A stretch of DNA of 64,000 nucleotides from an uncultured bacterium (GTDB taxonomy: Bacteria > RBG-13-66-14): NCBI GenBank assembly GCA_964577465.1, contig CAZNZF010000004.1, positions 834 to 64,833 of the forward strand, in the 5' to 3' direction. The translations under genes were made by a program, and so were the position numbers. The notes under the pieces are model-generated. The model saw nothing but the letters and a program-made list of their open reading frames with translations. It searched no databases and was not told the DNA's origin. How positions within the stretch are numbered: position 1 is the stretch's first letter; each line of letters opens with the position of its first letter. Shown here one piece after another: positions 1 through 64,000 of the stretch.

Positions 1-701
1 TCGAGGTAGAGGCGTACGTCGCCGGTGAACCCACCGCGACGGAGCTCTCCTACATCGAGACCACCATCACCGGGCTCCCCGGCGTCGAGGCGGTGCGCTA
101 CGTGTCCAAAGCCGAGGCCCTCGAGGAGCTGCGCGTCATGCTCGGCGAGGACCAGTACCTCCTGTCCGAAATCGAGGAGAATCCCCTCCCGGCCTCGTTC
201 CGCCTCACTATGGCCCCGGATTACCGCACCGACGAGCGTCTGGCCCAGACCGCCTTGCAGCTCGAGCTCGTCCCGGGCGTGACCCGCGTCTCTTACGGGC
301 GGGAATGGGTGGAATCTCTTTCGGAAATCGTGCGCATAGCGGGGCTCGGCGGGCTGGTCATCGGCGGGGTGCTGGCGCTGGCCTCGGTGCTGGTGGTGGG
401 CAACGCCGTGGCGCTCTCCGTTTATATGCGGCGGGAGGAGATAACGATTCTCAAGATCGTCGGCGCCACGCACGGCTTCATCCGGCGACCCTTCGTCGTC
501 GAGGGCTTTCTGGTGGGAATACTGGGGGGGGCAATCGGGGTGCTGCTCGTGTACGTCCTCTACGCCACGGTGGGCCGACTCGTCGGAGCCAGCACGTTCC
601 TGCCCTGGGAGTGGTGGCTGGGGCTGGTGGGTCTGGGCGCGCTCGTCGGCGTCATCGGGAGCTTCTTCGCCGCCGCCGGCCACGTCCACCGCGCGAAGTA
701 G
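1..701 (+). CDS. ftsX: Cell division permease FtsX, C-terminal part (5' end outside window)
   Basis: Open frame from window start. C-terminal FtsX-like periplasmic loop plus 3 TM helices (..ILKIVGATHGFIRRPF..). Stop at 701 followed by a terminator hairpin. Confidence 0.75.
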   Translation, partial: EVEAYVAGEPTATELSYIETTITGLPGVEAVRYVSKAEALEELRVMLGEDQYLLSEIEENPLPASFRLTMAPDYRTDERLAQTALQLELVPGVTRVSYGREWVESLSEIVRIAGLGGLVIGGVLALASVLVVGNAVALSVYMRREEITILKIVGATHGFIRRPFVVEGFLVGILGGAIGVLLVYVLYATVGRLVGASTFLPWEWWLGLVGLGALVGVIGSFFAAAGHVHRAK

Positions 702-712
702 GGGCCGTTCAA

Positions 713-745
713 ATAGAAAAAACGCCCTCAGTGGGCGTTTTTTTA
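713..745. terminator. Rho-independent terminator, bidirectional (between ftsX + and the convergent minus-strand gene)
   Basis: AAAAACGCCCTCAGTGGGCGTTTTTTT: GC stem with a T-run on the plus strand and an A-run on the other. Confidence 0.7.
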
Positions 746-762
746 TGTAACCTGGTCCGGCG

Positions 763-1317
763 TCAAAACAGGGACTTTATCCGACCCCAGGACGCCTCTT
801 CCACCCCGCCCTCGTCCTGGATGGTGATGTAATAAGGACCTTGGTTGTCTAATTCTTCAATGGGATCTCCGTCGTAAGTGTGACCTAAGACAAAATAAAA
901 AGAGAATGAACCGAGCCTTTCGTCGTTTAAAACGTCAAATTCAGCGTGGGCATTGGAATACATCCCATCTTCTACATAACTATCGGTTAAGAACCCCTTC
1001 CAACGGTAACCATCCGGTGCGGGATGTGTGGCCTCGAGCCAGTCGGTGCATTCCTGATTAGGTATGAGCTGGCCTTCACCCTTGCCCCACGACTCGTCCC
1101 ACCAGTAATTGGCATCTTCGGCTAACCACGCGTCGGGAAATAAAATACCAAAGACACCGTATAACATCTCTTCTGCGTAAACTTCAATGGTGACTGAGAC
1201 GTGAAAATTGCTGTCGGGCGGCGCATCTTCGGGCATAGATACGTCCAAAATTTCTGCGTAGCACGTGAGTAGCACGAGACTCCCGATAACAAGTACGAGC
1301 ACCTCCCGTTTTTTCAT
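763..1317 (-). CDS. Secreted hypothetical protein (signal peptide MKKREVLVLVIGSLVLL..). Low-GC paralog of the next gene. C-terminal tail ..SWGRIKSLF
   Basis: ORF 763..1347 trimmed to the MKKREV start. Shares the motif THPAPDGYRWKGF / NDPAPEGFRWSGF with the 1562..2119 product. Visibly AT-richer (~45-50% GC) than the surrounding DNA. Confidence 0.55.
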   Translation of the reverse strand: MKKREVLVLVIGSLVLLTCYAEILDVSMPEDAPPDSNFHVSVTIEVYAEEMLYGVFGILFPDAWLAEDANYWWDESWGKGEGQLIPNQECTDWLEATHPAPDGYRWKGFLTDSYVEDGMYSNAHAEFDVLNDERLGSFSFYFVLGHTYDGDPIEELDNQGPYYITIQDEGGVEEASWGRIKSLF

Positions 1318-1532
1318 GGCTGCACCCCTCCCGTTCGACCTATGCACATCCTAAATTAACTGTATCAAAGCGTTTTTTCACCGTCAACCTTATTAATAAC
1401 TTCATCTCCTCGAACGAACACGACGGCGCTGGCAGGCGCGGTCGAGGAACGTTTCCGCCGCCGGCCACGTCCACCGCGCGAAGTAATACTCGAATACGCT
1501 GGAACGGCGGGGAGGTAGCTCCCCGCTTTATT

Positions 1533-1551
1533 ATTCGTGGGCGAGGGGCTT
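1533..1551. repeat. Palindromic element family A copy (AGGGGCTTAAGCCCCT), downstream of a minus-strand gene, next to a second hairpin GGGGAGGTAGCTCCCC (~1500-1517)
   Basis: Perfect palindrome related to CAAGGGGTTTAAACCCCTTG copies elsewhere in the window. Terminator-like position. Confidence 0.6.
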
Positions 1552-1561
1552 AAGCCCCTTG

Positions 1562-2119
1562 TCATCCGCTCAACGCCTTCAGTTTTCCCCAGGAGAGGCG
1601 GACGGTCCCGGCGTCGCCCGTCAGTTTGACCCAGACCTCGCGCCGGTCCAGCTCCTTCCACACCGAGCCCGACGGTCCCTCGCAGGCACCGACGACGAAG
1701 ACCAGCCGTACGTCGCCTCCCCGACCGTTCGGCGTGATGAAGAGTTCGGCGTGGTACGCGCCGCGACCGACGAGGGCCCGGTCGGTGACGAAGCCCGACC
1801 AGCGAAAACCCTCCGGCGCGGGGTCGTTGAACTCCAGCCAGGCGGACGAGCTCCGGCCGGGCTCGAGCCGCCCCGCGGCGTACCCGCCGTACCCTTCGGC
1901 TTCGACCGACCAATCGTCCGGTGTCAGGACGCCGAGAAAGCCGCAGGCCGTTTGGTCGGAGTCGGCCATCACGTGGAGCGTAACGGGGAAGCGCTCGCCG
2001 GGCGCAATCCGCGGCGGCGCCTCCACGGAGGTGAAGTCCAAGCAGCCCGTCGCCAGAATCCCGGCCAGCAGCGCGCAAACCGAGCGTAGCGAGCTACGCC
2101 CCTGGCGAAATGCCTTCAT
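1562..2119 (-). CDS. Secreted lipoprotein (..LLAGILATGC lipobox-like), paralog of 763..1317. C-terminal ..SWGKLKALSG
   Basis: ORF 1562..2416 trimmed to ATG at 2119 with a GGAGG RBS upstream. Shared internal motif with the neighbouring gene. The first ~11 codons are encoded by a copy of repeat family B. Confidence 0.55.
   Translation of the reverse strand: MKAFRQGRSSLRSVCALLAGILATGCLDFTSVEAPPRIAPGERFPVTLHVMADSDQTACGFLGVLTPDDWSVEAEGYGGYAAGRLEPGRSSSAWLEFNDPAPEGFRWSGFVTDRALVGRGAYHAELFITPNGRGGDVRLVFVVGACEGPSGSVWKELDRREVWVKLTGDAGTVRLSWGKLKALSG
2078..2112 (-). repeat. Repeat family B copy (ATTTCGCCAGGGGCGTAGCTCGCTACGCTCGGTTT on the minus strand) embedded in the 5' end of the lipoprotein CDS
   Basis: Matches copies at 9648, 27781, 28998, 29086, 29824, 51448 and 63940. 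Read in frame as ..KAFRQGRSSLRSV.. (the N-region of the signal peptide). Confidence 0.7.
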
Positions 2120-2390
2120 GGAAACCTCCCCCGGATTGCGGCTCGAAGACGGCCGTACACCACCGAAACGCGTTTCCGGCGGAAATGGTTCCCCCCGAAT
2201 GCCGCCCTTGACAGGCCCCCGGAGGCCCCGTAAACTTGGCGCCGACATGCGAAGGAACACGACGACAGCCGAAGGCTCCCGGAGAAAGGGGGGCGGCGCG
2301 ACGCCGCGCACGGTCGTCGAGGTGCGCTGAACCCCGACGGTCCGGCGATGGGCGCCGGTCACCCAGCCATTTTTTCCGGGAGATGACACC

Positions 2391-5069
2391 ATGACGGATA
2401 AGACCATCCCCTCCAAGTACGACCCGACGGAAATCGAGGCCCGCTGGTATCCCCATTGGGAGCGGGCGGGTCATTTCCGCCTTAACGAGAATGCTCCGGG
2501 GCCGGTGTTCACCGTGGTCATCCCGCCGCCCAACATCACCGGCTCCCTGCACATGGGCCACGCCCTGAACAACACCATCCAGGACATCACCATCCGCTTC
2601 AAAAGGATGCAGGGGTACAAGGTCCTGTGGCAGCCGGGCACCGACCACGCCGGAATAGCCACCCAGAACAAGGTGGAGCAGGCGCTGGCCGCCGAGGGCC
2701 TCACCCGGCACGACCTGGGGCGGGAGAAGTTCGTCGAGCGCTGCTGGGCCTGGCGCGATCAGTACGGCCGCGAAATCGTCGAGCAGCTCAGGCTCCTGGG
2801 GTGCTCCTGCGACTGGGAGCGGGAGCGCTTCACCATGGACGAGGGGCTGTCGCGGGCCGTGCGCACCGCCTTCAAGGCGTACTACGACGCGGGGATGATC
2901 TACCGCGGCGCGCGCATGGTCAACTGGTGCACCCGCTGCCACACCTCGATTTCCGACCTCGAGGTGGAGTACGAGGACCAGAGCTCCCACCTGTGGTACG
3001 TCCGCTATTCCCTGGCCGACGGCTCGGGGAGCCTCGTCGTGGCCACCACGCGGCCGGAGACGATGCTGGGCGATACGGCGGTGGCGGTCCATCCCGAGGA
3101 CGAGCGGTACGAATCCTTCATCGGCCAAGAGGTGGACCTGCCGCTCACCGGGCGGAAAATCCCGGTCATCGCCGACGACCGCGTGGACCCCGCCTTCGGC
3201 ACCGGGGCGGTGAAGGTGACCCCGGCCCACGACCCCAACGACTACGAGATGGCCGGGCGTCACGGCCTGGAAAGCCGGGTGGTCATCGACTTCGAGGGGC
3301 GGATGACCGCCGAGGCCGGGGCCGGTTACGCGGGGCTCGGCGTGGAGGAGTGCCGGAAGAGGGTCGTGGCCGACCTCGAAGGATTGGGCCTGTTGGAGAA
3401 GACCGAGGACTACGCCCATTCCGTGGGCACCTGCTACCGGTGCCACGAGACCATCGAGCCGCTGGTGAGCGAGCAGTGGTGGATGGACATGAGCCCCCTG
3501 AAGGGACCCGCCATCCGCGTCGTGGAGACGGGGGAGGTGCGGTTCATCCCCGAGCGCTGGACCAGGGTCTACCTCGACTGGATGGAGAACCTGCGGGACT
3601 GGAACATCGGCCGCCAGCTCTGGTGGGGCCACCGGATGCCGCTGTGGTACTGCGACGCCTGCGGCGGAATCGTGGTGGAAATCGAGACCCCCGAGCGGTG
3701 CCCGGAATGCGGCGGGCCGCTGCGCCAGGAGGAGGACGTCCTGGACACTTGGTTCTCCTCGGCGCTCTGGCCGCTTTCCACGCTGGGATGGCCCGACGAC
3801 GAAGAAGAGTTGAAACGGCTGTACCCCACCGCCGTCCTCTCCACCGCGCCGGACATCATCTACCTCTGGGTGGCGCGGATGATAATGAGCGGGATGCACT
3901 TCCGCGGCGAAAAGCCCTTCAGCCACGTGTACCTCCACGCCACCATCCTGGCCCAGGACGGCCGGCGGATGAGCAAATCCCTGGGAACCGGCGTGGACCC
4001 GCGCGAGGTCATCACCGACTTCGGCACCGACGCCCTGCGCTTCACCCTGGTCATTCTCACCGGCCAGGGGCAGTCGGTGCGGCTGTGGGAGGACCGCTTC
4101 ACCGTGGGGCGCAATTTCGCCAACAAGGTGTGGAACGCCGCCCGCTTCCTCCAGCTCAACCTGGCCGGGAGTCATCTGGCCGACGAGGCCCCGCTCAGCG
4201 CCGCAGAGCTGCCCGACGACCGCGAGCTCAACCTGGAGGACCGCTGGGTCATCTCCAAGCTCGGCCGGCTGGCCGGGGAGGTGACCGACGCGCTGGAGGC
4301 GTACCGTTTCAACGAGGCGGCGCACCTCGCGTACGAGGCGTTCTGGCACGACTACTGCGACTGGTATCTGGAGCTCATCAAGCCGCGCCTGTACGGCGAC
4401 GACTATAAGGCCAAGGGTGTGGCGCTCGCGGTGGCGCTCCACGGGATGCGCCTGCTGTTGAAGCTCCTGCACCCGTTCATGCCCTTCATCACCGAGGAGC
4501 TCTTCCACCGCCTGTTCCCCAACGCGCCCGCGGACCTCATGGTCTCGCCCTGGGAGGACCACGAGGACTGGCCGGGGTACGCGGGGGACGAGGAGCACGT
4601 GGAGCGGCTGCAGAAGCTCATCGACGCCGTGCGCAACATCCGGGGCGAGATGGGCGTCCCGCCCGGGGCCAAGGTCCGGCTCCTGGTGAAGACCACCGAC
4701 GGCGACCTGGCCGCCCTCGCCCTGGCCCAGGCCGGATTCTTCGCCAACCTGGCCGGCGTGGAGGGAATCCAGACCGGCCCGGAGGTGGTCAAGCCCAAGG
4801 GGGCCGCCGTGGGCGTGGCGGGCGACGTGGAGCTCTACGTGCCGCTGGCCGGGGTGGTGGATTTCTCCGCCGAGCTGGAGCGCGTGAAGAAGGAGCTGGG
4901 GAAGGTCCGCGAGCGGCTGTCCAAGGTCGATAAAAAGCTGGCCGACTCCCAGTTTCGGGAAAAGGCCCCCGCCGAGGTCGTCCGGGGCGAGGAGGAGAAG
5001 CGGGACCGGCTGGTGGCCGAGCTCGAGGCCCTCCAGCGGCACCTGGCCCATGTGGAAGAGATGCTCTAA
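2391..5069 (+). CDS. valS: Valyl-tRNA synthetase
   Basis: 892 aa. Class I HIGH-type motif (SLHMGHA) and KMSKS-type motif (RMSKSLG). Editing domain and a C-terminal coiled coil typical of ValRS. Confidence 0.95.
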   Translation: MTDKTIPSKYDPTEIEARWYPHWERAGHFRLNENAPGPVFTVVIPPPNITGSLHMGHALNNTIQDITIRFKRMQGYKVLWQPGTDHAGIATQNKVEQALAAEGLTRHDLGREKFVERCWAWRDQYGREIVEQLRLLGCSCDWERERFTMDEGLSRAVRTAFKAYYDAGMIYRGARMVNWCTRCHTSISDLEVEYEDQSSHLWYVRYSLADGSGSLVVATTRPETMLGDTAVAVHPEDERYESFIGQEVDLPLTGRKIPVIADDRVDPAFGTGAVKVTPAHDPNDYEMAGRHGLESRVVIDFEGRMTAEAGAGYAGLGVEECRKRVVADLEGLGLLEKTEDYAHSVGTCYRCHETIEPLVSEQWWMDMSPLKGPAIRVVETGEVRFIPERWTRVYLDWMENLRDWNIGRQLWWGHRMPLWYCDACGGIVVEIETPERCPECGGPLRQEEDVLDTWFSSALWPLSTLGWPDDEEELKRLYPTAVLSTAPDIIYLWVARMIMSGMHFRGEKPFSHVYLHATILAQDGRRMSKSLGTGVDPREVITDFGTDALRFTLVILTGQGQSVRLWEDRFTVGRNFANKVWNAARFLQLNLAGSHLADEAPLSAAELPDDRELNLEDRWVISKLGRLAGEVTDALEAYRFNEAAHLAYEAFWHDYCDWYLELIKPRLYGDDYKAKGVALAVALHGMRLLLKLLHPFMPFITEELFHRLFPNAPADLMVSPWEDHEDWPGYAGDEEHVERLQKLIDAVRNIRGEMGVPPGAKVRLLVKTTDGDLAALALAQAGFFANLAGVEGIQTGPEVVKPKGAAVGVAGDVELYVPLAGVVDFSAELERVKKELGKVRERLSKVDKKLADSQFREKAPAEVVRGEEEKRDRLVAELEALQRHLAHVEEML

Positions 5070-5081
5070 GAGTAATTGGAC

Positions 5082-5112
5082 CGGTGGGCGGGTTTTATAC
5101 CCGCCTTTTTTA
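5082..5112 (+). terminator. Rho-independent terminator after valS
   Basis: GGGCGGGTTTTATACCCGCC hairpin followed by TTTTTT. Confidence 0.7.
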
Positions 5113-5114
5113 TG

Positions 5115-5150
5115 TTGACAGCCCGTCGGTAGGGTAGTATTTTAATAATT
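5115..5150 (+). promoter_or_regulatory. Sigma70-like promoter (TTGACA, 17-nt spacer, TATTTT) for the low-GC two-gene islet
   Basis: TTGACAgcccgtcggtagggtagTATTTTaat, located ~60 nt upstream of the GGAGG RBS and ATG at 5211. Confidence 0.55.
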
Positions 5151-5210
5151 TGCGTCTAACTCATTGTCACAATGATACTTATAGTCGTCACCCATGCAAA
5201 GGGAGGAGAG

Positions 5211-5621
5211 ATGCGCCGGTTATGTATGTTCCTGGGCCTGCTGGCGGTATCGGCCGTGCTCATAACGGGATGTGTCCCACCTTACGATCCTGCGGCCCTG
5301 GCGGAGGCCAAACAGCTCAAGGAGGTTTCGCTGGCTTTGTTGGAGAAGGCCGTGGAACCTTTCACGGCCCATGAGCCCGCAGTTACGGCGCTGCGGGCCC
5401 GCCTCGATACTGCCCTGGAAAACAACACTGCGAAGAAAGGCAACGTGGAGCTAACAGATGCGTGGAGGGAACTTCTGGATAGAGAATCAGGCAACCTCGG
5501 CGCTATCCTTGTATTTTGGGAGACTGACGGCACGTTAGGCGCCCATTACATAAAAAGCGCCAGTTTGCTTGTAGAAAAATCTTTCGACGAAATCATACGC
5601 CAAGAAGAAGCGCGTAAGTAA
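5211..5621 (+). CDS. Small lipoprotein, hypothetical (MRRLCMFLGLLAVSAVLITGC..)
   Basis: ORF 5172..5621 trimmed to the ATG preceded by AAGGGAGGAG. Lipobox LITGC. Region is ~50% GC against a ~68% background. Confidence 0.55.
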   Translation: MRRLCMFLGLLAVSAVLITGCVPPYDPAALAEAKQLKEVSLALLEKAVEPFTAHEPAVTALRARLDTALENNTAKKGNVELTDAWRELLDRESGNLGAILVFWETDGTLGAHYIKSASLLVEKSFDEIIRQEEARK

Positions 5622-5632
5622 GGAGGCAACCT

Positions 5633-5956
5633 ATGAGCGTCAAGAACGTGCTCGATGAGCTTCTTGAGAGTGTTCCAGAATTGGCTCAAAAACACCTGGG
5701 TGGCTTTATCGAGGATGCACTTTCAGCTTCTAGGGAGTTCCTTCAAGAGATTGAGGGAATGCTGGATGGATGGCTGAATCAGTTTAAACGGGGTGAAATC
5801 AACCAAGTGGAGCTTGAGCGGTTGATGAAAGGCCTTGACTCCTACGTGAAGATACACGCACTCACCGAAGTCGGAATATCCCGAATCAAGGTGCAGCGGT
5901 TTTTTGAAGATGTGCTGGAGCTTCTTATCAAGCTCACCATCGCCGCAATCGTATGA
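5633..5956 (+). CDS. Small alpha-helical hypothetical protein (107 aa), co-transcribed with the 5211 gene
   Basis: AAGGAGG RBS 7 nt upstream of the ATG. 12-nt gap to the upstream gene. Low GC. No recognisable domain. Confidence 0.5.
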   Translation: MSVKNVLDELLESVPELAQKHLGGFIEDALSASREFLQEIEGMLDGWLNQFKRGEINQVELERLMKGLDSYVKIHALTEVGISRIKVQRFFEDVLELLIKLTIAAIV

Positions 5957-5984
5957 TGGGGTAGAGCTTCGGTGTCCGGGATTT

Positions 5985-6020
5985 TTGCCGTTGGCGGGTT
6001 TGGTACCCGCCATTTTGTTG
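5985..6020 (+). terminator. Rho-independent terminator closing the low-GC islet
   Basis: GGCGGGTTTGGTACCCGCC hairpin followed by ATTTTGTTG. Confidence 0.55.
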
Positions 6021-6054
6021 ACCCCGGGGAAACGGAGCCGTAGAATCGCGCTTG

Positions 6055-7218
6055 ATGAGCGACGCCTGCAACTTCTTCGTCAATCCGAGGAACCCGGCGG
6101 GGGTGGCGGGGTACCCCGTCGCGTCGGCCTGCGTCGGAGAGGACGCCCTCGCCTTCCACGAAAAAATCCGCGGTTACGCGCCCACGCCGCTCCTCGAATT
6201 GCCGGGGCTGGCGGCGGAGCTCGGCCTGGGCGCCATCCACGTCAAGGACGAGGCGCACCGCTTCGGGACCAAGGCCTTCAAGGCCCTGGGCGCGTCCTAC
6301 GCCGTTCACCGGTTTCTGGAAGAAAATCCAGGCGGCCATGTTTTTTGCACCGCTTCGGACGGGAACCACGGGATGGCGCTCGGGTGGTCGGCGCGGCTGT
6401 TCAATCGGAGGGCCGAGGTCTTCATGCCGGCCGGGACCGTCCCGGCCCGCATCCGGCGCATCGAGGCCATCGGCGCCCGGGTGACGGTCGTGGACGGAGA
6501 CTACGACGCCGCGGTGCGCGTCGCGGCTGAAGAAGCGGAGGAGCACGGCTGGGTCCTCGTCCAGGACACCGCCTGGGAGGGGTATACCGACATCCCTACC
6601 CGCATAATGGCCGGATACGTCACGATGTTGCGCGAGATGGAGGACGAGCTGTTCCCGCCGGATGAGCCCGGGGTGGACGTAGTTTTCCTCCAGGCCGGGG
6701 TGGGGAGTTGGGCCGCGGCGGCGGTCGCCTACCTCGCCGACCGTTACGGTGAGAGGATGCCCAAGGTGGTCTGCGTGGAGTCGGTGGGGGCGGACTGCTG
6801 CCTGGCCTCGGCGCGGGCCGGACGGCGGGTGAGCCTTCCCGCTGCGGAAACCATCATGGCCGGGCTGAACTGCGGCACGCCGTCGCTTTTAGCCTGGCCG
6901 ATTCTGGCCGCCGGCGCGGACCTCTTCCTCGCCGTGCCCGACGGGTACGCCCGCGAGGCGATGCGGGCCTATTTCAATCCAAAAAAAGGCGACCCGCGCG
7001 TCGTCTCCGGCGAATCTGGGGCGGCGGGGCTGGCCGCTCTTTTTGCCCTCCTGCGCGCCCCGGAATTAAATGAGCCCAGGGGATTCCTGGGCCTGGGCGC
7101 GGATTCGCGGATTCTTCTCGTCAACACCGAGGGCGACACCGACCCGGAAAATTTTAGCGAAATCGTCGGCGCCCGGCCTACCACTCCTCCGAGTCCGGCT
7201 CCTCGGCCAAGTCGCTGA
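6055..7218 (+). CDS. PLP-dependent diaminopropionate ammonia-lyase-like enzyme (YgeX/DpaL family)
   Basis: FGTKAFKALGASYAV lysine motif typical of the DpaL / Trp-synthase-beta-like fold. ~388 aa. The C-terminal Pro-rich tail overlaps the convergent gene and may be shorter in reality. Confidence 0.6.
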   Translation: MSDACNFFVNPRNPAGVAGYPVASACVGEDALAFHEKIRGYAPTPLLELPGLAAELGLGAIHVKDEAHRFGTKAFKALGASYAVHRFLEENPGGHVFCTASDGNHGMALGWSARLFNRRAEVFMPAGTVPARIRRIEAIGARVTVVDGDYDAAVRVAAEEAEEHGWVLVQDTAWEGYTDIPTRIMAGYVTMLREMEDELFPPDEPGVDVVFLQAGVGSWAAAAVAYLADRYGERMPKVVCVESVGADCCLASARAGRRVSLPAAETIMAGLNCGTPSLLAWPILAAGADLFLAVPDGYAREAMRAYFNPKKGDPRVVSGESGAAGLAALFALLRAPELNEPRGFLGLGADSRILLVNTEGDTDPENFSEIVGARPTTPPSPAPRPSR

Positions 7219-8323
7219 AGAGGTCGTCGGGGGTCATTCCGGCCAGAATCATCTCCTTCAGGTCCGTGTAGCTGAAAATCGTCACGCCGTCCGCGCCCGC
7301 CGCCCGGACGGCGTCTATGTGCGACCGCACCACGGCCGGGTCCAGCGGCTTCGACCCGTCGTCGTAGTTCCGCAGGGCGATGCCGGTGTAGATGCGGCCG
7401 GCCCCCTCGTGCGCCACGGCGTCCGCCGTCTGCCGCCCGATTTTCGCCGCGTTGAGCGAGTACGACATGGGGAGCGCCAGGTCGATGAGCCCTTCTTCCA
7501 GCCAGCGGCCCCAGTCCTGGCACACCCCGTCGTAGGCGTCCCCGCCGCGGTCGGCGAACACCGCCGCCGAGACGACGATGTCCGGGTTGATTTCCCGCGC
7601 CTCGCGCTGCACCCGGTCCACGAAGTCGGTGACGTTGTCCCGCCGCCACGCCCTCCACTCCTCGTCCTTCGGGTCCGCCTCCCGCCCCGTCCGCACCCAG
7701 TACTCGCTCACGGCGACCGGCGCGAAGCCCATGTCCGGGCCCTCGTAGCGCACGTAGTCCAGGTGCAGCCCGTCCACCTCGTAGTTGGACACGATGTCCA
7801 GGAGCACCGAGGCGGTGTAGTCGCGCACCTCGGGGATGCCCGGGTCGAGCCAGGCCCGGTGACCGACGTTCATCCGGTTCCCCCGCCGGTCGCAGGAGAC
7901 CCACTCGGGGTGGCGGTTGACCACGTGGTTCTCGTCCTTGGGCGCGAAGCCGCCGGTGACCTCGAAGCAGGTGACCCAGGCGTGGACCGACAGGCCCCAG
8001 GCGTGCCCCTCCTCCACGGCCAGCGCCAGCGGGTCGAAGTCCTCGGGCCGGCCCTTCATGTAGATGGAGCGCGGCTCGGGATTGGCGTAATACGAGGTGT
8101 AGCGGTGGGGGATGTACAGGGCGTCGCCGCGGTAGCGCACCTGGACGAAGACGGCGTTGAAGCGGAACTCGGCGGCCTGGATGATTGCGCTGCGGACGTC
8201 GGCGGGACTGGTGAGCTCCCAGGCGGGAATCCACAGGCCCCGGCCTTCGACGGCGGGCTCATCCCCGAACGCCGCCGAGGTCGACAGGGCGCTCGCCAAT
8301 AAAAACGCGGCTGCCCGCTTCAC
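7178..8323 (-). CDS. Secreted glycoside-hydrolase-like protein (GHL10 / DUF187-type TIM barrel)
   Basis: Signal peptide MKRAAAFLLASALS... Resembles the YngK / GHL10 family over its length. Confidence 0.5.
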   Translation of the reverse strand: MKRAAAFLLASALSTSAAFGDEPAVEGRGLWIPAWELTSPADVRSAIIQAAEFRFNAVFVQVRYRGDALYIPHRYTSYYANPEPRSIYMKGRPEDFDPLALAVEEGHAWGLSVHAWVTCFEVTGGFAPKDENHVVNRHPEWVSCDRRGNRMNVGHRAWLDPGIPEVRDYTASVLLDIVSNYEVDGLHLDYVRYEGPDMGFAPVAVSEYWVRTGREADPKDEEWRAWRRDNVTDFVDRVQREAREINPDIVVSAAVFADRGGDAYDGVCQDWGRWLEEGLIDLALPMSYSLNAAKIGRQTADAVAHEGAGRIYTGIALRNYDDGSKPLDPAVVRSHIDAVRAAGADGVTIFSYTDLKEMILAGMTPDDLFSDLAEEPDSEEW

Positions 8324-8386
8324 GCCGATGGTCGCAATCCTTGTGAATGGACGGACGGGTCCCTGCGCGCCGGGGCCGCCGGAGGG

Positions 8387-8836
8387 TCAGTACCCCAGGT
8401 AGTGGAAGTACTCGGTCAGCGATTCGCAGTTGTGGCGGAGCGAGGCGATGAAGTACGCCCCCCGCTCGAACTGCCCGTCCAGGAAGACGGCGATGGTGAT
8501 CGACACATTGTCGAAGATGTCGTAGATCAGACTTTTCAGCGCCTCGCTGACGCCCCCGGGGGAGTCGAGTATCCCGCGGTCGGTCAGGTCCGCGATCCAG
8601 AACGACAGGTCGCCGTTGAGGCGCTCCAGCAGGTCCTTCGTCTGGGGGAAGAGGGCCAGAAACTCCTCGTCGGTCTTCTCGGTCACGATGCCGTAGGCGC
8701 GGGTGAGGTCGAAGAGCTCGTTGGCATAGACCCAGAGCGCGCTCTCGTTGGGCGGCAGCTCGTACTCCCCCGCCTCGGCGGCCGCCGCGGACAGCGCCGC
8801 GACGAGGAGAGCGGTTGTCAGCAGTCGTATGTTCAT
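8387..8836 (-). CDS. Secreted hypothetical protein (149 aa)
   Basis: Signal peptide MNIRLLTTALLVAALSAAAA. No known domain recognised. Confidence 0.45.
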   Translation of the reverse strand: MNIRLLTTALLVAALSAAAAEAGEYELPPNESALWVYANELFDLTRAYGIVTEKTDEEFLALFPQTKDLLERLNGDLSFWIADLTDRGILDSPGGVSEALKSLIYDIFDNVSITIAVFLDGQFERGAYFIASLRHNCESLTEYFHYLGY

Positions 8837-8850
8837 GATAGTTTTTTGCT

Positions 8851-9594
8851 TTAAGTTAGGAAGAGCCAGTAGTTCAGGGTGACCATGCCGATGCCTAAGA
8901 GGGCCCCGGCCACTATCTCTCTCCAGGTGTGCACGCCGCGGCGGATGCGGGCGTCGGAGATGATGAGCGCCAGGAGGAACACGAGCACCGACACCAGCGG
9001 GTTCTCGGTCACCAGGGTGACGATGGCGAAGACGGCGAAGCTGACCGCGGAGTGGCCCGAGGGCATCCCCCCGTGGAGCGGCGTCCCGCGCCCGAGGAGC
9101 ACCTTGCCCAGGATGACCAGCACTATCACCAGGGTGAAGCTGATGAGGGTGACGTACTCGGGGCTGCCCTTCACGGCGCGGATGGCGGAGAAGATGTGGG
9201 GCTTCAGGTCCTTGAACAGAACCAGATAGCCGACGATGACCGCCGTGATGGCCGCGATGAAGACCGCCCCCGCCGAGATGTCCTTCACCAGTTTGGCCAG
9301 GGGGTGGTAGGTGGTGGTCATCAGGTCCAGCGCCTTCTCCAGCGCCGTGTTGATGAGCTCCGTCACCAGGACGAAGGCCACCGCCAGGATGACCAGGACG
9401 AGGTCGCTGCGGTCGATGTTTAAAAACAGCGACCCGGCGATGACCAGGACGCCGACGAGGAAGTGGATGCGGATGTTGCGCTCGGTCTTGAGGGTGTAGA
9501 TTATCCCCTCGAGGGCGTTGTTGAGGGACTGGGACATCCGGGGCTTCGTCCCGATGGTGCTCCGGCGCCGTTTCTGTTTTTCCTCGGGCATCAA
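8851..9594 (-). CDS. dgkA: Diacylglycerol/undecaprenol kinase (DgkA) fused to a PAP2 phosphatase domain
   Basis: N-terminal ..LNNALEGIIYTLKTERNIRIHF.. matches prokaryotic DgkA. C-terminal PSGH ... SDARIRRGVHTWREI matches PAP2 motifs. Start may be M1 or M20. Confidence 0.65.
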   Translation of the reverse strand: MMPEEKQKRRRSTIGTKPRMSQSLNNALEGIIYTLKTERNIRIHFLVGVLVIAGSLFLNIDRSDLVLVILAVAFVLVTELINTALEKALDLMTTTYHPLAKLVKDISAGAVFIAAITAVIVGYLVLFKDLKPHIFSAIRAVKGSPEYVTLISFTLVIVLVILGKVLLGRGTPLHGGMPSGHSAVSFAVFAIVTLVTENPLVSVLVFLLALIISDARIRRGVHTWREIVAGALLGIGMVTLNYWLFLT

Positions 9595-9684
9595 TCGCTA
9601 CGCTTCGTTTACGGTTGCGCCGTCGCAGGTATGCCGGGGCATTACCCGGTTTGCCGGGGGCATAGCTCGCTTCGCTTCGTTTCC
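9594..9684 (+). repeat. Repeat family B copy (full copy ~9648-9684: GGTTTGCCGGGGGCATAGCTCGCTTCGCTTCGTTTCC) plus partial fragments and one family-C-like unit (ACGGTTGCGCCGTCGCAGGTATGCC)
   Basis: Intergenic, between the ybeY stop and the dgkA start. Sequence identity to other copies. Confidence 0.65.
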
Positions 9685-9695
9685 GTCGACGATCC

Positions 9696-10171
9696 TCAAG
9701 TCTTCTTCGTGTAGGCGGAAAGCCACTCGTGGTCGGCCGTCAACACCGCCTTGGCCATCATTTCGTCCCGTCCCCGCTCCTCGGCGTCCGTGTATCCCAA
9801 CAGGTGCAGCACCCCGTGGGCGACGAGGATGGCCAGCTCGCGCCCCAGGCTGTGTCCCTCGGCTCCGGCCTGGCGCACGGCCGCCTCCACGTTCACGAAG
9901 ACGTCCCCCAGCAGCTCCGGCTCCTCCCCCGGCATCTCCTCCCCGCCGTCGGGCCCGAGGTCGAAGGCCAGCACGTCGGTGGCCCGGTGCGTCCCGGTAT
10001 AGGTCTCGTTGAGCCGGGACATCTGGACGTCGTCGAAGAGCACGACGGCGATGCTTCGCTCCGGCGCCTCCTCGAGGGTGAGCGTGAGCACCGCCGCCCG
10101 CCGGGGCAGCTCGGGATCTACCCAGACCACCTTCTGGTGGTCGTGTATCAGGACTTCGTAGTTCCGGCTCA
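9696..10171 (-). CDS. ybeY: Endoribonuclease YbeY
   Basis: HGVLHLLGYTD zinc-binding motif. ~158 aa after trimming the ORF 9696..10310 to a TTG with GGAG upstream (start uncertain). Confidence 0.8.
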
Positions 10172-10233
10172 ACCGTGCTCCTACCGACCGGGTCGATATT
10201 CGGCCAAAGTCACCCCGCCGCCGGGAAGACCGC

Positions 10234-12483
10234 TCAGACTTCCTCTTCCCCCGCGTCCCCGGGCTTGTCCGCGTCCTTCGTCCCTTCGGGCTCGTCCACC
10301 GCGGAATCATCCGGGTACTCCACCCGGGAGTGGAGGATGCCGGTGAGGGTGCTGGCGAAGGAATCGCTTATGGTCGAGAGGTCGGCCAGGGTCAGGTCGC
10401 ACTCGGCCAGCTGGCCGTCCATGAACCGCGAGTTCACGACGTTGCGCACCAACAGTCGGATGGCGGATACGCTCGTGTTCGTGAGCGTGCGACCGGCGCT
10501 CTCCACGGCGTCGGCCAGCATGACGATGGCCGTTTCCTTGGACTGGGCCAGGGGGCCCGGATAGCGGAAGTCGTCCTTGTCGAGGCTCTTGTGCTCGTCC
10601 AGGCGCAGCGCCTGCTGGTAGAAGAAGCTGATGAGGCTGGTCCCGTGATGCTCGGCGATGAAGTCCACGATGCCCCGGGGGAGCCGGTGTCGTCTTGCCA
10701 GTTCGACACCCTCCTTGACGTGGCTCTTTATGACCAGGGTGCTCATCGAGGGCGAGAGGTTCTCGTGCTTGGACGCCTGCTCGGGGCTGTTCTCGGAGAA
10801 GTACTCCGGTTTGGTCAGCTTGCCGATATCGTGGTAATAGGCCCCCACGCGGGCCAATAGGGCGTTGGCCCCGACGGCCCCCGCCGCCGCCTCGGCCAGT
10901 ATGCCCACGTTCAGACTGTGGTAGAAGGTGCCCGGCGCTTCCTGTTTCAGCCGCACCAGGATGGGCTGGTTCAGGTCGGAGAGCTCGAGGAGCTTGACCG
11001 ACGTGGTGACGTGGAAGAGGTTCTCGAAGAGGGGCAGGACGAGGCTGGCTAGGAAAACACCGATTATGGCCCCCACGGTACCCAGGACGGCGTTGGAGAG
11101 GGTGGCGGTCCAGGTGTCGGAGACGGCGAGGCTGATGGCGGCGATTATCAACAGCTTGGCCCCGGCCACCTTGAGGGAGATCCAGTAGAGCGAGCTCCGG
11201 TGCCGCAGCGTGCTGGCCGATAGGACCGCCGCCAGCCCGCCGGTCAGGAAGACGAAGAGGTAGCGGACCTCGAAGCCGGTCAGGAGCCCCAAAAGCACGC
11301 TCGTGACCAGCACGCCGACGACGGCGATGGAGACGTCCAGGAGTGTGGCCAGGAGAACGCCGGCCAGGGCGGCGGGCAGGAGATACCCGATCTGGGGCAC
11401 CCGCTGGAAGAAGGCCGTGACCAGCGCCTGGGACAGGCCGACGGTCAGGATTAGAACCAGGCCGATGAGGATCCAGGACCGCGTGTCCGTATAGGTTTCC
11501 CGACGGTACTTGTAGAGGAACAGGCCGAAGATGAAGAGGAACACGGCTATTATAGCCGCCCGCCCCAGCGTGACGTAAACGATGCCCTTGCTGGTGCGGA
11601 AGGCCTCCAGGGCCTCCAGCTTGCGGTACACCTCCGGGGTGACGACCTCGTGGTCCGTGGCGATGCGTTCGTTCTCGCTCACCCAGAAGGCGACGCGGTC
11701 CACCGATGCCTCGGCGGCATCCAGCCGTTCCCGGGTCGCCTGTTCGTCGAGGTAGATGGTCGGGCGGCAGAAGCCCAGAGCGAGCGTCACGAGCTCCTCG
11801 GTAAGCTCGGGCGAGGACAACCGGGTCTCGAAGAGGTCGGTTATCTTCCCCCGGACCGTTTCGAGATCGGCGATCTGCGAGTAGTTCAACCCGTAGTAGA
11901 GCTCGTCGCCGGGGTAGCGCAGGAGGATGCCGTTGGCGATGTCCGCCTCGGAGAGTCGTTTCCGGTCCTCGAGCACCCCGCCCTTGAACGTGTCCTGCAG
12001 GCTGTAGGGGAGGTTGGCGAGCTCGTCGAAGAGCTCGTCGTTGCGGTCCAGTCTTCGCAGGAGCTCGGTGGAGATGGAGAGGCGGTAGCGTCCCTCCAGG
12101 CTGTTCGCCAGCTCTTTATAGCCCTGCGCCTCCGCGCCCCCCGGCTCCTCGAAGGCCTGCTTGAGGTCGTCCACGAGGTTGGCGAACTCGCGCCAGCTCG
12201 CCTGGAGCTCGTCCTCGGAGTAAACGTAAGCCGAGCGCACAGAGGCGCGCTTACTCGCGAGTTCCTTCTCGAGCTCATCCGGGGTTTTCAGGACGGGGTA
12301 TTTGATCGGGCTGATGACGTCCTCGGACGCCACGTCGCCCACCTGGAGGTCGAAGGAGTAGAGGGTCTTCGAGGGGAAGGTTATCACGGCGAGGACCGTG
12401 ATTATCCCGGCGCCGATGAACAGGCGTTTTAAAACGTCGGGCCCGGAGATGCGGAGGGGCTGGATTTTATTGTCCCGGCTCAT
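10234..12483 (-). CDS. pgpH: 7TM-receptor HD phosphohydrolase (PgpH/YqfF family, c-di-AMP phosphodiesterase-like)
   Basis: N-terminal extracytoplasmic domain, 7 TM helices, C-terminal HD domain (..YYHDIGK..). Sits between phoH and ybeY as in the B. subtilis yqfEFG-dgkA arrangement. Confidence 0.8.
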   Translation of the reverse strand: MSRDNKIQPLRISGPDVLKRLFIGAGIITVLAVITFPSKTLYSFDLQVGDVASEDVISPIKYPVLKTPDELEKELASKRASVRSAYVYSEDELQASWREFANLVDDLKQAFEEPGGAEAQGYKELANSLEGRYRLSISTELLRRLDRNDELFDELANLPYSLQDTFKGGVLEDRKRLSEADIANGILLRYPGDELYYGLNYSQIADLETVRGKITDLFETRLSSPELTEELVTLALGFCRPTIYLDEQATRERLDAAEASVDRVAFWVSENERIATDHEVVTPEVYRKLEALEAFRTSKGIVYVTLGRAAIIAVFLFIFGLFLYKYRRETYTDTRSWILIGLVLILTVGLSQALVTAFFQRVPQIGYLLPAALAGVLLATLLDVSIAVVGVLVTSVLLGLLTGFEVRYLFVFLTGGLAAVLSASTLRHRSSLYWISLKVAGAKLLIIAAISLAVSDTWTATLSNAVLGTVGAIIGVFLASLVLPLFENLFHVTTSVKLLELSDLNQPILVRLKQEAPGTFYHSLNVGILAEAAAGAVGANALLARVGAYYHDIGKLTKPEYFSENSPEQASKHENLSPSMSTLVIKSHVKEGVELARRHRLPRGIVDFIAEHHGTSLISFFYQQALRLDEHKSLDKDDFRYPGPLAQSKETAIVMLADAVESAGRTLTNTSVSAIRLLVRNVVNSRFMDGQLAECDLTLADLSTISDSFASTLTGILHSRVEYPDDSAVDEPEGTKDADKPGDAGEEEV

Positions 12484-13445
12484 TCCGTAGGCTCTTTCTC
12501 GAAGTGCTCGTAGGCCTCGACGATGCGGGCCACCAGGCCGTGCCGGACGATGTCGGCCTTGGTCAGGTACACGAAGGCGATGCCCTCTATCCCGGCGAGG
12601 ATTCTCTGGGCCAGCACCAACCCGCTCGCCGCCGGGTCGGGGAGGTCGATCTGGGTGATGTCCCCCACCACCGCCGCCCGGCTGTTCTGCCCCAGGCGGG
12701 TGAGGAACATCTTCATCTGATTCTGCGTGCAGTTCTGCGCCTCGTCGAGGATGACGTAGGCGTTGTCCAGGGTGCGGCCGCGCATGTAGGCCAGCGGGAC
12801 GATTTCGATAATCCCGTGCTCGATGAGGTTGCGGATGCGCTCGCCCTTGAGCATGGCGTAGAGGGCGTCGTACAGGGGCCGCAGGTAGGGCGCGATTTTC
12901 TCCTCGGGCGCCCCGGGCAGGTAACCCAGACTCTCCCCGGCCTCCACCGCCGGTCGGGCCAGCACCAGGCGGCTGACCGAGCCGCGGTGGAGATAGGAGA
13001 GCCCCGTCGCCACGGAGAGGTAGGTCTTCCCCGTGCCCGCCGGGCCGATGGCCAGGGTGATGTCGTGGGCGAAGAGCGCCTCGATTAAGTACTTCTGACC
13101 GGCGGTGCGCGGCTTGACGACCCTCCGGGCGCCCACCGGGATGTCGGTGCCCACGACCTCGTCGAAGCCCTGCCGCCGCTGGACGGGTTCATCGAGGTTG
13201 GCCACCGCCGACCGGATTTCGGCTTGGGTCACGGTGTGGCCCCGGGCCGCCGCCAGCGCGAGGTGGGTCAAAAGGTCGCCGGTAGCCGCCACCGCCCCAT
13301 CCTCACCGCTCAGGGTGGCCCGGTCGTCCCGCAGGACCAGGCGCACGCCGGTGAGCTCCTCCAGCAGGCGCAGGTTGGCGTCGGCCGGGCCGCAGAGCTC
13401 GGCGTAGCGCCCGTTGAGGTCCAAATTCAGGGTCGTCGTCTGCAC
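12480..13445 (-). CDS. phoH: PhoH-like ATPase (YbeZ)
   Basis: Walker A GPAGTGKT and PhoH family similarity throughout. ORF trimmed to an internal GTG (start uncertain; ORF extends to 13568). Confidence 0.8.
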   Translation of the reverse strand: MQTTTLNLDLNGRYAELCGPADANLRLLEELTGVRLVLRDDRATLSGEDGAVAATGDLLTHLALAAARGHTVTQAEIRSAVANLDEPVQRRQGFDEVVGTDIPVGARRVVKPRTAGQKYLIEALFAHDITLAIGPAGTGKTYLSVATGLSYLHRGSVSRLVLARPAVEAGESLGYLPGAPEEKIAPYLRPLYDALYAMLKGERIRNLIEHGIIEIVPLAYMRGRTLDNAYVILDEAQNCTQNQMKMFLTRLGQNSRAAVVGDITQIDLPDPAASGLVLAQRILAGIEGIAFVYLTKADIVRHGLVARIVEAYEHFEKEPTE

Positions 13446-13584
13446 GGTCGTTTTCTCGGGTTGGTTTCGCGCCGGGGCGGACCCCGGCACTCGATGGTTC
13501 CACACCCCAGGAATGAGCCGGGGCCGATGCTGCGCGTGAATTATACCCCAGGGCCGAGGGATAGGCAACCGACGGGGGTCGGGG

Positions 13585-14115
13585 TCAACGGGGGGCGGGG
13601 TCGGGGAGGCTTTCGTTGCGGCGGAGCGCGCGCCTTTTCAGGTACGCCTCGACCGCCTTGTACCCCAGGAAGTAGAACACCAGGGCCAGCCCGACGGCCA
13701 GGACTGTGTTGCCGGCCAGGTAGGTCCAGACGACGTCGCCGGCGGCCGTCCAGATCCGCCCCTCGTCCAGCATCTGCGCCAGACCGCCCACCTCCACCCC
13801 GGTGAGCCAGGAGCCCAGGGTGAAGGACAGGCCCCAGAAGAAGGGGGAGGTGATGGGGTTCATGATGGCCGAGCCGACGACGGCGGACACCTTGGAGAAG
13901 CGGAAGAGGAAGGCCAGGCCGAGGGCCAACAGCGCCCCCAGGCCGAAGGTGGGGAAGATGCCGATGAACACGCCCACGGCCAGCCCGATGGCCGCCCGGT
14001 GGGGCGAGGCGTCGGAGCGCAGGAAGCGCAGGTACTGGAGCCGGAGCCAGCGCCTCGTCCGCTGCCAGATGGTCTTGCCCTTGAGGCGCCTTTTTTTCCT
14101 TACCGTCGAGGTCAT
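13585..14115 (-). CDS. DUF2062-like small membrane protein
   Basis: Basic N-terminus (RKKRRLKGK), then 4 predicted TM segments. Trimmed to MTSTV. Confidence 0.4.
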   Translation of the reverse strand: MTSTVRKKRRLKGKTIWQRTRRWLRLQYLRFLRSDASPHRAAIGLAVGVFIGIFPTFGLGALLALGLAFLFRFSKVSAVVGSAIMNPITSPFFWGLSFTLGSWLTGVEVGGLAQMLDEGRIWTAAGDVVWTYLAGNTVLAVGLALVFYFLGYKAVEAYLKRRALRRNESLPDPAPR

Positions 14116-14223
14116 GGCTTCGGTTGGGGCGACAAACGGCCGTGGGCCCGTCCGGCCCGGTGATAGCGGGCGGGTGTGGACACCCGCCCCTACATCCAGC
14201 CGCATCCCCCTCGGTGACTTTTT

Positions 14224-15282
14224 TTACGGGACGGTCACCGTGTGGCACGCCGTGCAATCCGAACCCTGGACGCCGTAGAGGCCGTGCACGTCGCCGTCGG
14301 CTCCGGTGAACAGGCAACGGATTCCGCCCGCCCCGGTCTCGGTCAGCTCCTCGTGACATACCAGGCAGTCCCGGCCGCCCAGCGGCGGATGCTCGCCCAC
14401 CAGTCCCATGTCGGGGTATTCGTCCAAAACCTCGCTGGCGCCGCCGCGCTGGAAGCCGAACTCGTGGCAGCGGAAGCAGGTGCTGGCAGGCAGCGAGGGA
14501 TGCGCTTCGCTCCACGGGGTCCGGCGGTAGGCGAAGACGTAGCGGTCGCCGCCGGCGCGCATCTTATCCAGGCGCGTATCCCCCGGCGTCACGGCGTCGG
14601 CCTGCGGAGCGTGGGGGTTGTGGCAGTCCGAGCAGTGGTGGGTGCCGGGGAAGAGGCCGGCGGGAACGACCGCGCCCTCGGCGTCGACCCGGTCCACGGA
14701 GTGCCAGAAGTAGTTCACCAGCCGGGGGTCGTCCAGGTGGCAGGTCATGCAATTCTCGTCGAGCACCGCCCCGTGGGCGGCGACGCCCACCGGGTTCCGC
14801 GGGCCTTCCCAGTGGCCGTGGCAGCGGTAGCAGAGGCCCCACTCGGCCCCCGGAGTGTTGTTGGAGCCCTGGGGGACGGCGAAGAAACCGTAGGCCGCGT
14901 AGAGCCCGAGCCAGCCCAGGATGAACAGGCCGCCGAGGACGGCCGTCACCCGCTTGGCCTTGACCGTCCGGCGGTCGCCGGGGTCCAGGTGGGGGATGAA
15001 GAACAGCAGGATGACGAAGCCGACGGCGAGGCCGATGCCGACGGCCACCAGCCAGCCGGGCAGGACGCCCAGGCTGTGGTAGATGAAGCTCTCGGGCTCC
15101 CCGCCCCCCTTGGGGTCGGCGGCCGGCCCCGCGACCCCGGGCCAGACGAGGGCCGCGACCACCAACAGGACCACCAGGATGAGCCCCACCAGGAGCTCGA
15201 ACATGGCGAAGTCGGGGAAGAAGGGCTTGTCCTTGGGCGGCTCCTTCTCCCTGCGCCGGAAGATTTTCAAGGTTTTCGCCAT
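14224..15282 (-). CDS. Cytochrome bc-complex subunit IV-like membrane domain fused to a hexaheme c-type cytochrome
   Basis: Three N-terminal TM helices. Six CxxCH motifs (CYRCH, CMTCH, CSDCH, CFRCH, CLVCH, CTACH). Lies immediately downstream of cytochrome b. Confidence 0.7.
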   Translation of the reverse strand: MAKTLKIFRRREKEPPKDKPFFPDFAMFELLVGLILVVLLVVAALVWPGVAGPAADPKGGGEPESFIYHSLGVLPGWLVAVGIGLAVGFVILLFFIPHLDPGDRRTVKAKRVTAVLGGLFILGWLGLYAAYGFFAVPQGSNNTPGAEWGLCYRCHGHWEGPRNPVGVAAHGAVLDENCMTCHLDDPRLVNYFWHSVDRVDAEGAVVPAGLFPGTHHCSDCHNPHAPQADAVTPGDTRLDKMRAGGDRYVFAYRRTPWSEAHPSLPASTCFRCHEFGFQRGGASEVLDEYPDMGLVGEHPPLGGRDCLVCHEELTETGAGGIRCLFTGADGDVHGLYGVQGSDCTACHTVTVP

Positions 15283-15286
15283 CGGT

Positions 15287-15967
15287 TTACAGCGGTTCGG
15301 CGATTCCCTGACGCCGTATCATCACGAAGTGGAACAGGAGCAGGACTAAAATCACCAGGGGCAGCACGATGACGTGGTTGTCGAAGAAGAAGCCCAACGC
15401 CTCGCCGCCCACCGGCGTCACAGTGGTGACGATTCCGGCGAGGAGGTCGCCGACGAGGGGAATCTGCTTGAGCCCCGCGACGATGGAGGCGGCGATTTCG
15501 AACCCCCGCTGGTCCCAGGGGAGGACGAAGCCGGAGATGTAGAACCCGGCGGTGGTGACCAGGAGCAGCACGCCGGCAATCCAGTTCAGCTCGCGCGGCT
15601 TTTTGTAGGCCCCGGTCAAAAAGACGCGCACCATGTGGGCCACGATTAAGACCATCATCACGTTGGCGGCCCAGTGGTGAATGCCCCGGACGAGCCAGCC
15701 CAGCCATACGTCGTTCATGATGTAGCCGATGGACTCCGCCGCCCCGTCGGGCGTGGGCCGGTAGTGCTGGAGGAGGATGAGCCCGGTGACCACCAGGACC
15801 AAAAAGGTCACCAGGGTCAGCCCGCCGAGGCAGTAGTACCACTTCCTGGCCCAGGGGTGGACCGGCTTCTGTATGGCCTCGACGACCCAGCGCTTAACGC
15901 GGAAGCGCTCGTCGAGCCACTTCAGCCACCGGCTTTCGCCTATTTTCTTACGGGTCGCTTCGGACAT
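15287..15967 (-). CDS. Cytochrome b (b6/QcrB-type, N-terminal four-helix heme-bearing part)
   Basis: 226 aa. Conserved His pairs in TM helices (..RGIHHWAANVMM.. / ..PWDQ..), typical of split cytochrome b6. Confidence 0.8.
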   Translation of the reverse strand: MSEATRKKIGESRWLKWLDERFRVKRWVVEAIQKPVHPWARKWYYCLGGLTLVTFLVLVVTGLILLQHYRPTPDGAAESIGYIMNDVWLGWLVRGIHHWAANVMMVLIVAHMVRVFLTGAYKKPRELNWIAGVLLLVTTAGFYISGFVLPWDQRGFEIAASIVAGLKQIPLVGDLLAGIVTTVTPVGGEALGFFFDNHVIVLPLVILVLLLFHFVMIRRQGIAEPL

Positions 15968-15984
15968 GATAACCTAGTGTAAGG

Positions 15985-16004
15985 CAAGGGGTTTAACCCC
16001 CTTG
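15985..16004. repeat. Palindrome family A copy (CAAGGGGTTTAACCCCCTTG)
   Basis: Between the propeller gene stop (16012) and the cytochrome b start (15967). Confidence 0.65.
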
Positions 16005-16011
16005 TCTCATC

Positions 16012-16878
16012 TTAGAAAGAGTCGAAGTACGTTTCCCAGCCGCCGTCCTCGCGCATCACGCAGAATTTTCCCGTCCCGTCCAGCGCCGCGATGTAGTAGC
16101 GGTCCTCGCCCTCGTGGACCAGGGACCCCACCTCGAAGGGCGGTTCGCCGGGGAGGGGCTCCCCCAGGGTGACGTAATCGCCATCCTCGTCTGAATAAAC
16201 CTGCCCCGCGGCGTCGGTGACCATGACGAAGACGTTCAGGGTTTCCGGCTCGTAGAACCCGGTCACGGAATACGGGGCGGCCCCGGTGTCGTGCATGACC
16301 GCGTGGGTTTCCCAGTTATCATCGAAGCGCGTGTAGAGCGCGCCTTCGGCATCCACGGCCAGGAAGAGGGTGACGCCGGTCGGGGCGTAGTGCAGGACGT
16401 CCAGGTCGTAGGGCGGCGTTCCGACGATGGGGTCCGCGGCGGTCTCCCAGGTGTCGCCGTACCGCCAGAGCCGGCCCCCCGAATCCAGGGCGAAAAGCTC
16501 CACCGCGCCGTCGGCCTCCGCGTACCCCCCGAGGCGGTAGGGAGCCTCCCCGGGGAGGGCGTCCCCCTCGGTCCGCCACTCGTCGCCGCTGACCTCGTAG
16601 AGCCGGCCCGCGGAGTCCAGGACGAAGATGTTGACCATTCCGGGCGTGTCCGGCCGGTTCAGCACCAGGAGGTCGTAGGGGCCCCCGCCCGGGCAGGGGG
16701 TGTTCACCGCGCTCCAGCCTCCGGTTTTCCCCTGGTGGAGCTGTCCGGCTTCGTCCAGGGCGAAGATGACGTCGGTGTCGGAGTCGGGTACGTACACCGC
16801 GCTGAGCCGCGCGGCGAAAGCCGGGGCTGCGGCGATTACTACGAGCAGGATAATAGCTTTATGAATACGCAACCGCAC
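16012..16878 (-). CDS. Secreted beta-propeller-like repeat protein A (paralog of B)
   Basis: ORF 16012..17040 trimmed to a GTG start (MRLRIHKAIILLVVIAAAPAFA signal peptide) 9 nt after the stop of gene B, with GGAGGA upstream. ~6 repeats of ~45 aa (..PY.L....LD..G.LY....W..). Confidence 0.55.
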   Translation of the reverse strand: MRLRIHKAIILLVVIAAAPAFAARLSAVYVPDSDTDVIFALDEAGQLHQGKTGGWSAVNTPCPGGGPYDLLVLNRPDTPGMVNIFVLDSAGRLYEVSGDEWRTEGDALPGEAPYRLGGYAEADGAVELFALDSGGRLWRYGDTWETAADPIVGTPPYDLDVLHYAPTGVTLFLAVDAEGALYTRFDDNWETHAVMHDTGAAPYSVTGFYEPETLNVFVMVTDAAGQVYSDEDGDYVTLGEPLPGEPPFEVGSLVHEGEDRYYIAALDGTGKFCVMREDGGWETYFDSF

Positions 16879-16892
16879 GGTTCCTCCACACC

Positions 16893-17891
16893 TCACTCGA
16901 AGGAGTCGCAGAGCGTGACCCACCCGCCGTCGGGCTTCATGATAAAGAGCGCTCCGGTCGAGTCCACCGCGAAAATCATGTGTGTGTCGCGGCTCTGTGC
17001 CCGGTACACTGCCAGGTCCAGGGGGGGCGTTCCGCCGCACGGCTCACCGAACGGCTCGTACGCGTCGTCCTGGGGAAGGTAGAGCCGACCGGTACCGTCC
17101 AGGACCTGGAGCTCGGTGAAGACCCTCCCGTCGGCGGCGGATTTGATGAAGCCGTCCAGCCGGTAGGGCGCCGTGCCGCCGGTGATTTGGCCAAACTCCT
17201 CCCAGCCGGCATCCGTGCACCGGCTGATGCGGCCCGTCTCGTCAATCACGACGATGTACGTCTCCCCGAGGGCGGCGATGTCGGTGGTGGTCAGGGCCAG
17301 GAAGTCGGTGGGGGCGGCACCGGTGTAATCCACGTCGAAGGGGTACGGTTCCCAGACGAGCTTCAGTGCGTCGAAGAACCACAGGCGGCCGTCGCCGTCC
17401 AGCGCGATGGGGTACACACCGGACACCTTCGGGTCCTGGGCGGAGGACAACTGGTAGGGCGGCGGTCCCGGAACGGGCTTGCCCTTGGGATTCCAGCCCG
17501 TGTGGGTCAGGCTGTAGAGCTGCCCCGCGCCGTCCAGGGCGAGGAAGGCCCAGTTTTCAGCCTGCTGGTCCCAGTGCAGCACCAGCTCGTACGGACCGTC
17601 GCCGGGGCAATTTTCACCCGATGTAACCCAGTTCCACCGCTTCCCCTCGATGTAGTACCCGCCAGTGGAGTCCCACCTCAGAACCTCGTCCCGCTCCACG
17701 GACGACCCCTCCCGCGTGTAACCGGCCAGCTCCAGCTCCAGGTCGCCGCCGGGGCGGCGGTGGAACGTCCCGGAGTCGTCCACGACCCCGATGATGTTCT
17801 GGTTCGTCGCCGGATTCCACGCCAGGTCCAGGTCCAGGGCGCGGCCCGAGACCGCGGTCAGAACAAGAATGCAGACGGGGAGTGGCTTCAT
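16893..17891 (-). CDS. Secreted beta-propeller-like repeat protein B
   Basis: Signal peptide MKPLPVCILVLTAVSG. Same repeat architecture, and a C-terminus (..DGGWVTLCDSFE) like that of A (..DGGWETYFDSF). Confidence 0.6.
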   Translation of the reverse strand: MKPLPVCILVLTAVSGRALDLDLAWNPATNQNIIGVVDDSGTFHRRPGGDLELELAGYTREGSSVERDEVLRWDSTGGYYIEGKRWNWVTSGENCPGDGPYELVLHWDQQAENWAFLALDGAGQLYSLTHTGWNPKGKPVPGPPPYQLSSAQDPKVSGVYPIALDGDGRLWFFDALKLVWEPYPFDVDYTGAAPTDFLALTTTDIAALGETYIVVIDETGRISRCTDAGWEEFGQITGGTAPYRLDGFIKSAADGRVFTELQVLDGTGRLYLPQDDAYEPFGEPCGGTPPLDLAVYRAQSRDTHMIFAVDSTGALFIMKPDGGWVTLCDSFE

Positions 17892-17910
17892 CTGGTGCCG
17901 CCGTTCGGGG

Positions 17911-19719
17911 CTAGCCCGTTTTGTACCGATAGTCGGGCAGTATCATGGGGCTCGTCCGGTCGGTCTCGACGCCGGCCTCCTTCAGCTCCCGTTCGTACCT
18001 CTCCACGTGGGCGAGGGTGAGCTCGCCGACCTCGGCGCCACGGGCGAATTTGGCCGCCGCGATGCCCGCGCGGCGCCCGAAGACGGTGATGTCCAACAGG
18101 CTGTTGCCCATCAGCCGGTTGCGCCCGTGTATCCCACCGGCGACCTCGCCGGCGGCGAAGAGCCCCGGGATTTGCGTCGAGGTGTCGGGTTTTATCGCCA
18201 GCCCGCCGTTCTGGTAGTGCAGGGTCGGGTAAACGAGCATCGGCTCCTTGGAGATGTCTATCCCGTGCCGCATGAACTGCTTGTACTTGGCCGGGAGCTC
18301 GTGCTGAATGGTGCCCGGCCCCTGGATGATTTCTATCATGGGCGAATCGAGCCAGACGCCGTGGCGGCCGGTGGGGGTCAGGACTCCCTTGCCGCGTTCC
18401 AGGCACTCGCGCATGAGGGCGGAGGACTCCACGTCGCGGGGCTCCTTGGGGAAGACGAAGTCCTCGCCGTCCCGGTTGACCGGCTCGGCGCCCAGGCCGC
18501 GGACCTTCTCCGTGATTAGGAGCCCTATGTTCTGCTCCGGATACGCCGCCCCGGTGGGATGGTATTGGATGGAGTCCATGAAGCGCAGCCCCACGCCGAC
18601 CCGGTAACCGAGGATGAGCCCGTCGGCGGTGGCGCCGTAGTGGTTGGTGGTCGGGAAGCCCTGGATGTGCAGCCGGCCGATGCCGCCGGTGGCGATGACC
18701 GTGGACTTGGCCCGGACGATTTTGAAGTCGCCGGTCTCCATGTTCTTCATCACGGCGCCGCCGCAGTGCCCCGCGTCGTCCAACAGGAGCTCCACCACGG
18801 GGGAGAACTCCACGACCTCTATCTGCGGGCGGTTGCGTATCTCGTCGCGCAGCACGCGCATTATTTCGGCGCCGGTCATGTCCCCGGCCGAGTGCATGCG
18901 CTTGCGGCTGGTGCCGCCGCCGTGGAGGGTGTACATGACGCCCTCGGCGTCCTTGCCGAACATGACGCCCAGCCGTTCGAGCCACTCGATGACCATCGGC
19001 GCGTCGTTGGTGAGTGCGGCGACCAATTCCCGGTCGTTGGAAAAGTGGCCTCCGCCGACGACGTCGAGGAAGTGGATGACCGGGTTGTCCTGGGGCTTGT
19101 CCGCCGCCTGGATGCCGCCCTCGGCCATGACCGTGTTGGAGTCTCCGTGGCGGAGCTTGGTCACCAGCAGGACCTTGGCCCCCTCCTCCTGGGCTATGAG
19201 CGCGGCCGAGGCCCCCGCCCCTCCGGCCCCGATGACCAGAACGTCGACGTCGTAGTTCGGTTTCCCGAGCTCGATTTGGGCATCGGCCAGGAGGGAGTGG
19301 GCCTCGATGAGGTCGGCGAACTCATCGGGCACCCGCTCACCCCTGTTCACCCCGACGACCAGCGGGCGCATCCCGGTGTCCTTGTAGTCCGGGTGGAACT
19401 TCTTCAGGACGCGCTCCCGCTCCGCCATCGTCATCGGCTTGAAGTAGCCGATGCCGTCGAGCTTCTCCAGTTCCTGGGCGTCGGCGGTGTTGACGTTGGT
19501 CTTGCCCGGCTCGTCGGTGAGGGATACCTGGCCCTTGATGGCCTCGAATATCTCGGCGTCTATGCCGGGCACGCGGGTCAGGTCGCGGATGTCGCGGAAG
19601 GGGCCCTTGTCCTCGCGGTAGGCGACGATGCGCTTGGGCGCCAGGCGCTTGGCGATGCGCTTCTCCCGGGTGGCGGCCACCTTCTCCGCCAGCTCCTTCA
19701 GTTCGGGGGTGTAACCCAT
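17911..19719 (-). CDS. Succinate dehydrogenase / fumarate reductase flavoprotein-like FAD oxidoreductase with an N-terminal helix-hairpin-helix extension
   Basis: GAGGAGASAAL dinucleotide fold. ..GLFAAGEVAGGIHGRNRLMGNSLLDITVFGR.. resembles SdhA/FrdA. The N-terminal ~100 aa have ComEA-like HhH motifs. Start trimmed to ATG (GAGGAG RBS); the ORF begins at a TTG at 19746. Confidence 0.65.
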   Translation of the reverse strand: MGYTPELKELAEKVAATREKRIAKRLAPKRIVAYREDKGPFRDIRDLTRVPGIDAEIFEAIKGQVSLTDEPGKTNVNTADAQELEKLDGIGYFKPMTMAERERVLKKFHPDYKDTGMRPLVVGVNRGERVPDEFADLIEAHSLLADAQIELGKPNYDVDVLVIGAGGAGASAALIAQEEGAKVLLVTKLRHGDSNTVMAEGGIQAADKPQDNPVIHFLDVVGGGHFSNDRELVAALTNDAPMVIEWLERLGVMFGKDAEGVMYTLHGGGTSRKRMHSAGDMTGAEIMRVLRDEIRNRPQIEVVEFSPVVELLLDDAGHCGGAVMKNMETGDFKIVRAKSTVIATGGIGRLHIQGFPTTNHYGATADGLILGYRVGVGLRFMDSIQYHPTGAAYPEQNIGLLITEKVRGLGAEPVNRDGEDFVFPKEPRDVESSALMRECLERGKGVLTPTGRHGVWLDSPMIEIIQGPGTIQHELPAKYKQFMRHGIDISKEPMLVYPTLHYQNGGLAIKPDTSTQIPGLFAAGEVAGGIHGRNRLMGNSLLDITVFGRRAGIAAAKFARGAEVGELTLAHVERYERELKEAGVETDRTSPMILPDYRYKTG

Positions 19720-19795
19720 CGAATACTCCTCTGGGAATCGCTTCAATCGGGGCCGCCCGCGGGCGGGATGACCCCGAGCCGTTTCGGGGGAGGCG

Positions 19796-20494
19796 TCAAT
19801 CGGGTTCGCGGTCGGCCTGGGTCTCCTTGTATCGCCGCGTGAGCTCCTCGTCCTTCGCCTGGATGAGATGGGCCAGCTCCTCGTCGTACCTGCCGTTTTT
19901 TATCTCCTCGACCCGCGCCGTGAGGTCGGGCGCCTTGGGGCGCATGTGGCGCGCGTAGAGGCGCCGGGCGAGGATGCCGATGTTGTACTGCACGTTCTCG
20001 CCGGGACACCGGCTGGCGCACAGCCCGCACATGAGGCACTCGAAGGAGAGCTCGGCCACCCGCTCCAGCTCGCCCTTCATCGCCGCCGACATGTACTCCA
20101 TCACCTCCAGGTCCTGGGGGCAGACCTTCGAGCAGGCGTTGCACCCCATGCAGCGCAGCAACTCCGGGTAGCGCTCGATGAGGGCCTCCGCGGTGGGCTC
20201 CAGCTTCTCGATGTCGTAGGTGGCCTTGTTGGCCGGGTAGAAGGGTATCTGGGCCAGGTACATCTCCGGCTCGACCACGGTCTGGCAGGCGAGGCCGCTC
20301 TTGAGCTTGTAGTCGCCGGCGGTGCGGTACACCGTCCCGCAGGCGCCGCAGATTCCCCCGCGGCAGCCGCAGCCCCGGATGAACTGGTAACCGGAATACT
20401 CTATCGCCTTGAGGATGGTCAGCGTCTCGGGCACCTGGTACTTCTTGCCCATGATGTAGATGTCTATCATCCTCGCTTTGCCCTCTTCACCCAT
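19796..20494 (-). CDS. SdhB/FrdB-like iron-sulfur subunit ([2Fe-2S] plus two [4Fe-4S]/[3Fe-4S] motifs)
   Basis: CGCRGGICGACG, CMGCNACSKVCP and CLMCGLCASRCP. Confidence 0.7.
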   Translation of the reverse strand: MGEEGKARMIDIYIMGKKYQVPETLTILKAIEYSGYQFIRGCGCRGGICGACGTVYRTAGDYKLKSGLACQTVVEPEMYLAQIPFYPANKATYDIEKLEPTAEALIERYPELLRCMGCNACSKVCPQDLEVMEYMSAAMKGELERVAELSFECLMCGLCASRCPGENVQYNIGILARRLYARHMRPKAPDLTARVEEIKNGRYDEELAHLIQAKDEELTRRYKETQADREPD

Positions 20495-20558
20495 GACGTT
20501 GCTCCAGGTTTGGCTTACGGTTGACGACGAAAAGGACCCTCGGCTCGGGAGCCGCGTC

Positions 20559-21029
20559 CTACCAGGCGATGAGGATGCCCAGAAGTACGCCGAACAAAAA
20601 GCCGATGAGCGCGGCGAAGTAGCGGTCGAGCTGGTTGAGGGTCTTGCTCTTGGGCAGGGTTTCCACCACCCGCTTGTCCACGATGTACTGCTTGATGTCC
20701 AGGTCGGTCTGGGGGCAGGCCAGGGCGCAGGAGTAGCACTGCTCGCAGTCCTCGCCCACGATGGACTCCAGCGCCATGGAGGTGCGCTGGGCCGTGCGTT
20801 CCAGCCGCTCCGGCTCGCGCCGCAGCACCGGGCAGGAATCCACGCAGTTGCCGCAGGCGATGCACCCCTTGTCCGAGGCGAGGTCCCGGCCCTCGGAGTG
20901 GAGGCGGTTGTAAAGCTCCATGCCGGTGGACAGGAGCCTGGTCCGCGCCACCGGGGGCTCCTTCATGTCGAAGATGCGGTCCAGGGTCCGCTGGATTTGT
21001 TTCAGGTCGCGCTCTTTGGTGGCTGGCAT
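20559..21029 (-). CDS. Di-cluster [4Fe-4S] ferredoxin with a C-terminal transmembrane anchor
   Basis: CIACGNCVDSCP and CEQCYSCALACP, followed by a hydrophobic tail FAALIGFLFGVLLGILIAW. Confidence 0.6.
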   Translation of the reverse strand: MPATKERDLKQIQRTLDRIFDMKEPPVARTRLLSTGMELYNRLHSEGRDLASDKGCIACGNCVDSCPVLRREPERLERTAQRTSMALESIVGEDCEQCYSCALACPQTDLDIKQYIVDKRVVETLPKSKTLNQLDRYFAALIGFLFGVLLGILIAW

Positions 21030-21071
21030 GTTCGTTGACCGTCGGATGACGCCCCGCGGGGCGTGTGTTTG

Positions 21072-21818
21072 TTACGGCGCCAGGGCCGCGGCGAGGTCCG
21101 TGGAGAACCGGCCCAGGCAGTCGTTGGTCGCGGCGGAGACGACCCGGTTGTACGCCTCCAGGTCCGCGTCCTCGGCGTAGCCGGAGTATGTGCCGCTCAT
21201 GACCGTCCGCCCCCCGGCGTCGGTGAGCGCGTAGTCTATGTCCACCTCGGCGGCCAGGTACTCGCCGGCGAAACCGCCGATGGTTCCCGCCGTCGTGGCC
21301 GCGGCCCCCCCGCCCAGGGTCCACCAAATCCAGGCCGGGAAGCCGACCTCGGAGCAGGTGGCGAGGTTGGCGATGATGTAGACGCCCAGAGCGCCCATCC
21401 CGACGACGAAGGCGACGGAACCGGCGATGGCCAGGATTATCCAGCCCGTCGGCGTGCGGACCGCCAGACAGAAGCCGGTCAGGTTGCCCTTCAGGACGTA
21501 GTCGCCTTCCTCCGAGATGGATACCGCGCCGAAGAGGCGGCCGGCTTTCAGGTAATCCGCCGTGGCCAAGGTCAGGTACTCCTCGAGGTTCTCCACGTGG
21601 GGCGGCGGCGGGGTGATGATTTCGCCCATGTCCCGGCCGTACTTGGTCGGGCCGGTGACGATGAGCGACTCGACCCGCAGGGTGCCGGGGATGGACACCG
21701 CGCCCGGTTTCGCCGTCGGGACGAAGCCCGTTATCCTCTGGTACTGCGTCGCGCACGAGGTCACCAGAAACACGTAGAGCATCGCCGTGCACACCGCGCG
21801 CAGAAATGCTTTCCGCAT
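21072..21818 (-). CDS. Lipoprotein with C-terminal TM helices, hypothetical
   Basis: Trimmed to MRKAFLRAVCTAMLYVFLVTSC (GGAGG RBS). Gly-rich TM region near the C-terminus. Confidence 0.5.
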   Translation of the reverse strand: MRKAFLRAVCTAMLYVFLVTSCATQYQRITGFVPTAKPGAVSIPGTLRVESLIVTGPTKYGRDMGEIITPPPPHVENLEEYLTLATADYLKAGRLFGAVSISEEGDYVLKGNLTGFCLAVRTPTGWIILAIAGSVAFVVGMGALGVYIIANLATCSEVGFPAWIWWTLGGGAAATTAGTIGGFAGEYLAAEVDIDYALTDAGGRTVMSGTYSGYAEDADLEAYNRVVSAATNDCLGRFSTDLAAALAP

Positions 21819-22032
21819 TACGTCACCCTCCCCGGACCGGTCAATCTTTCGGCTGACGCGCGAGCCCCCGACCAACGGGATTTAAACCGTAAACCGCCGT
21901 ATTCTCCGCGTACCTGCCGGCCGGCCGACGGCTATTGCCATGCTACCAGATGACGCCCCCCGGCGGAACCCCCGTCGTCGGGCCTCGTTTGTCGAAAAAA
22001 ACCACCGGTGTCGCGACCCGCTCAGGTTCCAT

Positions 22033-23163
22033 TTACATTCCGCCGGACCCGCCGGCCACCTTGCGCGCCAGGCGGTTGACCACCTCGGAGAGGTCCTCCA
22101 CCGCCCCGGTATGCTCCGCCGTCTCGTTCAGCACGACCTGGGCGTCCGACACGTCCACCCCGCGCACGGACAGGATGTACTTGGAGCCCAGCTTCGAGAG
22201 CGAGCCGATGAGGATGACCTCGACGTCCAGAATCTGGCCGGCGGTTACGGCGCACTCCACGTCGGTGCAGCCCGACAGGACGAAGCCCTGCTCCTCGAAG
22301 ATTTCCCCCATGCGGCTGCGCTCGATGACGACGAAGCGCCGGGTGTTGAACAGGGCGGAGCGGAATAGCTCGCTCACCGTGGCCGCCTCGGATTCGGGGA
22401 CGCCGATGGGCTCGAAGTCCAGGATGGCGATGCGGGTCGCCTCGCTCAGATGGGCGCCGGCCCCGCCCCCCGGGGCGAAGTCCAGGTCGCGGACCACCGG
22501 GGTCAGCATGGTGAAGGCGCCGTCGAGGGCCTCGTTGACGGCCTGGCGCATCGCCTCGTCGAAGCCTTCGCCGTCCTCGGAGCGGCCCCGGCCGTAGAAC
22601 GTCCCCTCGTAGAAGGTCTCCCGGGTGTAGGGGTCGAGGAGCTCGACGTCCAGCTCCAACTCAGCCTTGACATAGGGAATTAAAAGCCCGGGCACGAGGC
22701 AGGCGGTGGAGAGACCGAGATAGACGGGCCAGGTTTTATGTAGCTCATTATCGGTCGGCTGAGCCAGGCTCATGACCGCGCCGGCTCCGTAAATGCCGCC
22801 GCATATATCCAGAACCAGCCCCCAGCCCTCGTTCTCCTGTTCGCAGTTGAAGCTGCGCAGGTCCAGCTTCAGGACCAGGTCGGATTCGCCGCTGTTGACG
22901 ATTTCCGAGAACAGCTCCTTTTCGAAGGCGTAGTACTTGCACGACTCGGTGAGGTAGTCGGTCAGGTTGGGGAACCGGGTGTCAGTGGTGAACGTGCCGT
23001 GGAGGTTGACCGGCTCGATGAAAACCGTGTAGGGCGTGGGTTCCTCTTCGGGTTTGGCCGTGGGCCGGTACTGGCTTAAGGTGTGCACCTCGACGGAGCA
23101 GCCCGCGACGAGAACGCCGAGCATAAGCGGAACGATGACAAACCTGAAATTCTTCTTCGACAT
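22033..23163 (-). CDS. Lipoprotein with a C-terminal CsgG/LpoB/TolB-N-like domain
   Basis: MSKKNFRFVIVPLMLGVLVAGC lipobox. C-terminal ..RIAILDFEPIG...RFVVIERSRMGEIFEEQGF...ILIGSLSKLGSKYILSVRGVDVSD.. follows the pattern of CsgG-like periplasmic domains. Confidence 0.45.
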   Translation of the reverse strand: MSKKNFRFVIVPLMLGVLVAGCSVEVHTLSQYRPTAKPEEEPTPYTVFIEPVNLHGTFTTDTRFPNLTDYLTESCKYYAFEKELFSEIVNSGESDLVLKLDLRSFNCEQENEGWGLVLDICGGIYGAGAVMSLAQPTDNELHKTWPVYLGLSTACLVPGLLIPYVKAELELDVELLDPYTRETFYEGTFYGRGRSEDGEGFDEAMRQAVNEALDGAFTMLTPVVRDLDFAPGGGAGAHLSEATRIAILDFEPIGVPESEAATVSELFRSALFNTRRFVVIERSRMGEIFEEQGFVLSGCTDVECAVTAGQILDVEVILIGSLSKLGSKYILSVRGVDVSDAQVVLNETAEHTGAVEDLSEVVNRLARKVAGGSGGM

Positions 23164-23291
23164 GGGTCCCCTCCCGGATAATTAAGCGATTTCCAGTGAA
23201 TGAACTTGACGTGAATTTTATCCCGGCCGGCCCGAATCGGAGGTGCCCGGCCGTTTCATACAGCTTATTTCCGTGCGCGGTGCCCGGCGCC

Positions 23292-24272
23292 TTAGAGCTC
23301 GAAGAGGCTCCGCTTGGCGGCGATGGCCTTCCCCGCCATGGAGACGGCGCTGATGCCGTTGGGGCAGCGCGCGGCGCAACGGGCGCAGCCCACGCAGTAC
23401 TTGGCCAGCTCCTCCACCCGGGCGTAGTTGCCCAGCCGCGTCTCCAGCACCATGGTCATCGGCAGCGGCACGTCGTCCTCCACCCGTCCCACGGGACACA
23501 CGCCGACGCAGGCCTGGCAGTTGTAGCAGTTCAGGCTCTCGCCGGTGTTGCGGACCACGACGCCGGAGATCATGAAGTCCAGCATGAAGATGATGCCGAA
23601 GATGATGCAGAGCTGGAAGAGGGTCTCGCGGGATACGTCTCCCACGGTGAGCCACTGCAGCGCCAGGATGGGCCAGGGCTGCTCCCCGGCGCCCCCGGCC
23701 TCGGCCAGCGCCTCCCGGCTGGCCGCGACGATGCCGTTGGTGGTGAAGGTGGCTCCGGAAATCGCGTCTACCTCCAGGCTCCTCGACGACGCGATGGCGG
23801 CGGGAACCTCGACCAGGGACCGTTCCACCGCGGGCCGGCCCCCGCTCTCCGACTGCGAGGTGACGGAAAGCTCGAGCGAACCGTCCTGCCCCACCACCGC
23901 CGTGACCTCGAGGGGCTCGACGGTGTTCTTCCCCACCCCGTGGCCGGTGTAGGTGCCGGGCTGGAGGGCATCGAAATCGATGCGCTCGGCGACCGTCAGG
24001 ACGTAACCCGCGGCCATGAAAAGCGTCGGAACCCCCAGGATGAGAAGCACCAGGACGAGGCGGTTCCTCTTCGCCCACCGGGAGGCGGGCCCCACGACGA
24101 GGAAGCTCGCGCCCAGAATCACGAGAAGGATCAAGCGGGAGGCGGGGAAGAATACCGCGATGAGGATGGTGGCGATGGCGATGCGCCAGGGGCGGCTCGG
24201 CATGAGCTTCCCCACCAGCGCCTTCCCCCTCCCGGGCGCTACACCGGCCGTGGTCGCCCTAGCGGACGGCAA
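23292..24272 (-). CDS. Membrane protein with an FMN-binding domain (flavinylation-type SGAT motif) and a C-terminal 2x[4Fe-4S] ferredoxin domain (mini NosR-like)
   Basis: TM helices. ISGATFTTNGIVAAS is an FMN_bind-like domain. CYNCQACVGVCP and CVGCARCAARCP. The true start may be an internal Met (~24203). Confidence 0.55.
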   Translation of the reverse strand: MPSARATTAGVAPGRGKALVGKLMPSRPWRIAIATILIAVFFPASRLILLVILGASFLVVGPASRWAKRNRLVLVLLILGVPTLFMAAGYVLTVAERIDFDALQPGTYTGHGVGKNTVEPLEVTAVVGQDGSLELSVTSQSESGGRPAVERSLVEVPAAIASSRSLEVDAISGATFTTNGIVAASREALAEAGGAGEQPWPILALQWLTVGDVSRETLFQLCIIFGIIFMLDFMISGVVVRNTGESLNCYNCQACVGVCPVGRVEDDVPLPMTMVLETRLGNYARVEELAKYCVGCARCAARCPNGISAVSMAGKAIAAKRSLFEL

Positions 24273-24903
24273 CGTTCACCTCCCTCTCCTTGATGATGCC
24301 CTGCATCTCGTTGTAGAGCTTGAGAACCTTCTCGTAGCCCGGTTTGGAGTACCGGGCGAGGGCGGCCGCCTCCGTCAAGGGCTCCCGGCTCTGCGGGTCC
24401 ACGAAGCCCTCGTTCAGGACGAGCCCGGCATCAATCTTGCCCGAGGCCAGGGCCTCCAGCGTCAGCTCCTGCATCCGGGCCGCCAGCTCGGGGATGTTGA
24501 TTTCCAGGATGCACCACTTGGTGCAGTTGCCGCACTGGGTGCAGCGCAGCCCGCCCTGGCGGATGAACCGCTCGTAGTCGGCCGTCCGCGACGCGACGAC
24601 CATCTCCACCGGGTAGATGTACTCGGGGCAGTTCTGCCCCTCGGGCTGAGACAAGACGCGCATGCAGGCGCGGTCCTCCAGGCAGTAAACCGAGTAGCCG
24701 GTGCCGGAGAATATCGCCTTGAAGATGATGAAGGCCAGGCTGAGGGCGATGATGACCATGGCGATGCGGTTGAGGTTCTTGGTGAGCATCCGGTGCTGGG
24801 ACTTGGAGATGAACTGGTAGCGCCGGACGCCGGGCAGAACCTCGATTTCCTCCCGGGGTGGGCCGTAAACGAGCCGCTCGTCTTTGTCGTTCTTTTTTGC
24901 CAT
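24259..24903 (-). CDS. Single-pass membrane ferredoxin-like protein
   Basis: One TM helix, then CLEDRAC...NCPEY and CTQCGNCTKWC Cys motifs. Overlaps the downstream gene by 14 nt (operon). Confidence 0.45.
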   Translation of the reverse strand: MAKKNDKDERLVYGPPREEIEVLPGVRRYQFISKSQHRMLTKNLNRIAMVIIALSLAFIIFKAIFSGTGYSVYCLEDRACMRVLSQPEGQNCPEYIYPVEMVVASRTADYERFIRQGGLRCTQCGNCTKWCILEINIPELAARMQELTLEALASGKIDAGLVLNEGFVDPQSREPLTEAAALARYSKPGYEKVLKLYNEMQGIIKEREVNVAVR

Positions 24904-24939
24904 TTTTAAATCACACCCGCGCCCTGGACCGGGTGGAGG

Positions 24940-25106
24940 TCAGGTAATCATGTACAGAATCGCCGCGATGATTCCGCCCAGGGCCCCCTGCAGGAGGCCC
25001 TTGCGCGTGCGGAAATCCATGGCGTACGCGATGACCGCCCCGGAGAATGCGCCGCCGAGGAGAAAGACGATCCAGGTTAAAAATGCGCCGGGTTCCAGCG
25101 TTCCCC
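24940..25106 (-). pseudogene. Orphan duplicate of the C-terminal ~50-aa module of the upstream membrane protein, with no canonical start codon
   Basis: Reads ..AFLTWIVFLLGGAFSGAVIAYAMDFRTRKGLLQGALGGIIAAILYMIT*, paralogous to ..ATWITFLVGGAFSGMVITFSL...LLQGAFGGIIAGALLLVT* at the end of 25107..26879. Lies in a different frame, immediately after that gene's stop. Confidence 0.4.
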
Positions 25107-26879
25107 CTAGGTCACTAGGAGCAGGGCTCCGGCGATGATCCCGCCGAAGGCCCCCTGCAGGAGGTAGGCGAGGAGGGGTCCGGAGCTGACGAAGCCCGAG
25201 GCCTGGTCGGGCCAGAACAGGGAGAAGGTGATGACCATGCCGGAGAAGGCGCCGCCCACCAGGAACGTTATCCAGGTGGCCAGGTTTTTCTCCTTCTCCT
25301 GGGTCGGCGTGCGTCGCTTCTTGAACGTGGCGGGATTGATGAACTTTATCATTCCCAGGTTGAGCACGAACAGGCCGGCGAGCAGGCCGAAAAAGATGAG
25401 CAGGTTCTCCAGGCGGAAGGGGTTGTGGGTGAGCACCAGGAATCGCATCACCAGCGCCGCCAGGGGGGTCATGGCCGCCATGATGCCGTAGCTCTGGGCG
25501 TTGCGCAGGTATCCGATATCGGAGCGCACCATCCCCTCGGAGATGGTGCCGATGCCGCCGATGGGACTCGGACCGCAGCTCGCCGCCGCGTTCACGATGA
25601 AGGCGGCCAGCACGATGGCCAGCTGGTTGTAGGTCAGAAGGCCCGAGGCGTTGGGCATCCAGCCGGTGGCCGGCCCCATGGCCACCACGATGGGGAGCAG
25701 CGCCGCCGCCAGAATCCGCCCGCAGGGCATGGGCATGATGGTCTCGAGCTGGACGAAGAGGGCTATCATACCCGCCACGCCCAGGCCGACCCCCGCGACC
25801 TTGAACTCCGACAGCCAGACGAGCACCTGGCTCAGGGCCTTGAACCCACCCGAGACCGCCAGCGAGCCGGCCATCAGGAATCCGGCCACCAGGGCGGTGA
25901 TGGGGTGGAGGATTATCCCGGCGATGACTTGACGGATGGAGAGCCGGGCGATGAGCATGATGACGACCGTGGCCACCAACAGGGTGGTGGTGATGGGGGT
26001 CTTGCCGAAGAGCCCGAAGACCGCCCCGATGAGGGCCACCAGGAAGATGCCCAGGGAGATGTAGCCGACGAGGGGCGCCTTGAACTTCCGGGCGATGACC
26101 TCCTCTTCGTGCGCGCGGGCCAGGCTCTCGTCGGAGGTCGAGGCGGCGCCACCGCTCACCGCGAGCTGACGACCCTCGGTGAGCCGGATTTTCTCCTCCA
26201 TGTCGAACTTGGTAACGAAGAGGCTGATGAAGAGCGCGGTGAAGGCGGTGCCGATCATGATGCCGAATTCCTGGGCGCTGGTCAGGAATCCGAGCTGCTG
26301 GAGGAAGCCCTCGCCGATTTGCCCGATGCCGCCGATCTGGCTGGGTCCGCAACTGGCCGCGGCGTTGACCGCCAGCGCGGTGACCAGAACCACCATCTGT
26401 TTCTTCGTTATCAGTCGCACGCCCTCGGGGCCGAGGGTGATGATGACGGGCAGGAGCGCCGCCGCCTGAATCCGTCCGCAGGGCATGGCGAAAATGGTGG
26501 CGAACTGGGCGATGAAAACCATCGTGCCCGCCATGCCGAGAGGGGTGCCGCGCATCTTGTTGATGACGACGCGCAGCGCGGCGAAGCCCCCGGAGCCTTC
26601 CAAGGCGCCGGCGACCAGGAACCCGCCGGCCATGGCCATGATGGGCAGGAGGATGACGTTGGACCCCACCGCCGAGCCCAGGGAGAGCATCTCGGAGAGG
26701 GACCCGCCGTCCAGCCAGATCGCCAGGGCGGTCATGACGATGTTGACCAGCGCCCCGACTATGAGCAGCGACTGAAGCGGTATCGGAATCAGCCGTCGTC
26801 CGCCCACCATGATGAGCGGGCCCAGGACGGTGAAGACGAAGACGAGAAGACTCAGGATGCCGACAATCTCGTGGGCCAA
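25107..26879 (-). CDS. Large polytopic membrane protein with internal tandem duplication (transporter-like, family not identified)
   Basis: 590 aa. Two homologous halves, each with MPCGRI..AALLP and NAAASCGPSxIGGIG motifs. The overlapping alternate-frame ORF 24940..26904 is rejected. Confidence 0.55.
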   Translation of the reverse strand: MAHEIVGILSLLVFVFTVLGPLIMVGGRRLIPIPLQSLLIVGALVNIVMTALAIWLDGGSLSEMLSLGSAVGSNVILLPIMAMAGGFLVAGALEGSGGFAALRVVINKMRGTPLGMAGTMVFIAQFATIFAMPCGRIQAAALLPVIITLGPEGVRLITKKQMVVLVTALAVNAAASCGPSQIGGIGQIGEGFLQQLGFLTSAQEFGIMIGTAFTALFISLFVTKFDMEEKIRLTEGRQLAVSGGAASTSDESLARAHEEEVIARKFKAPLVGYISLGIFLVALIGAVFGLFGKTPITTTLLVATVVIMLIARLSIRQVIAGIILHPITALVAGFLMAGSLAVSGGFKALSQVLVWLSEFKVAGVGLGVAGMIALFVQLETIMPMPCGRILAAALLPIVVAMGPATGWMPNASGLLTYNQLAIVLAAFIVNAAASCGPSPIGGIGTISEGMVRSDIGYLRNAQSYGIMAAMTPLAALVMRFLVLTHNPFRLENLLIFFGLLAGLFVLNLGMIKFINPATFKKRRTPTQEKEKNLATWITFLVGGAFSGMVITFSLFWPDQASGFVSSGPLLAYLLQGAFGGIIAGALLLVT

Positions 26880-26930
26880 AAATGCTCCAACGCAGGTTGT
26901 TCAATCCGCCCGGATGAGCTCAGCAATCCG

Positions 26931-27314
26931 TTAGGGTGTACTTCCGGGACCCGGAGCCAGCAGCTTCTCGATGCGCTTGACCACGTCGAGGGGGTTGAAC
27001 GGCTTGGTCACGTGCAGCGCGATGCCGATCTCCCGGCTGATTCTCTTGTAGAGCGGTCCCGAGTGACCCGTGATTATGGCGACGGGGGTCGACGACAGAA
27101 GCTCGTCGGCCATCAGGTCGTGGTACAGCTTGTAGCCGTCCAGGCCCGGCATAAGGAGGTCCAGGATGATGACGTCGGGCCGTTCCCGCATCGCCGCGGA
27201 GAGGACGGTGGCGGGATCGGAGAGGGAGATGGTTTCATGCCCCCGGCTCTTGAAGGCGAGTCCCAGCGTCTCGACGATGTGCCGTTCGTCGTCCACGATC
27301 ATGATTCGGGCCAT
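26931..27314 (-). CDS. Stand-alone response-regulator receiver (CheY-like)
   Basis: MIVDDERHIVETL.. with an acceptor Asp in ..VIILDLLMPGLDG.. and ..TKPF... Confidence 0.8.
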   Translation of the reverse strand: MARIMIVDDERHIVETLGLAFKSRGHETISLSDPATVLSAAMRERPDVIILDLLMPGLDGYKLYHDLMADELLSSTPVAIITGHSGPLYKRISREIGIALHVTKPFNPLDVVKRIEKLLAPGPGSTP

Positions 27315-27334
27315 TTAGGATGCCTCCCGGCACA

Positions 27335-27757
27335 TCATCGAACGCCCGTGCCCGCCTCGCGGTTCACGGCCGGCTCGTCGGCGGACCCCGGCGCTCGTCC
27401 GAGCAGGCGCTCCACCTGCTCGACCACCGCGTACGGCTTGAAGGGCTTGGTCAGATGCAGCCCGGCGCCTAACCCATCGCTGATGCGCCGGTAGATTTCG
27501 TCGGGCTTCGCGGTGAGCAGGACCACCGGAATCCGCGACACCCGTTCCTCCTCGCCCAGACGGTTGAGCACCTCGTAGCCGTCCATACCGGGCATCATGA
27601 GGTCGAGGATGATGGCGTCGGGTCTTTCCCGGTCGGCGAGGGGGACGCACAGCGTCGCGTCGGACACGCCCACGACCTGGTAGCCCCGTTTCTCGAAGGC
27701 CAGGGAGAGTGTCTCGACGATGTGCCGCTCGTCGTCCACTATCATTATCTTCGGCAT
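27335..27757 (-). CDS. Stand-alone response-regulator receiver (CheY-like), tandem paralog
   Basis: N-terminus identical to the neighbour over MIVDDERHIVETL. ..AIILDLMMPGMDG.. and ..TKPF... Confidence 0.8.
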   Translation of the reverse strand: MPKIMIVDDERHIVETLSLAFEKRGYQVVGVSDATLCVPLADRERPDAIILDLMMPGMDGYEVLNRLGEEERVSRIPVVLLTAKPDEIYRRISDGLGAGLHLTKPFKPYAVVEQVERLLGRAPGSADEPAVNREAGTGVR

Positions 27758-27780
27758 GGATCCCGCCCCGCCCCTTTCTT

Positions 27781-27831
27781 TTTACCGGGGCATTACTCGC
27801 TTCGTTTGGTTTTCAAGGGGTCTCAAGCCCC
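27781..27831 (+). repeat. Repeat family B copy (TTTACCGGGGCATTACTCGCTTCGTTTGG, missing one CTTCG unit) followed by a degenerate family A half-palindrome (CAAGGGGTCTCAAGCCCC)
   Basis: Intergenic, upstream of the REC gene at 27757. Confidence 0.6.
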
Positions 27832-27985
27832 CCGGTTCCCGGCCCTCCGCCGTGTAGCTGATTTAATTCCCACCACGCAAGTGTATAATACACCGCCGCC
27901 CGTTCCCGCGCAACCCCTCAGACGCGGCGACTTCCGATTTTACACCTCTTCAATCCCCGCGGCCGCGGCCGTTCCGAGGCCGCGA

Positions 27986-28960
27986 TTACCCCGGGTAGTC
28001 GCCCTTCCGGTCCGCGGCCCCGCCCTCCGTAGTTCCCCGTCGCTCGTGGACCACTATGTTTCCGGGTTTGCCCTTGCCGAACTTCTTCAGCTCGGTGACG
28101 ACGTCGGCAATCTCGGCGGTGGTGGTGAAGCGCCGCTTCTCGCTCGACACCAGCTCGATGGTCAGGGTGAGCGTGGCGGGATACCGGCGCAGGCAGCCGG
28201 TGCGGTCCTTTATCTCGTAGTAATCCCGCCTCAGGTCGGCCTCGTCGAAGTAGTCCTTCACGCCCTCGCCGAAGAGCTCGATGACCCGGTCCGCCAGCTT
28301 CTCGGCCTCCTGGTGGTAGCAGAGCATCATGAAGTCGTCCCCGCCGATGTGCCCGACGAAGTCCTTCGGCTTGCCCAGCGCCCGGTTGGTCTGGACGAGG
28401 CAGTGCGTGAGAAGACGGATGACGGAATCGCCGCGGGCGTAGCCGTAGTAGTCGTTGAAGCTCTTGAAGCGGTCGATGTCGGCGTAGAAGAGGGAGTAGG
28501 GTTTGCCGGAGCGGATGACTTCCTTGAGCCGATGCTCGATCTCCAGGTTTCCCGGCAGGCCCGTCAGCGGGTTGCAGCCGAGTTGGTAGCGCGTGCGCGA
28601 CAGGACCATCTTCGCCCGGGCCAGGAGCTCCCGCTGGGAGAAGGGCTTGGCGATGTAGTCGTCGATGGAGTGCTCGACGCCCCGCTCGAGGTCGATGATG
28701 TCCTGCTTGGCCGTCAACAGAATCACCGGGATGTGGGCGGTCTCGAAGTCCTTCTTCAGCTCGGAGCACACCTGATAGCCGTCCATCCCCGGCATCATCA
28801 CGTCCAGGACGACGAGCTCCGGGTTGAAGACCTTGACCTGCTCCAGGGCCTCCTCGCCCGAAGGGCAGGTCAGGACCGTGTAGTTGTCGCCCTCGAATAC
28901 GGTCTTGACGATCGAGCGGATGTCGGGGTCATCGTCAACGACCATCACCCGTGTCGACAT
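27986..28960 (-). CDS. Response regulator with GGDEF domain (PleD-like; GGDDF variant motif)
   Basis: REC domain (VMVVDDDPDI.., ..VVLDVMMPGMDG..) followed by a GGDEF domain with ..HIGGDDFMML... Confidence 0.8.
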   Translation of the reverse strand: MSTRVMVVDDDPDIRSIVKTVFEGDNYTVLTCPSGEEALEQVKVFNPELVVLDVMMPGMDGYQVCSELKKDFETAHIPVILLTAKQDIIDLERGVEHSIDDYIAKPFSQRELLARAKMVLSRTRYQLGCNPLTGLPGNLEIEHRLKEVIRSGKPYSLFYADIDRFKSFNDYYGYARGDSVIRLLTHCLVQTNRALGKPKDFVGHIGGDDFMMLCYHQEAEKLADRVIELFGEGVKDYFDEADLRRDYYEIKDRTGCLRRYPATLTLTIELVSSEKRRFTTTAEIADVVTELKKFGKGKPGNIVVHERRGTTEGGAADRKGDYPG

Positions 28961-28997
28961 GCCTCGTCCTTTGGAAACGGACCGATTACGGACGGCG

Positions 28998-29030
28998 ATT
29001 TGCCAGGGGCATAGCTCGCTACGCTCGGTT
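28998..29030 (+). repeat. Repeat family B copy (ATTTGCCAGGGGCATAGCTCGCTACGCTCGGTT)
   Basis: Intergenic, between nadD and the REC-GGDEF gene. Confidence 0.7.
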
Positions 29031-29085
29031 CACCGGGGCGTCACTATCGCGCGAATCAGGGGGCCATTATAAAACTCCCCCCCCC

Positions 29086-29120
29086 GTTTTGCCAAGGCAC
29101 TACTCGCTTCGCTTCGTTTT
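29086..29120 (+). repeat. Repeat family B copy (GTTTTGCCAAGGCACTACTCGCTTCGCTTCGTTTT)
   Basis: Directly abuts the nadD stop at 29122. Preceded by a GGGGG...CCCCCCCCC hairpin (~29059-29084). Confidence 0.7.
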
Positions 29121-29121
29121 G

Positions 29122-29715
29122 TCAGCCATCGCGGTACAGACCATTGTCAACGATGTAGCGGGCCACCGGGTCGGGGACGAGCCACCGCAGGCTGAGCCCC
29201 GCCGCGGCTCTTTGGCGCACCAGCGTCGAGGACACGCCGAAGGGGGGCATGGGGATTGCCGACGCCCGGGTCCCGGGGGGGATCTTTTCGGGCGTAATTA
29301 CACTCCCGGGTCTCGGTGCGTAGGCGAAGCGGGCGAGCCGGACCAGCTCGTCCACCCGGTGCCAGGCGCCCAGGTCGTTCAGGTTGTCGGCGCCCACGAG
29401 GATGACCGGCTCCCCGCCGAGGAGCTCCCGGAAGCGCAGGACCGTGTCTATGGTGTAGGATACGCCGCCCCGCCGGAGCTCGATGTCGTCCGGGACGAAG
29501 GCCGGTTCACCCTCGAGCGCCAGCCGGAGCATGGCGAGACGGTGGGGTTCGGCGGCTTTCGGGGGGTGGTCGCGGTGGGGTCCCCGGGCGGCGGGGATGA
29601 AGTACACCCGGTCCAGGTCTAGTTTCTCGCGGGCGAAGGTCGCCAGGAGCAGGTGGCCCAGGTGCACCGGGTCGTAGCTGCCGCCGAAGAGGGCGTACTT
29701 CCCTGGTGTGTCCAT
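29122..29715 (-). CDS. nadD: Nicotinate-nucleotide adenylyltransferase
   Basis: GGSYDPVHLGHL (H/T-x-G-H nucleotidyltransferase motif). 197 aa. Confidence 0.85.
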   Translation of the reverse strand: MDTPGKYALFGGSYDPVHLGHLLLATFAREKLDLDRVYFIPAARGPHRDHPPKAAEPHRLAMLRLALEGEPAFVPDDIELRRGGVSYTIDTVLRFRELLGGEPVILVGADNLNDLGAWHRVDELVRLARFAYAPRPGSVITPEKIPPGTRASAIPMPPFGVSSTLVRQRAAAGLSLRWLVPDPVARYIVDNGLYRDG

Positions 29716-29823
29716 TCTTCGACCGCCGAGGATGGGAAGCGAAAAAGGTTACGGCCCGGCGAAAGGACCAGCATCAGGATTTTACCATAATAATGCGTCG
29801 GGACGGCGGGGTCTGGTAAGGAA

Positions 29824-29872
29824 CAAGGGGTTTTGCCAAGGGCATAGCTCGCTACGCTCGGTTAACCCCTTG
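29824..29872 (+). repeat. Composite: family A palindrome arms (CAAGGGGTT / TTAACCCCTTG) flanking a family B core (TTGCCAAGGGCATAGCTCGCTACGCTCGG)
   Basis: Same composite structure occurs in inverted orientation at 51448..51497. Confidence 0.7.
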
Positions 29873-29918
29873 TCTTAATCTGGGTGGTGAACGGGGGAAG
29901 CGGCGAAGGTAAAAAAAC

Positions 29919-29945
29919 CGGCCGAGACCGGTTTATACGATTCGT
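29919..29945 (-). terminator. Rho-independent terminator downstream of bamD
   Basis: Minus strand reads CCGGTCTCGGCCGG followed by TTTTTTT. Confidence 0.65.
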
Positions 29946-29957
29946 GAACCGCCCCAC

Positions 29958-30713
29958 CTAGCCGCCGTCCGGGTTCCCCAGCGTGGCCAGGCTCTCGCGG
30001 GCGTCCGCGGCGTACTCGTCGTCCGGGTACTCCGCCAGAATCCGCTCGAAATCGTCCTGGGCGTCGTCCGGGTATCCCAGCTCCGACAGCGCCTCCCCGC
30101 GGCGCCACAGGTTCCGCGGCACGTACATCGAGTCGGGGTAATCGCCCAGGAGCATATCGGCGTAGAGAATAACGGACCGCGGGTGGTCCATCCGGCGGTA
30201 CACGTAGGCGATGTAGTCCAGCTTGCGGGCCTCCAGCTCCTCGGCCTCCCGAATCGCCTCCTGTATCTGGGGGACGAGCTCCGAGCCGGGGAAGAGCTTC
30301 AGCGTGCGGCGGTATTCACCGATGGCCGCCTTGATGAGCTCCGTGTCACGCTGGTAGTCGGGCGCGCGCTTGAAGTAGCACCGCCCGATGTTGTAGCGGG
30401 CGTCGTCGGTGTAGGGCGAATTGGGGTAACTGGTGGCCATGTCATCGAAAATCGACTGGGCCTCGAGGTACATTCCGTCGTCGAAGTAGGCCATGCCCAG
30501 GAAGAACTGGGAGTCATCGGCGTACTTCGACGAGGGGTACACGATCATCACGTTCTCGAAGCAGCCCCGCGCCGCCTCCCATTCCTGCTTCTCGTAGTAG
30601 CCCTTGCCCAGCTCGAACCATTCCTGGGCGGTGAGCGAGAAGAGGTCCGGCAGCTCCACGGCGCAGCCGCAGAAGACGAGCGCGATGACCCCGACGATGA
30701 GTGCCGCCTTCAC
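29958..30713 (-). CDS. bamD: BamD/YfiO-like outer-membrane assembly lipoprotein (TPR-like)
   Basis: Signal peptide with Cys cluster (LVFCGCA). TPR-like repeats matching the BamD family (..AYFDDGMYLEAQSIFDDMATSYPNSPY..). Confidence 0.6.
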   Translation of the reverse strand: MKAALIVGVIALVFCGCAVELPDLFSLTAQEWFELGKGYYEKQEWEAARGCFENVMIVYPSSKYADDSQFFLGMAYFDDGMYLEAQSIFDDMATSYPNSPYTDDARYNIGRCYFKRAPDYQRDTELIKAAIGEYRRTLKLFPGSELVPQIQEAIREAEELEARKLDYIAYVYRRMDHPRSVILYADMLLGDYPDSMYVPRNLWRRGEALSELGYPDDAQDDFERILAEYPDDEYAADARESLATLGNPDGG

Positions 30714-30716
30714 AGC

Positions 30717-31433
30717 TTACTTCTTCTCCTCGGTCCTCGATTTTAAAAATGACATGTAGAGCTCCGCCTCGCGGCTCGTGCCTTTGGACAGCTCACGGGC
30801 CTTCTGGAGATGCCCCTTGGCGGTGTCGTATGCCCCCTGCTGGAAATGTACCAGGCCGAGCTCGAGCTGGCCGTTCTGGTAGTTGGGGTTGAGGGCGATG
30901 GCCTTTTCCAGGACCTCCTCGGCCTCGGCCAGCCGTCCACCCCGGCGGAGGATTTTTCCCCGGAAGACCAGCAGATCGACGTAGAACGGCGCCAGTTCCA
31001 CCGATTCGTTGATGAGCCGTTCCGCCTGGTCTATGCGGCCCATCTCCAGCTCGAGGGCGGCCAGCTCGCGGTAGCCCTCGGCCAGCCGGGCCTTGATGGC
31101 GGGGCTGAGCTCGTCGGACCGGATTTTCGTCGAGGCGAGCATGGCGGTGAGCTCGGCGTCCGCCTCCTCGTACTGGCCCAGGTCGGAGAGGGTGATGAGG
31201 AGGTTGAGCCGCGCCTCCTCGTAGGCCGGGTTCAGCTCCAGGGCCTTCTGGTAGTAGCTCACGGCGACCTTGTAGTCGGAGTTCATGGAGTTGCAGAGGC
31301 CCATCAGGTTGTACACGTCGGGGTACTCCTTGCCCTCCCCGATCGCCATCCGCAGCTCGTTGAGCGCCTCGGCGTACAAGCCCCGCTCGAAGAGGTGGCG
31401 GGCGTTGGCGACCCTGTTCTGTTCCGAAGACAC
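30717..31433 (-). CDS. TPR-repeat protein
   Basis: Multiple 34-aa TPR units (..YNLMGLCNSMNSDYKVAVSYYQKALELNPAY..). 4-nt gap to bamD. Confidence 0.65.
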   Translation of the reverse strand: MSSEQNRVANARHLFERGLYAEALNELRMAIGEGKEYPDVYNLMGLCNSMNSDYKVAVSYYQKALELNPAYEEARLNLLITLSDLGQYEEADAELTAMLASTKIRSDELSPAIKARLAEGYRELAALELEMGRIDQAERLINESVELAPFYVDLLVFRGKILRRGGRLAEAEEVLEKAIALNPNYQNGQLELGLVHFQQGAYDTAKGHLQKARELSKGTSREAELYMSFLKSRTEEKK

Positions 31434-31611
31434 CGCTACCCCCTTGGGTGGTGATTACGGCTGCGCCGTCGCAGATATACGGCTGCGCCGCCGCTACTTT
31501 TCCGCCAGTATAGCCACCCCGCCGGTTCGGAGTCAACCAGGGTCGTCCGTGGGGATACGGCACCGGGGGTATTTTGGTTTCGCGGCTGCGCCGCCGCAGA
31601 TACGCCGGCCG
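31434..31611. repeat. Cluster of GC-rich direct repeats, family C (ACGGCTGCGCCGYCGCAGATA, three units)
   Basis: Units at ~31454-31478, 31479-31497 and 31580-31606. A related unit lies at 9611-9635. Confidence 0.6.
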
Positions 31612-32057
31612 TTACCGGCCCCGCTTCGGGGGGGCGGGTCCGAAAGCCGGGCGCAGCGGCATCAGAAGGGAGTAGGCCAGGAGGATTCCGGCGATGGCCG
31701 CCGCGGCCCACGCCCACTCCTTCAGACCGGCCAGCGAGTCGTACGCCAGGGGGTACACGCTCACCGCGGTGATGTAAAGACCCGCCGAGGCCCCGAGCCA
31801 GCGTCCCCATCCCTTGACCAGGAGCAGGCCCGCGCCGGCGAGGCATAAATTCAGGCTCCACAGGCCGTACAGCGCGTAGAGCCAATCCCGCAGTTCCAGG
31901 GGCGGAAGGTCGAACCAGGCCAGCCCGGGCAGGACGCTGAGGGACAGGGCGGTCAGTACGCCGCCGCCCAGGCAGACCGCTCCGAGTATACGGATGAGCA
32001 CCCTCCCGGCCCGCCAGGGGTAGGGGCGGATGTCCTCCGGTCGGATGACGTTGGGCA

Positions 32058-32058
<1 letters not shown>
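31612..32058 (-). CDS. Hypothetical membrane protein (4 TM)
   Basis: Hydrophobic, Trp-rich. Stop abuts the alaS start. Confidence 0.4.
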
Positions 32059-34673
<2,615 letters not shown>

Positions 34674-34764
34674 TTTCTACCCGTTCGATGGGGGTGCGCC
34701 TCAACGGGGCGATTATAACAGGCCCCCGCCGGGGGGCCAAGCGTCCGCGGTCGGGCCGGTCGAA

Positions 34765-35973
34765 TCAGGGCACCGGCCGGAAGGCGAAGAGCGGCACCAG
34801 CTCCGCCGTGACCGCCTGCTCCGCCCGTTCCGGGTCGTTGGCAAAGCAGGTGAGCTCCACCGTCTCCACCACGCCGTCCACGGGGATGCGCTCGGGGCTC
34901 CCCCGCGGTGCGTCGGGGCTCTCGTAGGGTTGCAGCTCGAACCGCGTGTCCCAGGTGACCGAATCGTCCCGGCCGGTCTCCCCGCCCTCGACGTAACCGC
35001 CGACGACCAGAAAGCTCTCTAGGGGCAGCGGCCGGCCCAGGTCCACGGTAACCCCCTCACCCCGCCACGCGGTCCGGGGGTCGCCGTCGAACAGCCGTTC
35101 GGCGTCGGGGGGGTCGGTGGCGATGAGCGGCGTCAGCCCCCCCGTGGCCGGGTCCAGCTCCCACCACCGGGACAGGCCGTACGGCGGAAAGCCCGGATGG
35201 CAGCCCCAGGGCATGGTCCAGGACGCCGGGGCGTCGACCGTCTCCTCGGCCAGGATGACCGTCCGGCCGTCCCGACCGGCGACGGGCAGGACCCACCCGA
35301 CTCGCGGGAGCACCTCGGTCAGCCTGTCTGTCGTCAGGTTCCAGCGCAGGAGCGGCTGCAGGTCGAGAAATTCATCCGAGGCCGGGGAGTGGGGGTGGAA
35401 GTTCATGTAGAGCGACTCTCCGTCGTCGGACCACTCGAGCAGTTCGACTCTGACCCGGACCTGGTCCGTCTCCACGGGGAAGGTCCGCTCGTTGACGACC
35501 TCGCACACCCGCCCCAGTTTGTAGACGAGGACCTCCACCTTATGCTCATCGCCGCCCGTGGCCACGGCGAGCCGGTCCCCTCCCGGCGACAGGGCGAGGT
35601 CGGCGTAGTACTCGGGGACGCTCAGCTCGTACATGTCCACGATGAAGCCCAGGTCGGCGTCGTCTATGTGCATGCGCCGGATGCGCAGGCTCGTCGGGTC
35701 CGCCTCGTCCCATCGCTGCTGATAAAAGTAGAGGTAACCGTCCATGCAGCCCAGGAGAGAGTCGCCGTCGTCCATCGCCAGCTCGAACGTCCGGCCGTGC
35801 CGCTCCAGGACGGCGGCGTCGGTCCACGGCGTCCATTGCAGCCGGTAGCCCTCGCCGGCAATCTCGATGCCCGGCTCGTAGAGGTCGGACCAGGTGTAGT
35901 GGGACCGGTCGAGCCCGGCGGCGGCGAGCGATGCCGTCAACAGCATGATAATCAGCAGCTTGCGGATGAGCAT
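34765..35973 (-). CDS. Secreted hypothetical protein with a C-terminal discoidin (F5/8 type C)-like domain
   Basis: Signal peptide MLIRKLLIIMLLTASLAAAG. ..FDGDPRTAWRGEG.. is discoidin-like. Confidence 0.45.
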   Translation of the reverse strand: MLIRKLLIIMLLTASLAAAGLDRSHYTWSDLYEPGIEIAGEGYRLQWTPWTDAAVLERHGRTFELAMDDGDSLLGCMDGYLYFYQQRWDEADPTSLRIRRMHIDDADLGFIVDMYELSVPEYYADLALSPGGDRLAVATGGDEHKVEVLVYKLGRVCEVVNERTFPVETDQVRVRVELLEWSDDGESLYMNFHPHSPASDEFLDLQPLLRWNLTTDRLTEVLPRVGWVLPVAGRDGRTVILAEETVDAPASWTMPWGCHPGFPPYGLSRWWELDPATGGLTPLIATDPPDAERLFDGDPRTAWRGEGVTVDLGRPLPLESFLVVGGYVEGGETGRDDSVTWDTRFELQPYESPDAPRGSPERIPVDGVVETVELTCFANDPERAEQAVTAELVPLFAFRPVP

Positions 35974-35983
35974 TTGAACCCCT

Positions 35984-36616
35984 TTAGAAAAAGCGGCCGA
36001 GGAGATACCACCAGGCGCCGGTGGCGAACATGACGAGGTTTACCAACAGCAGCGCCCCGCCCACGATGTGGCAGACCCGCCACAGTTTCCAGCGCTTCTC
36101 GACGATGAGCACCTTGGCGGCGCAGAGCGCCAGCCCGACGAAGCCGATGACCGTGTGCAGCACCACGCGGTCCGTGTTGCCGCGGACGCCGTGGGCTACG
36201 AGGCAGATGCCGGTCAACAGGACGTAGAGCCCCAGGGTCGTCCAGCCGAAGACGCGGTGCCTGCGACGCAGCTTCGCGCCACGCTCCGGGTCCCGCTTGG
36301 CCGCCGGGCGGGAGGTGTAGATGAGGATGTACGCGGTGAGCGCCGCCAGGAGCGTCAGCACGGTCAGGCTGCTCTTGAGGAGCCACAGCGGCGAGGCGGT
36401 CACCGGAGGCTGCGGGATGTCGTGCCCCGCCTCGACCCACCCCGCGAGGCTGTGGCCGTGGGCCGCGTAGTACAGCCCGCGCTCGTTGCGCTCCCCGCCG
36501 CCCTGGGGGTTGAGGTGGCAGTAAACGCAGTCTCTGCGCTCCCGGTCCGCGTACTCCGGCCGGGCCCAGGCGCATAAAACGAAAATGAAAAGTAGAAGAA
36601 CGGCGGTCTTTTTCAT
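35984..36616 (-). CDS. Membrane mono-heme c-type cytochrome (signal peptide + CVYCH, then 4 TM helices)
   Basis: One CxxCH motif after the signal peptide, followed by hydrophobic helices. The start overlaps the stop of the giant gene by 4 nt. Confidence 0.55.
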   Translation of the reverse strand: MKKTAVLLLFIFVLCAWARPEYADRERRDCVYCHLNPQGGGERNERGLYYAAHGHSLAGWVEAGHDIPQPPVTASPLWLLKSSLTVLTLLAALTAYILIYTSRPAAKRDPERGAKLRRRHRVFGWTTLGLYVLLTGICLVAHGVRGNTDRVVLHTVIGFVGLALCAAKVLIVEKRWKLWRVCHIVGGALLLVNLVMFATGAWWYLLGRFF

Positions 36617-39600
36617 GGCGCCCTGCGGGTGAAAACGCCGAAGCCGCCCCAGTACGCCGGGCTCGGGAAACTGGCCCGGGTCGAGAGCTGGGCCAGCCGG
36701 AGCGCCTCGGCGGGCGGGAGGCCGTCGGCGAGGCCCAGGAAGAGGTTGCGGACGGTGATGGCGGTGGCGATGTCCGAGGTGCGCCAGAATGTGGCGGCCA
36801 CGGCGTCCGCCCCGGCGATGAGGAAGGCCCGCGCCAGGGACAAGAATTCCAGGCCGTCGGCCCCCTCGGGCACCGCCGTCTCGCAGGCCGAGAGGACCGC
36901 CAGCTCGCAGTCCAGCGGCAGGGCGAGAATGTCCCGCACGGTCAGGAGGCCGTCGTCGCCCGTTCCCTCGTCCGGCGTCAGGAGCAGGGCGGAGGAGAGC
37001 GGGTCGCCCGGGGCGAGCCGGGTGTGGGTGGCCAGGTGCAGCCGACGGGCACGGCCTGCCAGCTCGGTGTAACGGCTCTTCAGGGCGGCCCGGCCGGTGA
37101 ACGGTGCGGGCCCTCCGGGGAACAGGCCGGCGATGCTCTCCGCCTCCTTCTCGGCGAAGGGGAGGTCGTCCCGGGGATTTCCCGTGGTCGGGTTGGCGAA
37201 GCTGACCAGCGGCAGCTCGCCGTATGCGTCGTTCACGGGCGTGAGCCAGGCGGTGAAGCTCGGGGCGTAGGCCAGGGGGAAGCGGTCAAGCAGGCAGCCG
37301 TCACCGAAGGGCAGGACGGCGAAGGGCACGTAGGCCAGCTCGCCATCGGGGATAATCAACAGCTCGTCCGGGTCCGCCGCGGATAGCTCGTCGGCCCAGG
37401 GTCCGATGACCTCGGCGGCCAGGGCGGCGGCGAGCGCGTCGAAGCGGTCCGGGTCGCCCCGGGAGGTGAAGAGGGTGGTCAGCTCCCGGACGGCGTTCCG
37501 GGCGGCCTGGGCCGGCCTCTCGACGACCCTCACCCCGTCTCCGTCCACCAGCCAGCTCCAGAGGCGGTCGCCGTCCATGTGATAGACGAGGGCTGCGCGG
37601 CGGTCGCCGACGCCCCGGATGATTTCCTCCGCCGTCGCCGTTTTGCCGACGACCCCGGCGAAGGCGGGCCACCGCTCGGCTATCTCATCCACGAGCGCGT
37701 CCTCTTCCGCCAGCGCCCCGTCCAGCCCCGCGTCGCTCTCCGCCCCGAGGAGGAGGGAAATCCGCCGGGACAGCTCGGTGTACCGGGTCAGGGCCTGCCC
37801 GAGCTCCGCGTCCCGCCAGGGGATGTCCGCCGACAACAGGGTCCGCTCGCCGACGACGGAGCGGCAGATTTCCTCCAGCTCCAGGCTGCGGCGAAAATCC
37901 CCGGATTCGAGGGCGAGCCCGATGCCGTGGGTGAAGAGCTGCTTGGCCCCGACGAAGATGCCCTGAAGAGCAGCGGAGAGGGGCGACTCGGGCGCGGCCT
38001 GCCGGACGGTTTCCAGGGCCAGGTCGAACTCGGCCAGCGCGGTCGGCCGGTCCCCGCTATTTTCGGCCAGCCGGCTCAACTGGTGGTGGACCCGCCAGAG
38101 GAGGTCCGGCCGGTCGGCGGCGACCGCCCCCCTCCGGGCCCGGTCAAGGCAGTCGGCCGCCTTCGCCGGGTCGTCGGGGAGGACGAGGCGGGCCACGTCG
38201 CAGTAGCCCAGAATCGTCCGCGGGTTCGTCAGGTCCGCGTCCGCCAGGTAGCGCTCGTGGAAGGTTCTCGCCTCGGCGGTATTCCCCTCCAGCTCGGCCA
38301 CGGCGGCCAGGTGCCGCAGGTCGTTCGACACCCCCTGGGAGTAGCCGATCCGCCGGTCCTCGGCGAGCGCCTCCTCGAAGTGGACGCGGGCGATTCCCAG
38401 GCGGCCGCTCGAGCGGTACACGAGCCCCAGGTTGGAGTGGGCGGCGGCGGTTTCCTGGGCGTCGCCGGAGGCCTCGGCCTTCTCCAGGGCGGCCGTCGCC
38501 GCGGCGAGCGCCTCGTCGGTCCGGCGCATCCCCAGCAGCGACAGCGCCTCGCTGCCCAGGAAACGGGCGATGAGGCCGGGCGGCCCGTTCTCCCCCAGCT
38601 CCGCGAGGACCTTTTGGCTTATCTCCAGGGATTGGTTGAAGGACCGGTCCTTCCAGTACGCCTTGGCCAGGCCGAAGAGGTTGTCCAGGCGCGCCGCGGG
38701 GGTGTCGGGCTCGCCGGGGTACTTCTCCGCCTTGGCCAGGCCTTCCGTGTGGTACGCCCGGGCGGCGGGGAGGTCGCCCTTCTCCGTGGCGATGAAGCCC
38801 AGGAGCGCCAGGGCCCTCGCCTCACCCACCGGGTCGCCCAGGGAGACGAAGGTCAGTCGGCTGAGCTCGGCGTAACCCCCGGCCCGTTCCTGGTCGTCCA
38901 GGTTGGCCTGGTAGAGGTTTCCCAGCTCGAGCGTTACCTGGGCCCGCGTAGCCTCGCGCTCCGCCCCCACTGCCAGGTCGGCGGCCAGGTTGTACTCGAC
39001 CGCCGCCTCCTCGAAGCGGTAGGCGCGCACCAGCAGACGGGCGCGGTCGAGGTGGCCGGAGATGTAGGGGTCGACGAGGGCGGCGACCTCGGGTCCGCCC
39101 AGTTCCCCCAGGGTATCCAGGTAATGGCCGTTGGCCTCCAGCCCCGCGTCCAGGTCGCCCGTCTCGGCCTCCAGGGCGCTCAGGCGCCGATAGGCCTTGG
39201 CGCGGGAGACCGGGTCGCGGGCGGCCTCGAGGAGCTTCACCTGGTACTCCAGCGCCAGCTTCAGCTTCCCGGAATCGTGCGCAGCGCTGACGGCGGCCCC
39301 CCAGAGCTGCAGCTTCTTCTCGTCGTCCCCCAGCCGCTCCGCCATCCCCGCGGCCTTGAGGAACTGGTACAGGGCGGTCTCGAAATCCCCCTCCCCCTGG
39401 TAGGCCAGGGCCGAGCGGACCGTGTTCGAGAACTGCTCCTCGGCGAAGGTGCGCGCCTCGACGTCGGAAAATCCGGCGAACCCCAGGAGTATCGCCCCGG
39501 CCCAGTCCATCGTGGACGGGTACTTCTCCCGCACCTCGAGCTGGGCCCGGCGCACCGCCTCGGCCGGAGGCTCGCTCAACCGCCAGCGCGCGAAGGCTTC

Positions 39601-42600
39601 CGCGAAGAGGTTCCGCGCGCCGTCGGCGGCGGTGTTGGGGGAGGTGCAACCTACGAAGATGAGGCTCGGCACCCCGGCGTAGGTGAAGCACCGGGTCAGG
39701 ACGGCCAGGCCGTTGCCGAGGCCGGGCCCCAGCTCGATACGGTTCCCGGTGTCGTTGAGGCTCACGACGTTGATGTCGAGGGTGTTGCCCAACAGGGCGT
39801 TGAAGTTCAACAGCCCCTGGTCGCGGCGGGCGAGGCGGCCGGTCTGTGCCTCGGAGAGCCGGAAACCGAAGGAGAGCGGGTCTCCGCCCGAGAACTCCAG
39901 GGGCACCGTCATGTCCAGGTGGCCCTTCGAGGTGATGGTTTCCACCAGCTCCGACTCGGTGACGTCGGCGGGGGCCATGTCGCCGGAAACCTCCGCGCTT
40001 CTCTCCTGCGCGGCCCGGCGGTCCGCATCCGGAACGCCGACGCGGCCGACGAAGAACATCGGTTTCGAGTAGCTCGCGTTCCGGGCGTCGTAGCAGTATG
40101 TCAGCTCGGAGAAGGAGGCCACGACCGCCACCGGGGTGGTCTCCACCAGGGGCCGGCCGTCACCCGCGGGGAGGGCGGGCCAGGGTACGCGCCAGAGCAC
40201 GCCGTCCGGCGCGACGTAAACGGTTCTGGCGCCGCTCAACTCCCCCGCGTACGGGGAGAGGAGGAGGTGTCCCAATTCGGCGAGGGCGCCCGAGTCCCCG
40301 GCGTCCGCCCGGTCCACCAGCTCCCGGGCCGCCGCGCGGCTGAGCCCGATTCTCGCCTGCCGCACGCCGCCGGAATCCAGGAGCCAGGCGTAGAGGGCGT
40401 CGCCGGCGAAGAAGTACGTCAGCAGAATCTCGCCCCCGCGCAGCACCTCCGCGGCATCCTCGAGCCCGGTGGGATACACTCCCACCAGGGCGGTCAGGAT
40501 GCGTTTCCGGCCGTGCTGCTCCTCGACTATCTCGCGGTAGTGAAGCCGCTCGTCCACCAGTTGCTTTCGCAGCGTCTCCAGCCCCCCGGCCACCGCGGGG
40601 TCCGCGGAGAGGCTTTGGGCGGAGATTCGGTCGCTCAACTCCGATATCCGTTCCTGGGTGAAGAGCTCGTCGCCCAGGAACAGCTTGTCCATCTCGCTGG
40701 CCAGCTCGAGCTCCCGGTCGGCGAATATGCTCGCCATGTACGCCTGCTGCTCACGGTCCACCAGTCGGAGCGCGTCCTCGGCGGCCCCGGCGTCGGCCGA
40801 CAGGACGATCATCTTCTCGTACAGGTCGCGGATCTCGGCGAAGGTCACCGAGAGGGGCACGGTTTGGGTTTTCTGGCCGATTTCGCGCTCCACCGTTTCC
40901 AGGGCCTGTTCCAGGTAAACCTTGGCCCGGCCGGGCTCCCCGCGTGAGAGGTAGAGCTCGGCCAGTGAGCGGCTCGCCCGCCAGGACAGCCGGTCCAGGG
41001 CGAAGAGGTTCGCCCGGTCCCGCGCCCGCTGCAGGAGGTTCTCCGCCTCGGCGAAGCCTAGCTGCACCAGCGCCACCCCCCGGTTGTGCTCGCAGGCCAC
41101 TGCGCCGGCGGCGTCCCCCAGCGTTTCGTAGGTGGTCTGGGCGGTGAAGAAGGCGGCCTCGGCCTTTCGTATGCGCTCGTACCGCTCGACGGAGGTTTCG
41201 TTCTCGCCCACGAGGTACAGGCGGAGGAGCCCGCGGGCGTTGGCGATGCGCGCCCCGAGCTTCGGGTCCGCCACGCTGTAGAGTTTGGGGGCGTACTCCT
41301 CGAGCGCGCCCTGGACCTCGGCGGCGATGCCGTGGAGGTCGGTCGTCCCCTCGTCCGTCCCCCAATCGGGGAACAGCTCCTCGACGGGCGTCCCCTCCGT
41401 GCGCACCCGGTCGGCGATGTTCATGGCGATTTCCGCCAGGTTGGAGAGCGCCACGAGCGCGCCCCGGTACGCGCCGCCCGCCAGGCACGCCTGCATGGAG
41501 GCGAGGTAGTTCTTCGCCGCCTCGGCCAGGTCGCCCAGCTTGTACGACAGGTAACCGATGCGGTTGTAGATTCTCCCCCTCTCGGCGGAGACCACCTCCT
41601 CGTTCTTCTCGCCGGAGGTTTCCTCGAAGAGGGCCAGGCGCTCCTCGTAGCAGGAGATGGACGCGCGGTAATCGCCCCGACGGGAGTGGCACTTGGCCGC
41701 GAAGGTGTAGATGAGCTCCTTCTCGCCGGCGAGGTCGAACCCCCGGGCCGCCTCCGAAGTGTCGCCCACCAGCCCCGCGCTGAAGGAGAAATCCAGCAGG
41801 CCGCTCGAGGCGGTCGAGTAGCGGGCCCGACCGAGCTGGTCCAGGACGTCGAGCGCCTGCTGGAAATAATCGAGGGCGTCGGCGTAGAGCTGGAGGAAGT
41901 AGTAGCAGACGCCGATGTTTCTCAGGGCGTAGGAGCGCTTGGCTCGGGCGGCCAGGGCCGTCTCGGCGGCGCGGGTACGGTCGCCCAGGTCCGGCAGGTC
42001 CGCGGCGGCGGCCTCCTCCCGCCGGGCCACCCGGTCGTACAGGTCGGCGGATTGGATGAAGCAGTTCAGCGCCTTGTCGTAGGCCTCCTGCTCGAAGTAG
42101 ACCAGCGCCTGGCCGTCGGTGCACATGAGGACGCCCACGTCGTTGCCCATTTCGGCGAAGATGTCCCGGGCGGCCCCGTAGTGTCGGACGGCCTCGGGGT
42201 AGTTCTCGGTGTGGCGGGCGCAGCGGCCGGCGTTGAAGTGGTAGCGGGCTTCCACCTCCGCCTCGCCGGGCCCGGTCATCAACTCCTCGCGCCTCGCGTA
42301 GTGCTCGTAGGCCGGGCCGAAGTTGTACAACAGGTAGCTGGCGTTGCCGAGGGCCAGCTCGATGTCGGCCTCGAAGGCCGGGTACTCCGTCTCGTCGTTC
42401 TGGGCGCGGGCGAGGCTCAGGTAATCCAGCGCTTTTTCCAGATAATCGCCGGCCTCCCGCTCGTTGTCGTTTTCCCTCTCCCGCATGGCGCGCTCGAGAT
42501 CGATCCAGCCCAGGGTGAACCAGGCGGCCGGAAAGACGAAGCGGAGGCCCACCGCCCGGTTGAGCTCGGCCTCCGCCTCGGTCAGCTCGACGTAGTTGAC

Positions 42601-44919
42601 CCCGCTCCCCGGCCCGGTGGAGGGGTAGGTCAGGGCCAATCCGAGGGCGTAGCGGGCGATGGGGTCGTCGGGGTCGTCCCGGAGGCGGTCCCGGTACTCC
42701 CGCACGATGTCGTCCCGCTTGCCCATGTCCTCGCAGTAGAGCTTGACCAGTGCGTGGTGGCCCCGGTCGTTGGAGTAATCGAAGTCCATGGCGCGGCGGA
42801 TGAGCGCCTCGGCGCGCTGGAGGTCGTTGCGCCGGCGATAGCCGTCCGCCTCCTCCAACAGGAGGCGGCGCAGGGTCTGGGAGGCGCGGATGGACTCCAA
42901 CCCCCCCGAAAGCTCGCCGTAGGAGCCCACGATGCGCTCCAGGGCCGTCGCGGCCTCCTCGGGGTGTCCGAGGTCCTTTTCCACGTCGGCTATCTTGAAC
43001 AGGACGCTCACACCGAGGAAGCTCGCCCGCGGGTAAGCCGTCAGCACCTCGCGGTAGGCTACCAGGGCCTCCTCCTCCTGACCCATCCGCCGGAGTTCGT
43101 CGCCGATTTGACCCTGGGCGTAACCGGCCAGCTCTGGGTAGTCGGCAAAATCGCGGGTCATCTCCTCCAGGGCCACGATCCGCTCCACGTCCCGCAGGCT
43201 GCCCACGGTGAGGCTGACCAGGTCGCGCTGGGTCAGGTTCTGCCACCTCTTCTCGGCGGGGTAGTTCGTGAGGATGTAGAGGTAGCGGTCCCGGGCCTCG
43301 CCGTGGCGTCCGAGCCGCTCCAGGGAGCGGGCCGCCTTGAAGTCCGCCTCGGCGCGCAGGCTGAAATCGGAGCCCAGACGCGCGGCCGCGTCGTAGCTTT
43401 CCAGCGCCTCCTGGACCCGGCCCACCCGGTACAGGACGTCCCCGGCCAGGACGAGGCTGCCGCAGGCGACCTCGGGGACGTACTCCACGGTCTCCGCCGC
43501 CAGGTCCCGCGCGCGGGCCAGGATGTCGGGGGTCGCCTCCTCCACCGTCCGGCCCTCGTCCACGTACCGGTACGCCGCGGGGAGTTGGTCGAAGTAGATG
43601 GCCCCGAGCCACTCCTGCTGGAGCTTGGACAGCACGCTGGCCGCCCCGGCGGTTATGCCCCCCGGCCAGCGGCCGGCTACACCCGCGCGTTCGAGACCGG
43701 CCTGCCGGCTCCAGCCGAGGTTCTCCATGTCGGAGGCGAGCTCGAGCTGCGCCCGGGCGGCCAGGTCCTCCTGGCGGTAAAAGGCGTCCACGAAAAGGGT
43801 GAAGGCCAGCAGCCGGGCGGTGGGGTCCTCGACGACCCCCCGCGCCAGACGCAGGGCGGTGGAGGGATTTTCCGGCAGCTCGGGGGGGGCGAGCGGCATG
43901 CTCCAGATGTCGCCGTTAAAGGAGCGGTCGGAGCTGAAATAGACGAGGGTGCCGTCGGTGTCGGCGAACCCGTCCCAGTCGGCGCCCGCAGTGAGGCGGC
44001 GGTAGGCCGCCTGACCGGGTTTAAGGCGGTCGGCCGCGGCTGCTCCGGGCGTCGAACCCTCCAGAATGCGCTCCAGCGCCTCCGCTTCCAGAAAGCAGAG
44101 CTGGGCGTTGTCCCGGGTGTCAATGACGCCGTCGGAGTTGGTGTCCAGGGCGAAACGGGTGAAGAGGAGGCCCTCCGGTCTCCAGCGCGGCCGGACCATG
44201 ACCCCCGCCTCGGATACCAGGGGCCGGCGAAGGCCGTCCGAGAGCCGCCGGGCCTCCAGGGTGCTGCCGCCCATTCCGGGGACGACGTAGCACAGCCAGG
44301 ACCCGTCGGGGGAGAGGGTCGGGTTGGCGCCGCCCGCCTCGGTGATGCGCTGGAGCCCCTCTCCCGTCCGCTCCACTCGGAAGACGTTGGACAGGTTCGG
44401 GGGCGGTTCCCATTCCGCGTCCACCGCCCCGGGAGGCGGCCGATAGTCGGCGGGCTCCGACCGGGTGAAGTAGATGTAGTTCTCGTCGGGCGTGGGTATG
44501 GGGGTCTCGTCGCGGCCCAGGTGGGTCGTCAGCCGCGTGGCGAAGCCCAGCTCGATGCTGTAGCAGTAAATCTCGCCCTCGGGGTCGTCACGGGTGCTGG
44601 TGAAGTAGATTTTCGTCCCGTCGGGCGACCAGACCGGGTTGTAGTCGTCGGCGGTGTTGGTCGTGAGCTGGGTCTGCTCGCGGCTCTCCAGGTCCATGAG
44701 CCAGATGTCCGAGTTCCCGCTCGCGTCGGACACGAAGGCCAGCCGGTTGTCCCGGCGGTCGACCGCCGGGGAGGACTCGAAAGAAATGCGGGTGGTGATT
44801 TGGACCGACTCGGGCAGGGGGAACGTCTCCAGCCCCTCCCCCTCTGGGGCGTCGGCTCCGACGGCCGGCGCGAGGAGGACCGGGAGAAACGCGCAGATGA
44901 ACGGGTAAAGACGCGGCAT
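36613..44919 (-). CDS. Giant secreted multidomain protein: TolB-like propeller + TPR arrays + degenerate CHAT + TPR arrays + C-terminal CHAT (caspase-like) domain
   Basis: 2768 aa, single open frame. Signal peptide MPRLYPFICAFLPVLLAPAVG. N-terminal SPDG...IYF repeats. C-terminal ..LHLATHT.. and ..LAVLSACETA.. His/Cys dyad. The internal CHAT-like region has no Cys at the catalytic position (..VVSLNDTGN..). Confidence 0.75.
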   Translation of the reverse strand: MPRLYPFICAFLPVLLAPAVGADAPEGEGLETFPLPESVQITTRISFESSPAVDRRDNRLAFVSDASGNSDIWLMDLESREQTQLTTNTADDYNPVWSPDGTKIYFTSTRDDPEGEIYCYSIELGFATRLTTHLGRDETPIPTPDENYIYFTRSEPADYRPPPGAVDAEWEPPPNLSNVFRVERTGEGLQRITEAGGANPTLSPDGSWLCYVVPGMGGSTLEARRLSDGLRRPLVSEAGVMVRPRWRPEGLLFTRFALDTNSDGVIDTRDNAQLCFLEAEALERILEGSTPGAAAADRLKPGQAAYRRLTAGADWDGFADTDGTLVYFSSDRSFNGDIWSMPLAPPELPENPSTALRLARGVVEDPTARLLAFTLFVDAFYRQEDLAARAQLELASDMENLGWSRQAGLERAGVAGRWPGGITAGAASVLSKLQQEWLGAIYFDQLPAAYRYVDEGRTVEEATPDILARARDLAAETVEYVPEVACGSLVLAGDVLYRVGRVQEALESYDAAARLGSDFSLRAEADFKAARSLERLGRHGEARDRYLYILTNYPAEKRWQNLTQRDLVSLTVGSLRDVERIVALEEMTRDFADYPELAGYAQGQIGDELRRMGQEEEALVAYREVLTAYPRASFLGVSVLFKIADVEKDLGHPEEAATALERIVGSYGELSGGLESIRASQTLRRLLLEEADGYRRRNDLQRAEALIRRAMDFDYSNDRGHHALVKLYCEDMGKRDDIVREYRDRLRDDPDDPIARYALGLALTYPSTGPGSGVNYVELTEAEAELNRAVGLRFVFPAAWFTLGWIDLERAMRERENDNEREAGDYLEKALDYLSLARAQNDETEYPAFEADIELALGNASYLLYNFGPAYEHYARREELMTGPGEAEVEARYHFNAGRCARHTENYPEAVRHYGAARDIFAEMGNDVGVLMCTDGQALVYFEQEAYDKALNCFIQSADLYDRVARREEAAAADLPDLGDRTRAAETALAARAKRSYALRNIGVCYYFLQLYADALDYFQQALDVLDQLGRARYSTASSGLLDFSFSAGLVGDTSEAARGFDLAGEKELIYTFAAKCHSRRGDYRASISCYEERLALFEETSGEKNEEVVSAERGRIYNRIGYLSYKLGDLAEAAKNYLASMQACLAGGAYRGALVALSNLAEIAMNIADRVRTEGTPVEELFPDWGTDEGTTDLHGIAAEVQGALEEYAPKLYSVADPKLGARIANARGLLRLYLVGENETSVERYERIRKAEAAFFTAQTTYETLGDAAGAVACEHNRGVALVQLGFAEAENLLQRARDRANLFALDRLSWRASRSLAELYLSRGEPGRAKVYLEQALETVEREIGQKTQTVPLSVTFAEIRDLYEKMIVLSADAGAAEDALRLVDREQQAYMASIFADRELELASEMDKLFLGDELFTQERISELSDRISAQSLSADPAVAGGLETLRKQLVDERLHYREIVEEQHGRKRILTALVGVYPTGLEDAAEVLRGGEILLTYFFAGDALYAWLLDSGGVRQARIGLSRAAARELVDRADAGDSGALAELGHLLLSPYAGELSGARTVYVAPDGVLWRVPWPALPAGDGRPLVETTPVAVVASFSELTYCYDARNASYSKPMFFVGRVGVPDADRRAAQERSAEVSGDMAPADVTESELVETITSKGHLDMTVPLEFSGGDPLSFGFRLSEAQTGRLARRDQGLLNFNALLGNTLDINVVSLNDTGNRIELGPGLGNGLAVLTRCFTYAGVPSLIFVGCTSPNTAADGARNLFAEAFARWRLSEPPAEAVRRAQLEVREKYPSTMDWAGAILLGFAGFSDVEARTFAEEQFSNTVRSALAYQGEGDFETALYQFLKAAGMAERLGDDEKKLQLWGAAVSAAHDSGKLKLALEYQVKLLEAARDPVSRAKAYRRLSALEAETGDLDAGLEANGHYLDTLGELGGPEVAALVDPYISGHLDRARLLVRAYRFEEAAVEYNLAADLAVGAEREATRAQVTLELGNLYQANLDDQERAGGYAELSRLTFVSLGDPVGEARALALLGFIATEKGDLPAARAYHTEGLAKAEKYPGEPDTPAARLDNLFGLAKAYWKDRSFNQSLEISQKVLAELGENGPPGLIARFLGSEALSLLGMRRTDEALAAATAALEKAEASGDAQETAAAHSNLGLVYRSSGRLGIARVHFEEALAEDRRIGYSQGVSNDLRHLAAVAELEGNTAEARTFHERYLADADLTNPRTILGYCDVARLVLPDDPAKAADCLDRARRGAVAADRPDLLWRVHHQLSRLAENSGDRPTALAEFDLALETVRQAAPESPLSAALQGIFVGAKQLFTHGIGLALESGDFRRSLELEEICRSVVGERTLLSADIPWRDAELGQALTRYTELSRRISLLLGAESDAGLDGALAEEDALVDEIAERWPAFAGVVGKTATAEEIIRGVGDRRAALVYHMDGDRLWSWLVDGDGVRVVERPAQAARNAVRELTTLFTSRGDPDRFDALAAALAAEVIGPWADELSAADPDELLIIPDGELAYVPFAVLPFGDGCLLDRFPLAYAPSFTAWLTPVNDAYGELPLVSFANPTTGNPRDDLPFAEKEAESIAGLFPGGPAPFTGRAALKSRYTELAGRARRLHLATHTRLAPGDPLSSALLLTPDEGTGDDGLLTVRDILALPLDCELAVLSACETAVPEGADGLEFLSLARAFLIAGADAVAATFWRTSDIATAITVRNLFLGLADGLPPAEALRLAQLSTRASFPSPAYWGGFGVFTRRAP

Positions 44920-45138
44920 TTTTCTTGCGGGTTACGGCGCGGCGCCTCGGAACGGGCTTTTCCCACCAGGATTATACACGCCGTCCGTTACGTTGGGTAG
45001 CGCTCGAGGGGGCGGCGCCTTGCCAAAGGACCGCGGAGGTGCTACCATTCGAGTGAAAAGAGACGTTGTCCCGTAAGGCGATGCGTTTTCCGTAAGTCAC
45101 TGTTCCACGCAGGTGGGCGAACACCCTGGGAGGTTGAG

Positions 45139-45795
45139 ATGAAGCCAACGGTGGTAGTGCTCCTCTTCGTCGCCCTCGTCGCCTCGTTCTCGGCCGATTT
45201 TTCCGGAAAGAGGGGCTACGGTCGTTTCGGTTTCCGCGCCGCCTATCCCATCGCCCTCACCGAGCCCTACCCGCAATCGTTCGATAACGAGAACGTCGCG
45301 ACCACGGAGTACACGACCAGCGTTTACGCGGCCCTGGAGGGCGGGGTCGGCTTCTCCGACTACCTGGAGCTGACGATCGGGTTGAACTTCCACTTCGCCA
45401 CCGCGTCGGCCACCAACGACCTGGGCGACCATCTGCCGAACTACGACCTCACGGCGGGCGAGGGCTCGATTGCGGCCGGCCTGAACGCCTACTTCATCAG
45501 GGGGAACATCCGGCCCTATGGCCACGTGGACCTGGGCGTCTCCTTCAACTACACCGATTTCGACAACGCGCCGGGCTACACCCGCTCCCTGGCCCTGGGC
45601 GTGGGGATCGGCGTCGGCTGCCAGTTCGTCCTCAGCCAGGTTTTTTACCTGGAGCCCTTCGTCCACTACCGCCTCCACGCGAGCGGCACCTACACCTTCA
45701 ACATCGACCAGCCGAACCCCAAACCGCGCGAGCAGGATTTCCTGGCCACGCCGATGGTTCTGTGCTGCGGTCTGGGGTTCGGGTTCCTCTTCTAG
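45139..45795 (+). CDS. Small outer-membrane beta-barrel protein (OmpW/OmpA-like, 8-strand class)
   Basis: Signal peptide MKPTVVVLLFVALVASFSA. Alternating amphipathic strands. C-terminal aromatic (..GFGFLF). Confidence 0.55.
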   Translation: MKPTVVVLLFVALVASFSADFSGKRGYGRFGFRAAYPIALTEPYPQSFDNENVATTEYTTSVYAALEGGVGFSDYLELTIGLNFHFATASATNDLGDHLPNYDLTAGEGSIAAGLNAYFIRGNIRPYGHVDLGVSFNYTDFDNAPGYTRSLALGVGIGVGCQFVLSQVFYLEPFVHYRLHASGTYTFNIDQPNPKPREQDFLATPMVLCCGLGFGFLF

Positions 45796-45833
45796 CGGCC
45801 GGTCCCGTTCAATGGCGGTTATCGCAGTGTCGG

Positions 45834-45867
45834 GCAAGGGGTAAGGCAAGGGGTTTAAACCCCTTGT
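45834..45867. repeat. Palindrome family A copy with a duplicated left arm (GGGCAAGGGGTAAGGCAAGGGGTTTAAACCCCTTG)
   Basis: Intergenic, after the OMP gene. Confidence 0.65.
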
Positions 45868-45939
45868 TCCGCGCCTTGTCTCCATTGATTCTTGACCAAA
45901 GGGGTCGTCCTTTATATCATGGGGGCCGTGAGGACGGCG

Positions 45940-47247
45940 ATGAACGATTCCGCAAGCTCCGACCGCGCCCCCCGCCTGACCATCGGCGTGCCACGCGCCC
46001 TGGACTACTTCATCCATTACCCCCTGGTGCGCGAGCTCCTCGGCGGCCTCGGTTTCAAGATCAAGCTCAGCACGCCCACCAACCGCGCCGTCCTGGACGC
46101 CGGCACGACCTACACCGTCACCGACGCCTGCATCCCGGTCAAGGTCTTCCACGGTCACGTGCACTCCCTCCTCGGCGCGTGCGACGCGATCTACCTCCCC
46201 CGGTTGGTCAAGGTCCGGCGGCTGAAGCACCGGGGCCGTTCCTACCGCGAATCCTTCTGCCCGAAATTCATCGGCCTGCCAGACATCGTCCGGAACACGA
46301 TGGGACTGGAGACGGTGGAGCAGCTCGGTCCCGGGGCGCGGGCCCGCCGGTCGCTCCGCCGCCGCCTCCGGCTCGCCCAGCCCCCGCCGCCCGACGGCGT
46401 GCGCGAGCTGCCCATCGTCCGGCGCGGACAGCCCGACGCGAGCCTCCCCTCCGACAATCCCGTCCTCATCGACATCAACGTGGACCTCACCCGCCGCTTC
46501 GCCACCCTGTACCGCGTGGCGAACCAGCTCCGCCGCCTCAAGTACTTCAGCTACGTCCACCTCTACCGCGTTTACCGCAGGGCGCTGCGGTTCCAGCGCC
46601 GGTACGAGAGGCTGCTGGGGCTGGGTCTTTCGCCCGACGAGGCGCTGCGCGTCCTGGATAAAGACGGGCAGCCGCCCTCTCCCACCGTCGGCGCCAGGGG
46701 CGTGCTGGCCGTGGTCGGCTACCCCTACCTCCTCTTCGACCCCTACCTGGGGGCGGGGGTGGTCAAGCGGTTCGCGGAACGGGGATACGACGTCTGTACC
46801 CCCTGGCGGCTCTGGCGGGACAAGCGTTCCCTGGTCCTAGGCGCCCTGCACAAGGAGCGGCCCTTCTTCTGGTATTTCTCCAACATCGTCGCCGACGCGG
46901 CGCTGTACCTCATCCATTACGGGGCCACCCCGGAGCAGGCGGCCGGGGAGCGGCTGACCCGGCGGGGGTTCCTGGGTCATCTGCTGGCGAGGAGTCGGGG
47001 GAAGCGGGCCGGGGCGCCCACCGTGGGGCTGGTGCACGTGACCAGCGCCACCTGCGGCCCCGACGCCTTCGTGGGCAAGATGCTGGAGCAGGAGGCGAAG
47101 AAGGCGGGGGTCCCCATGCTGATCCTCCAGGTGGACGAGCAGTCCGGCGAGGCGGGCATCCTCACCCGCATCGAGGCGTTTTGCGACATGCTGGAACGGA
47201 GCGGAAACGGTCCCACGGCCAAGGGGGGCGGGGTTGGGCTCGCCTAG
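45940..47247 (+). CDS. DUF2229-like protein (domain family found in acyl-CoA dehydratase 'CoA-substrate-specific enzyme activase' proteins)
   Basis: ..LTIGVPRALDYFIHYPLVRELLGGLGFKIKLSTPTN.. resembles the DUF2229 N-terminal signature. Start trimmed to MNDSASS (GAGGA RBS); the ORF begins at 45892. Confidence 0.45.
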   Translation: MNDSASSDRAPRLTIGVPRALDYFIHYPLVRELLGGLGFKIKLSTPTNRAVLDAGTTYTVTDACIPVKVFHGHVHSLLGACDAIYLPRLVKVRRLKHRGRSYRESFCPKFIGLPDIVRNTMGLETVEQLGPGARARRSLRRRLRLAQPPPPDGVRELPIVRRGQPDASLPSDNPVLIDINVDLTRRFATLYRVANQLRRLKYFSYVHLYRVYRRALRFQRRYERLLGLGLSPDEALRVLDKDGQPPSPTVGARGVLAVVGYPYLLFDPYLGAGVVKRFAERGYDVCTPWRLWRDKRSLVLGALHKERPFFWYFSNIVADAALYLIHYGATPEQAAGERLTRRGFLGHLLARSRGKRAGAPTVGLVHVTSATCGPDAFVGKMLEQEAKKAGVPMLILQVDEQSGEAGILTRIEAFCDMLERSGNGPTAKGGGVGLA

Positions 47248-48571
47248 AACCGACGGGTTCGCCCGGGAGCTGGCGCGCTGCGTGGCCTGCGGGAAGTGCC
47301 GCGCCGTCTGCCCCGTCTTCGCCGTGGAGGGCTCCGAGGCCAGCTCGGCCCGGGGGAAGCTGAAGCTCCTGGCCGCCGCCGAGGCCGGGGAACTGGCCTA
47401 CGACGCCGACCTGGCGAAGCTCATCGGCGACTGCCTGGGCTGCAGGATGTGCGTGGAGGAGTGCCCGCAGGGGACGCGGGTGCAGGAGCTGGTCTTCGCC
47501 GCTCGGGAGCGCATCGCCGGTCGGCGGGGCCGCGGAATTTTGAGTCTTTTAATACTGCGGTATCTGCTCCCCCGGCGGGCGCTCCTGGCGTCCGCGGCCT
47601 CGGCGGTGGGACGTCTGCAGGCCGTAGGAGCCGCTCTATTCAGCCTGTTCAGTCCACGTTCCGGTGACCACCTTTCGTCTTCGCAACGCACCCAGCGCGC
47701 CCTGGCCGGCGTTTATCACTTTCTCCTCCCCCTGGCCGGGCTCTCGCCCCGCCTCGTGCCCCCGACGCTGGCCCGCCGCCCCTTCGGACTCGACCGGGGC
47801 GAGGTGCTCGCGCGAGGCGGTCCCGGCGCCCCGCGCTACGGTCTCTTCACGGGCTGCGCCGTGGACCTGGCCTACCCCGCCGCGGGCGAGGCGGTAATCC
47901 GGCTGGCCGAGGCCCTGGGCGTCACGCTGGTCGCCCCAAAGAACCAGGCGTGCTGCGGGCTGCCCGCCTGGGGGAACGGCGACCGCCGGGTGTCGGCGTC
48001 ACTCGCCGAAGCCAACGCGGCCGCCTTCGCCGACCATCAACTCGACGGAATCGTCACCCCCTGCGCCTCCTGTGCGAGCTTCCTCCGCGGGCACTACACC
48101 GGCCCACTCGCCGATACCCTGACCTTCGAAGAACTCCTAGTCCGCCGCCTGGACGACCTGCCCCTCGTGCGCGACCCGTCGCTCGTAATCACCTACCACC
48201 AGCCGTGCCACCTGGCCCGTTATTTAAAGGTGGACCTGGCCGAGGGCATCCTGCGCCGGCTGGGGGAGTACGTCGAGCTGTCCGAGCGGGACGTGTGCTG
48301 CGGCGGGGCGGGGAGCTACTTCATAAAAAATCCCGACACGGCGGCGCGCATCGGGGAGCGCAAGGCGAAGAATATTCTCGCCACCGGCGCCGGGGTCGTC
48401 GCCACCTCGTGCCCGGGGTGCGCGGTTCAGATAGAGGCTTCGCTGGCCCGGCTCGGCGCCGACGTCCGCGTGGCCCTGTTGGGGGAGCTGGTGGCCGAGT
48501 CCCTCGCCCGGTCTACTTCTCCGCCCGGCAGACCAGATAGCCGCCGCTCGGCGCAAACGTCCGGTCCCTGA
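47234..48571 (+). CDS. Fe-S oxidoreductase (GlcF/LutA/HdrD-like: two [4Fe-4S] ferredoxin motifs plus two CCG domains)
   Basis: CVACGKCRAVCP and CLGCRMCVEECP, then CCG-type Cys motifs (QACCGLP, TPCASCASF, VCCGGAGSYF, TSCPGCAVQ). Overlaps the upstream gene by 14 nt. Confidence 0.65.
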   Translation: MGSPRTDGFARELARCVACGKCRAVCPVFAVEGSEASSARGKLKLLAAAEAGELAYDADLAKLIGDCLGCRMCVEECPQGTRVQELVFAARERIAGRRGRGILSLLILRYLLPRRALLASAASAVGRLQAVGAALFSLFSPRSGDHLSSSQRTQRALAGVYHFLLPLAGLSPRLVPPTLARRPFGLDRGEVLARGGPGAPRYGLFTGCAVDLAYPAAGEAVIRLAEALGVTLVAPKNQACCGLPAWGNGDRRVSASLAEANAAAFADHQLDGIVTPCASCASFLRGHYTGPLADTLTFEELLVRRLDDLPLVRDPSLVITYHQPCHLARYLKVDLAEGILRRLGEYVELSERDVCCGGAGSYFIKNPDTAARIGERKAKNILATGAGVVATSCPGCAVQIEASLARLGADVRVALLGELVAESLARSTSPPGRPDSRRSAQTSGP

Positions 48572-49526
48572 ACCGGTTCCCCAGCAGCTTTTCCGCGGGG
48601 AGCTCCCGCCGCAGCACAATCCACAGGTTCCCCCCATCGCGCAGCGCGTCCGACGCGGCCTCGACGAATTTCACGATGAGGCTGAACGCATGCCCCGACC
48701 CGTTGTGGAAGGGCGGGTTGCAGAGGATGACGTCGTAGAGGCCGTCCAGCGTGTCGCCCGCCTCGGCGGCGCGGACCTCCGCATTATCGAATCCGGTAAG
48801 GGTGGCCTTCGCCGAGGTCAGGGCGAGGGCCGACGAGTCTACGGCAGTGACCCTGACCGCGCCTTTAACCGCCCCGTGCAGGGCGAGCACCCCGGTTCCG
48901 CAGCCCAGGTCGAGGACCCTCTTCCCCTCCCACCGCTCCGGGAGTTCTTCCAGCAAATGCTCCGTCCCCCCGTCCAGGGCGCGCCAGGCGAAGACGCCGG
49001 GGAGGGAATGCACCGCGCCCAGACCGGGGACCTCGTACGCGGGCCGGGGTTCCGTGTCGGGCGGCTCGCCCCCCATCGGTTCCGCGCAGCGCCACAGGCG
49101 GCAGTGGTAACGCGAGACGGCCTCGACCCGCCCGAAGCGCTCTTTGAGGTGCCTACCGTATCCCGCGATTCCGGCCCCCTTCTCCCCGACGACGAGAAGC
49201 GCCCCCTCCCGGTCCAGATGGTTCGCCGACCAGGCGATGCGCGCCCGGCCCCGTTCCCGGTCCCTATCCCCCCGGAGGGTGATGAGGTCGAACGGGCGGT
49301 CGGGCGGGAAACACGCGTGGAGGGCCGAACCGGGGGGCAGGGCGCGGACGGCGCCTAGAGCGTCCTCCACGACGGCGATCTCCCGGGATGGGCGTCCGAG
49401 GTCGGCCGTCAGCTCGACGGAGCCCAAATCCCAGGCCAGGGTTCTGACCCCGGATTCGCCCAGCTCTTCGATAAGGAGCTTCTCGGGGGGTGTCAGCACG
49501 TGTATCCTCCCGCGCCATCTTAGCAC
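48513..49526 (-). CDS. RsmC/RlmG-like rRNA (guanine-N2)-methyltransferase
   Basis: SAM-binding motif VLDLGCGTGVL and NPPFH N-methyltransferase motif. Tandem MTase-like N-terminal domain. Confidence 0.7.
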   Translation of the reverse strand: MLRWRGRIHVLTPPEKLLIEELGESGVRTLAWDLGSVELTADLGRPSREIAVVEDALGAVRALPPGSALHACFPPDRPFDLITLRGDRDRERGRARIAWSANHLDREGALLVVGEKGAGIAGYGRHLKERFGRVEAVSRYHCRLWRCAEPMGGEPPDTEPRPAYEVPGLGAVHSLPGVFAWRALDGGTEHLLEELPERWEGKRVLDLGCGTGVLALHGAVKGAVRVTAVDSSALALTSAKATLTGFDNAEVRAAEAGDTLDGLYDVILCNPPFHNGSGHAFSLIVKFVEAASDALRDGGNLWIVLRRELPAEKLLGNRFRDRTFAPSGGYLVCRAEK

Positions 49527-49642
49527 AGGGACGGGCTTGGAAGCTCTTGGGGGTTATGTTAGTATTTCCCCTGTTCGCTTTTTGGTGAGATTTATTTCAC
49601 GAGCACCGGTCTTCGGTGAAAACCTGAACCTTTGGAGTAGGG

Positions 49643-51430
49643 ATGAGTCCACGAATTTCGATGGATGAGCTGCACCCCTTCAAGGTGACCTACATCACCA
49701 ACCCGACCCAGGAGAAGCTCCGGCAGTTGACGCTGGAGCACACCCCGGCGGTGATGAAGACGGCCCACGGCAGCCTGAACAAGATTACATTCAACAAGGC
49801 CCGCAAAGCCCCGTACACCTACATCGTCGCCGTCGAGGCCGACGCCGGCCGCTACTCGGGGAAGACCATCGACCCCGATTCCGCCGTCTGCCTTATAGAC
49901 AGCGTCAGGAAGTACGTCGAGGAGAAGGGGACCCTGATCGATATACAGGGCTACGAGGGTCTCGGTCCGCGCGCCGTCGGCGTGCAGTGGCTCTACTCCC
50001 TGGACATCACCAACGTCGCCGCCATGCAGCAAATCCTCTCCTTCCCCCGGGAGATGGTGGAGACCGAGGAGCAGCTCTCCCGGCCCTTCGAGCCCACCCT
50101 GCGCCTGGTCATGACGCCGGGCCTTGAGGCGAAGGGGATGCCCGGCGGCCAGGCCATGGTCGTGGACCTGGACAACTGGACCACCTACGTCATCGGGGCG
50201 GACTACTTCGGCGAGAGCAAGAAGGGCGCCCTGCGCATGCTCAACGAGTACACCTACCAGCGCGGCGGCCTGACCCTCCACGCCGGGGCCAAGGCGGTGA
50301 CCATCGGCGGGAAGACCGTCACCATGGCAATCCTCGGTCTCTCCGGCACCGGGAAGACCACCACCACCTTCTCCAAGCAGGGCGAGCTGACCCAGCCCAT
50401 CCAGGACGACATGGTGACCCTGTGGCCCGGGGGCGAGATTTCCATTACCGAGAACGGCTGCTTCGCCAAGACCTACGGGTTGGCCGAGGAGTCCGAGCCG
50501 GTCATCTACGCCGGCACCACCGACCCCTCCGCCTGGACCGAGAACGTGTACGTGGACGAAAAGGGCGGGTTCGACTTCTCCAAGAGCCGGCTGACGGTGG
50601 AGGAGGTAAAGCGCTATCACGACATCCTCCTCGCCACCAAGGCCCCCGCGGGAAACGTGGAGAAGTTCATCCGGGGGGAGGTCAAAATCGACGACGTGGT
50701 GGACTCCTACGACACCCCCGCCGACGGCTGGGACTTCCTCGTCTGGACCCAGAACGGCCGCTCGATCATCCCGATGAAGGCGATAAAGAACGCGGCCGAC
50801 CTGTACAAGATCCCGCCCCTCAAGTACATGGGCATCCTCAACCGCGACGAGGGTCCAGACGCGGCCTACCCGGGCATCATCCGCTTCGTCAGCCCGGAAC
50901 AGGCCGGCGGATACTTCATGCTCGGCGAGACGACCAAGACCTCGGCGGCCGGCAAGGAGCGCGGCCGCACGCGCAGCCCCTTCACGCAGCCCTTCTTCCC
51001 CCAGCAGAACGGGCTCCAGCCGAAGCGCTTCGCCGAGCTGGTGGCCACGATGCCGGGCGTGGTCTGCTGGGCCATGAACACGGGCTGGGTCGGCGGCGAC
51101 GCCCTGGACGTCAAGGCGGGGAAGGCCCTGAAGGTGAAGATTCCCCACTCCTCCGCCATGCTCGAGGCCATGCTCATGGGGGGTGTTGTTTGGAAGAAGG
51201 ACCCCGACTTCGGCTACGAGATTGTGGACGTGGACGATTCCGCCAACGCGGCGCTCCTGGCCAAGGTGCCCGCGGAGATTCTGAACCCCGTGCTCTTCTT
51301 CTCCAAGGCCGGCCGGATGGACGAGTACCGGGCCTGGGTGGAGAAGATGCTGCAGGAGCGGCGCGAGTTTTTGGAGAAATACGCCGTGGACCCCGTCATC
51401 GTCCGCGCAGTCTGCGACGCCCGCAGCTAA
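49643..51430 (+). CDS. pckA: Phosphoenolpyruvate carboxykinase (ATP)
   Basis: Kinase-1a loop ..LGLSGTGKTTT... Length and overall similarity to ATP-dependent PEPCK. Confidence 0.9.
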   Translation: MSPRISMDELHPFKVTYITNPTQEKLRQLTLEHTPAVMKTAHGSLNKITFNKARKAPYTYIVAVEADAGRYSGKTIDPDSAVCLIDSVRKYVEEKGTLIDIQGYEGLGPRAVGVQWLYSLDITNVAAMQQILSFPREMVETEEQLSRPFEPTLRLVMTPGLEAKGMPGGQAMVVDLDNWTTYVIGADYFGESKKGALRMLNEYTYQRGGLTLHAGAKAVTIGGKTVTMAILGLSGTGKTTTTFSKQGELTQPIQDDMVTLWPGGEISITENGCFAKTYGLAEESEPVIYAGTTDPSAWTENVYVDEKGGFDFSKSRLTVEEVKRYHDILLATKAPAGNVEKFIRGEVKIDDVVDSYDTPADGWDFLVWTQNGRSIIPMKAIKNAADLYKIPPLKYMGILNRDEGPDAAYPGIIRFVSPEQAGGYFMLGETTKTSAAGKERGRTRSPFTQPFFPQQNGLQPKRFAELVATMPGVVCWAMNTGWVGGDALDVKAGKALKVKIPHSSAMLEAMLMGGVVWKKDPDFGYEIVDVDDSANAALLAKVPAEILNPVLFFSKAGRMDEYRAWVEKMLQERREFLEKYAVDPVIVRAVCDARS

Positions 51431-51447
51431 TTTGATGCATAATGAGA

Positions 51448-51497
51448 CAAAGGGGTTAACCGGGCGTAGCGAGCTATGCCCTTGGCAAAACCCCCTG
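51448..51497 (-). repeat. Composite family A arms + family B core, inverted orientation relative to the 29824 copy
   Basis: CAAAGGGGTTAACCGGGCGTAGCGAGCTATGCCCTTGGCAAAACCCCCTG. Confidence 0.7.
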
Positions 51498-51500
51498 CCT

Positions 51501-51535
51501 TCAGGCGGCCGTCCCCATGGACGGCCGTTTTATTG
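51501..51535 (+). terminator. Rho-independent terminator after pckA
   Basis: GGCGGCCGTCCccatGGACGGCCG followed by TTTTATT. Confidence 0.7.
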
Positions 51536-51656
51536 CCGGGAACCGGAGGCGGTCCGGCTGCGTTTCGATAGCGATACACCGGCCGGGAACGAAAGTCCCG
51601 GGGACGCCCCCGAGGGGAGTAAGGCGGGGCCTTGCGGAGATGGATTTGCACAACGC

Positions 51657-51692
51657 GTTGACTTTTGGGGGGTTCTTCTGTTATACTACGTG
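51657..51692 (+). promoter_or_regulatory. Sigma70-like promoter (TTGACT, 17-nt spacer, TATACT) heading a ~230-nt rng leader
   Basis: TTGACTtttggggggttcttctgtTATACT. The downstream leader contains a long polypyrimidine tract, CCTTTTTACCTTTTTCCCCTTTTTTCCCTTTTTTT. Confidence 0.55.
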
Positions 51693-51919
51693 TGTAAGTT
51701 AAACGGTTTAACCCTTTTTACCTTTTTCCCCTTTTTTCCCTTTTTTTGAACCGATTATGCAGGCCAACGACTCCAGAATAGTCGTACGCCCGAACCACCG
51801 GGGGTTCCGTCGTCTCGTCGTCGGAACCCCGCTTTTGTGCCCGCCGGGGCGCTCGGCTCCCCGACCGGTCAATGGACGGCCTGCCTCGGTTCGCTCAGCT
51901 TTAAAGCACGAGGTTTTGG

Positions 51920-53485
51920 TTGAAAAAAGAAATCTTGGTCAGCGTCTCCCCCCTCGAGACTCGGGTGGCTACGCTCGAGGACGAGGATTTGGTGGAGATA
52001 ATGACCGAATCCGCCGATGCTCGTCACATCGTCGGGAACATATACAAAGGACGTGTTAGCGAGGTTCTCCCCGGGCTCCAGGCGGCCTTCATCGACATCG
52101 GGCTCGACCGCAACGCCTTCCTCCACGCCGAAGATCTGGTCACCGACGCGCAGGACATCGGCGCCTTCCTGGACTCCGATTACGACAACCTGATCGACCA
52201 CCGGCGGGGCCGGCGGCGCGAGGTTCCGCCCATCGAGAAGCTCCTCTCCCGGAGCCAGGAGATTCTCGTCCAGATCACCAAGGAGCCCATCGGGAAGAAG
52301 GGTCCCCGGGCCACCGCCAACATCACCATCGCCGGACGCTACCTGGTGCTGATGCCCTACGCCGACCACGTGGGCGTCAGCCGTAAAATCGCCTCGGCCT
52401 CCGAGCGCAACCGCCTGCGCAAGCTGGTGAAGAACCTGCGCGCGGGCGACACCGGGTTCATCGTCCGCACCGTCGGCGAAGGCTCCTCCAAGACGGCCAT
52501 CCGCGCCGAGATGGGCTATCTGAACCGGCTCTCCCGGGAGATAGTCCGCAATGCGAAAAAAACCGAGGCACCGGCCCTGGTCTACGACGACCTGGGGCTG
52601 GTGTTTTCCATCATCCGCGACGTCCTGTCCGAAGAGGTGGACTCCCTCGTCATAGACGACCGGGAGCTCTACAACCGCATCCGGAACTTCGCCCGCCGCA
52701 CCGCCCCGAAGCTCTCCACCCGCATCGAGCTCTACTCGGGCCGCTACCCCCTCCTGGAGGCCTACGGCGTAGAGCGTGAGCTGGAACGCATGCTCCAGCG
52801 GCGGAATTGGCTCAAGTGCGGCGGCTACATCGTCATCGAGCAGACCGAGGCGCTGACGTCCATCGACGTCAACACCGGCAAGAACATCGGCAAAACGGAC
52901 CTGGAGCGGACGGTCTTCGAGACCAACCTGGAGGCGGCGGTGGAGATACCCCGCCAGCTCCGCCTCCGGGACATGGGCGGCATCATCATCATCGACTTCA
53001 TCGACATGGAGGTCCAGGGGCACCGCGACGAGGTGGTCAAGCGTCTCAGCCAGTCCCTGCAGAAGGACCGCTCCAAGACCCGGGTGCGGCGGATGAGCGA
53101 CCTGGGCCTGGTCGAGATGACCCGGAAACGGGTCCGGCGCAGCGTAACGGCCCAGATGACCGGCCGATGCCCCTGTTGCGGCGGCACCGGGCTCGTGCTG
53201 TCCGACACGTCCCTGGCCCTGCACGTGGAGAACACCCTCCGGCGGGCGCTCTGCCAGGCCGGGGAATCCACCGTCCAGCTCGTCTGCAACCCCAACGTCG
53301 TGCAGCTTCTCAAGACCCGATACCCCACCATCCTCGAGCGTCTGCAGCAGGAGTTCGGGCGGGAGATAGCCCTGCAGGCGAATCCGCTCCAGCCCTTCGA
53401 CGAGCTGACGGTCAAAGGGGTGGACGACGCGAAGAAACCGCGGCGGTCGCGGGGCAGGCGTCGGCATGTCCGGAAGAAGACCTGA
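51920..53485 (+). CDS. rng: Ribonuclease G (RNase E/G family)
   Basis: N-terminal S1 domain plus RNase E/G catalytic domain. 521 aa (RNase G size). Confidence 0.85.
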   Translation: MKKEILVSVSPLETRVATLEDEDLVEIMTESADARHIVGNIYKGRVSEVLPGLQAAFIDIGLDRNAFLHAEDLVTDAQDIGAFLDSDYDNLIDHRRGRRREVPPIEKLLSRSQEILVQITKEPIGKKGPRATANITIAGRYLVLMPYADHVGVSRKIASASERNRLRKLVKNLRAGDTGFIVRTVGEGSSKTAIRAEMGYLNRLSREIVRNAKKTEAPALVYDDLGLVFSIIRDVLSEEVDSLVIDDRELYNRIRNFARRTAPKLSTRIELYSGRYPLLEAYGVERELERMLQRRNWLKCGGYIVIEQTEALTSIDVNTGKNIGKTDLERTVFETNLEAAVEIPRQLRLRDMGGIIIIDFIDMEVQGHRDEVVKRLSQSLQKDRSKTRVRRMSDLGLVEMTRKRVRRSVTAQMTGRCPCCGGTGLVLSDTSLALHVENTLRRALCQAGESTVQLVCNPNVVQLLKTRYPTILERLQQEFGREIALQANPLQPFDELTVKGVDDAKKPRRSRGRRRHVRKKT

Positions 53486-53486
53486 C

Positions 53487-53931
53487 CGTGGGCCGTCCGC
53501 CGTCCGCCGGCGTCATCCGTCTGCGCCCCCATCACCTCTTGTGCCTTGTGGCCTTTCAGGGTGAGGGGTACTCGCCGGAATTCATCGAGAAGGCTCTGGG
53601 GCTCCAGCGTGCCCTCCTGGCCGACGACGCGGTAGTCGAGCTGGTCCGCGGTCCGGACGACCTGTGCGACGGCTGCCCGGAGATGAGCCGGGAGTGCGTT
53701 TCCCTCGCTCCGGATTCGGGCGTGGAAAAGCTCGACCGCGCCGCCTCCGCCCTTCTGGGTGTTACACCAGGGCGCCGCCGGGCGGCGGAACTGCTCCTGT
53801 CCATGAGGAAAACCTTCACCCCCGAGCGCGGGTACAAGGTCTGCGCCGGTTGTTCCTGGCTGCCCCGGATGGACTGCCCGCGGGTCATCGCAATCCGGCT
53901 GAAGGAGCTTTTCCCGAAACAAGGGGCTTGA
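53487..53931 (+). CDS. DUF1284-family Cys-rich protein
   Basis: ..IRLRPHHLLCLVAFQGEGYSPEFI.. matches the DUF1284 N-terminal signature. Conserved Cys pairs (CDGC, CAGC). Only a GTG start is available, 2 nt after the rng stop. Confidence 0.5.
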
Positions 53932-53939
53932 GCCCCTTG
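53920..53939. repeat. Palindrome family A copy (CAAGGGGCTTGAGCCCCTTG) overlapping the stop codon of the DUF1284 gene
   Basis: The last codons ..K Q G A * are encoded by the left arm and loop of the palindrome. Confidence 0.65.
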
Positions 53940-53955
53940 CCACGGCGGAGGATAC

Positions 53956-55746
53956 GTGCATAGACGCGGCGACGAGAGAGGGGTGGCGCTGGCCATGGCG
54001 TTGATCGTCCTGGCGGTGCTCTCGACCTTCGCCGCGCTCCTTCTGGCCCTGGCGAACTACGAGAACGTCTCCGCCGAGGACGCGCGCCTGGCCGTCCAGT
54101 GCGAGGCGCTGGCCGAGTCCGGCTGGAACCTGGTGTTCCGCGAGCTGGCCGCCACCCGCTTCGACGGCCGGTCCACCCACGCCCTGGGCGCCGACGGCCG
54201 GCTGGTCGTCAACGAGGACACCCCCCTCGTCCCCCAAATCACCAGCCCGCTCACCGGCGAGGTGGTGGCGGTCATCGACGGTCCCGGCAATACAGAAGGC
54301 CTCGACCGCAATCTCGACGACGGGGCCTACGTCTGGCGTTGGTATCCCGGGGCCGGCTGGAGCTCCCTTTCCAGCGCCGGCGTACCGGAGGAGCTCCGGG
54401 TCATCGCCTACTACAACGACCCCGACCGGTTGAGCTTCACCATCCAGGTCGAGGCCGTCCTCTACACCGCGGCGAATCCCATCACGAGGCGACTGCGGGT
54501 CACCGGGCGCACGCAGCCCCTCGAGCAGTACGTCCTCTTCTCGGCTTCGGAGCTCGCCCTGGCCGGCAGGGCGACCTGGTACGTGGACGGCGCGGTCCAC
54601 GCCAACGGCGACCTCTGCCTCATGCCCGAGGGGACCCAGGTGCGCCTGGACGGCCAGGAGGTCACCTCGGCGGCCAAGCTGCTGCGCCTGCGCGACCCCT
54701 GGGGGCGGGAGGCGCTCCTGGGGGACGTGCTGGTAATCGTCCCCGACGAGGAGGAGGAGTCGGGCTTCCGCGAGGAGGAGTGGTTCACCGACCCCCCCTT
54801 CGATTCGGAGCACGTGGCCCAGAACGAGGGCTACGCCTTTTACGACAACGACCCGACCAACGACGTCACCGGCTGCCAGGAGCTCTTCGCCGGGGCGGTG
54901 CGCGACGGCTTCATGGGAATAGGCAGCTTCCAGCCGCCGTTCCTGGCCGATATGGGCTACCTCCGGCCTCAGGCCGCCTACGCTATCTTCACCGACGGCG
55001 CCGTGGTCACCTGCCTCGACGCCGACGGGGTGTACTACGCCGAACCGCTGGTCGCGGTGGAGTGGTCGGTTTTCACGAACCCCGCCACGGGCGAGAACGC
55101 GGACCTGTTGGAGCTGGACCTGGCCAAGCTGGCCGACCCCAACGGCGACGGGGATTTGAAGGATTCGCTCTGGCCCGCCAACGGCATCCTCTACGTGGGC
55201 GGTGACTGCCGGCTCAAGGGTGCGCGCGCCCTGCCCGGCGACCTGGCCATCCTCTGCTCCGGTGACATCTACCTCCAGGGCGACGTCAACGTCGAGGCGC
55301 CCCGCCTGCTGGAGCTGGTCGCCCCCTTGGGCCGAATCTGGCTCCTGTCGGAGAACTGGAAAGACGAAAACGCGGCGCTCCCCGTCGAGCGGCGCATACC
55401 CAAAGCCCTGCGCGTGGTGGCGGTGCTGGTGGACGGACAGCCGGTGGTGTCCGAGGCCGGTTTCGCCGGCGGCGAGGGGACGGCTCCCCCGGCGGCCCTG
55501 CCACTCCTGGAAGCCTGGGGACCTGTGGCTGAGATAAACATCGAAGGCGCCTGGATTCACCTGCGCACGGCCGTCATGGCCACGCTCGGCTCGCCGCCCA
55601 AGGAGGGTCAAATCGCCTGGCTCACCGCCGAGGCCTACACCCCGCCGGTCATCCGGCTGACCTACGACCGGCGGCTGGAATCGCAGCGGCTGCCCTTCCC
55701 GCTCACCGGCGCTCGGGTGACCGCCTGGCAACGGGTGACGGAGTAA
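53956..55746 (+). CDS. PilX_N-domain protein (type IV pilus assembly PilX-like), orphan
   Basis: N-terminus RGVALAMALIVLAVLSTFAALLLALANYENVS...AVQCEALAESGWNLV matches the PilX N-terminal domain pattern. 596 aa. Confidence 0.55.
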   Translation: MHRRGDERGVALAMALIVLAVLSTFAALLLALANYENVSAEDARLAVQCEALAESGWNLVFRELAATRFDGRSTHALGADGRLVVNEDTPLVPQITSPLTGEVVAVIDGPGNTEGLDRNLDDGAYVWRWYPGAGWSSLSSAGVPEELRVIAYYNDPDRLSFTIQVEAVLYTAANPITRRLRVTGRTQPLEQYVLFSASELALAGRATWYVDGAVHANGDLCLMPEGTQVRLDGQEVTSAAKLLRLRDPWGREALLGDVLVIVPDEEEESGFREEEWFTDPPFDSEHVAQNEGYAFYDNDPTNDVTGCQELFAGAVRDGFMGIGSFQPPFLADMGYLRPQAAYAIFTDGAVVTCLDADGVYYAEPLVAVEWSVFTNPATGENADLLELDLAKLADPNGDGDLKDSLWPANGILYVGGDCRLKGARALPGDLAILCSGDIYLQGDVNVEAPRLLELVAPLGRIWLLSENWKDENAALPVERRIPKALRVVAVLVDGQPVVSEAGFAGGEGTAPPAALPLLEAWGPVAEINIEGAWIHLRTAVMATLGSPPKEGQIAWLTAEAYTPPVIRLTYDRRLESQRLPFPLTGARVTAWQRVTE

Positions 55747-55812
55747 TTATTTAGATAATGTTAAAAACTAATAAAATGAGATAGTTAACTCCGCGGATGT
55801 TTGAGGGGTAGC

Positions 55813-56790
55813 ATGGGCAAGACAGTGGTTATCTTCTTATTTTTCGCCGTCGTCGCCCTGCCCGCCGCCGCCGCGGAAATCACCGCTGTTGACCTGGGTG
55901 TCCCCGGTGTGGAAATAGCCGAAGGTGAGGAGGAGGCCGAGCTGTCGCCGGAGATGCGCGCCCAGCTCGAAGAGAGCGCGGACAGCTACTTCCGCATTGC
56001 TCTGGAGAACCTGAATACCCCGGACATCGCCGGTGTATACCCCGCAGTGCTCTTCAAGGCCGGGGAGTGCTATGAAAAGGTAGGTAACTGGACCAAAACC
56101 CAGGAAGCTTTCACCCTCTACGGCCAGAGGTATGGTGAGACGGGCGTTCCGGACCTGGTAGTGGATTCCTTCTACCGCGCCGGTCACGCTGCGTTGATGT
56201 TGGGCAAAGTGGAGGAGGGTCGCGAGCTTCTCTTAGAGTGTGTAGATGCGTATAAGGATTTCAACTCCAGGCCCGGCGTCGAGGTGAACTTCGATATCCC
56301 GGCCAAGGCCTATATAGAGTTAGGCGACCTGCTCTTCGATAACTACGCGGCGATCACCCTCGAGGGCGACCTGATGGACCTGGACCCCCTGGTGCAGACG
56401 GCGACGAAGAAGTACGGGCTGATGAACGAGCTGGCCGAGTTATACGGCCGTGCCGCCAGGGCCGCCGATACAGAGGTGAACTTCTCAGCCCGCTACAAGG
56501 CCGGATTGGTGTACGAGCTGTTCTACCGCACCGTCAGCCAGATGAAGCTCAGTTTCGCCACCCTGGACCAGCTCATGGAGGAGAACCCGGATGAAGCCGC
56601 CGAGCTCGAGGAAATCGTCATGGAGCAGCTGGCCGAGTTCCAGGCCCAGATGGACTCCTGGGCGGAGGAGAACGGGCTCAACAAAGCGATCCAGGTGTAC
56701 GAGTTCATTATCCGCAGCGCTGAGGAGCACGGCGAGACAAACCAGTGGGTGCTCAAGGCCAAGGAACGCCTGGCGGAAATCGTTCCGTAG
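55813..56790 (+). CDS. Secreted hypothetical protein (lower GC than neighbours)
   Basis: Signal peptide MGKTVVIFLFFAVVALPAAAA. Helical, possibly TPR-like. The ORF begins at 55801. Confidence 0.45.
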   Translation: MGKTVVIFLFFAVVALPAAAAEITAVDLGVPGVEIAEGEEEAELSPEMRAQLEESADSYFRIALENLNTPDIAGVYPAVLFKAGECYEKVGNWTKTQEAFTLYGQRYGETGVPDLVVDSFYRAGHAALMLGKVEEGRELLLECVDAYKDFNSRPGVEVNFDIPAKAYIELGDLLFDNYAAITLEGDLMDLDPLVQTATKKYGLMNELAELYGRAARAADTEVNFSARYKAGLVYELFYRTVSQMKLSFATLDQLMEENPDEAAELEEIVMEQLAEFQAQMDSWAEENGLNKAIQVYEFIIRSAEEHGETNQWVLKAKERLAEIVP

Positions 56791-56836
56791 GTCTACATGT
56801 TTTTTAACACCCCGCCTGGTGCCCGGTGGAGTAGAA

Positions 56837-56950
56837 ACCCCTCACCCGAGCCCGTAGGCGAGCCTCCCCCCAGAGGGCGATGGGATAAAAAGAACCCCCC
56901 TCCCCGGCCCGTAGGCGAGCCTCCCCCCAAGGGGGGGAGGGAGAACAAGG
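56837..56950 (+). repeat. Tandem ~56-bp direct repeat with G/C hairpins, immediately upstream of rph
   Basis: Two units sharing GCCCGTAGGCGAGCCTCCCCCCA. The second unit contains the perfect hairpin CCTCCCCCCaaGGGGGGGAGG. It ends at the rph RBS AAGGAG. Confidence 0.6.
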
Positions 56951-56956
56951 AGTAAA

Positions 56957-57676
56957 GTGTCCGCACGGTACGACAGCAGAAAGGCCGACGAGATGCGGCC
57001 CGTCAAGTTCACCCGCAACTACATCGAGCACGCCGAGGGCTCCGTCCTCGTCGAGTTCGGCGGCACCCGCGTGGTCTGCACGGCCACGGTGGAGCAGGGC
57101 GTCCCGACCTGGCTCAAGGGCGCGGGCAAGGGCTGGATAACCGCCGAGTACGCCATGCTCCCCCGCTCCACGGGCCAGCGGAGTAAGCGGGAGAGCTACG
57201 GCCGTCCCAGCGGGCGCTCCCTGGAAATCGGCCGTCTCATCGGGCGCAGCCTCCGGTCGGTCACCAGGCTCGAGAAACTCGGCGAGCGCACCGTCACCAT
57301 CGACTGCGACGTGCTCACCGCCGACGGCGGCACCCGCACCGCGGCGGTAACCGGCGGCTGGTTGGCCCTGCACGACGCTCTGGTCTGGCTCGGCGGCGGC
57401 GAGGAGACGGGCGCCCTGCCCATCGCCGACCACGTGGCCGCGGTGAGCGTGGGGGTCGTGGCCGGGGACGAGCTTCTGGACCTGTGCTACCGTGAGGACG
57501 TGGCCGCCGACGTGGACGCCAACATGGTGATGACCGGCGCCGGGAATTTAATCGAGGTCCAGGCCACCGCCGAGGGGAAGCCCTTCGACCGCGCCTGCCT
57601 CGACCGGCTTTTAAACCTGGCCACCAAGGGAATCAACGAGCTGGTGGCGCTCCAGCGCGAGGTCCTGCAAGGATAA
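56957..57676 (+). CDS. rph: Ribonuclease PH
   Basis: Near full-length similarity to RNase PH (..VKFTRNYIEHAEGSVLVEFGGTRVVCTA...TADGGTRTA..). Confidence 0.9.
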   Translation: MSARYDSRKADEMRPVKFTRNYIEHAEGSVLVEFGGTRVVCTATVEQGVPTWLKGAGKGWITAEYAMLPRSTGQRSKRESYGRPSGRSLEIGRLIGRSLRSVTRLEKLGERTVTIDCDVLTADGGTRTAAVTGGWLALHDALVWLGGGEETGALPIADHVAAVSVGVVAGDELLDLCYREDVAADVDANMVMTGAGNLIEVQATAEGKPFDRACLDRLLNLATKGINELVALQREVLQG

Positions 57677-57679
57677 CCG

Positions 57680-58159
57680 ATGCCGGATGCGGATAACGAG
57701 CTGTCCTGGTGGGTGTACCCCCCGGCGCTTTACCCCTGGCGAGCCCTGGCGGGGATCGCGGTCCTGAGCCTGGTGGTGATTTTCCTCATCTACTACGCCG
57801 GCGGCCCGGTGGTTGGAATCGTTGGCGGGGGTGTCATCTTCTTCGTCCTCAACGGGTTTTTCCTGCCCTCGAGTTATTCCCTCGACGAGGAGGGCGTGGT
57901 CTGGCGCCGGTTGTTTTTCCGCTTCAAGCGGCCCTGGAGCCACTTCCGCTGCTACTACGCCGACCGCTTCGGCGTGATGCTGACCCCGGGCAGCCGGCCG
58001 AGCCGGTTGGACCCCTGGCGCGGCATGAACCTGTGGTTCGGGCCGGTCGATGAAGAAAAAAATTCGAAAGGCACGAACCGGGACCGGGTGCTGGACTTCA
58101 TCAGACGGTACGTGAAGCCCTACCGTCCCCCGATGGACCACCGGGACGTTCTGGGTTGA
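57680..58159 (+). CDS. Membrane-anchored bacterial PH-like (bPH_2/DUF304-type) protein
   Basis: Two N-terminal TM helices followed by a ~90-aa soluble domain. Start 4 nt after the rph stop. Confidence 0.4.
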   Translation: MPDADNELSWWVYPPALYPWRALAGIAVLSLVVIFLIYYAGGPVVGIVGGGVIFFVLNGFFLPSSYSLDEEGVVWRRLFFRFKRPWSHFRCYYADRFGVMLTPGSRPSRLDPWRGMNLWFGPVDEEKNSKGTNRDRVLDFIRRYVKPYRPPMDHRDVLG

Positions 58160-58202
58160 TTTCCCCCGTTCCCCGTCGGAGCGGGATCGGAAAGAGTAGA
58201 AC

Positions 58203-60632
58203 ATGATGGGCATGGGTGGAGCGAAGCGGTTCGAGTGGCGGGCGTCGCCCCCCGACTGGCGGGGTCGGCACCGCATCTGCCGCGAGCTTCTCATCCACCC
58301 GGTCACGGCCCAGGTGCTCCTCAACCGCGGCATAGGCAACCCCGCCGAGGCTTTCAGTTTCCTCTACAGCGCCGTCCACCACGACCCGTTCAAGTTCCTC
58401 CAGATGGAGACGGTGGTCAAACGGATTCTCCGGGCGGTGGAGGACGGCGAGGGCATCTTCGTCTTCGGGGACTACGACGTGGACGGCATCACGGGCACGG
58501 TGGCGCTGGTGGACTTCCTCACCCGCATCGGCGCCCGCGTCGGCCACATGGTCCCCAACCGGCTGACCCAGGGGTACGACCTCTCCCCCAAGGTGGTGAC
58601 CGAGACGAAGGCCGCCGGGTACGGCCTCCTCGTGACCAACGACTGTGGGGTCACCGCCCACGAAGCCGCCCGGCACGCCAGGGAGCTGGGGCTGGACCTC
58701 ATCATCACCGACCACCACCTCCCCGACGAAAAGCTGCCCGACGCCCTGGCCATCATCAACGGCAACGTCGGCGGCTCCGGCTATCCCTTCTCCGGCCTGG
58801 CCGGGGTGGGGACCGTGTTCAAGGTCATCAGCGCCCTGTCCCGGACCCTCGGTCGGGGGCCGGACCCCGAGGAGTACCTGGACCTCGTCGCGCTGGGGAC
58901 GGTGGCCGACGTCTCGCCGCTGGTGGACGAGAACCGCGCCCTGGTGGTGGCCGGTCTGGCCCGGATGAACAGCATCCCCCGCCTGGGGCTGGCCGCGCTC
59001 ATCGACTCGGCCGGGCTGGGGGGGAGGCGCATCGGCGCGAAGCAGCTCTCCTACGTCCTGGCTCCGCGGCTCAATGCCGCCGGTCGTATCGCCACCGCCG
59101 AGGTCGGGGTGGAGCTCCTGCTCTGCGAGGACGCCGACGAGGCCTACCGCCTGGCGATGCGCGTGGAGTCGCTCAACCGTCAGCGGCGGTTGATCGAGTC
59201 CGAGACGACCCGGGAGGCCATGGCCCTGGCCGAGGACGACATCGCCTTCGAGGAGGTGCCGGTCATCGTCGTGGGGAGCAACGACTGGCATCCGGGTGTG
59301 GTGGGGATTGTGGCTGCCCGGCTGGCCGACCGTTTCTCCCGTCCGGCGGTGGTCTTCGGTGAGCTGGGACGCGGCTCGGCCCGGGGGTATGGCGATTTCG
59401 ACGTCATCGGTGCCCTGGACGAGTGCGCCGACGTCATCGAGGATTACGGCGGCCACCTCCACGCCGCCGGCGTCCGCATCAAGTTCCCCAACCTCCCGGA
59501 GCTGCGGCGGCGGATAAACGAAATCGCCCGGCGCAAGCCCATCGCTCCCCACCCACTCCTCGAGATTGACGCCGAGCTCCGCCTGACCGCCATCAACGAG
59601 CAGCTCCTGTGGGAAATCGAGAGGCTCGACCCGTACGGCATCGGCAATCCCGAGCCGGTGTTCCACGCCGGCGGGGTCATGCTGGCCGACGAGCCCCGTG
59701 TCGTGGGGAAGAACCATCTCAAGCTCGTCCTGACCCAGGACGGTGCCTCGTTGGAGGCCATCGCCTTCGGACGGGCCGACCTGGCCAGTTACCTGCCCCG
59801 CGCCCGACCCTTCGACATCGCCTACCACCTGGAGCGCAACACCTTCCACGCCGGCTCCAACATCCAGCTCCGGGTGCTGGATTTCGACCTGGAGGAGCGG
59901 GTCCAGAGCGGGCCCTCCAGCGTGTCAGTGGACGACCGCCGTGATTCGGCGGCCATGGAGGACCGACGGCGAGCCGTCCTGGAGATGGTGACCGCGGGAC
60001 CGACGGTCATCTACGCCGGCTCGGACCGACGCCGGGACATCCAGCGCTTCCTCGCCCTGAGCGGGTATCTGCCCGCCACCGTTCCCGCCGACCTCGACGA
60101 CCGGCACTACCTCTTCTGGGAGACCCTGACCATCGGTGGGTTCAAGGCCCTCCCCGAGGTGTGGGCCTGTGTCTGCGACCCCTTCGACAACCCCTACGAC
60201 GCGATTCTGCTGCGGGAGCTGGGCCGCATCGCCCGGGACCTGCATCTGGTCCTCCTCTACGAGCGGCACGACCTCAAGGAGTGGCACCGCAAGGCGCTGG
60301 ACCGCGTGCGCCTGGCGGAGATATACCGCGACCTGCCCAAGGACGAGCCGTTCAGCGACGACATCATCGTCCAGTTGAGCGGCCGGTGGCTGACCCGCGG
60401 TGAGGCCCGGCTGGCCCTCTCCATCTTTCTGGACCTGGGGCTTCTGACCCGGCGGAACGGCAGCTACGAGGTGGTGTCGGTGCAGGACCGGCGGGACCTA
60501 TCCAAGAGCTTCACCTACCAGCGCCTGGTGCGTTTCGGGACCGAGGGGCGCCGCTTCTTCCGCCAGCAGATGGAGCTCGAGGGCCGGGAGCTCCTCCAGC
60601 TCCTGTTGAACATCTACAGCACCGTTGGCTAG
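58203..60632 (+). CDS. recJ: Single-stranded-DNA-specific exonuclease RecJ with a ~240-aa C-terminal extension
   Basis: DHH motifs (..FVFGDYDVDGITG.., ..IITDHHLP..), DHHA1 domain (..GGHLHAAG..), OB fold. 809 aa, versus ~570 aa for typical RecJ. Confidence 0.8.
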   Translation: MMGMGGAKRFEWRASPPDWRGRHRICRELLIHPVTAQVLLNRGIGNPAEAFSFLYSAVHHDPFKFLQMETVVKRILRAVEDGEGIFVFGDYDVDGITGTVALVDFLTRIGARVGHMVPNRLTQGYDLSPKVVTETKAAGYGLLVTNDCGVTAHEAARHARELGLDLIITDHHLPDEKLPDALAIINGNVGGSGYPFSGLAGVGTVFKVISALSRTLGRGPDPEEYLDLVALGTVADVSPLVDENRALVVAGLARMNSIPRLGLAALIDSAGLGGRRIGAKQLSYVLAPRLNAAGRIATAEVGVELLLCEDADEAYRLAMRVESLNRQRRLIESETTREAMALAEDDIAFEEVPVIVVGSNDWHPGVVGIVAARLADRFSRPAVVFGELGRGSARGYGDFDVIGALDECADVIEDYGGHLHAAGVRIKFPNLPELRRRINEIARRKPIAPHPLLEIDAELRLTAINEQLLWEIERLDPYGIGNPEPVFHAGGVMLADEPRVVGKNHLKLVLTQDGASLEAIAFGRADLASYLPRARPFDIAYHLERNTFHAGSNIQLRVLDFDLEERVQSGPSSVSVDDRRDSAAMEDRRRAVLEMVTAGPTVIYAGSDRRRDIQRFLALSGYLPATVPADLDDRHYLFWETLTIGGFKALPEVWACVCDPFDNPYDAILLRELGRIARDLHLVLLYERHDLKEWHRKALDRVRLAEIYRDLPKDEPFSDDIIVQLSGRWLTRGEARLALSIFLDLGLLTRRNGSYEVVSVQDRRDLSKSFTYQRLVRFGTEGRRFFRQQMELEGRELLQLLLNIYSTVG

Positions 60633-60637
60633 TGAGG

Positions 60638-60659
60638 GCAAGGGGTTTAAACCCCTTGT
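60638..60659. repeat. Palindrome family A copy (GGCAAGGGGTTTAAACCCCTTG)
   Basis: Starts 6 nt after the recJ stop. Confidence 0.65.
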
Positions 60660-60689
60660 CTCCTCTAGGATCGGCTAGGACGGTCTTTC

Positions 60690-62903
60690 GTGCGTGGATT
60701 GACGCTTCTTTCCGTAGCCCTCGCCCATCTCGCCGCCGGTCAGACGACCGTCTCGCCCCAGGGCGAGCTCATCCAGCCGGTTTCGAGCCCCCCTTCACCC
60801 ACCGCCCAGGACTACTCGCCGGCGCCCTACTCCGACGAGGTGGCGGCGCTGGTGGACCTCGTCGACGCCGGGGACGTCGACGACGCCCTCGACCTCGTCC
60901 TCGCCGAGGATACCCGCTTCACCCCCACCACGGGCTGCTTCGACACCGGCACCTCGCTGGCCGTCTCCCTGCGCGCCTGGGGTTACGGGGTAAAAGAGGA
61001 CCCATTCTACACCACGCTGGTCTTCTCCGACGTGGACGCGGCCGGTGAAAACCTGTGCGCCGTGGGGCAGGCCGGGCTCATCTTCACCTCCTCCGACGGC
61101 GGGGTTCTCTGGACGCGACGGGACGACGGGACCGTTCCCGCGAGTCTTTACGAGGTCGCCTTTGCCGCCGCCGACCCGCTAAACGTATGCGCGGCCGGCT
61201 CCTCGGGGACGTTTCTTTCGAGCGACGACGGCGGGGCGACCTGGACGGCCCGTGAGCTCCCCGGCGAGGGCTCCCTCACGGTCACCGCGTTGGCGCGGCC
61301 GGCGACGGATACGGTTTACCTCGCCGGCTACACCCCCGACGGGATGGCGGCCCTGAAGAGCACGGACGGCGGAAGGCACTGGGATTACCTGAACCACGGC
61401 TTCCCGGCCGGCGCCGTCTGCTTCGGGATGTGCTTCCTCGACGAGGACACGGGCTGGCTCTGCGGCGGGACGACCGGCTCGCCCTACCGGGCTTGCATCT
61501 CCCGGACCACCGACGGCGGGGAGACCTGGGGGCTCTGGTCGGTCGACGGCCCGCTCGTCGTCAACCTGTCCTTCGCCGACGCCGACACCGGTTTCGCCGC
61601 GGGGAACGACTACGAGACGATTTTTCGCACTACCGACGGCGGTGAGAGCTGGGAGACGGTCCATAGCCTCGACGGCCCGGATTACGAGTACCTGGGCGAC
61701 GTCGAGGCGCTGTCGGTCTCTAGCGCCGTGGCGGTGGGCTACGGCGGTTGCGTGCTCGCCACGGCCGACGGCGGCGACACCTGGGATTATCTGCGCGAGC
61801 CGTCCGACGACCCCGATTACGGGCACCGGACCGCCCTCGCCGTCGTGGACTCGGAGCGTTGGTTCGCCACGGGCTACGGCGCCTTCGAGCTCACCGAGAA
61901 CGGCGGGACGGGCTGGGAAGATGAAATCGCCGACCTGGGCCTGCCGCCGGCAGTGAACGTCTACGCCTTTAAAACCGGCGCCGCGCTGGAGCCGGGCCCG
62001 CTCGTCATCGCCCCCTACGACTGCACCTCGGAGAACCCCTGGTTCGATGCGCCGGGGGCCGACGCTAACGGCTCGGGGACGGCGGCCGCTCTGGTGGCCG
62101 CGAAGGCGCTGGGCGCCCTGGAGACCGAGCGCGACCTCGGCTTCCTCTTCACCGCCACCCGCTACTCGGGCGGAGATTTAGGCCAGTCGGGAGCCCGCCG
62201 CTTCCTGGCGGAATACCCCGACCGCGACTTCCGCTCGATTCTCGACCTGGAGGCGGTGGGCTACGCCAACGACGCGAACCTGGACCTCCTGTTGACCGGC
62301 AACGTCCCCGGGGAGGAGTTGACCGACGCCGTTTACGGCTACGCCCGCGATTACGTCCCCGACCTCCCCCTGTACCGGACGACCAACGGTTTCGATTTCG
62401 GCCACGACCACGGCGCCTTCTGGGACGCCGGCTTCCCGGCGGTGCTCCTCGAAGAGTACTACTCCGAGGAGGATGAGCGGAACTTCAACGCGGGCACCGT
62501 CCACGACACCCGCGGCACCCTTTGCCCGGGCCAGATGCTCCACGCCGCCCGGCTTACCGTCGCCTTCGCCGCCGCCGAGGCGCTCTTCGCCGACGAGGTG
62601 GCCCTGGAGCCGCGCGACCCCTACGTCTTCCCCAACCCATTCCGGCCCGGTCGGGGGCACACGACCGTCACCTTCGCCGGGATGCCCGCCGGCGGGCTGA
62701 TTCGGGTTTTCGACGTCACGGGCGCGCAGGTCTACGAGGGGACCGCCGACGAGGGGCCCTTCGTAGAGGGCGGCCTGGCCACCTGGCGCCACACCTGGGA
62801 CGCGACGAATTCCAGCGGCGCGCCCCTGGCGGGCGGCGTGTATATTTACCATGCTCAGGGTCCGAAGGGAGACGCCGTGGGCAAGCTGGCGGTCATCCCC
62901 TGA
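60690..62903 (+). CDS. Secreted BNR/Asp-box repeat + M28 zinc aminopeptidase protein with a T9SS/FlgD-Ig-like C-terminal sorting domain
   Basis: Signal peptide. Seven S/T-x-D-G-G-x-T-W Asp-box repeats. M28 motifs (..GADANGSGTAAALV.., ..GHDHGAFWDAG..). C-terminal ..FPNPFRPG.TTVTF...IRVFDVTGAQV...GVYIY......GKLAVI. Confidence 0.7.
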   Translation: MRGLTLLSVALAHLAAGQTTVSPQGELIQPVSSPPSPTAQDYSPAPYSDEVAALVDLVDAGDVDDALDLVLAEDTRFTPTTGCFDTGTSLAVSLRAWGYGVKEDPFYTTLVFSDVDAAGENLCAVGQAGLIFTSSDGGVLWTRRDDGTVPASLYEVAFAAADPLNVCAAGSSGTFLSSDDGGATWTARELPGEGSLTVTALARPATDTVYLAGYTPDGMAALKSTDGGRHWDYLNHGFPAGAVCFGMCFLDEDTGWLCGGTTGSPYRACISRTTDGGETWGLWSVDGPLVVNLSFADADTGFAAGNDYETIFRTTDGGESWETVHSLDGPDYEYLGDVEALSVSSAVAVGYGGCVLATADGGDTWDYLREPSDDPDYGHRTALAVVDSERWFATGYGAFELTENGGTGWEDEIADLGLPPAVNVYAFKTGAALEPGPLVIAPYDCTSENPWFDAPGADANGSGTAAALVAAKALGALETERDLGFLFTATRYSGGDLGQSGARRFLAEYPDRDFRSILDLEAVGYANDANLDLLLTGNVPGEELTDAVYGYARDYVPDLPLYRTTNGFDFGHDHGAFWDAGFPAVLLEEYYSEEDERNFNAGTVHDTRGTLCPGQMLHAARLTVAFAAAEALFADEVALEPRDPYVFPNPFRPGRGHTTVTFAGMPAGGLIRVFDVTGAQVYEGTADEGPFVEGGLATWRHTWDATNSSGAPLAGGVYIYHAQGPKGDAVGKLAVIP

Positions 62904-62913
62904 AAGGCGTCCC

Positions 62914-64000
62914 GTGACCGATTACCGGCCCACCATCGCCTTCGAGGTCCACCTGCAGCTCGACACCGCGTCGAAGGCCTACTGCGGCTGCGCCGTCGTC
63001 TTCGGCGCCGCGCCCAACACGGTCGTCTGCCCGGTGTGCACGGGGCAGCCCGGGGCGCTCCCCGTCCCCAACCGCGGCGTCTTCGAGAGGGCCGTCCGCG
63101 TCGCCCTGGCCCTGGGCTGCGAAATAGCGGAAAAAACCCACTTCGACCGGAAGAACTACTTCTACCCCGACCTGCCCAAGGGCTACCAAATCAGCCAGCA
63201 CCCGGTGCCCGTGGGCCGCGTTGGTGAGTTTCGCTTCCCCGCGGAGCGCTACGGCGAGGCGGCCGACGCGGTCGTCAAAATCAGCCGGGTGCACGTGGAG
63301 GAGGACACCGCCAAGGCGGTCCACGACGCAAAGGGCGACACCCTCATCGACTTCAACCGCGCCGGGGTGCCGCTCATGGAAATCGTCACCGAGCCCTGCA
63401 TCCCAAATCCAGACGTAGCCTACGCCTACCTCACCGCGTTGAAGGAGACCCTGGAGTACCTGGACGTCTCCTCGTGCAGCATGGAGGAGGGCTCGCTGCG
63501 GGTGGACACCAACATCTCCGTGGCCCCGGCGGATTCAATAAAGCTGGGGACCAAGGTGGAGGTGAAGAACCTGAACTCGTTCAAGGCGGTCAAGGCGGCG
63601 CTGGAGTACGAGTTCGAGCGCCAGACGGGGATTCTGGCCTCGGGGGGGAAGGTGGTTCAGGAGACGCGGCACTGGGACGACCGCGAGGGCGCGACCCTGC
63701 CCGGCCGGGTGAAGGAGGAGGCGATGGACTACCGCTACTTCCCCGAGCCGGACATCCCGCCGTTGGCGATTCCCCGGGAGTGGGTGGAGGAGATTCGGCA
63801 AAAACTGCCGGAGCTGCCGCAACAGGCCCGCGAGCGTCTGCACGCCGCCGGTCTTTCGGGCTACGACGCCTGGGTGCTGGTGGCGGAGCGGGACCGGCTG
63901 CGCTACTACGAGGCGGTCGTCGCGGCCGGCGCCCCCGCGAAACGAAGCGAAGCGAGTAATGCCCTGGCAAAACCGGCCGCCAACTGGGTCAACGGCGACC
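62914..64000 (+). CDS. gatB: Asp-tRNA(Asn)/Glu-tRNA(Gln) amidotransferase subunit B (3' end outside window)
   Basis: GTG start, then ..TIAFEVHLQLDTASKAYCGC...GALPVPN...NYFYPDLPKGYQISQ... Open to the window end, so not listed in the ORF track. Confidence 0.85.
   Translation, partial: MTDYRPTIAFEVHLQLDTASKAYCGCAVVFGAAPNTVVCPVCTGQPGALPVPNRGVFERAVRVALALGCEIAEKTHFDRKNYFYPDLPKGYQISQHPVPVGRVGEFRFPAERYGEAADAVVKISRVHVEEDTAKAVHDAKGDTLIDFNRAGVPLMEIVTEPCIPNPDVAYAYLTALKETLEYLDVSSCSMEEGSLRVDTNISVAPADSIKLGTKVEVKNLNSFKAVKAALEYEFERQTGILASGGKVVQETRHWDDREGATLPGRVKEEAMDYRYFPEPDIPPLAIPREWVEEIRQKLPELPQQARERLHAAGLSGYDAWVLVAERDRLRYYEAVVAAGAPAKRSEASNALAKPAANWVNGD
63940..63972 (-). repeat. Repeat family B copy inserted in frame within gatB
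   Basis: AAACGAAGCGAAGCGAGTAATGCCCTGGCAAAA is 33 nt and is read as KRSEASNALAK, between ..GAPA and PAANWVNG... Confidence 0.7.

Follow-up and report, generated by a model that had tools for sequence, protein, structure and literature searches.

A gene set shared by many anaerobic bacterial phyla appears to give a fumarate-reducing enzyme its link to the cell membrane

In the fumarate reductase flavoprotein of E. coli (FrdA), loss of the histidine that binds FAD covalently, as in the H44 mutants, ends the oxidation of succinate, while the reduction of fumarate remains. Fumarate is respired to succinate by Natranaerofaba carboxydovora, which is devoid of quinones according to both lipid analysis and gene content, and in which FrdAB alone was identified, and not the membrane anchor (PMC8359318). 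This organism carries a minimal form of the module described here (locus L001), and the FrdAB named in that paper is a candidate for the SdhAB-like pair of this locus.

The genes analyzed here lie in a 64-kb window, i.e., the whole stretch of DNA under study, in which the initial annotation had listed eight genes on one strand at positions 22033-28960 and read them as a single cluster combining a phospho-relay, cyclic-di-GMP, and flavinylated Fe-S proteins. All eight genes are present on the minus strand, with a coding-type GC3 of 0.85-0.93, and these observations are confirmed, while the interpretation is partly supported. The genes belong to a larger set that is kept across many anaerobic bacterial phyla.

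The conserved gene set

At 86 related loci from approximately 10 phyla, the 590-aa membrane protein (MEM590) is followed by a 52-aa micro-protein, a 214-aa ferredoxin (P214), and a protein that combines FMN_bind and 2x[4Fe-4S] domains (FMNFER326 in the window), and then, after a slot of variable content, by a 156-aa ferredoxin (FER156), an SdhB-like protein, and an SdhA-like flavoprotein. This order, from MEM590 to the SdhA-like gene, runs along one strand throughout, and was found in the Clostridia, Halanaerobiales, Planctomycetota, Zixibacteria, and KSB1, as well as in the Acidobacteriota, Zhuqueibacterota, Thermodesulfobacteriota, and Coatesbacteria. In 68 of 75 loci, P214 is encoded downstream of the membrane protein, and in 55 of 60 its gene overlaps or abuts the FMN_bind gene (an overlap of 14 nt in the window). 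Where at least 9.5 kb of downstream sequence was available (55 loci), all five downstream genes were found in 38 under strict criteria, with only three true exceptions.

The interval initially delimited omits the ferredoxin, SdhB-like, and SdhA-like genes at 17911-21029 that give the module its function. Its boundaries are arbitrary, since the run of same-strand genes extends over approximately 7.2-44.9 kb and the genes with a functional link reach, on the downstream side, at least to 17911. The larger cluster holding the flagged genes occupies approximately 14.2-29.0 kb of the minus strand (Table 1), and its conserved core is probably a two-part respiratory module. As no description of the MEM590/P214/FMN_bind unit was found in the literature, the earlier claim of an undescribed system holds for this unit, which is a tightly co-conserved membrane redox unit, while the response regulators and the lipoproteins are restricted to one lineage.

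Table 1. Features of the cluster and of its upstream region, in window coordinates
Feature	Positions	Strand	Basis or remark
Sigma-70-like promoter match, TTGGCA-18-TATAAT	29066..29095	-	11/12; REC-GGDEF start lies ~105 nt downstream
Response regulator, REC + GGDEF-like (GGDDF)	27986..28960	-	Pfam Response_reg 105 bits, GGDEF 51.9 bits
REC140, stand-alone receiver domain, 140 aa	27335..27757	-	Pfam 82 bits
REC127, stand-alone receiver domain, 127 aa	26931..27314	-	Pfam 72 bits
MEM590, core membrane subunit	25107..26879	-	Internally duplicated elevator (IT-superfamily) fold
Two-helix micro-protein, 52 aa, core component	24940..25098	-	CTG start; comparative
P214, dicluster ferredoxin-type, 214 aa, core component	24259..24903	-	N-terminal conserved motif and hydrophobic helix
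FMNFER326, 326 aa, core component	23292..24272	-	FMN_bind 29.9 bits (cut-off 22); two CxxCxxCxxxCP
Lipoprotein with CsgG-like stretch, variable slot	22033..23163	-	Lipobox LVAGC; sequence, Pfam
Second lipoprotein, variable slot	21072..21875	-	Lipobox LVTSC; sequence
FER156, 2x[4Fe-4S] ferredoxin, C-terminal TM anchor, core	20559..21029	-	Pfam, synteny
SDHB232, SdhB/TfrB-like Fe-S subunit, core	19796..20494	-	[2Fe-2S] motif and two CxxCxxCxxxCP
SDHA611, SdhA/FrdA-family flavoprotein, N-terminal HhH extension, core	17911..19746	-	FAD_binding_2 244.8 bits
U332, secreted repeat protein	16893..17891	-	Sequence
U342, secreted repeat protein	16012..~16878 (start uncertain)	-	Sequence
Cytochrome b (PetB-type, 226 aa) and membrane-anchored hexahaem cytochrome c (352 aa)	14224..15967	-	Pfam

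The gene content of the slot differs by lineage. In the window, it is occupied by the two lipoproteins, whose lipoboxes bear out their original recognition, the second of which matches no Pfam family and is partly paralogous to the first; the two have their match at one and the same place in locus L004. Their homologues are limited to the slots of L004 and L005, the two closest relatives, and occur in no other phylum, which removes them from the conserved unit to which they had been assigned. Homologues of U332 and U342, which are paralogues, were likewise found only in L004 and L005; neither has a Pfam family or a detectable relation to the NHL/Tat propeller with which the module occurs elsewhere, and they may be periplasmic accessories. 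The cytochrome b and the cytochrome c, which has six CxxCH motifs, are candidates for a quinol-interacting partner of the module in this lineage.

The proteins of the membrane part

MEM590 was correctly described as internally duplicated, with halves that are 38% identical (E 7e-38). It is not a known transporter; it belongs to no Pfam or NCBIfam family, and among 1.84 billion proteins its representatives number only 87. Its sole Pfam match, to CitMHS, reaches 20.1 bits, under the cut-off of 31.9, and HMMER linked it to no transporter family among the 1.84 billion representatives. The closest matches of its AF2 model (pTM 0.80) are true C4-dicarboxylate transporters, led in Foldseek by VcINDY (E 1.7e-6), at a sequence identity of only 13-15%. 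Four Cys (C134, C177, C386, and C435) are invariant in 87/87 sequences, as are two residues each of Arg, Asn, and Glu. Each repeat holds two of these Cys, one at a hairpin tip and one at a helix break, which in the AF2 model lie between helices 115-130/135-149 and 159-175/185-193 and their equivalents in repeat 2. In DASS-fold proteins, the central binding site is built from these elements. The secondary structure and the fold class suggest that the four Cys converge, and a pseudo-symmetric pair of invariant Arg adjoins them.

The gene for the micro-protein, a ninth in the interval, was overlooked in the earlier listing due to its CTG start. It is kept in 59 of the 60 gaps between MEM590 and P214, and its frame and start were fixed by comparison with L006, where an ATG stands at the identical codon. 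The micro-protein is a paralogue of the C-terminal hairpin of MEM590, being 45% identical to residues ~533-590 (E 4e-14).

P214 matches no Pfam family and its AF2 model has a low pLDDT, of 41. One hydrophobic segment and seven Cys that are invariant in 74/74 sequences agree with the single-pass, ferredoxin-like character ascribed to it; the eighth ligand position is a Cys in 63 and an Asp in 11, including the window. The P214 of the Planctomycetota, near which there is no SdhAB, carries a fused cytochrome b561-type domain (40.8 bits vs. a cut-off of 30.1). The downstream protein, FMNFER326, was also read correctly as an FMN-binding membrane protein with an SGAT motif (VDAISGATFT, i.e., DAISGAT). 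It consists of TM helices, the FMN_bind domain, which is predicted to face outward, one more TM helix, and a cytoplasmic 2x[4Fe-4S] domain, in which all eight Cys are invariant (61/61). The canonical flavinylation motif is present in approximately 15 of the 61 orthologues, including the window, and its absence from around three quarters of them indicates that covalent FMN is not essential to the module in general. The motif is canonical where the slot has no cytochrome, but has degenerated in loci with NapC or Qrc-like genes. An ApbE gene was found neither in the window nor in the six annotated loci inspected.

The reductase part

Among the Fe-S proteins of the reductase part, FER156 has eight invariant Cys (58/58), and SDHB232 shares 53% identity with its Chloroflexota orthologue. 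The best PDB matches of SDHA611 are SdhA and FrdA (top match 7d6v_A, E 1e-68), all the catalytic residues for fumarate/succinate align to those of E. coli FrdA, and N204, H396, T412, E413, R437, H510, and R544 are kept in 44-45 of 45 sequences. The covalent-FAD His is replaced by Asn throughout the clade (45/45), which, together with the intact catalytic residues, is the pattern of fumarate reductases. Compared with the classical SdhA/FrdA, the C-terminal domain is shortened and the N terminus is extended.

The flavoprotein may, of course, act on another substrate, such as L-aspartate or a 2-enoate (e.g., urocanate, acrylate, or mesaconate), or work as a succinate dehydrogenase that passes electrons outward. 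This would suit the altered termini, the labels “aspartate oxidase” and “FAD-binding protein” given to clade members by the sources, and the inclusion in FAD_binding_2 of reductases of other specificity, but it is distinctly unlikely, given that both His/Arg pairs of FrdA, its Thr-Glu pair, and its proton-shuttle Arg are invariant, and that an SdhB-like partner always adjoins the flavoprotein gene, a partner that L-aspartate oxidase is not known to have. In view of the E. coli H44 mutants, the missing covalent-FAD His likewise speaks against this reading. The neighbours also argue for fumarate: a homologue of the fumarase beta subunit occurs in 15 loci of at least four lineages, and Firmicutes loci include fumarase alpha, succinyl-CoA synthetase, malic enzyme, and a DASS transporter, while one carrier organism has been shown to reduce fumarate to succinate.

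The reductase part is modular. The same SdhB and SdhA pair is found with a soluble HdrA/FlpD/CCG module instead in the Chloroflexota and Omnitrophota, and in one Coatesbacteria locus (L008) the membrane part stands alone, without SdhAB. MEM590, with P214 and the micro-protein at its side, follows its redox partners instead of the reductase.

Regulators, transport, and electron transfer

The Pfam matches agree with the proposed REC-GGDDF regulator and two tandem receiver proteins. REC140 and REC127 are paralogues (52% identical), and the sequence of the former presents the acidic pocket, the phospho-acceptor Asp, and the Thr/Lys; L006-L008 have a single REC gene at the matching position. The cyclase activity of the GGDDF domain is uncertain, judging from a signature with Asp for Glu at position 4, an alignment with solved cyclases over the N-terminal two-thirds only, and the absence of an RxxD site. 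A single redox-sensing or signalling system formed by these regulators and the flavinylated Fe-S proteins is very unlikely. The REC-GGDEF and REC genes do lie directly 5' of MEM590 in 5/5 Coatesbacteria loci, including L008, with gaps of 20 nt (REC140-REC127) and 51 nt (REC127-MEM590), and there is a promoter-like site ahead of the REC-GGDEF gene, although this is a consensus match only, in a region with four such sites vs. 2.1 expected by chance. However, the module is accompanied by REC and GGDEF genes in the Coatesbacteria alone (L004-L008), and by none in approximately 80 loci of other phyla, so that the conservation of the neighbourhood, which the initial annotation had named as the decisive check, is lacking for both regulators and lipoproteins. 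The number of REC genes varies (1 or 2) among the relatives. Given that synteny in the Coatesbacteria extends equally to the upstream housekeeping gene nadD, shared ancestry accounts for the linkage of the regulators as well as shared function does. No histidine kinase, and no c-di-GMP riboswitch or other Rfam element, was found in the window. The three regulator genes are a Coatesbacteria-specific addition, which would at most control the expression of the module there.

On the other hand, MEM590 may be a plain transporter, for fumarate uptake or succinate export or as a Na+-coupled carrier of C4-dicarboxylates, with P214 and the FMN_bind/Fe-S protein alone providing the membrane attachment and the electron path. 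This reading is kept because of the C4-dicarboxylate transporters among the best fold matches and the two invariant Arg, which would suit a dicarboxylate; VcINDY structures have been solved with fumarate, malate, or succinate, and the weak CitMHS match points the same way. Catabolic operons also often include transporter genes. It is nevertheless unlikely, given the low identity, the lack of any HMMER link, and a presumed binding site with four invariant Cys, which is atypical for carboxylate carriers. Moreover, MEM590 pairs with P214 even where SdhAB is not nearby (L002, L010, L008), Frackibacter already has a bona fide DASS transporter adjoining the module, and the minimal modules of the Clostridia have no other candidate for transmembrane electron transfer.

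The comparative sequence evidence favours, with reasonable confidence, an undescribed membrane electron-transfer module that serves a cytoplasmic fumarate reductase, even though two lipoprotein genes particular to this lineage lie between the two parts in the window. The back part (FER156, SdhB-like, and SdhA-like) would be a fumarate reductase related to complex II, with FAD bound non-covalently and Fe-S clusters arranged in a chain, and the front part (MEM590, the micro-protein, P214, and FMNFER326; 23292-26879), possibly assembled with it into one complex, would replace the classical FrdC/D or cytochrome-b anchor. Through the front part, electrons would pass between the membrane's outer face and the Fe-S chain in the cytoplasm, which would supply the FAD site for the reduction of fumarate to succinate. 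In this organism, the carrier at the outer face would be covalently bound FMN, a role that NapC-type cytochromes or Qrc-like quinol modules would take in other lineages. MEM590 would be the transmembrane conduit, whether by means of an Fe-S centre with Cys ligands or of a redox-active dithiol, and may additionally link electron transfer to the movement of ions. The conserved set as a whole appears to connect the enzyme that reduces fumarate with the cell membrane by means of undescribed proteins.

Gene content and extent of the cluster

The analysis as a whole was built on sequence, synteny and one predicted structure. The genes that the initial annotation had placed between positions 22033 and 28960 are all present on the minus strand, with their coordinates unchanged and with GC3-rich codon use, in a window whose GC content is 65-70%. 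Pfam agrees on the REC-GGDEF regulator, the two stand-alone receivers and the protein that combines an FMN_bind domain, with its VDAISGAT motif, and a dicluster ferredoxin (FMNFER326). The internal duplication claimed for the 590-aa membrane protein (MEM590) is borne out by halves that are 38% identical (E 7e-38), and a lipobox was found in each of the two claimed lipoproteins. The organism behind the window is related to Candidatus Coatesbacteria: MEM590 is 93% identical to the membrane protein of RBG_13_66_14 and 96% identical to its counterpart in locus L004 (Coatesbacteria).

The boundaries of this interval are an arbitrary cut, and the same-strand run to which it belongs spans about 7.2-44.9 kb. 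No histidine kinase is encoded within the 64-kb window, and ApbE is encoded neither there nor in six annotated loci. Over the whole window, Rfam gave no match at gathering thresholds, i.e., neither a c-di-GMP riboswitch nor any other known RNA. Scans of the region for terminators (13 matches, against 9 by chance) and promoters (4 against 2.1) gave counts so near to chance that they were not used for operon definition.

The union of phospho-relay, cyclic di-GMP and membrane redox proteins in a single system, as initially proposed, stands only in part. When neighbourhoods were compared across 86 loci, co-conservation was found for the three redox/membrane genes and was lacking for the signalling genes and both lipoproteins, which are refuted as constant members given that REC/GGDEF homologues lie beside the module in five Coatesbacteria loci only, and lipoprotein homologues occur only in the two closest relatives. 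The phospho-acceptor residues (DD...D...T...K) are kept in all three receivers (Pfam, 72-105 bits). The GGDEF domain (51.9 bits, covering only profile positions 5-104 of 161) retains the substrate and metal motifs; however, its signature is GGDDF, it has no RxxD site, and its last ~90 residues align to no solved cyclase. Short gaps and a promoter-like site suggest that the regulators may control the expression of the module in Coatesbacteria, and no such link was found outside this group among the compared loci. A specific association of tandem REC genes with the SdhA clade, considered from the Omnitrophota locus L088, was rejected, as the REC proteins found there are 26-36% identical to those of the window, which is background.

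Features of the window and of the compared loci referred to in the text (nt; interval, 22033-28960)
Feature	Position	Strand	Place or remark
Housekeeping group phoH / 7TM-HD / ybeY / dgkA			further downstream
PetB-type cytochrome b (226 aa), then membrane-anchored hexahaem cytochrome c	14224-15967	minus	downstream of interval; second gene 4 nt later, three N-terminal TM helices, six CxxCH
Two paralogous secreted repeat proteins (about 290 and 332 aa)	16012-17891	minus	downstream of interval
SDHA611, SdhA/FrdA-family flavoprotein (611 aa)	17911-19746	minus	downstream of interval
SDHB232, SdhB/TfrB-like Fe-S protein (232 aa)	19796-20494	minus	downstream of interval
FER156, dicluster ferredoxin (156 aa)	20559-21029	minus	directly downstream of interval; C-terminal TM anchor
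Lipoprotein	21072-21875	minus	variable slot
Lipoprotein	22033-23163	minus	variable slot
FMNFER326, FMN_bind/2x[4Fe-4S] protein	23292-24272	minus	
P214 (214 aa)	24259-24903	minus	
Micro-ORF (52 aa, two TM)	24940-25098	minus	CTG start; ATG at that codon in L006 (Coatesbacteria)
Terminator-like hairpin and T-run	25086-25100	minus	immediately past MEM590 stop; overlaps micro-ORF start
MEM590 (590 aa)	25107-26879	minus	
Two stand-alone REC proteins		minus	upstream of MEM590
REC-GGDEF regulator	27986-28960	minus	upstream of MEM590
Promoter-like site	29066-29095		
nadD, bamD, alaS			upstream of interval
DUF6529/DUF4079 membrane protein	35984-36616		after the 2768-aa protein
Giant protein (2768 aa)	36613-44919	minus	
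DUF2229/HGD-D 'CoA enzyme activase'-like protein, then HdrD-like protein	45892-48571	plus	
ATP-dependent PEP carboxykinase	49643-51430	plus	~20 kb from module
P214-b561 fusion (506 aa), L002	11655-13175		Planctomycetota
SdhB/SdhA-like pair, HdrA/FlpD/CCG set, two REC genes, PilS-like kinase and hybrid Rnf/Nqr cluster, L088	12913-20814		Omnitrophota
Accessory families preceding MEM590, L084	8653-9945		
Accessory families preceding MEM590, L085	8691-9997		

Several other features of the window were recorded. The two cytochrome genes make up a quinol:cytochrome c pair of the Cbc-like kind, and no Rieske protein is encoded near them. The two secreted paralogues, whose homologues are confined to the two closest relatives, carry repeated 'D-x-x-G-x-L-[YWF]' units, belong to no Pfam family and look beta-propeller-like. 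The giant protein carries N-terminal PD40 (WD40-like) repeats, many TPRs and a C-terminal CHAT protease-like domain. On the plus strand, the activase-like protein and the HdrD-like protein, which has 2x[4Fe-4S] and two CCG domains, make up an uncharacterised redox pair. The PEP carboxykinase is compatible with a reductive C4 branch supplying fumarate, and it was not counted as context of the module because it is too distant.

The conserved gene order and its probable reductase pair

At least 504 homologues of MEM590 were found, every one labelled 'hypothetical', and relatives occur in 153 species-level genomes. The same-strand order is shared by ~10 phyla, and it runs from MEM590 through P214, the FMN_bind/Fer4 protein, a variable slot and FER156 to the SdhB-like and SdhA-like proteins. 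Under strict criteria, all five downstream genes are present in 38 of the 55 loci that have at least 9.5 kb of downstream sequence; the genuine exceptions are three (two Planctomycetota and one Coatesbacteria), and the remaining incomplete loci mostly reflect large insertions or a coverage cut-off effect. The P214 and FMN_bind genes overlap or abut in 55 of 60 cases.

The slot that the lipoproteins occupy in the window is empty in Natranaerofaba and in one other Clostridia genome, and elsewhere it is filled by cytochromes of the NapC/NirT type (at least 49 loci), in many cases together with a four-cluster Fe-S protein and NrfD (44 loci) and a molybdopterin-family subunit (30 loci), a gene set that resembles the Qrc/ACIII parts list. 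Outside Coatesbacteria, MEM590 is preceded by a ~116-aa protein of no Pfam family (SMALL116), which has a CxxC motif and a TM helix at its N-terminus (69 loci), and by an NHL beta-propeller of ~313 aa with a twin-arginine signal (66 loci, 61 of them with RRx[FLIVM]). These families can be seen in L084, L085 and about 65 further loci, and HMM searches found neither of them encoded in the window, whose two secreted paralogues, U332 and U342, likewise did not match the NHL/Tat propeller family.

The flavoprotein of the module matches FAD_binding_2 (PF00890) with 244.8 bits, and its best solved relatives are SdhA/FrdA proteins, headed by Mycobacterium smegmatis Sdh1 (7d6v_A, E 1e-68) and including Escherichia coli FrdA (E 3e-52). 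The alignment to the latter places equivalents of H232, T244, E245, R287, H355 and R390 in SDHA611, in the form of the QYHPTG histidine, the Thr-Glu pair, the PRD arginine, the HY histidine and the NRL arginine, and these catalytic residues are kept in 44-45 of the 45 orthologues. The histidine that carries the covalent 8-alpha-FAD (FrdA H44) is absent, S-N-T standing for S-H-T, with Asn in all 45 orthologues. Covalent FAD is required for succinate oxidation and dispensable for fumarate reduction, so that this pattern points to a fumarate reductase. In the SdhB-like partner, a [2Fe-2S] pattern and two full CxxCxxCxxxCP motifs are invariant, and since the third cluster motif possesses four cysteines, a [3Fe-4S] cluster is not indicated.

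The metabolic neighbours are consistent with this reading, given that a fumarase beta-subunit homologue lies in the neighbourhood in 15 loci of at least four lineages, and the Firmicutes loci also contain fumarase alpha, succinyl-CoA synthetase, malic enzyme and a DASS transporter. The flavoprotein clade, with more than 8000 matches at E <1e-30 and 62-69% identity across phyla, is far larger than the MEM590 family, and in Chloroflexota and Omnitrophota the same SdhB and SdhA pair stands beside HdrA/FlpD/CCG genes with the membrane module absent. The combination of one reductase pair with different input modules identifies the reductase as a modular terminal enzyme. In L088, this arrangement is followed by two REC genes and a PilS-like kinase, and the locus also has a hybrid Rnf/Nqr cluster composed of RnfC-like, RnfD, FMN_bind, two Rnf-Nqr and NqrF-like subunits.

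The membrane part of the module

MEM590 yielded a usable AlphaFold2 model (pTM 0.80), whose closest PDB folds in Foldseek are the elevator-type transporter VcINDY (5ul7, E 1.7e-6), ArsB, NaS1, Pho90 and TRAP-QM, at 13-15% identity, with TM-scores to VcINDY and ArsB of 0.43-0.65. The model and the similarity of the repeats agree on an elevator fold with two hairpin-bearing repeats. At the level of sequence, the CitMHS match is sub-threshold (20.1 bits, against a cut-off of 31.9), NCBIfam gave no match, and a profile search of 1.84 billion proteins at E <=1e-3 returned only 87 representatives, all of which are from MEM590's own family.

In all 87 of these sequences, the cysteines C134, C177, C386 and C435 are invariant, as are two Arg, two Asn and two Glu, placed symmetrically in both repeats within the motifs PCGR and NAxxSCGPSxxGGxGxxxEG. 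Each of the cysteines lies in a short non-helical stretch of the model, C134 and C386 where the two helices of a hairpin meet and C177 and C435 in a helix break, and in the modelled fold the hairpin tips and helix breaks are the central binding-site elements. Both cysteine motifs are also kept in single-repeat homologues (P0129, P0131, P0133 and P0138).

In the single-repeat homologues, the repeat follows a large extracellular domain of the beta-helix (NosD-like) or CARDB-like type, and the tails are rich in lysine and glutamate; homologues of the first and the second half exist as separate proteins too. These fusions were considered as a clue to function and set aside, as their only hint is an N-terminus that faces outward.

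Between MEM590 and P214, a gap of ~220 nt encodes a two-helix micro-protein of 46-52 aa in 59 of 60 loci. It escapes the usual listing of ORFs, and its paralogue is the hairpin at the C-terminus of MEM590 (45% identity). The terminator-like hairpin at the start of the micro-ORF could modulate translation or read-through, although such matches occur here near chance frequency.

P214 belongs to no known family and has seven invariant cysteines of the dicluster ferredoxin type, C-x2-(C/D)-x2-C...CP and C-x2-C-x2-C-x3-C, the window protein being the Asp variant. Its AlphaFold2 model, based on 12 sequences, was unusable (mean pLDDT 41). Export of the Fe-S domain by the Tat pathway was rejected, given that the 'RR' of PGI[RH]R[FY]QFF is often HR, RI or KI and that the motif lies ~17 polar residues away from the hydrophobic segment. 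Planctomycetota carry P214 as a fusion with a membrane domain of the cytochrome b561 type (40.8 bits, cut-off 30.1), and a word-indexed homology search for further fusion architectures returned only 11 close relatives. The fusion in L002 comes after a weakly DsbD_2-like membrane protein and before NikR, with no SdhAB within 10 kb.

FMNFER326 matches PF04205 at residues 123-189 (29.9 bits, cut-off 22), and VDAISGAT at residues 168-175 conforms to the flavinylation motif D-x-x-[ST]-G-A-T. The positive-inside pattern, with the loop SRWAKRNR before the TM helix that leads into the domain, predicts an extracytoplasmic FMN_bind domain. The canonical motif is found in about 15 of 61 orthologues (the window, Clostridia, Halanaerobiales, Planctomycetota and Zixibacteria), and it is degenerate in the others, among them those of Desulfomonile/Syntrophaceae, KSB1 and Acidobacteriota, whose loci contain cytochrome c and Qrc-like genes. 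Given this loss in most orthologues, covalent FMN is not universal to the module, and the pattern fits the flavin/cytochrome interchange noted by Meheust et al. 2021 (PMC8238504).

Known systems, possible roles of MEM590 and significance

The module is classified, on its predicted proteins, as a fumarate reductase of the complex II type whose membrane module is undescribed. It shares with complex II an SdhA/FrdA-type flavoprotein with the full catalytic set and an adjoining SdhB-type subunit, and it differs in the predicted non-covalent FAD (Asn for His), the four cysteines of the third cluster motif, and a flavoprotein whose C-terminal domain is truncated and whose N-terminus is extended relative to classical SdhA/FrdA. 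The complex II review distributes the membrane anchors in classes A-F, among which there is nothing like the front module; no cluster protein matched SdhC/D, SdhE/F with CCG or Rieske-type SdhC families, and the membrane part consists instead of an elevator-fold protein, a micro-protein, two TM-anchored ferredoxins and an FMN_bind domain. An Fe-S centre within a complex II anchor has a precedent in the class F Sdh1 of M. smegmatis (PDB 7D6V; PMC8054011). The flavinylation surveys recognise five transmembrane classes (NapH-like PF12801, MsrQ, PepSY, DsbD and RNF/NQR-like), and the architecture of the module is found neither in them nor in the complex II review; targeted literature searches found no description of it.

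FMNFER326 resembles the NapH/NosR-like class 1 of Meheust et al. 2021 (PMC8238504), which is defined by a membrane Fe-S protein with PF12801 or KEGG K19339, in that a single polypeptide combines TM helices with an FMN_bind domain on the outer side and a 2x[4Fe-4S] domain on the cytoplasmic side, and varied oxidoreductase partners and cytochrome interchange are common to both. It has, however, far fewer TM helices and no PF12801 match (12 families matched), and the terminal enzyme of the module is cytoplasmic, unlike the extracytosolic one of that class. The module also adds MEM590, P214 and the micro-protein, none of which is mentioned in the text of this survey, nor is succinate.

The thiol:fumarate reductase TfrAB and other fumarate reductases wired to Hdr-type modules likewise have a cytoplasmic SdhA/SdhB-like pair, non-covalent FAD and an Fe-S module rather than quinol as donor, and SDHB232 matches the TfrB model weakly; in the window and about 50 other loci, on the other hand, electrons would enter by a module that is bound to the membrane and has no relation to Hdr, and the window cluster has no CCG domain. 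Qrc/ACIII-type quinone modules connect periplasmic cytochromes with cytoplasmic reductases, and many loci interleave the module with genes of the kind found in the transmembrane Qrc, Tmc and Hmc complexes of sulfate reducers (NapC-like cytochromes c, the four-cluster Fe-S protein, NrfD and the molybdopterin-family subunit), but these genes are optional, missing in the window and in the Clostridia loci, and these systems have no counterpart of the conserved core proteins.

The physiological context comes from Natranaerofaba carboxydovora (L001), which has the minimal module with fumarase and succinyl-CoA synthetase on its flanks. This organism grows with fumarate as electron acceptor and forms 5.7 mM succinate from formate and fumarate, it has Na+-based bioenergetics, and its lack of lipoquinones was established by direct analysis and gene content; FrdAB was the only component identified, and the authors ask how the electron-accepting complexes connect to the donors (PMC8359318). 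The module is a candidate answer to this question. It is probably a fumarate reductase in which the front module substitutes for the membrane anchor, as judged from gene order and motifs. Electrons would pass to the FAD through the SdhB-like protein, FER156 and the cytoplasmic dicluster domain of the FMN_bind protein, and MEM590, the micro-protein and P214 would bridge across or along the membrane to the outward FMN or to cytochromes or, where quinones are absent, would link instead to a cytoplasmic low-potential donor.

Within this model, the chances that MEM590 serves as a redox conduit are about even, its centre being a putative Fe-S cluster, a dithiol or none, and any ion coupling being putative as well. 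Its fold, shared with DASS/IT elevator transporters such as VcINDY, ArsB and NaS1, down to two repeats with a hairpin and a broken helix each, would suit a plain dicarboxylate transporter, which is nevertheless an unlikely role. MEM590 has no sequence-level membership of these families, its repeats are unusually alike (38%), it is obligatorily associated with Fe-S proteins, and at the tips it has the conserved motifs PCGR and SCGPSP(I/L)GG where DASS proteins have Ser-Asn-Thr motifs. The occurrence of MEM590 and P214 without nearby SdhAB in Planctomycetota, and of the front genes alone, without the reductase part, in L008 (Coatesbacteria), indicates that MEM590 follows its Fe-S partner and not the reductase, which argues against a plain substrate-transporter role.

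A bolder extension of the redox conduit, and a rather improbable one, is that MEM590 is not a transporter and its elevator scaffold holds an intramembrane Fe-S cluster or dithiol, liganded by two cysteines per repeat, in a quinone-independent, Na+- or H+-translocating redox loop. Low-potential cytoplasmic donors (ferredoxin or formate-derived electrons) would drive fumarate reduction through a loop that leaves the cytoplasm, reaches the FMN on the outer face and returns, via the micro-protein, P214 and the flavinylated FMN_bind/Fe-S protein, with translocation of Na+ or H+. If true, NQR and RNF would be joined by a third type of flavin/Fe-S redox pump with an evolutionary origin of its own, which would account for fumarate respiration in quinone-free anaerobes such as Natranaerofaba.

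Na+-NQR and RNF resemble the module in having a covalently flavinylated outward FMN_bind subunit (NqrC/RnfG type) in the electron path, which is predicted for the module, and cytoplasmic Fe-S domains on the flanks of the membrane part, and one carrier of the module relies on Na+ bioenergetics. The two homologous halves of MEM590, with two cysteines each, parallel NqrD and NqrE (RnfA and RnfE), which together bind a [2Fe-2S] within the membrane (PMC10643135), as a functional analogy only. The module differs in that it has no homologue of NqrB/RnfD or NqrD/E/RnfA/E (no PF03116 or PF02508 match), the MEM590 fold is of the IT superfamily and not Rnf-Nqr, and its cofactor and pumping are only putative.

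Fumarate respiration is among the most widespread anaerobic energy metabolisms, and, to our knowledge, the described membrane-bound fumarate reductases all have a quinol-oxidising anchor of classes A-F. The module would be a further architecture, made from proteins without an assigned family and occurring in no fewer than 153 species-level genomes, which include Clostridia, Acidobacteriota and many candidate phyla. Five genes annotated as 'hypothetical' or generic 'ferredoxin' and one unannotated micro-ORF would thereby gain a functional context. If MEM590 holds a redox centre, it would provide a new route for electrons across the membrane, and if it holds such a centre or pumps ions, that part would be categorically new. 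The module may thus offer a concrete answer to how a quinone-free, Na+-dependent organism, in which only FrdAB had been recognised, respires fumarate.

Follow-up and report, generated by a model that had tools for sequence, protein, structure and literature searches.

A 30-nt palindromic unit nested within a second palindrome family: a probable modular composite of two small mobile repeat families

The window, by which we mean the whole stretch of 64,000 nt analysed here (GC content 66.8%), contains two nested repeats in which a unit B separates the two arms of a palindrome A (Table 1); we write A(B)n for n units of B between A arms. The first composite has the BamD terminator on one side and, on the other, the promoter region of the next minus-strand gene. 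It reads CAAGGGGTT-TTGCCAAGGGCATAGCTCGCTACGCTCGG-TTAACCCCTTG, with a left arm CAAGGGGTT(T) at 29824-29833, a 30-nt B at about 29832-29863 and a right arm AACCCCTTG at 29864-29872. The second stands downstream of the stop codon of gene 49643-51430, ahead of that gene's terminator hairpin. It is the reverse complement of the first, 49-50 nt in length, with three small differences: a substitution in B (CGCCCGG), a substitution in one arm (CAGGGGGTT) and an extra T in the other (AACCCCTTTG). As A is essentially symmetric, the orientation of B can be defined only against the chromosome and not against A. A preliminary description of this DNA had reported a B core nested in A at these two sites in opposite orientations, and both copies read as it said.

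Sequence material and approach

Related DNA amounting to about 1 Mb was gathered from Candidatus Coatesbacteria RBG_13_66_14 and from metagenomes. When the B core was scanned against one genome per species, 23 stretches matched, of which 17 came from Candidatus Coatesbacteria bacterium RBG_13_66_14 and two from another uncultured MAG; a metagenome scan yielded at least 120 stretches. Synteny with the window extends to three RBG_13 contigs (L001, L002 and L005), with 84-93% identity. Among the metagenome matches listed, L127 matches window 51230-54237 with 99.8% identity, and L063 shows synteny with window 1-10841. Because canonical B was the criterion for choosing the sample, in which several related genomes are combined, the proportions given below are biased, and some orthologous sites were possibly counted twice.

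Coding calls were made with our own GC3-based ORF caller, except where PDB homologues aligned. Orthologous sites filled with B or empty of it were taken from a flank-anchored all-against-all comparison, and dinucleotide shuffles of the sequence served as the chance control. No B was found in the viral contigs scanned, which gave a single, probably incidental, match to A. The window's own 595-aa protein had no entry in the protein collection. Neither a tRNA (ARAGORN) nor an Rfam family at the gathering threshold was detected in the window, and a known RNA or tRNA origin of the repeats was rejected.

Results

The palindrome, the B core and the gapped pattern each had a mean of 0.00 in dinucleotide shuffles, and the 29824 composite forms a single long hairpin on folding (z -2.9 to -4.3). 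The B unit, 30 nt in length, is an imperfect palindrome, TTYGCCRGRGGCRTAGCTCG-CTWCGCTCG-G, bounded by TT on both sides and carrying an internal 9-nt sub-repeat (NNNNGCTCG). The unit folds alone. Its variants are truncated units of 21 nt and additional 9-nt CGCTCGGTT pieces; GTAG, where B has it at all, lies within the stem and is confined to the CTACGC variant. The conservation logo of 46 arm-less single copies reads G-W-T-T-Y/GCC...CGGTT/Y-G-C (slashes mark the unit boundaries), so that the flanks of an arm-less B resemble the junction between two B units.

Seven copies of B in the window have no A arms; three of them are strong and four degenerate. The copy at 2078-2109 encodes FRQGRSSLRSV, by inspection in the n-region of a lipoprotein-like signal peptide (MKAFRQGRSSLRSVCALLAGILATGC), and the same insertion is present in the orthologues L002 and L063. 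The copy at 28999 is shared with L145 and that at 29083 with L145 and L148; both are missing from L146, where the spacer between genes 29122-29715 and 27986-28960 is only 68 nt long. Two candidate identities of B were rejected: a promoter or sigma-54 site, for which the -35/-10 and -24/-12 spacings do not fit (checked by eye), and an integron attC site, whose core-site order (RYYYAAC...GTTRRRY) runs opposite, on inspection, to that seen here.

The A palindrome, perfect and 20-30 nt long, reads (GGAGA)CAAGGGGTTT followed by AAACCCCTTG(TCTCC) and is scattered through intergenic DNA; its longest form, of 30 nt, is GGAGACAAGGGGTTT joined to AAACCCCTTGTCTCC. Copies begin with (GGA)GACAAGGGG or GGCAAGGGG and have no GTAG head. 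In empty copies arm stands directly on arm with zero spacer, and the centre varies (CTTAAG, CTTGAG, TTTGAA, ATTCAT). Clean empty copies had been listed beforehand at 15985, 45834, 53920 and 60638. We found exact palindromes only at 45847 and 60639; 15985 carries one mismatch, 53920 is a centre variant, 45834 marks only a partial arm, and a further variant was added at 1541. The partial extra left arm at 45834-45846 (GCAAGGGGTAAG) precedes the 45847 palindrome and a degenerate outer right arm follows downstream, so that, by its sequence, this site appears to preserve what is left of an A nested in a second A. Asymmetric A flanks (GGCAAGGGG...CCCCTTGTCTC) were considered as a mark of whole-composite inversion and dropped, both flank types being found on both sides in the larger sample.

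Table 1. Repeats of the window, and orthologous sites that differ by B alone
Feature	Position	Strand	Evidence or length	Context
Composite A(B)1	29824-29872	+	nhmmer E 1.3e-11	
Composite A(B)1, opposite chromosomal orientation	51448-51497	-	nhmmer E 1.3e-08	
Arm-less B, strong	2078-2109	-	E 6e-11	in 5' end of - strand gene
Degenerate B	9578-9609	+		overlaps start codon region of - strand gene 8851-9594
Arm-less B, strong	9650-9681	+	E 2.6e-09	spacer of - strand genes 9696-10310 and 8851-9594
Degenerate B	27780-27811	+		upstream of response-regulator gene 27335-27757 (-); flanks CCCCTT...AAGGGG
Arm-less B, strong	28999-29030	+	E 1.9e-12	5' leader of response-regulator/GGDEF gene 27986-28960 (-)
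Degenerate B	29083-29114	+		directly past stop codon of gene 29122-29715 (-)
Degenerate B	63941-63971	-		in frame in gatB (62851 to window end), read ...PAKRSEASNALAKPAANW...
A centre variant GAGGGGCTTAAGCCCCTTG (CTTAAG)	~1541-1560	none		abuts stop codon of - strand lipoprotein gene
Empty A, one mismatch (TTTAAC; CAAGGGGTTTAACCCCCTTG)	15985-16004	none		between two - strand genes
Empty A, exact CAAGGGGTTTAAACCCCTTG	45847-45866	none		
A centre variant CAAGGGGCTTGAGCCCCTTG (CTTGAG)	53920-53939	none		centre holds TGA stop of ORF 53488-53931
Empty A, exact CAAGGGGTTTAAACCCCTTG	60639-60658	none		6 nt past stop codon of gene 58203-60632
B filled/empty pair	L059:7040 vs L135/L030		61 vs 31 nt	
B filled/empty pair	L109:5572 vs L018/L054		60 vs 30 nt	
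B filled/empty pair	L040:841 vs L121		61 vs 31 nt	
B filled/empty pair	L072:1246 vs L077		60 vs 30 nt	
B filled/empty pair	L107:504 (two units) vs L095		90 vs 30 nt	
B filled/empty pair	L018:1189 (two units) vs L054/L109		92 vs 28/30 nt	

The nesting of B in A is real and systematic. The B-selected sample of about 1 Mb contained 181 flank-unique B arrays, 66 with both A arms and 18 with one recognised arm (the latter mostly parsing failures), that is, about 84 or roughly 46%. Sixteen further arrays, and four partial ones, lie in a GTAG-headed REP-like palindrome, a few in a third palindrome family (CCCTCTCCCCGTGGGAG...CTCACGGGG...GGGTGAGGG), and 77 have no recognisable arms. The preliminary description had allowed that most B copies might lack A arms and the nesting be coincidental; with about 46% of the arrays A-armed, it is not. 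Counted by heads, with duplicate flanks kept, 149 of 195 arrays have one unit, 29 two, 14 three and 3 four. Between A arms the units run head-to-tail, one to about five in number: an arm-to-arm parse gave 78 flank-unique composites, 45 with one unit and the rest with two to about five (a single composite has five).

Where an empty form of the host palindrome allows comparison, B holds the same position in different families, directly behind a TT on the 5' flank of the loop. In A the junction is GGGGTTT^AAACCCC, and in the GTAG-headed palindrome it is GGGGATT^AAAATCCCC or GGGGATT^CCTATCCCC. The GTAG-headed palindrome, GTAGGGCGGGGA-loop-TCCCCGCC, has a classical REP head and is abundant in the same genomes, with at least 64 empty copies in the sample; where it bears B, its loop starts with TT (TTAAAA, TTCCTA) and B stands directly behind that TT. 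The independent events that brought B into a palindrome may be few, at least four.

As for location, 83 of 85 A-armed arrays are intergenic, and their strand ratio against genes is 18:17; with neither strand favoured relative to co-directional genes, a role as strand-specific RNA becomes less likely. In the window, eight of nine B copies have the reverse complement on the sense strand, a bias that we discarded in view of the 18:17 ratio of A-armed arrays in the larger sample. Host-selected signals, namely terminators, mRNA stabilisers or protein-binding sites tuned by the B arrays, would agree with the near confinement of A and the composites to spacers, often right after stop codons, with the stable hairpin that a composite forms, and with reports that REP, BIME and BOX elements alter transcript stability and expression (PMC3049150). 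However, besides the even strand ratio, no T-run directly follows A or the composites in the window, so that they do not qualify as intrinsic terminators there, and separate canonical terminators (hairpin plus T-run, at about 29905-29932 and 51504-51533) adjoin the two window composites. The elements are also missing from the same spacers of close relatives, B occurs in coding sequences too, and Rfam gave no match. We therefore regard such a functional reading of these repeats as highly improbable.

In contrast to the composites, B alone is frequent inside genes. Of the 77 arm-less arrays, 29 lie inside GC3-supported ORFs, every one in a stop-free frame, and depending on the frame they encode EPSEASYAPGK, TERSELCPRQ, NRAKRAMPLAK, CQGHSSLRSV or ARGIARYARF. 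In ORFs the strand ratio of B is 20:9, behind which stop-codon avoidance may lie. RecG (L022), aligned to 1gm5_A, has exactly ten extra residues, PEPSEASYAS, and YmdB (L013) shows a 12-residue gap at the B site against 4b2o_A. Judged by sequence motifs, other host ORFs resemble ParB, RsmG, LigA, a sulfatase and GatB. For the RsmG-like ORF the match to solved homologues is weak and the alignment begins just past the B peptide. The gatB gene of the window was identified by PDB alignment; as the window ends 30 nt past the B unit, that alignment cannot place the ten-residue insertion. B thus behaves as a palindromic repeat in frame in unrelated genes that keeps the ORF open, a behaviour that does not extend to the composites, nearly all of which are intergenic.

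The comparison of orthologous loci that the preliminary description had proposed revealed that B, A and composites each vary between relatives. B alone was polymorphic in six filled/empty orthologous pairs, each unit accounting for about 30 nt (28-32; Table 1), and is thus shown to be an independent unit of insertion or deletion, in genes as well as outside them. Array length also differs at an orthologous site, with four units in L060 vs one in L006. Empty A was present or absent as units of 24-30 nt (window 1541 vs L063; L063:3684 vs L005), and copies at L002:362 and L063:6573 are absent from the window, showing that A is gained or lost as a unit. Whole A(B)n composites were present or absent at six orthologous sites (one judged by lengths only), never in an intermediate form. 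The 51448 composite, which is also present in L127, has no counterpart in RBG_13 L001, whose orthologous site is free of arms and B alike; neither the window nor L063 has the RBG_13 composite L002:6414; L119 vs L129 and L048 vs L138 differ likewise; and the L095 composite faces unrelated sequence at the empty locus in L053. For the 29824 locus, the BamD neighbourhood was compared in four relatives. The composite is absent from L145 (the closest relative, with 90% BamD identity), L146 and L148, and in RBG_13 (L144) the same spacer contains an A-like palindrome in the empty form, offset by about 13 nt where the alignment is diverged.

The same internal layouts recur at different loci. A layout of 30+21+30+9 nt was found at L001, L004 and L005, and one base longer at L098, and one of 21+30+9 nt at L002 and L016. 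Similarly, the two window composites have the private variants GCCAAGGGCAT and GGTTAACCCC in common; GCCAAGGGCAT and a right junction one base shorter are found in both and in none of the arm-less B copies of the window.

Target-site duplications, which had been put forward as a check, were not consistently found for A or for the composite in the filled/empty alignments, which are diverged. The TT on both sides of B fits a 2-nt duplication and a 30-nt insert without duplication equally well, and two empty B sites read AT or GT where filled sites read TT. The cases of presence and absence fit insertion and precise deletion alike, the direction being a matter for a robust tree, and palindromes are prone to deletion. 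No clean orthologous pair of empty A and A with B was found in the sample of about 1 Mb. The nearest cases are 29824 vs L144 and 53920 vs L001, where, in place of the window's variant palindrome, RBG_13 has a full A(B)3 flanked on both sides by what remains of this palindrome.

Discussion

Two explanations had been proposed for the nesting, and each stands in part. Insertion of B at the TTTAAA centre of A agrees with B being an independent unit of about 30 nt that stands after the TT of the loop, but lacks the clean orthologous pair just mentioned. The second, with the A arms as terminal inverted repeats of a composite, agrees with A(B)n being present or absent whole and with odd layouts that recur across loci. 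However, empty A is not a mere solo pair of arms, as it has its own gain and loss, and B also occurs without A.

The first explanation can be taken further, with B as a guest that entered each A independently by a preference for palindrome centres, the composites never being copied as units. The independent mobility of B, its occurrence at the same relative spot in three unrelated palindromes and the empty A-like palindrome of RBG_13 where the window has A(B)1 all speak for it. However, truncated units stand in the same order at several loci, the two window composites share variants that the arm-less copies of the window do not have, and all six orthologous comparisons show the composite whole or absent. 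We therefore consider independent entry unlikely as the full account.

Alternatively, A(B)n or a larger element could be primary and empty A the footprint left once the centre was excised. Long palindromes have been described as formed by excision of the REPIN centre (Bertels and Rainey; PMC3337134), empty A is exactly arm plus arm, and array length does vary at orthologous sites, as in L060 and L006. In contrast, empty A is present or absent whole at sites where no relative carries a filled form, its centre variants are unexplained by removal of B, and no orthologous pair of filled site and footprint was found. An origin of empty A as footprints thus seems to us quite improbable, somewhat more so than independent entry of B.

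Taken together, the results suggest that the feature is probably a composite built of modules from two families of small, mobile, hairpin-forming repeats in a genome of the Coatesbacteria lineage. A B unit would land in the single-strand-prone centre of an A copy, and the composite would then multiply as a unit because the A arms carry what copying needs. On this model, 29824 and 51448 would be sister copies of one A(B)1 lineage. Array length might drift by slippage on the GCTCG sub-repeats, or an array might grow by a new B landing where an older unit ends in ...CGGTT, a sequence that mimics the preferred target G-W-T-T^Y-G-C.

With low confidence, we infer that an HUH/Y1 enzyme (RAYT or IS200/IS605-like) acts in trans to mobilise the repeats as single-stranded DNA hairpins. 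We favour this route over a DDE-type MITE because the repeats are tiny, form hairpins and showed no reproducible target-site duplication, because the junction behind G-W-T-T is orientation-specific and insertions fall in palindrome centres, and because of the head-to-tail arrays at a target-like ...CGGTT end and the co-resident GTAG-type REPs. A tblastn search of the sample of about 1 Mb returned one Y1_Tnp gene, of the RayT family (Pfam PF01797), on a contig that bears B (L047). It is flanked by its own, different REP hairpin (AACGGACTCTTTAGTCCGTT), and a B unit is inserted in the flanking repeat. This RayT was rejected as the enzyme for A and B in view of its own hairpin and of its nearest homologues, which are in genomes of 53% GC without A or B. 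By default, we read the repeats as selfish DNA tolerated in spacers and surface loops.

More tentatively, B may belong to an unrecognised class of minimal mobile DNA, a lone 30-nt hairpin that would be copied alone into targets mimicking its own junction and would seed ten-residue insertions; we hold this to be possible but rather doubtful. Mimicry of the G-W-T-T^Y-G-C junction by the target would account for the head-to-tail arrays and for landing in single-stranded palindrome centres. With a length of ten codons, open in four or five frames, B would likewise give rise to ten-residue insertions in housekeeping-type proteins. Were it true, such insertions would be expected across the candidate phylum, those of RecG and YmdB being shown and the GatB-, ParB-, LigA- and RsmG-like cases being in-frame peptides.

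The natural series of zero, one and two or more units, together with filled and empty sites, offers material for studying how tiny palindromic repeats copy, a question still open for REP, BIME and BOX. Moreover, a 30-nt unit here joins intergenic mosaic repeats with RPE-like coding insertions, which are usually treated apart. In practical terms, the repeats will fragment metagenome assemblies of this lineage and displace its ORF calls, and they can serve as variable-number markers for strain typing. Judging by titles and abstracts, the literature that mentions Coatesbacteria appears not to treat repeats, and no repeat family is known to have been described in this uncultured phylum.

Comparison with known systems

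The closest analogues are BOX, REP/BIME/REPIN and the Rickettsia palindromic elements (RPE). BOX elements of pneumococcus and S. suis are built as boxA-boxB(n)-boxC (Croucher et al., 2011; PMC3049150). Their mutually complementary termini are paralleled here by the A arms CAAGGGGTTT and AAACCCCTTG, of up to 15 nt each, and their variable tandem internal modules, zero included, by zero to about five B units, differing at orthologous sites. In S. suis, boxB occurs between two kinds of termini (PMC3049150), much as B occurs in A, in GTAG and in third palindromes. In both systems the internal module folds alone, so that the overall hairpin can survive a change in the number of copies, locus length varies between strains, and the elements are able to create or extend ORFs. 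The boxA, boxB and boxC modules measure roughly 59, 45 and 50 nt, whereas the arms here are of 10-15 nt and the unit of 30 nt. A(B)n is GC-rich and belongs to an unrelated phylum, so that the likeness is one of analogy only. Empty A arms form a perfect palindrome without spacer, neither A nor the composite showed a consistent target-site duplication, and B moves alone into coding sequence. To our knowledge, such independent movement into coding sequence has not been described for boxB.

REP, BIME and REPIN sequences are associated with RAYT transposases (Bertels and Rainey, 2011; PMC3116915, PMC3337134). They are short, GC-rich, high-copy extragenic palindromes, a description that fits A and the GTAG family and, with 29 of 77 arm-less arrays in ORFs, fits B in part. 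Mosaic clusters and nesting are shared, as are hairpin-forming inverted pairs as the proposed copied unit and long perfect palindromes as by-products, and the co-resident GTAGGGCGGGGA-loop-TCCCCGCC family bears the GTAG head. However, A has no such head, B arrays are direct tandem repeats rather than inverted doublets, and B often lies within genes. The tblastn search across the sample of about 1 Mb yielded no RAYT gene with A or B at its flanks, the sole RayT having another hairpin.

RPE are summarised in PMC10969869 as palindromic repeats in frame in unrelated housekeeping genes, with a conserved peptide and the ORF left intact. The hosts of B compare with these, in RecG and YmdB and, by motifs only, in ParB-, RsmG-, LigA- and GatB-like ORFs. 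Unlike RPE, which are about 100-150 bp in size, B is 30 nt long (ten residues), is readable in four or five frames, nests in repeats and forms tandem arrays; phylum and sequence are unrelated.

MITEs such as Correia/CREE, RUP and Nezha are likewise non-autonomous, with inverted termini and strong secondary structure, and they are mainly intergenic, with presence/absence polymorphism and nested insertions. The repeats described here differ in that no reproducible target-site duplication was found, in being GC-rich rather than AT-rich and, for B alone, in lying under the usual MITE size. Collectively, they are set apart from the known families by their tiny modules, the spacer-less empty palindrome, the independent inner module and the phylum in which they occur.

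In two related loci, L059 (8379-8618) and L144 (5360-5500), extra palindromes (GTAGGGGCGACCCGTAG... and GTAGGGGCGGGGCTCTGTCCCCGCC) were found inserted within arrays of B, the 30-nt imperfect palindrome unit, which are themselves enclosed by the arms of A, the 20-30-nt perfect palindrome. Three levels of nesting are thus present at each of these sites. At window positions 45832-45882, one A palindrome appears to lie within the remnants of another, in the arrangement GGGCAAGGGGTAAG-GCAAGGGGTTTAAACCCCTTG-TTCCGCGCCTTGTCTCC. Similar arm duplications were also seen at L004:2689 and L099:150-180.

The TGA stop of the window ORF 53488-53931 falls in the centre of an A-variant palindrome (53920-53939), and consequently the last residues of the product (..QGA*) are encoded by the left arm. 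The orthologue in Candidatus Coatesbacteria RBG_13_66_14 ends at a TAA stop, created at the junction between arm and B. Around the three response-regulator genes of the window, one of which is a GGDEF fusion in orthologues, all spacers carry B copies and all vary among relatives, which marks this region as a local hot spot. In viral contigs, we found a single exact A palindrome (L153:1733-1752, IMG/VR contig IMGVR_UViG_3300032118_002670) and no match to B.

Coordinates of genes and repeats in the window and in related loci
Feature	Location	Strand	Remarks
RayT-family Y1 transposase gene	L047:924-1415		within L047:862-1615
GTAG-headed REP-like copies (examples)	L004:4461-4482; L021:7149-7170; L064:12956-12975
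Third repeat family, two tandem 57-nt copies	window 56836-56949		motif AACCCCTCACCC..GCCCGTAGGCGAGCCTCCCC..GGGAGGG
Three adjacent response-regulator genes	window 26931-28960	-	receiver domains paralogous
Single ORF, 2768 residues	window 36613-44919	-	GC3 0.92, coding-type

In L031 (3507), L042 (4782) and L124, a B unit occupies the centre of repeats that, by eye, apparently belong to the same third family. The RayT gene is flanked on both sides by direct copies of a module of about 75 nt containing the hairpin AACGGACTCTTTAGTCCGTT, and a B unit is inserted in one copy downstream of the gene (L047:1495-1526). No canonical copy of the GTAG-headed palindrome, the second host family of B, occurs within the 64-kb window; among related sequences totalling about 1 Mb, it is an abundant, classical REP-like family, (A/G)TGTAGGGCGGGGA-6 nt-TCCCCGCCG, with at least 64 copies.

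Follow-up and report, generated by a model that had tools for sequence, protein, structure and literature searches.

In-frame copies of a 30-nt interspersed repeat in gatB and other genes of Candidatus Coatesbacteria

The stretch of DNA analyzed here (the window) comprises 64,000 nt of contig CAZNZF010000004.1, positions 834 to 64,833 of the forward strand, and its last gene is gatB. The product finds GatB proteins as its best matches and contains the GatB_N and GatB_Yqey domains (PF02934 and PF02637 in Pfam). It aligns with the solved chain 3h0l_B at E = 2e-133, and it has the conserved catalytic and K-x-x-x-N-W residues and the fold of solved GatB. Within this otherwise canonical gene lies a segment that resembles a repeat found elsewhere in the window. 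The features at the locus are as follows.

62914..64000, plus strand: gatB coding sequence, GTG start at 62914, continuing beyond the window end; the full protein has 489 aa.
63940..63973, plus strand: inserted repeat unit of 30 nt, whose register may be placed anywhere from 63940-63969 to 63944-63973, read (K)RSEASNALAK.
63960..63969, plus strand: predicted mini-hairpin of this copy, TGCC-CT-GGCA.

Positions 63940-63972 read AAACGAAGCGAAGCGAGTAATGCCCTGGCAAAA, translated KRSEASNALAK. The original prediction took these 33 nt and 11 residues as an in-frame repeat insertion into gatB; the match to the repeat stands, while the size has to be revised. Alignment with empty orthologous sites sets the insert at exactly 30 nt, or 10 aa. 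The gap is exact against nine such DNA sites, among them L002-L006, L147 and L148, and the L147 site (GCG, then AAACCGGCC) equals the window sequence minus 30 nt. Empty sites read GCG-AAA-CCG-GCC-GCC-AAC-TGG, in which the ancestral GCG-AAA-CCG encodes Ala-Lys-Pro; one Lys codon (AAA) within 63940-63972 was already present before the insertion. The tetranucleotide AAAC flanks the insert on both sides (63940-63943 and 63970-63973) and leaves the boundary ambiguous by these 4 nt. Similarity to the repeat extends over 33-37 nt, of which only 30 nt are new DNA. As the length of the unit is a multiple of three and its frame is free of stops, it is translated as ten extra residues in GatB.

The 33-nt segment matches a minus-strand copy at 29087-29119 in 31 of 33 positions (2 mismatches), and a comparable match arose in 0 of 100 dinucleotide-preserving shuffles. 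With a degenerate pattern for the family, the window yields 8 copies where 0.08 would be expected; nhmmer returns 8 clear copies and 1 degenerate copy. With no shuffle reaching this match and with family copies so far above expectation, the gatB match is real and not due to chance. The repeat unit measures 30 nt and has the consensus ACCGAGCGAAGCGAGCTATGCCCCCGGCAA; the gatB copy is the B2 variant, AACGAAGCGAAGCGAGTAATGCCCTGGCAA. The remaining copies in the window are listed here.

2078..2109, plus strand: copy lying antisense in the 5' end of a lipoprotein-like ORF of the minus strand (ATG at about 2119).
9573..9685, minus strand: two intergenic copies, 72 nt apart, between ybeY and a DAG-kinase/PAP2 gene; a clear copy at 9650-9681, a degenerate one at 9573-9613 and a fragment at 9634-9645.
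27781..27811, minus strand: B2-like copy with a shorter 5' side, intergenic, about 25 nt upstream of a response-regulator start codon.
28999..29030, minus strand: B1 copy, intergenic, upstream of a response-regulator/GGDEF gene.
29088..29118, minus strand: B2 copy of 30 nt, the closest to the gatB insert (nhmmer E = 4.6e-5), intergenic, right after the nadD stop.
29832..29863, minus strand: B1 copy in the loop of an A-type palindrome, AAGGGGTT...AACCCCTT.
51458..51489, plus strand: B1 copy in an A-type palindrome, downstream of a PEP carboxykinase gene; missing in the RBG_13_66_14 ortholog.

By its sequence, the copy at 29088..29118 may represent the donor type of the gatB insert. Third-position G+C is 4/10 for the ten inserted codons (hand count), compared with 0.89 for the whole of gatB. 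Such a low value fits DNA with a non-coding evolutionary past.

The segment is absent in about 15 close relatives of the window GatB. The protein alignment places it in the window and in P0001 only; it is missing in nine other close relatives (66-93% identity) and in distant GatB. Four further loci from metagenomes that are closely related are likewise without it, as are 50 distant ones, whose spacing at the insert position is uniform, and it does not occur in the solved structures of GatB from Aquifex, Thermotoga and Staphylococcus. In agreement with the original prediction that orthologs have no such segment, no GatB from a repeat-free genome carries it. The 90% cluster of P0001 consists of six proteins, P0001 and P0361-P0365. 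One of them, P0362, is encoded on a 69,086-nt NCBI contig, matches all 362 residues of the window at 100% identity and remains intact as far as its C-terminus (489 aa); as judged from this identity it is the window's own full-length GatB. In P0001 and P0365 the insert is present and differs by a single substitution (S to G); P0361, P0363 and P0364, at 95-97% amino-acid identity to the window, have no insert.

An assembly or sequencing artefact, namely a repeat-induced chimeric join near a contig end, had to be considered, as arrays of the repeat break assemblies in this lineage (N gaps adjoin them in L025 and L055) and the insert site lies 28 nt from the window end. This reading is scarcely credible. 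The gene continues in frame beyond the insert, the source contig encodes the complete protein, and two assemblies from other samples share the insertion with the single substitution and with flanks that are 94% identical. The reading frame is intact in all three filled alleles from independent assemblies (P0362, P0001 and P0365), and the claim of an in-frame repeat within a working gatB is borne out. Comparison of the window with L001, whose gatB encodes an intact 491-aa protein and also carries the insert, gives dS of 0.19 and dN/dS of 0.12. This dN/dS between carriers indicates that the gene is still under purifying selection, so that the insertion would behave as a tolerated loop extension.

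Both carrier inserts are the same rare B2 variant with identical junctions, from which we infer a single origin. A tree of the first relatives showed the carriers as monophyletic, a result overturned by closer empty alleles. Informative sites disagree among the four closest gatB alleles: 10 place the carriers together, 13 unite L001 with L148, which is empty, and 3 favor the remaining arrangement. Since the carriers do not form a clean clade, one has to assume precise loss or an exchange of alleles as well. The gatB indel is a strain-level polymorphism whose distribution reflects recombination or precise loss across the two AAAC copies. The interleaving of carriers and non-carriers, which makes at least one precise loss or allele exchange plausible, also lends something to the converse reading, in which the ten residues are ancestral and were deleted in the relatives. 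We consider that reading very improbable: the segment is missing in all deeper relatives (65-93% identity) and in unrelated bacteria, it is a near-identical copy of a dispersed repeat, and its codon composition is foreign to gatB. The repeat family is present on contigs with an empty gatB (L005 and L146) and is therefore older than the gatB event. Taken together, a single 30-nt unit of a Coatesbacteria-specific interspersed repeat was very probably inserted into gatB at GCG-AAA^CCG. The distribution of alleles dates this event within a shallow strain group, that is, as recent.

The position of the insert in the protein was examined by alignment and by modeling, in line with the mapping onto a GatB structure proposed at the outset. 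GatB of S. aureus is divided into a cradle (residues 1-294), a helical domain (295-407) and a tail (412-475) (PMC2811023). The insert aligns between L339 and T340 of this protein, which places it in the helical domain, outside the catalytic cradle and the tRNA-binding tail. An AlphaFold2 model of P0001 (mean pLDDT 92.8; TM 0.85 against 3al0_B) presents the insert as a loop between helices 326-337 and 353-369, with a local pLDDT of about 81, below that of its surroundings. In the model the ten residues lengthen the loop between two helices of the helical domain. Three proteins of other lineages (P0016, P0019 and P0079) have unrelated short indels or insertions at the same loop, and the site is on this account permissive.

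This placement also bears on a co-option of the added loop, which would alter GatCAB in its regulation, in the assembly of the transamidosome or in the discrimination of tRNAs, and which positive selection would maintain. The insert adjoins the nearly invariant K-x-x-x-N-W motif, it persists over a dS of about 0.19 between carriers with one change only (a non-synonymous one), and a PSEASYAxGK-like reading of the unit recurs in RecG and in L015 and L022 (see below). Against these points, empty alleles coexist in strains that are 95-97% identical, another frame or strand of the unit gives a different peptide in other genes, the local model confidence falls below that of the surroundings, and the loop accepts unrelated small indels. 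We regard co-option as improbable. A tolerated, near-neutral extension of the loop is probably the better description of the gatB insertion.

The distribution of the family was assessed by a scan for the exact pattern in one genome per species, across 185,579 species. The scan gave 59 stretches (67 exact matches), all of them within three Candidatus Coatesbacteria MAGs. A scan of viral contigs for the unit gave 0 matches, Rfam at gathering thresholds gave none over the whole window, and a literature search on Candidatus Coatesbacteria found nothing on repeats. The units are mostly intergenic. They abut head-to-tail in arrays with a 30-nt period (start-to-start spacing of 30 nt), a same-orientation unit follows directly after 23 of 98 units, and mosaic and partial units are frequent in these arrays. 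Nesting is common as well: 41/98 units lie in the loop of an A-type palindrome, GACAAGGGGTTT/AAACCCCTTGTC, and a C-type hairpin, GGCGGGGAT...ATCCCCGCC, is a second nesting site. The host hairpins are GC-rich, with units often in their loops. The ends of the unit (ACCGAG... and ...GGCAA) form no terminal inverted repeats, and no unambiguous target duplication was seen at the sites read; the AAAC flanks in gatB are explained by the unit's own periodic junction and are therefore no real target duplication.

Several other identities for the unit were set aside. A CRISPR array is ruled out by the direct abutment of units without unique spacers. The spacing of hexamers, judged by eye, fits neither a sigma-54 nor a sigma-70 promoter. 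Co-orientation with transcription holds for 8/9 units in the window, but the family as a whole has 16 in the same and 12 in the opposite direction (p = 0.57). GC skew within the window is uninformative for unit orientation.

Filled and empty sites are seen beyond gatB. The genome RBG_13_66_14 is about 90% identical to the window over two syntenic blocks and served as the reference for turnover. The A-type palindrome at window 53920-53939 is empty and its counterpart in RBG_13_66_14 is filled with about three units. The A+B element at window 51433-51503 is absent in RBG_13_66_14; conversely, an A+B mosaic of RBG_13_66_14 is absent at window 8840-8855. The copy at 2078-2109 contributes FRQGRSSLRSV to the n-region of a lipoprotein signal peptide; the ortholog in RBG_13_66_14 matches this copy at 40/40 nt, has flanks of about 85% identity and starts with GTG.

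Comparison of the units with one another points to a small conserved structure near the 3' end. Family members share the form YGCC-NNN-GGCR, a hairpin of 4 bp, in which positions 19 and 29 covary (T-A in 79 units, C-G in 18, T-G in 1 and C-A in 1). A subset of 72 units with a 3-nt loop has five polymorphic sites: the 5' A/T, two loop positions and the Y-R pair. Within this subset Y and R are perfectly linked (p = 6.5e-14), while all other pairs of sites are unlinked (p >= 0.4), and the C-G state of the pair is found on five different backgrounds. Across 35 distinct units the helix 19-22/26-29 has 100% of its cells paired, and 0 of 500 shuffles reach the observed values. The support that compensatory covariation lends to the mini-hairpin is real but thin, because it comes from a single base pair. 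Folding of a single sequence also suggested a larger 5' hairpin (GCGWAG/CTAYGC); this was rejected, as no covariation backs it and at one position 21/35 sequences do not pair. In the gatB copy the loop measures 2 nt, which weakens the mini-hairpin; this copy folds at -7 kcal/mol (z = +0.45 against shuffles) and is not a palindrome.

To look beyond gatB, we screened for units that open frames read through and whose two flanks have the codon composition of coding DNA, and the genes were identified by translation and Pfam. Five genes besides gatB were recovered with in-frame units.

L047: YmdB; unit read TERSELCHGQ; these 10 aa are missing in 12 relatives.
L064: RecG-type helicase; unit read PEPSEASYASG; a 10-aa gap in 11 RecGs.
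L045: TsaB-like protein; antisense reading of the unit.
L022: large AAA16-TPR regulator; several units.
L015: lipoprotein with an in-frame unit; no Pfam family.

In-frame units are hence present in at least six other genes, for YmdB, RecG, the TsaB-like protein, the AAA16-TPR regulator and two lipoproteins. The copies in the TsaB-like, AAA16-TPR and lipoprotein genes are without close orthologs showing an empty site. A homolog search for the RecG gave no close Coatesbacteria relatives, and the empty recG site thus lacks a counterpart at the DNA level. The PSEASYAxGK-like peptide results from the same reading frame in RecG, L015 and L022, and the peptide differs between genes that use another frame or strand of the unit. 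The frames in use (sense 0, sense 1 and antisense 1) are those rarest in stops, which occur in 5, 4 and 0 of 97 units, respectively. Use of the most stop-poor frames is the pattern expected from insertion that is random with respect to frame, with selective removal of the disruptive cases.

The sites of insertion in three of these genes can be compared.

gatB: GCGAAA^CCGG, read directly from empty alleles.
ymdB: GCGAAA^ATCGGC, read from the filled sequence; one empty relative has ACCACA^ATCGGC, and others have Lys there.
recG: CCGGA^AAAAAC, reconstructed.

All three genic sites end in G-AAA, like the unit's own 3' end GGCRAA, with the proviso that two of them are reconstructed from non-identical relatives. 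Since a G-AAA target resembles the 3' end of a unit, a new unit looks as if it had been appended to a unit, and the same process would also yield head-to-tail arrays. Whether the genic targets are themselves hairpin loops was considered and rejected: the reconstructed empty gatB, ymdB and recG sites folded as single-stranded DNA no better than shuffles (z = -0.02, -1.78 and +1.03, respectively).

For the spread of the unit we favor, with confidence that falls just short of even, a copy-in of the single-stranded unit by a trans-acting, structure-specific enzyme. The preference is given because the mini-hairpin appears to be maintained by compensatory change. The enzyme would recognize the unit through the conserved 4-bp mini-hairpin; its closest analogues would be the HUH/Y1 transposases that move REP/REPIN and the ends of IS200/IS605. 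The new copy would be joined on the 3' side of a short target, G-AAA, which mimics the 3' end of the unit itself (GGCRAA). Such a process would explain the 30-nt head-to-tail arrays, the lack of real target duplication and a preference for exposed hairpin loops. A search of the 41 ORFs of the window against Pfam gave no transposase, integrase or reverse transcriptase. A tblastn search with IS200/RAYT queries, through Coatesbacteria loci that amount to a fraction of any genome, gave no match and is a weak test. To our knowledge, the substrates of HUH enzymes are all larger than 30 nt with a single 4-bp hairpin, which counts against the enzyme.

The main alternative, which we consider quite possible, dispenses with a dedicated enzyme. 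Template switching guided by microhomology would let a nascent strand ending in ...GCGAAA anneal to an ectopic GGCAAAA/GGCGAAA junction, copy one 30-nt unit and return, with arrays and partial units coming from the same slippage. The homology at the gatB junction is 6/7 nt (GCGAAAC compared with GCAAAAC), GCGAAA is found at the ymdB site too, and many units in the arrays are mosaic or partial. The outcome of the two transposase searches fits this route, as do the ends of the unit without terminal inverted repeats and the lack of real target duplication. What template switching leaves unexplained is the compensatory upkeep of a 4-bp hairpin amid freely drifting sites, the high copy number and dispersal to unrelated loci, and the constant length of the unit together with its restriction to one phylum.

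The original prediction likened the gatB segment to the Rickettsia palindromic elements (RPEs). The likeness holds for behavior, given the in-frame copies in YmdB, RecG and others, and fails for palindromy, size and family membership. RPEs are lineage-specific dispersed repeats that interrupt unrelated housekeeping genes without breaking the frame; they add a peptide segment at points that the protein fold can accommodate and leave the genes functional (PMC10969869). The Coatesbacteria unit is likewise in frame in several unrelated genes, with gatB intact and under a dN/dS of 0.12. RPEs, however, are palindromes of about 100-150 bp with a stable hairpin, whereas the Coatesbacteria unit has 30 nt, about five times smaller, and its gatB copy is non-palindromic, with only the 4-bp mini-hairpin conserved. 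The two also differ in phylum and appear unrelated in sequence, the latter on the basis of the Coatesbacteria-only distribution and the lack of an Rfam match. The Coatesbacteria unit, moreover, is arrayed head to tail and lies nested within other hairpin loops, features that we know of in no RPE. As the unit fails on size, palindromy and taxon, its relation to RPEs is an analogy of behavior and not one of family membership.

Other short repeats come closer in one respect or another. For the REP/BIME/REPIN sequences, movement by a trans-acting single-strand RAYT (HUH Y1) transposase has been proposed (PMC3116915). Like REPs (20-40 nt), the Coatesbacteria units are short, mostly extragenic, high in copy number and lineage-specific, contain a hairpin and occur in mosaic clusters with other short motifs. 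REPINs are inverted doublets, whereas the present units are direct and head-to-tail; the stem is only 4 bp plus loop, and no RAYT was seen in the 41 window ORFs or in the Coatesbacteria loci sampled. REPs are also extragenic by definition, while the Coatesbacteria units are repeatedly translated.

The closest analogue in scale and nesting that we know of is the small dispersed repeat (SDR) of cyanobacteria. In Nostoc and other cyanobacteria, Elhai et al. reportedly described in 2008 units of 21-27 nt located in other repeats, in conserved hairpin contexts. Orthologous filled and empty sites are said to be known for the SDR from that work. The Coatesbacteria unit differs in phylum and in sequence, and in-frame insertion into several conserved proteins is, as far as we know, no described hallmark of the SDR. 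MITEs are non-autonomous and short and give occasional in-frame fusions with host ORFs (PMC10969869). The Coatesbacteria unit is several-fold shorter than typical MITEs and differs from them in having neither terminal inverted repeats nor an unambiguous target-site duplication.

The in-frame repeat insertions in Coatesbacteria genes are well supported and moderately surprising. In-frame colonization of housekeeping genes by repeats has so far been treated largely as a peculiarity of Rickettsia, and the same outcome is now seen in an uncultured, free-living phylum with a unit of only 30 nt. There is a practical side to this: the units break assemblies, and in comparisons of MAGs they may pass for genuine lineage-specific features of proteins. 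A bolder reading, possible and at present doubtful, is that the unit represents an undescribed ultra-small mobile element, a mini-hairpin module copied by a structure-specific enzyme to G-AAA sites, those in hairpin loops and in coding sequences included. If true, it would mean an active remodeling of the surface loops of essential proteins across a candidate phylum. Filled and empty alleles that are only a few percent apart provide a natural experiment on the movement of very short repeats, with the junctions, the G-AAA sites and the covarying mini-hairpin as handles, and equally on the tolerance of essential enzymes to the insertion of random peptides.

The alignment of the 30-nt units across the family (A6) provides insight on the constraint that acts within the repeat. 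Within the unit, covariation is perfect between positions 19 and 29, which are either T-A or C-G. The 3-nt loop that separates this pair ([C/T]C[C/T]) is free to vary, and none of the remaining variable sites are linked. This pattern across the aligned units indicates that the 4-bp mini-hairpin formed by the unit is under selection; an example from the window is as follows.
63960-63969, mini-hairpin of the unit

The unit is also hosted by other hairpins. A second repeat family, located in intergenic spacers, presents a near-perfect palindrome of 20-24 nt, (GA)CAAGGGGTTTAAACCCCTTG(TC), and it is common for the 30-nt units to be nested within its loop. Palindromes of this family are present at the following positions of the window.
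1540-1569, palindrome
15983-16012, palindrome
45845-45874, palindrome
53920-53939, palindrome, empty in the window; its counterpart in the related genome RBG_13_66_14 is filled with approximately three units
60637-60666, palindrome

A third hairpin context with the unit in its loop, GGCGGGGAT[nnnA]-unit-ATCCCCGCC(CTAC), is seen in other Coatesbacteria loci (L009, L010, L016-L018, L035, L039-L041, L057 and L062; for example, L018 around 1000-1050). At L035, unit-free forms of this hairpin (GGGCGGGGTTTCCTAACCCCGCC) are found close by.

Partial and mosaic units are common in the 30-nt family. At 9620-9650 (-), for example, the unit copy at 9650-9681 is immediately followed by part of a second 3' half (GTAATGCCCCGGCA). 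Tandem arrays of units abut runs of N in two Coatesbacteria loci (L025, about 6270-6320, and L055, about 4620). Arrays thus break MAG assemblies or introduce scaffold gaps into them, and estimates of copy number are too low.

The window has a second translated copy of the unit, at 2078-2109 (+), within a minus-strand ORF that starts at ~2119. Read antisense, this copy encodes FRQGRSSLRSV, which is part of the n-region of a signal peptide of the lipoprotein type (MKAF...CALLAGILATGC). The copy is the same in RBG_13_66_14 at 40 of 40 nt, with flanks that are only ~85% identical; the start codon of the ORF is ATG in the window vs GTG in RBG_13_66_14. As for the copy translated in gatB, the same GatB loop in three unrelated bacteria (P0016, P0019 and P0079) has its own short insertions of 3-8 aa (columns about 370-385 of the GatB alignment, A1), which shows that this position in the helical domain is generally tolerant of indels. 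A 2,768-aa ORF at 36613-44919 (-), with PD40, many TPR repeats and a CHAT protease domain at its C-terminal end, has no relation to the gatB insertion.

A 57-nt sequence (AACCCCTCACCCGAGCCCGTAGGCGAGCCTCCCCCC...), unrelated to the 30-nt unit, is present at 56836-56949 as two tandem copies (81% identical), with the RNase PH gene just downstream. Similar motifs, rich in CCCTCTCC/GGGAGAGGG, flank units in several RBG_13_66_14 loci.

Three response-regulator genes, one of which includes a GGDEF domain, lie in a row and have common DNA stretches that are 66-82% identical (window 26931-28960 and 27771-29120). Three repeat units are located in the spacers that immediately precede two of the three genes, and the units could conceivably affect regulation as a side effect.
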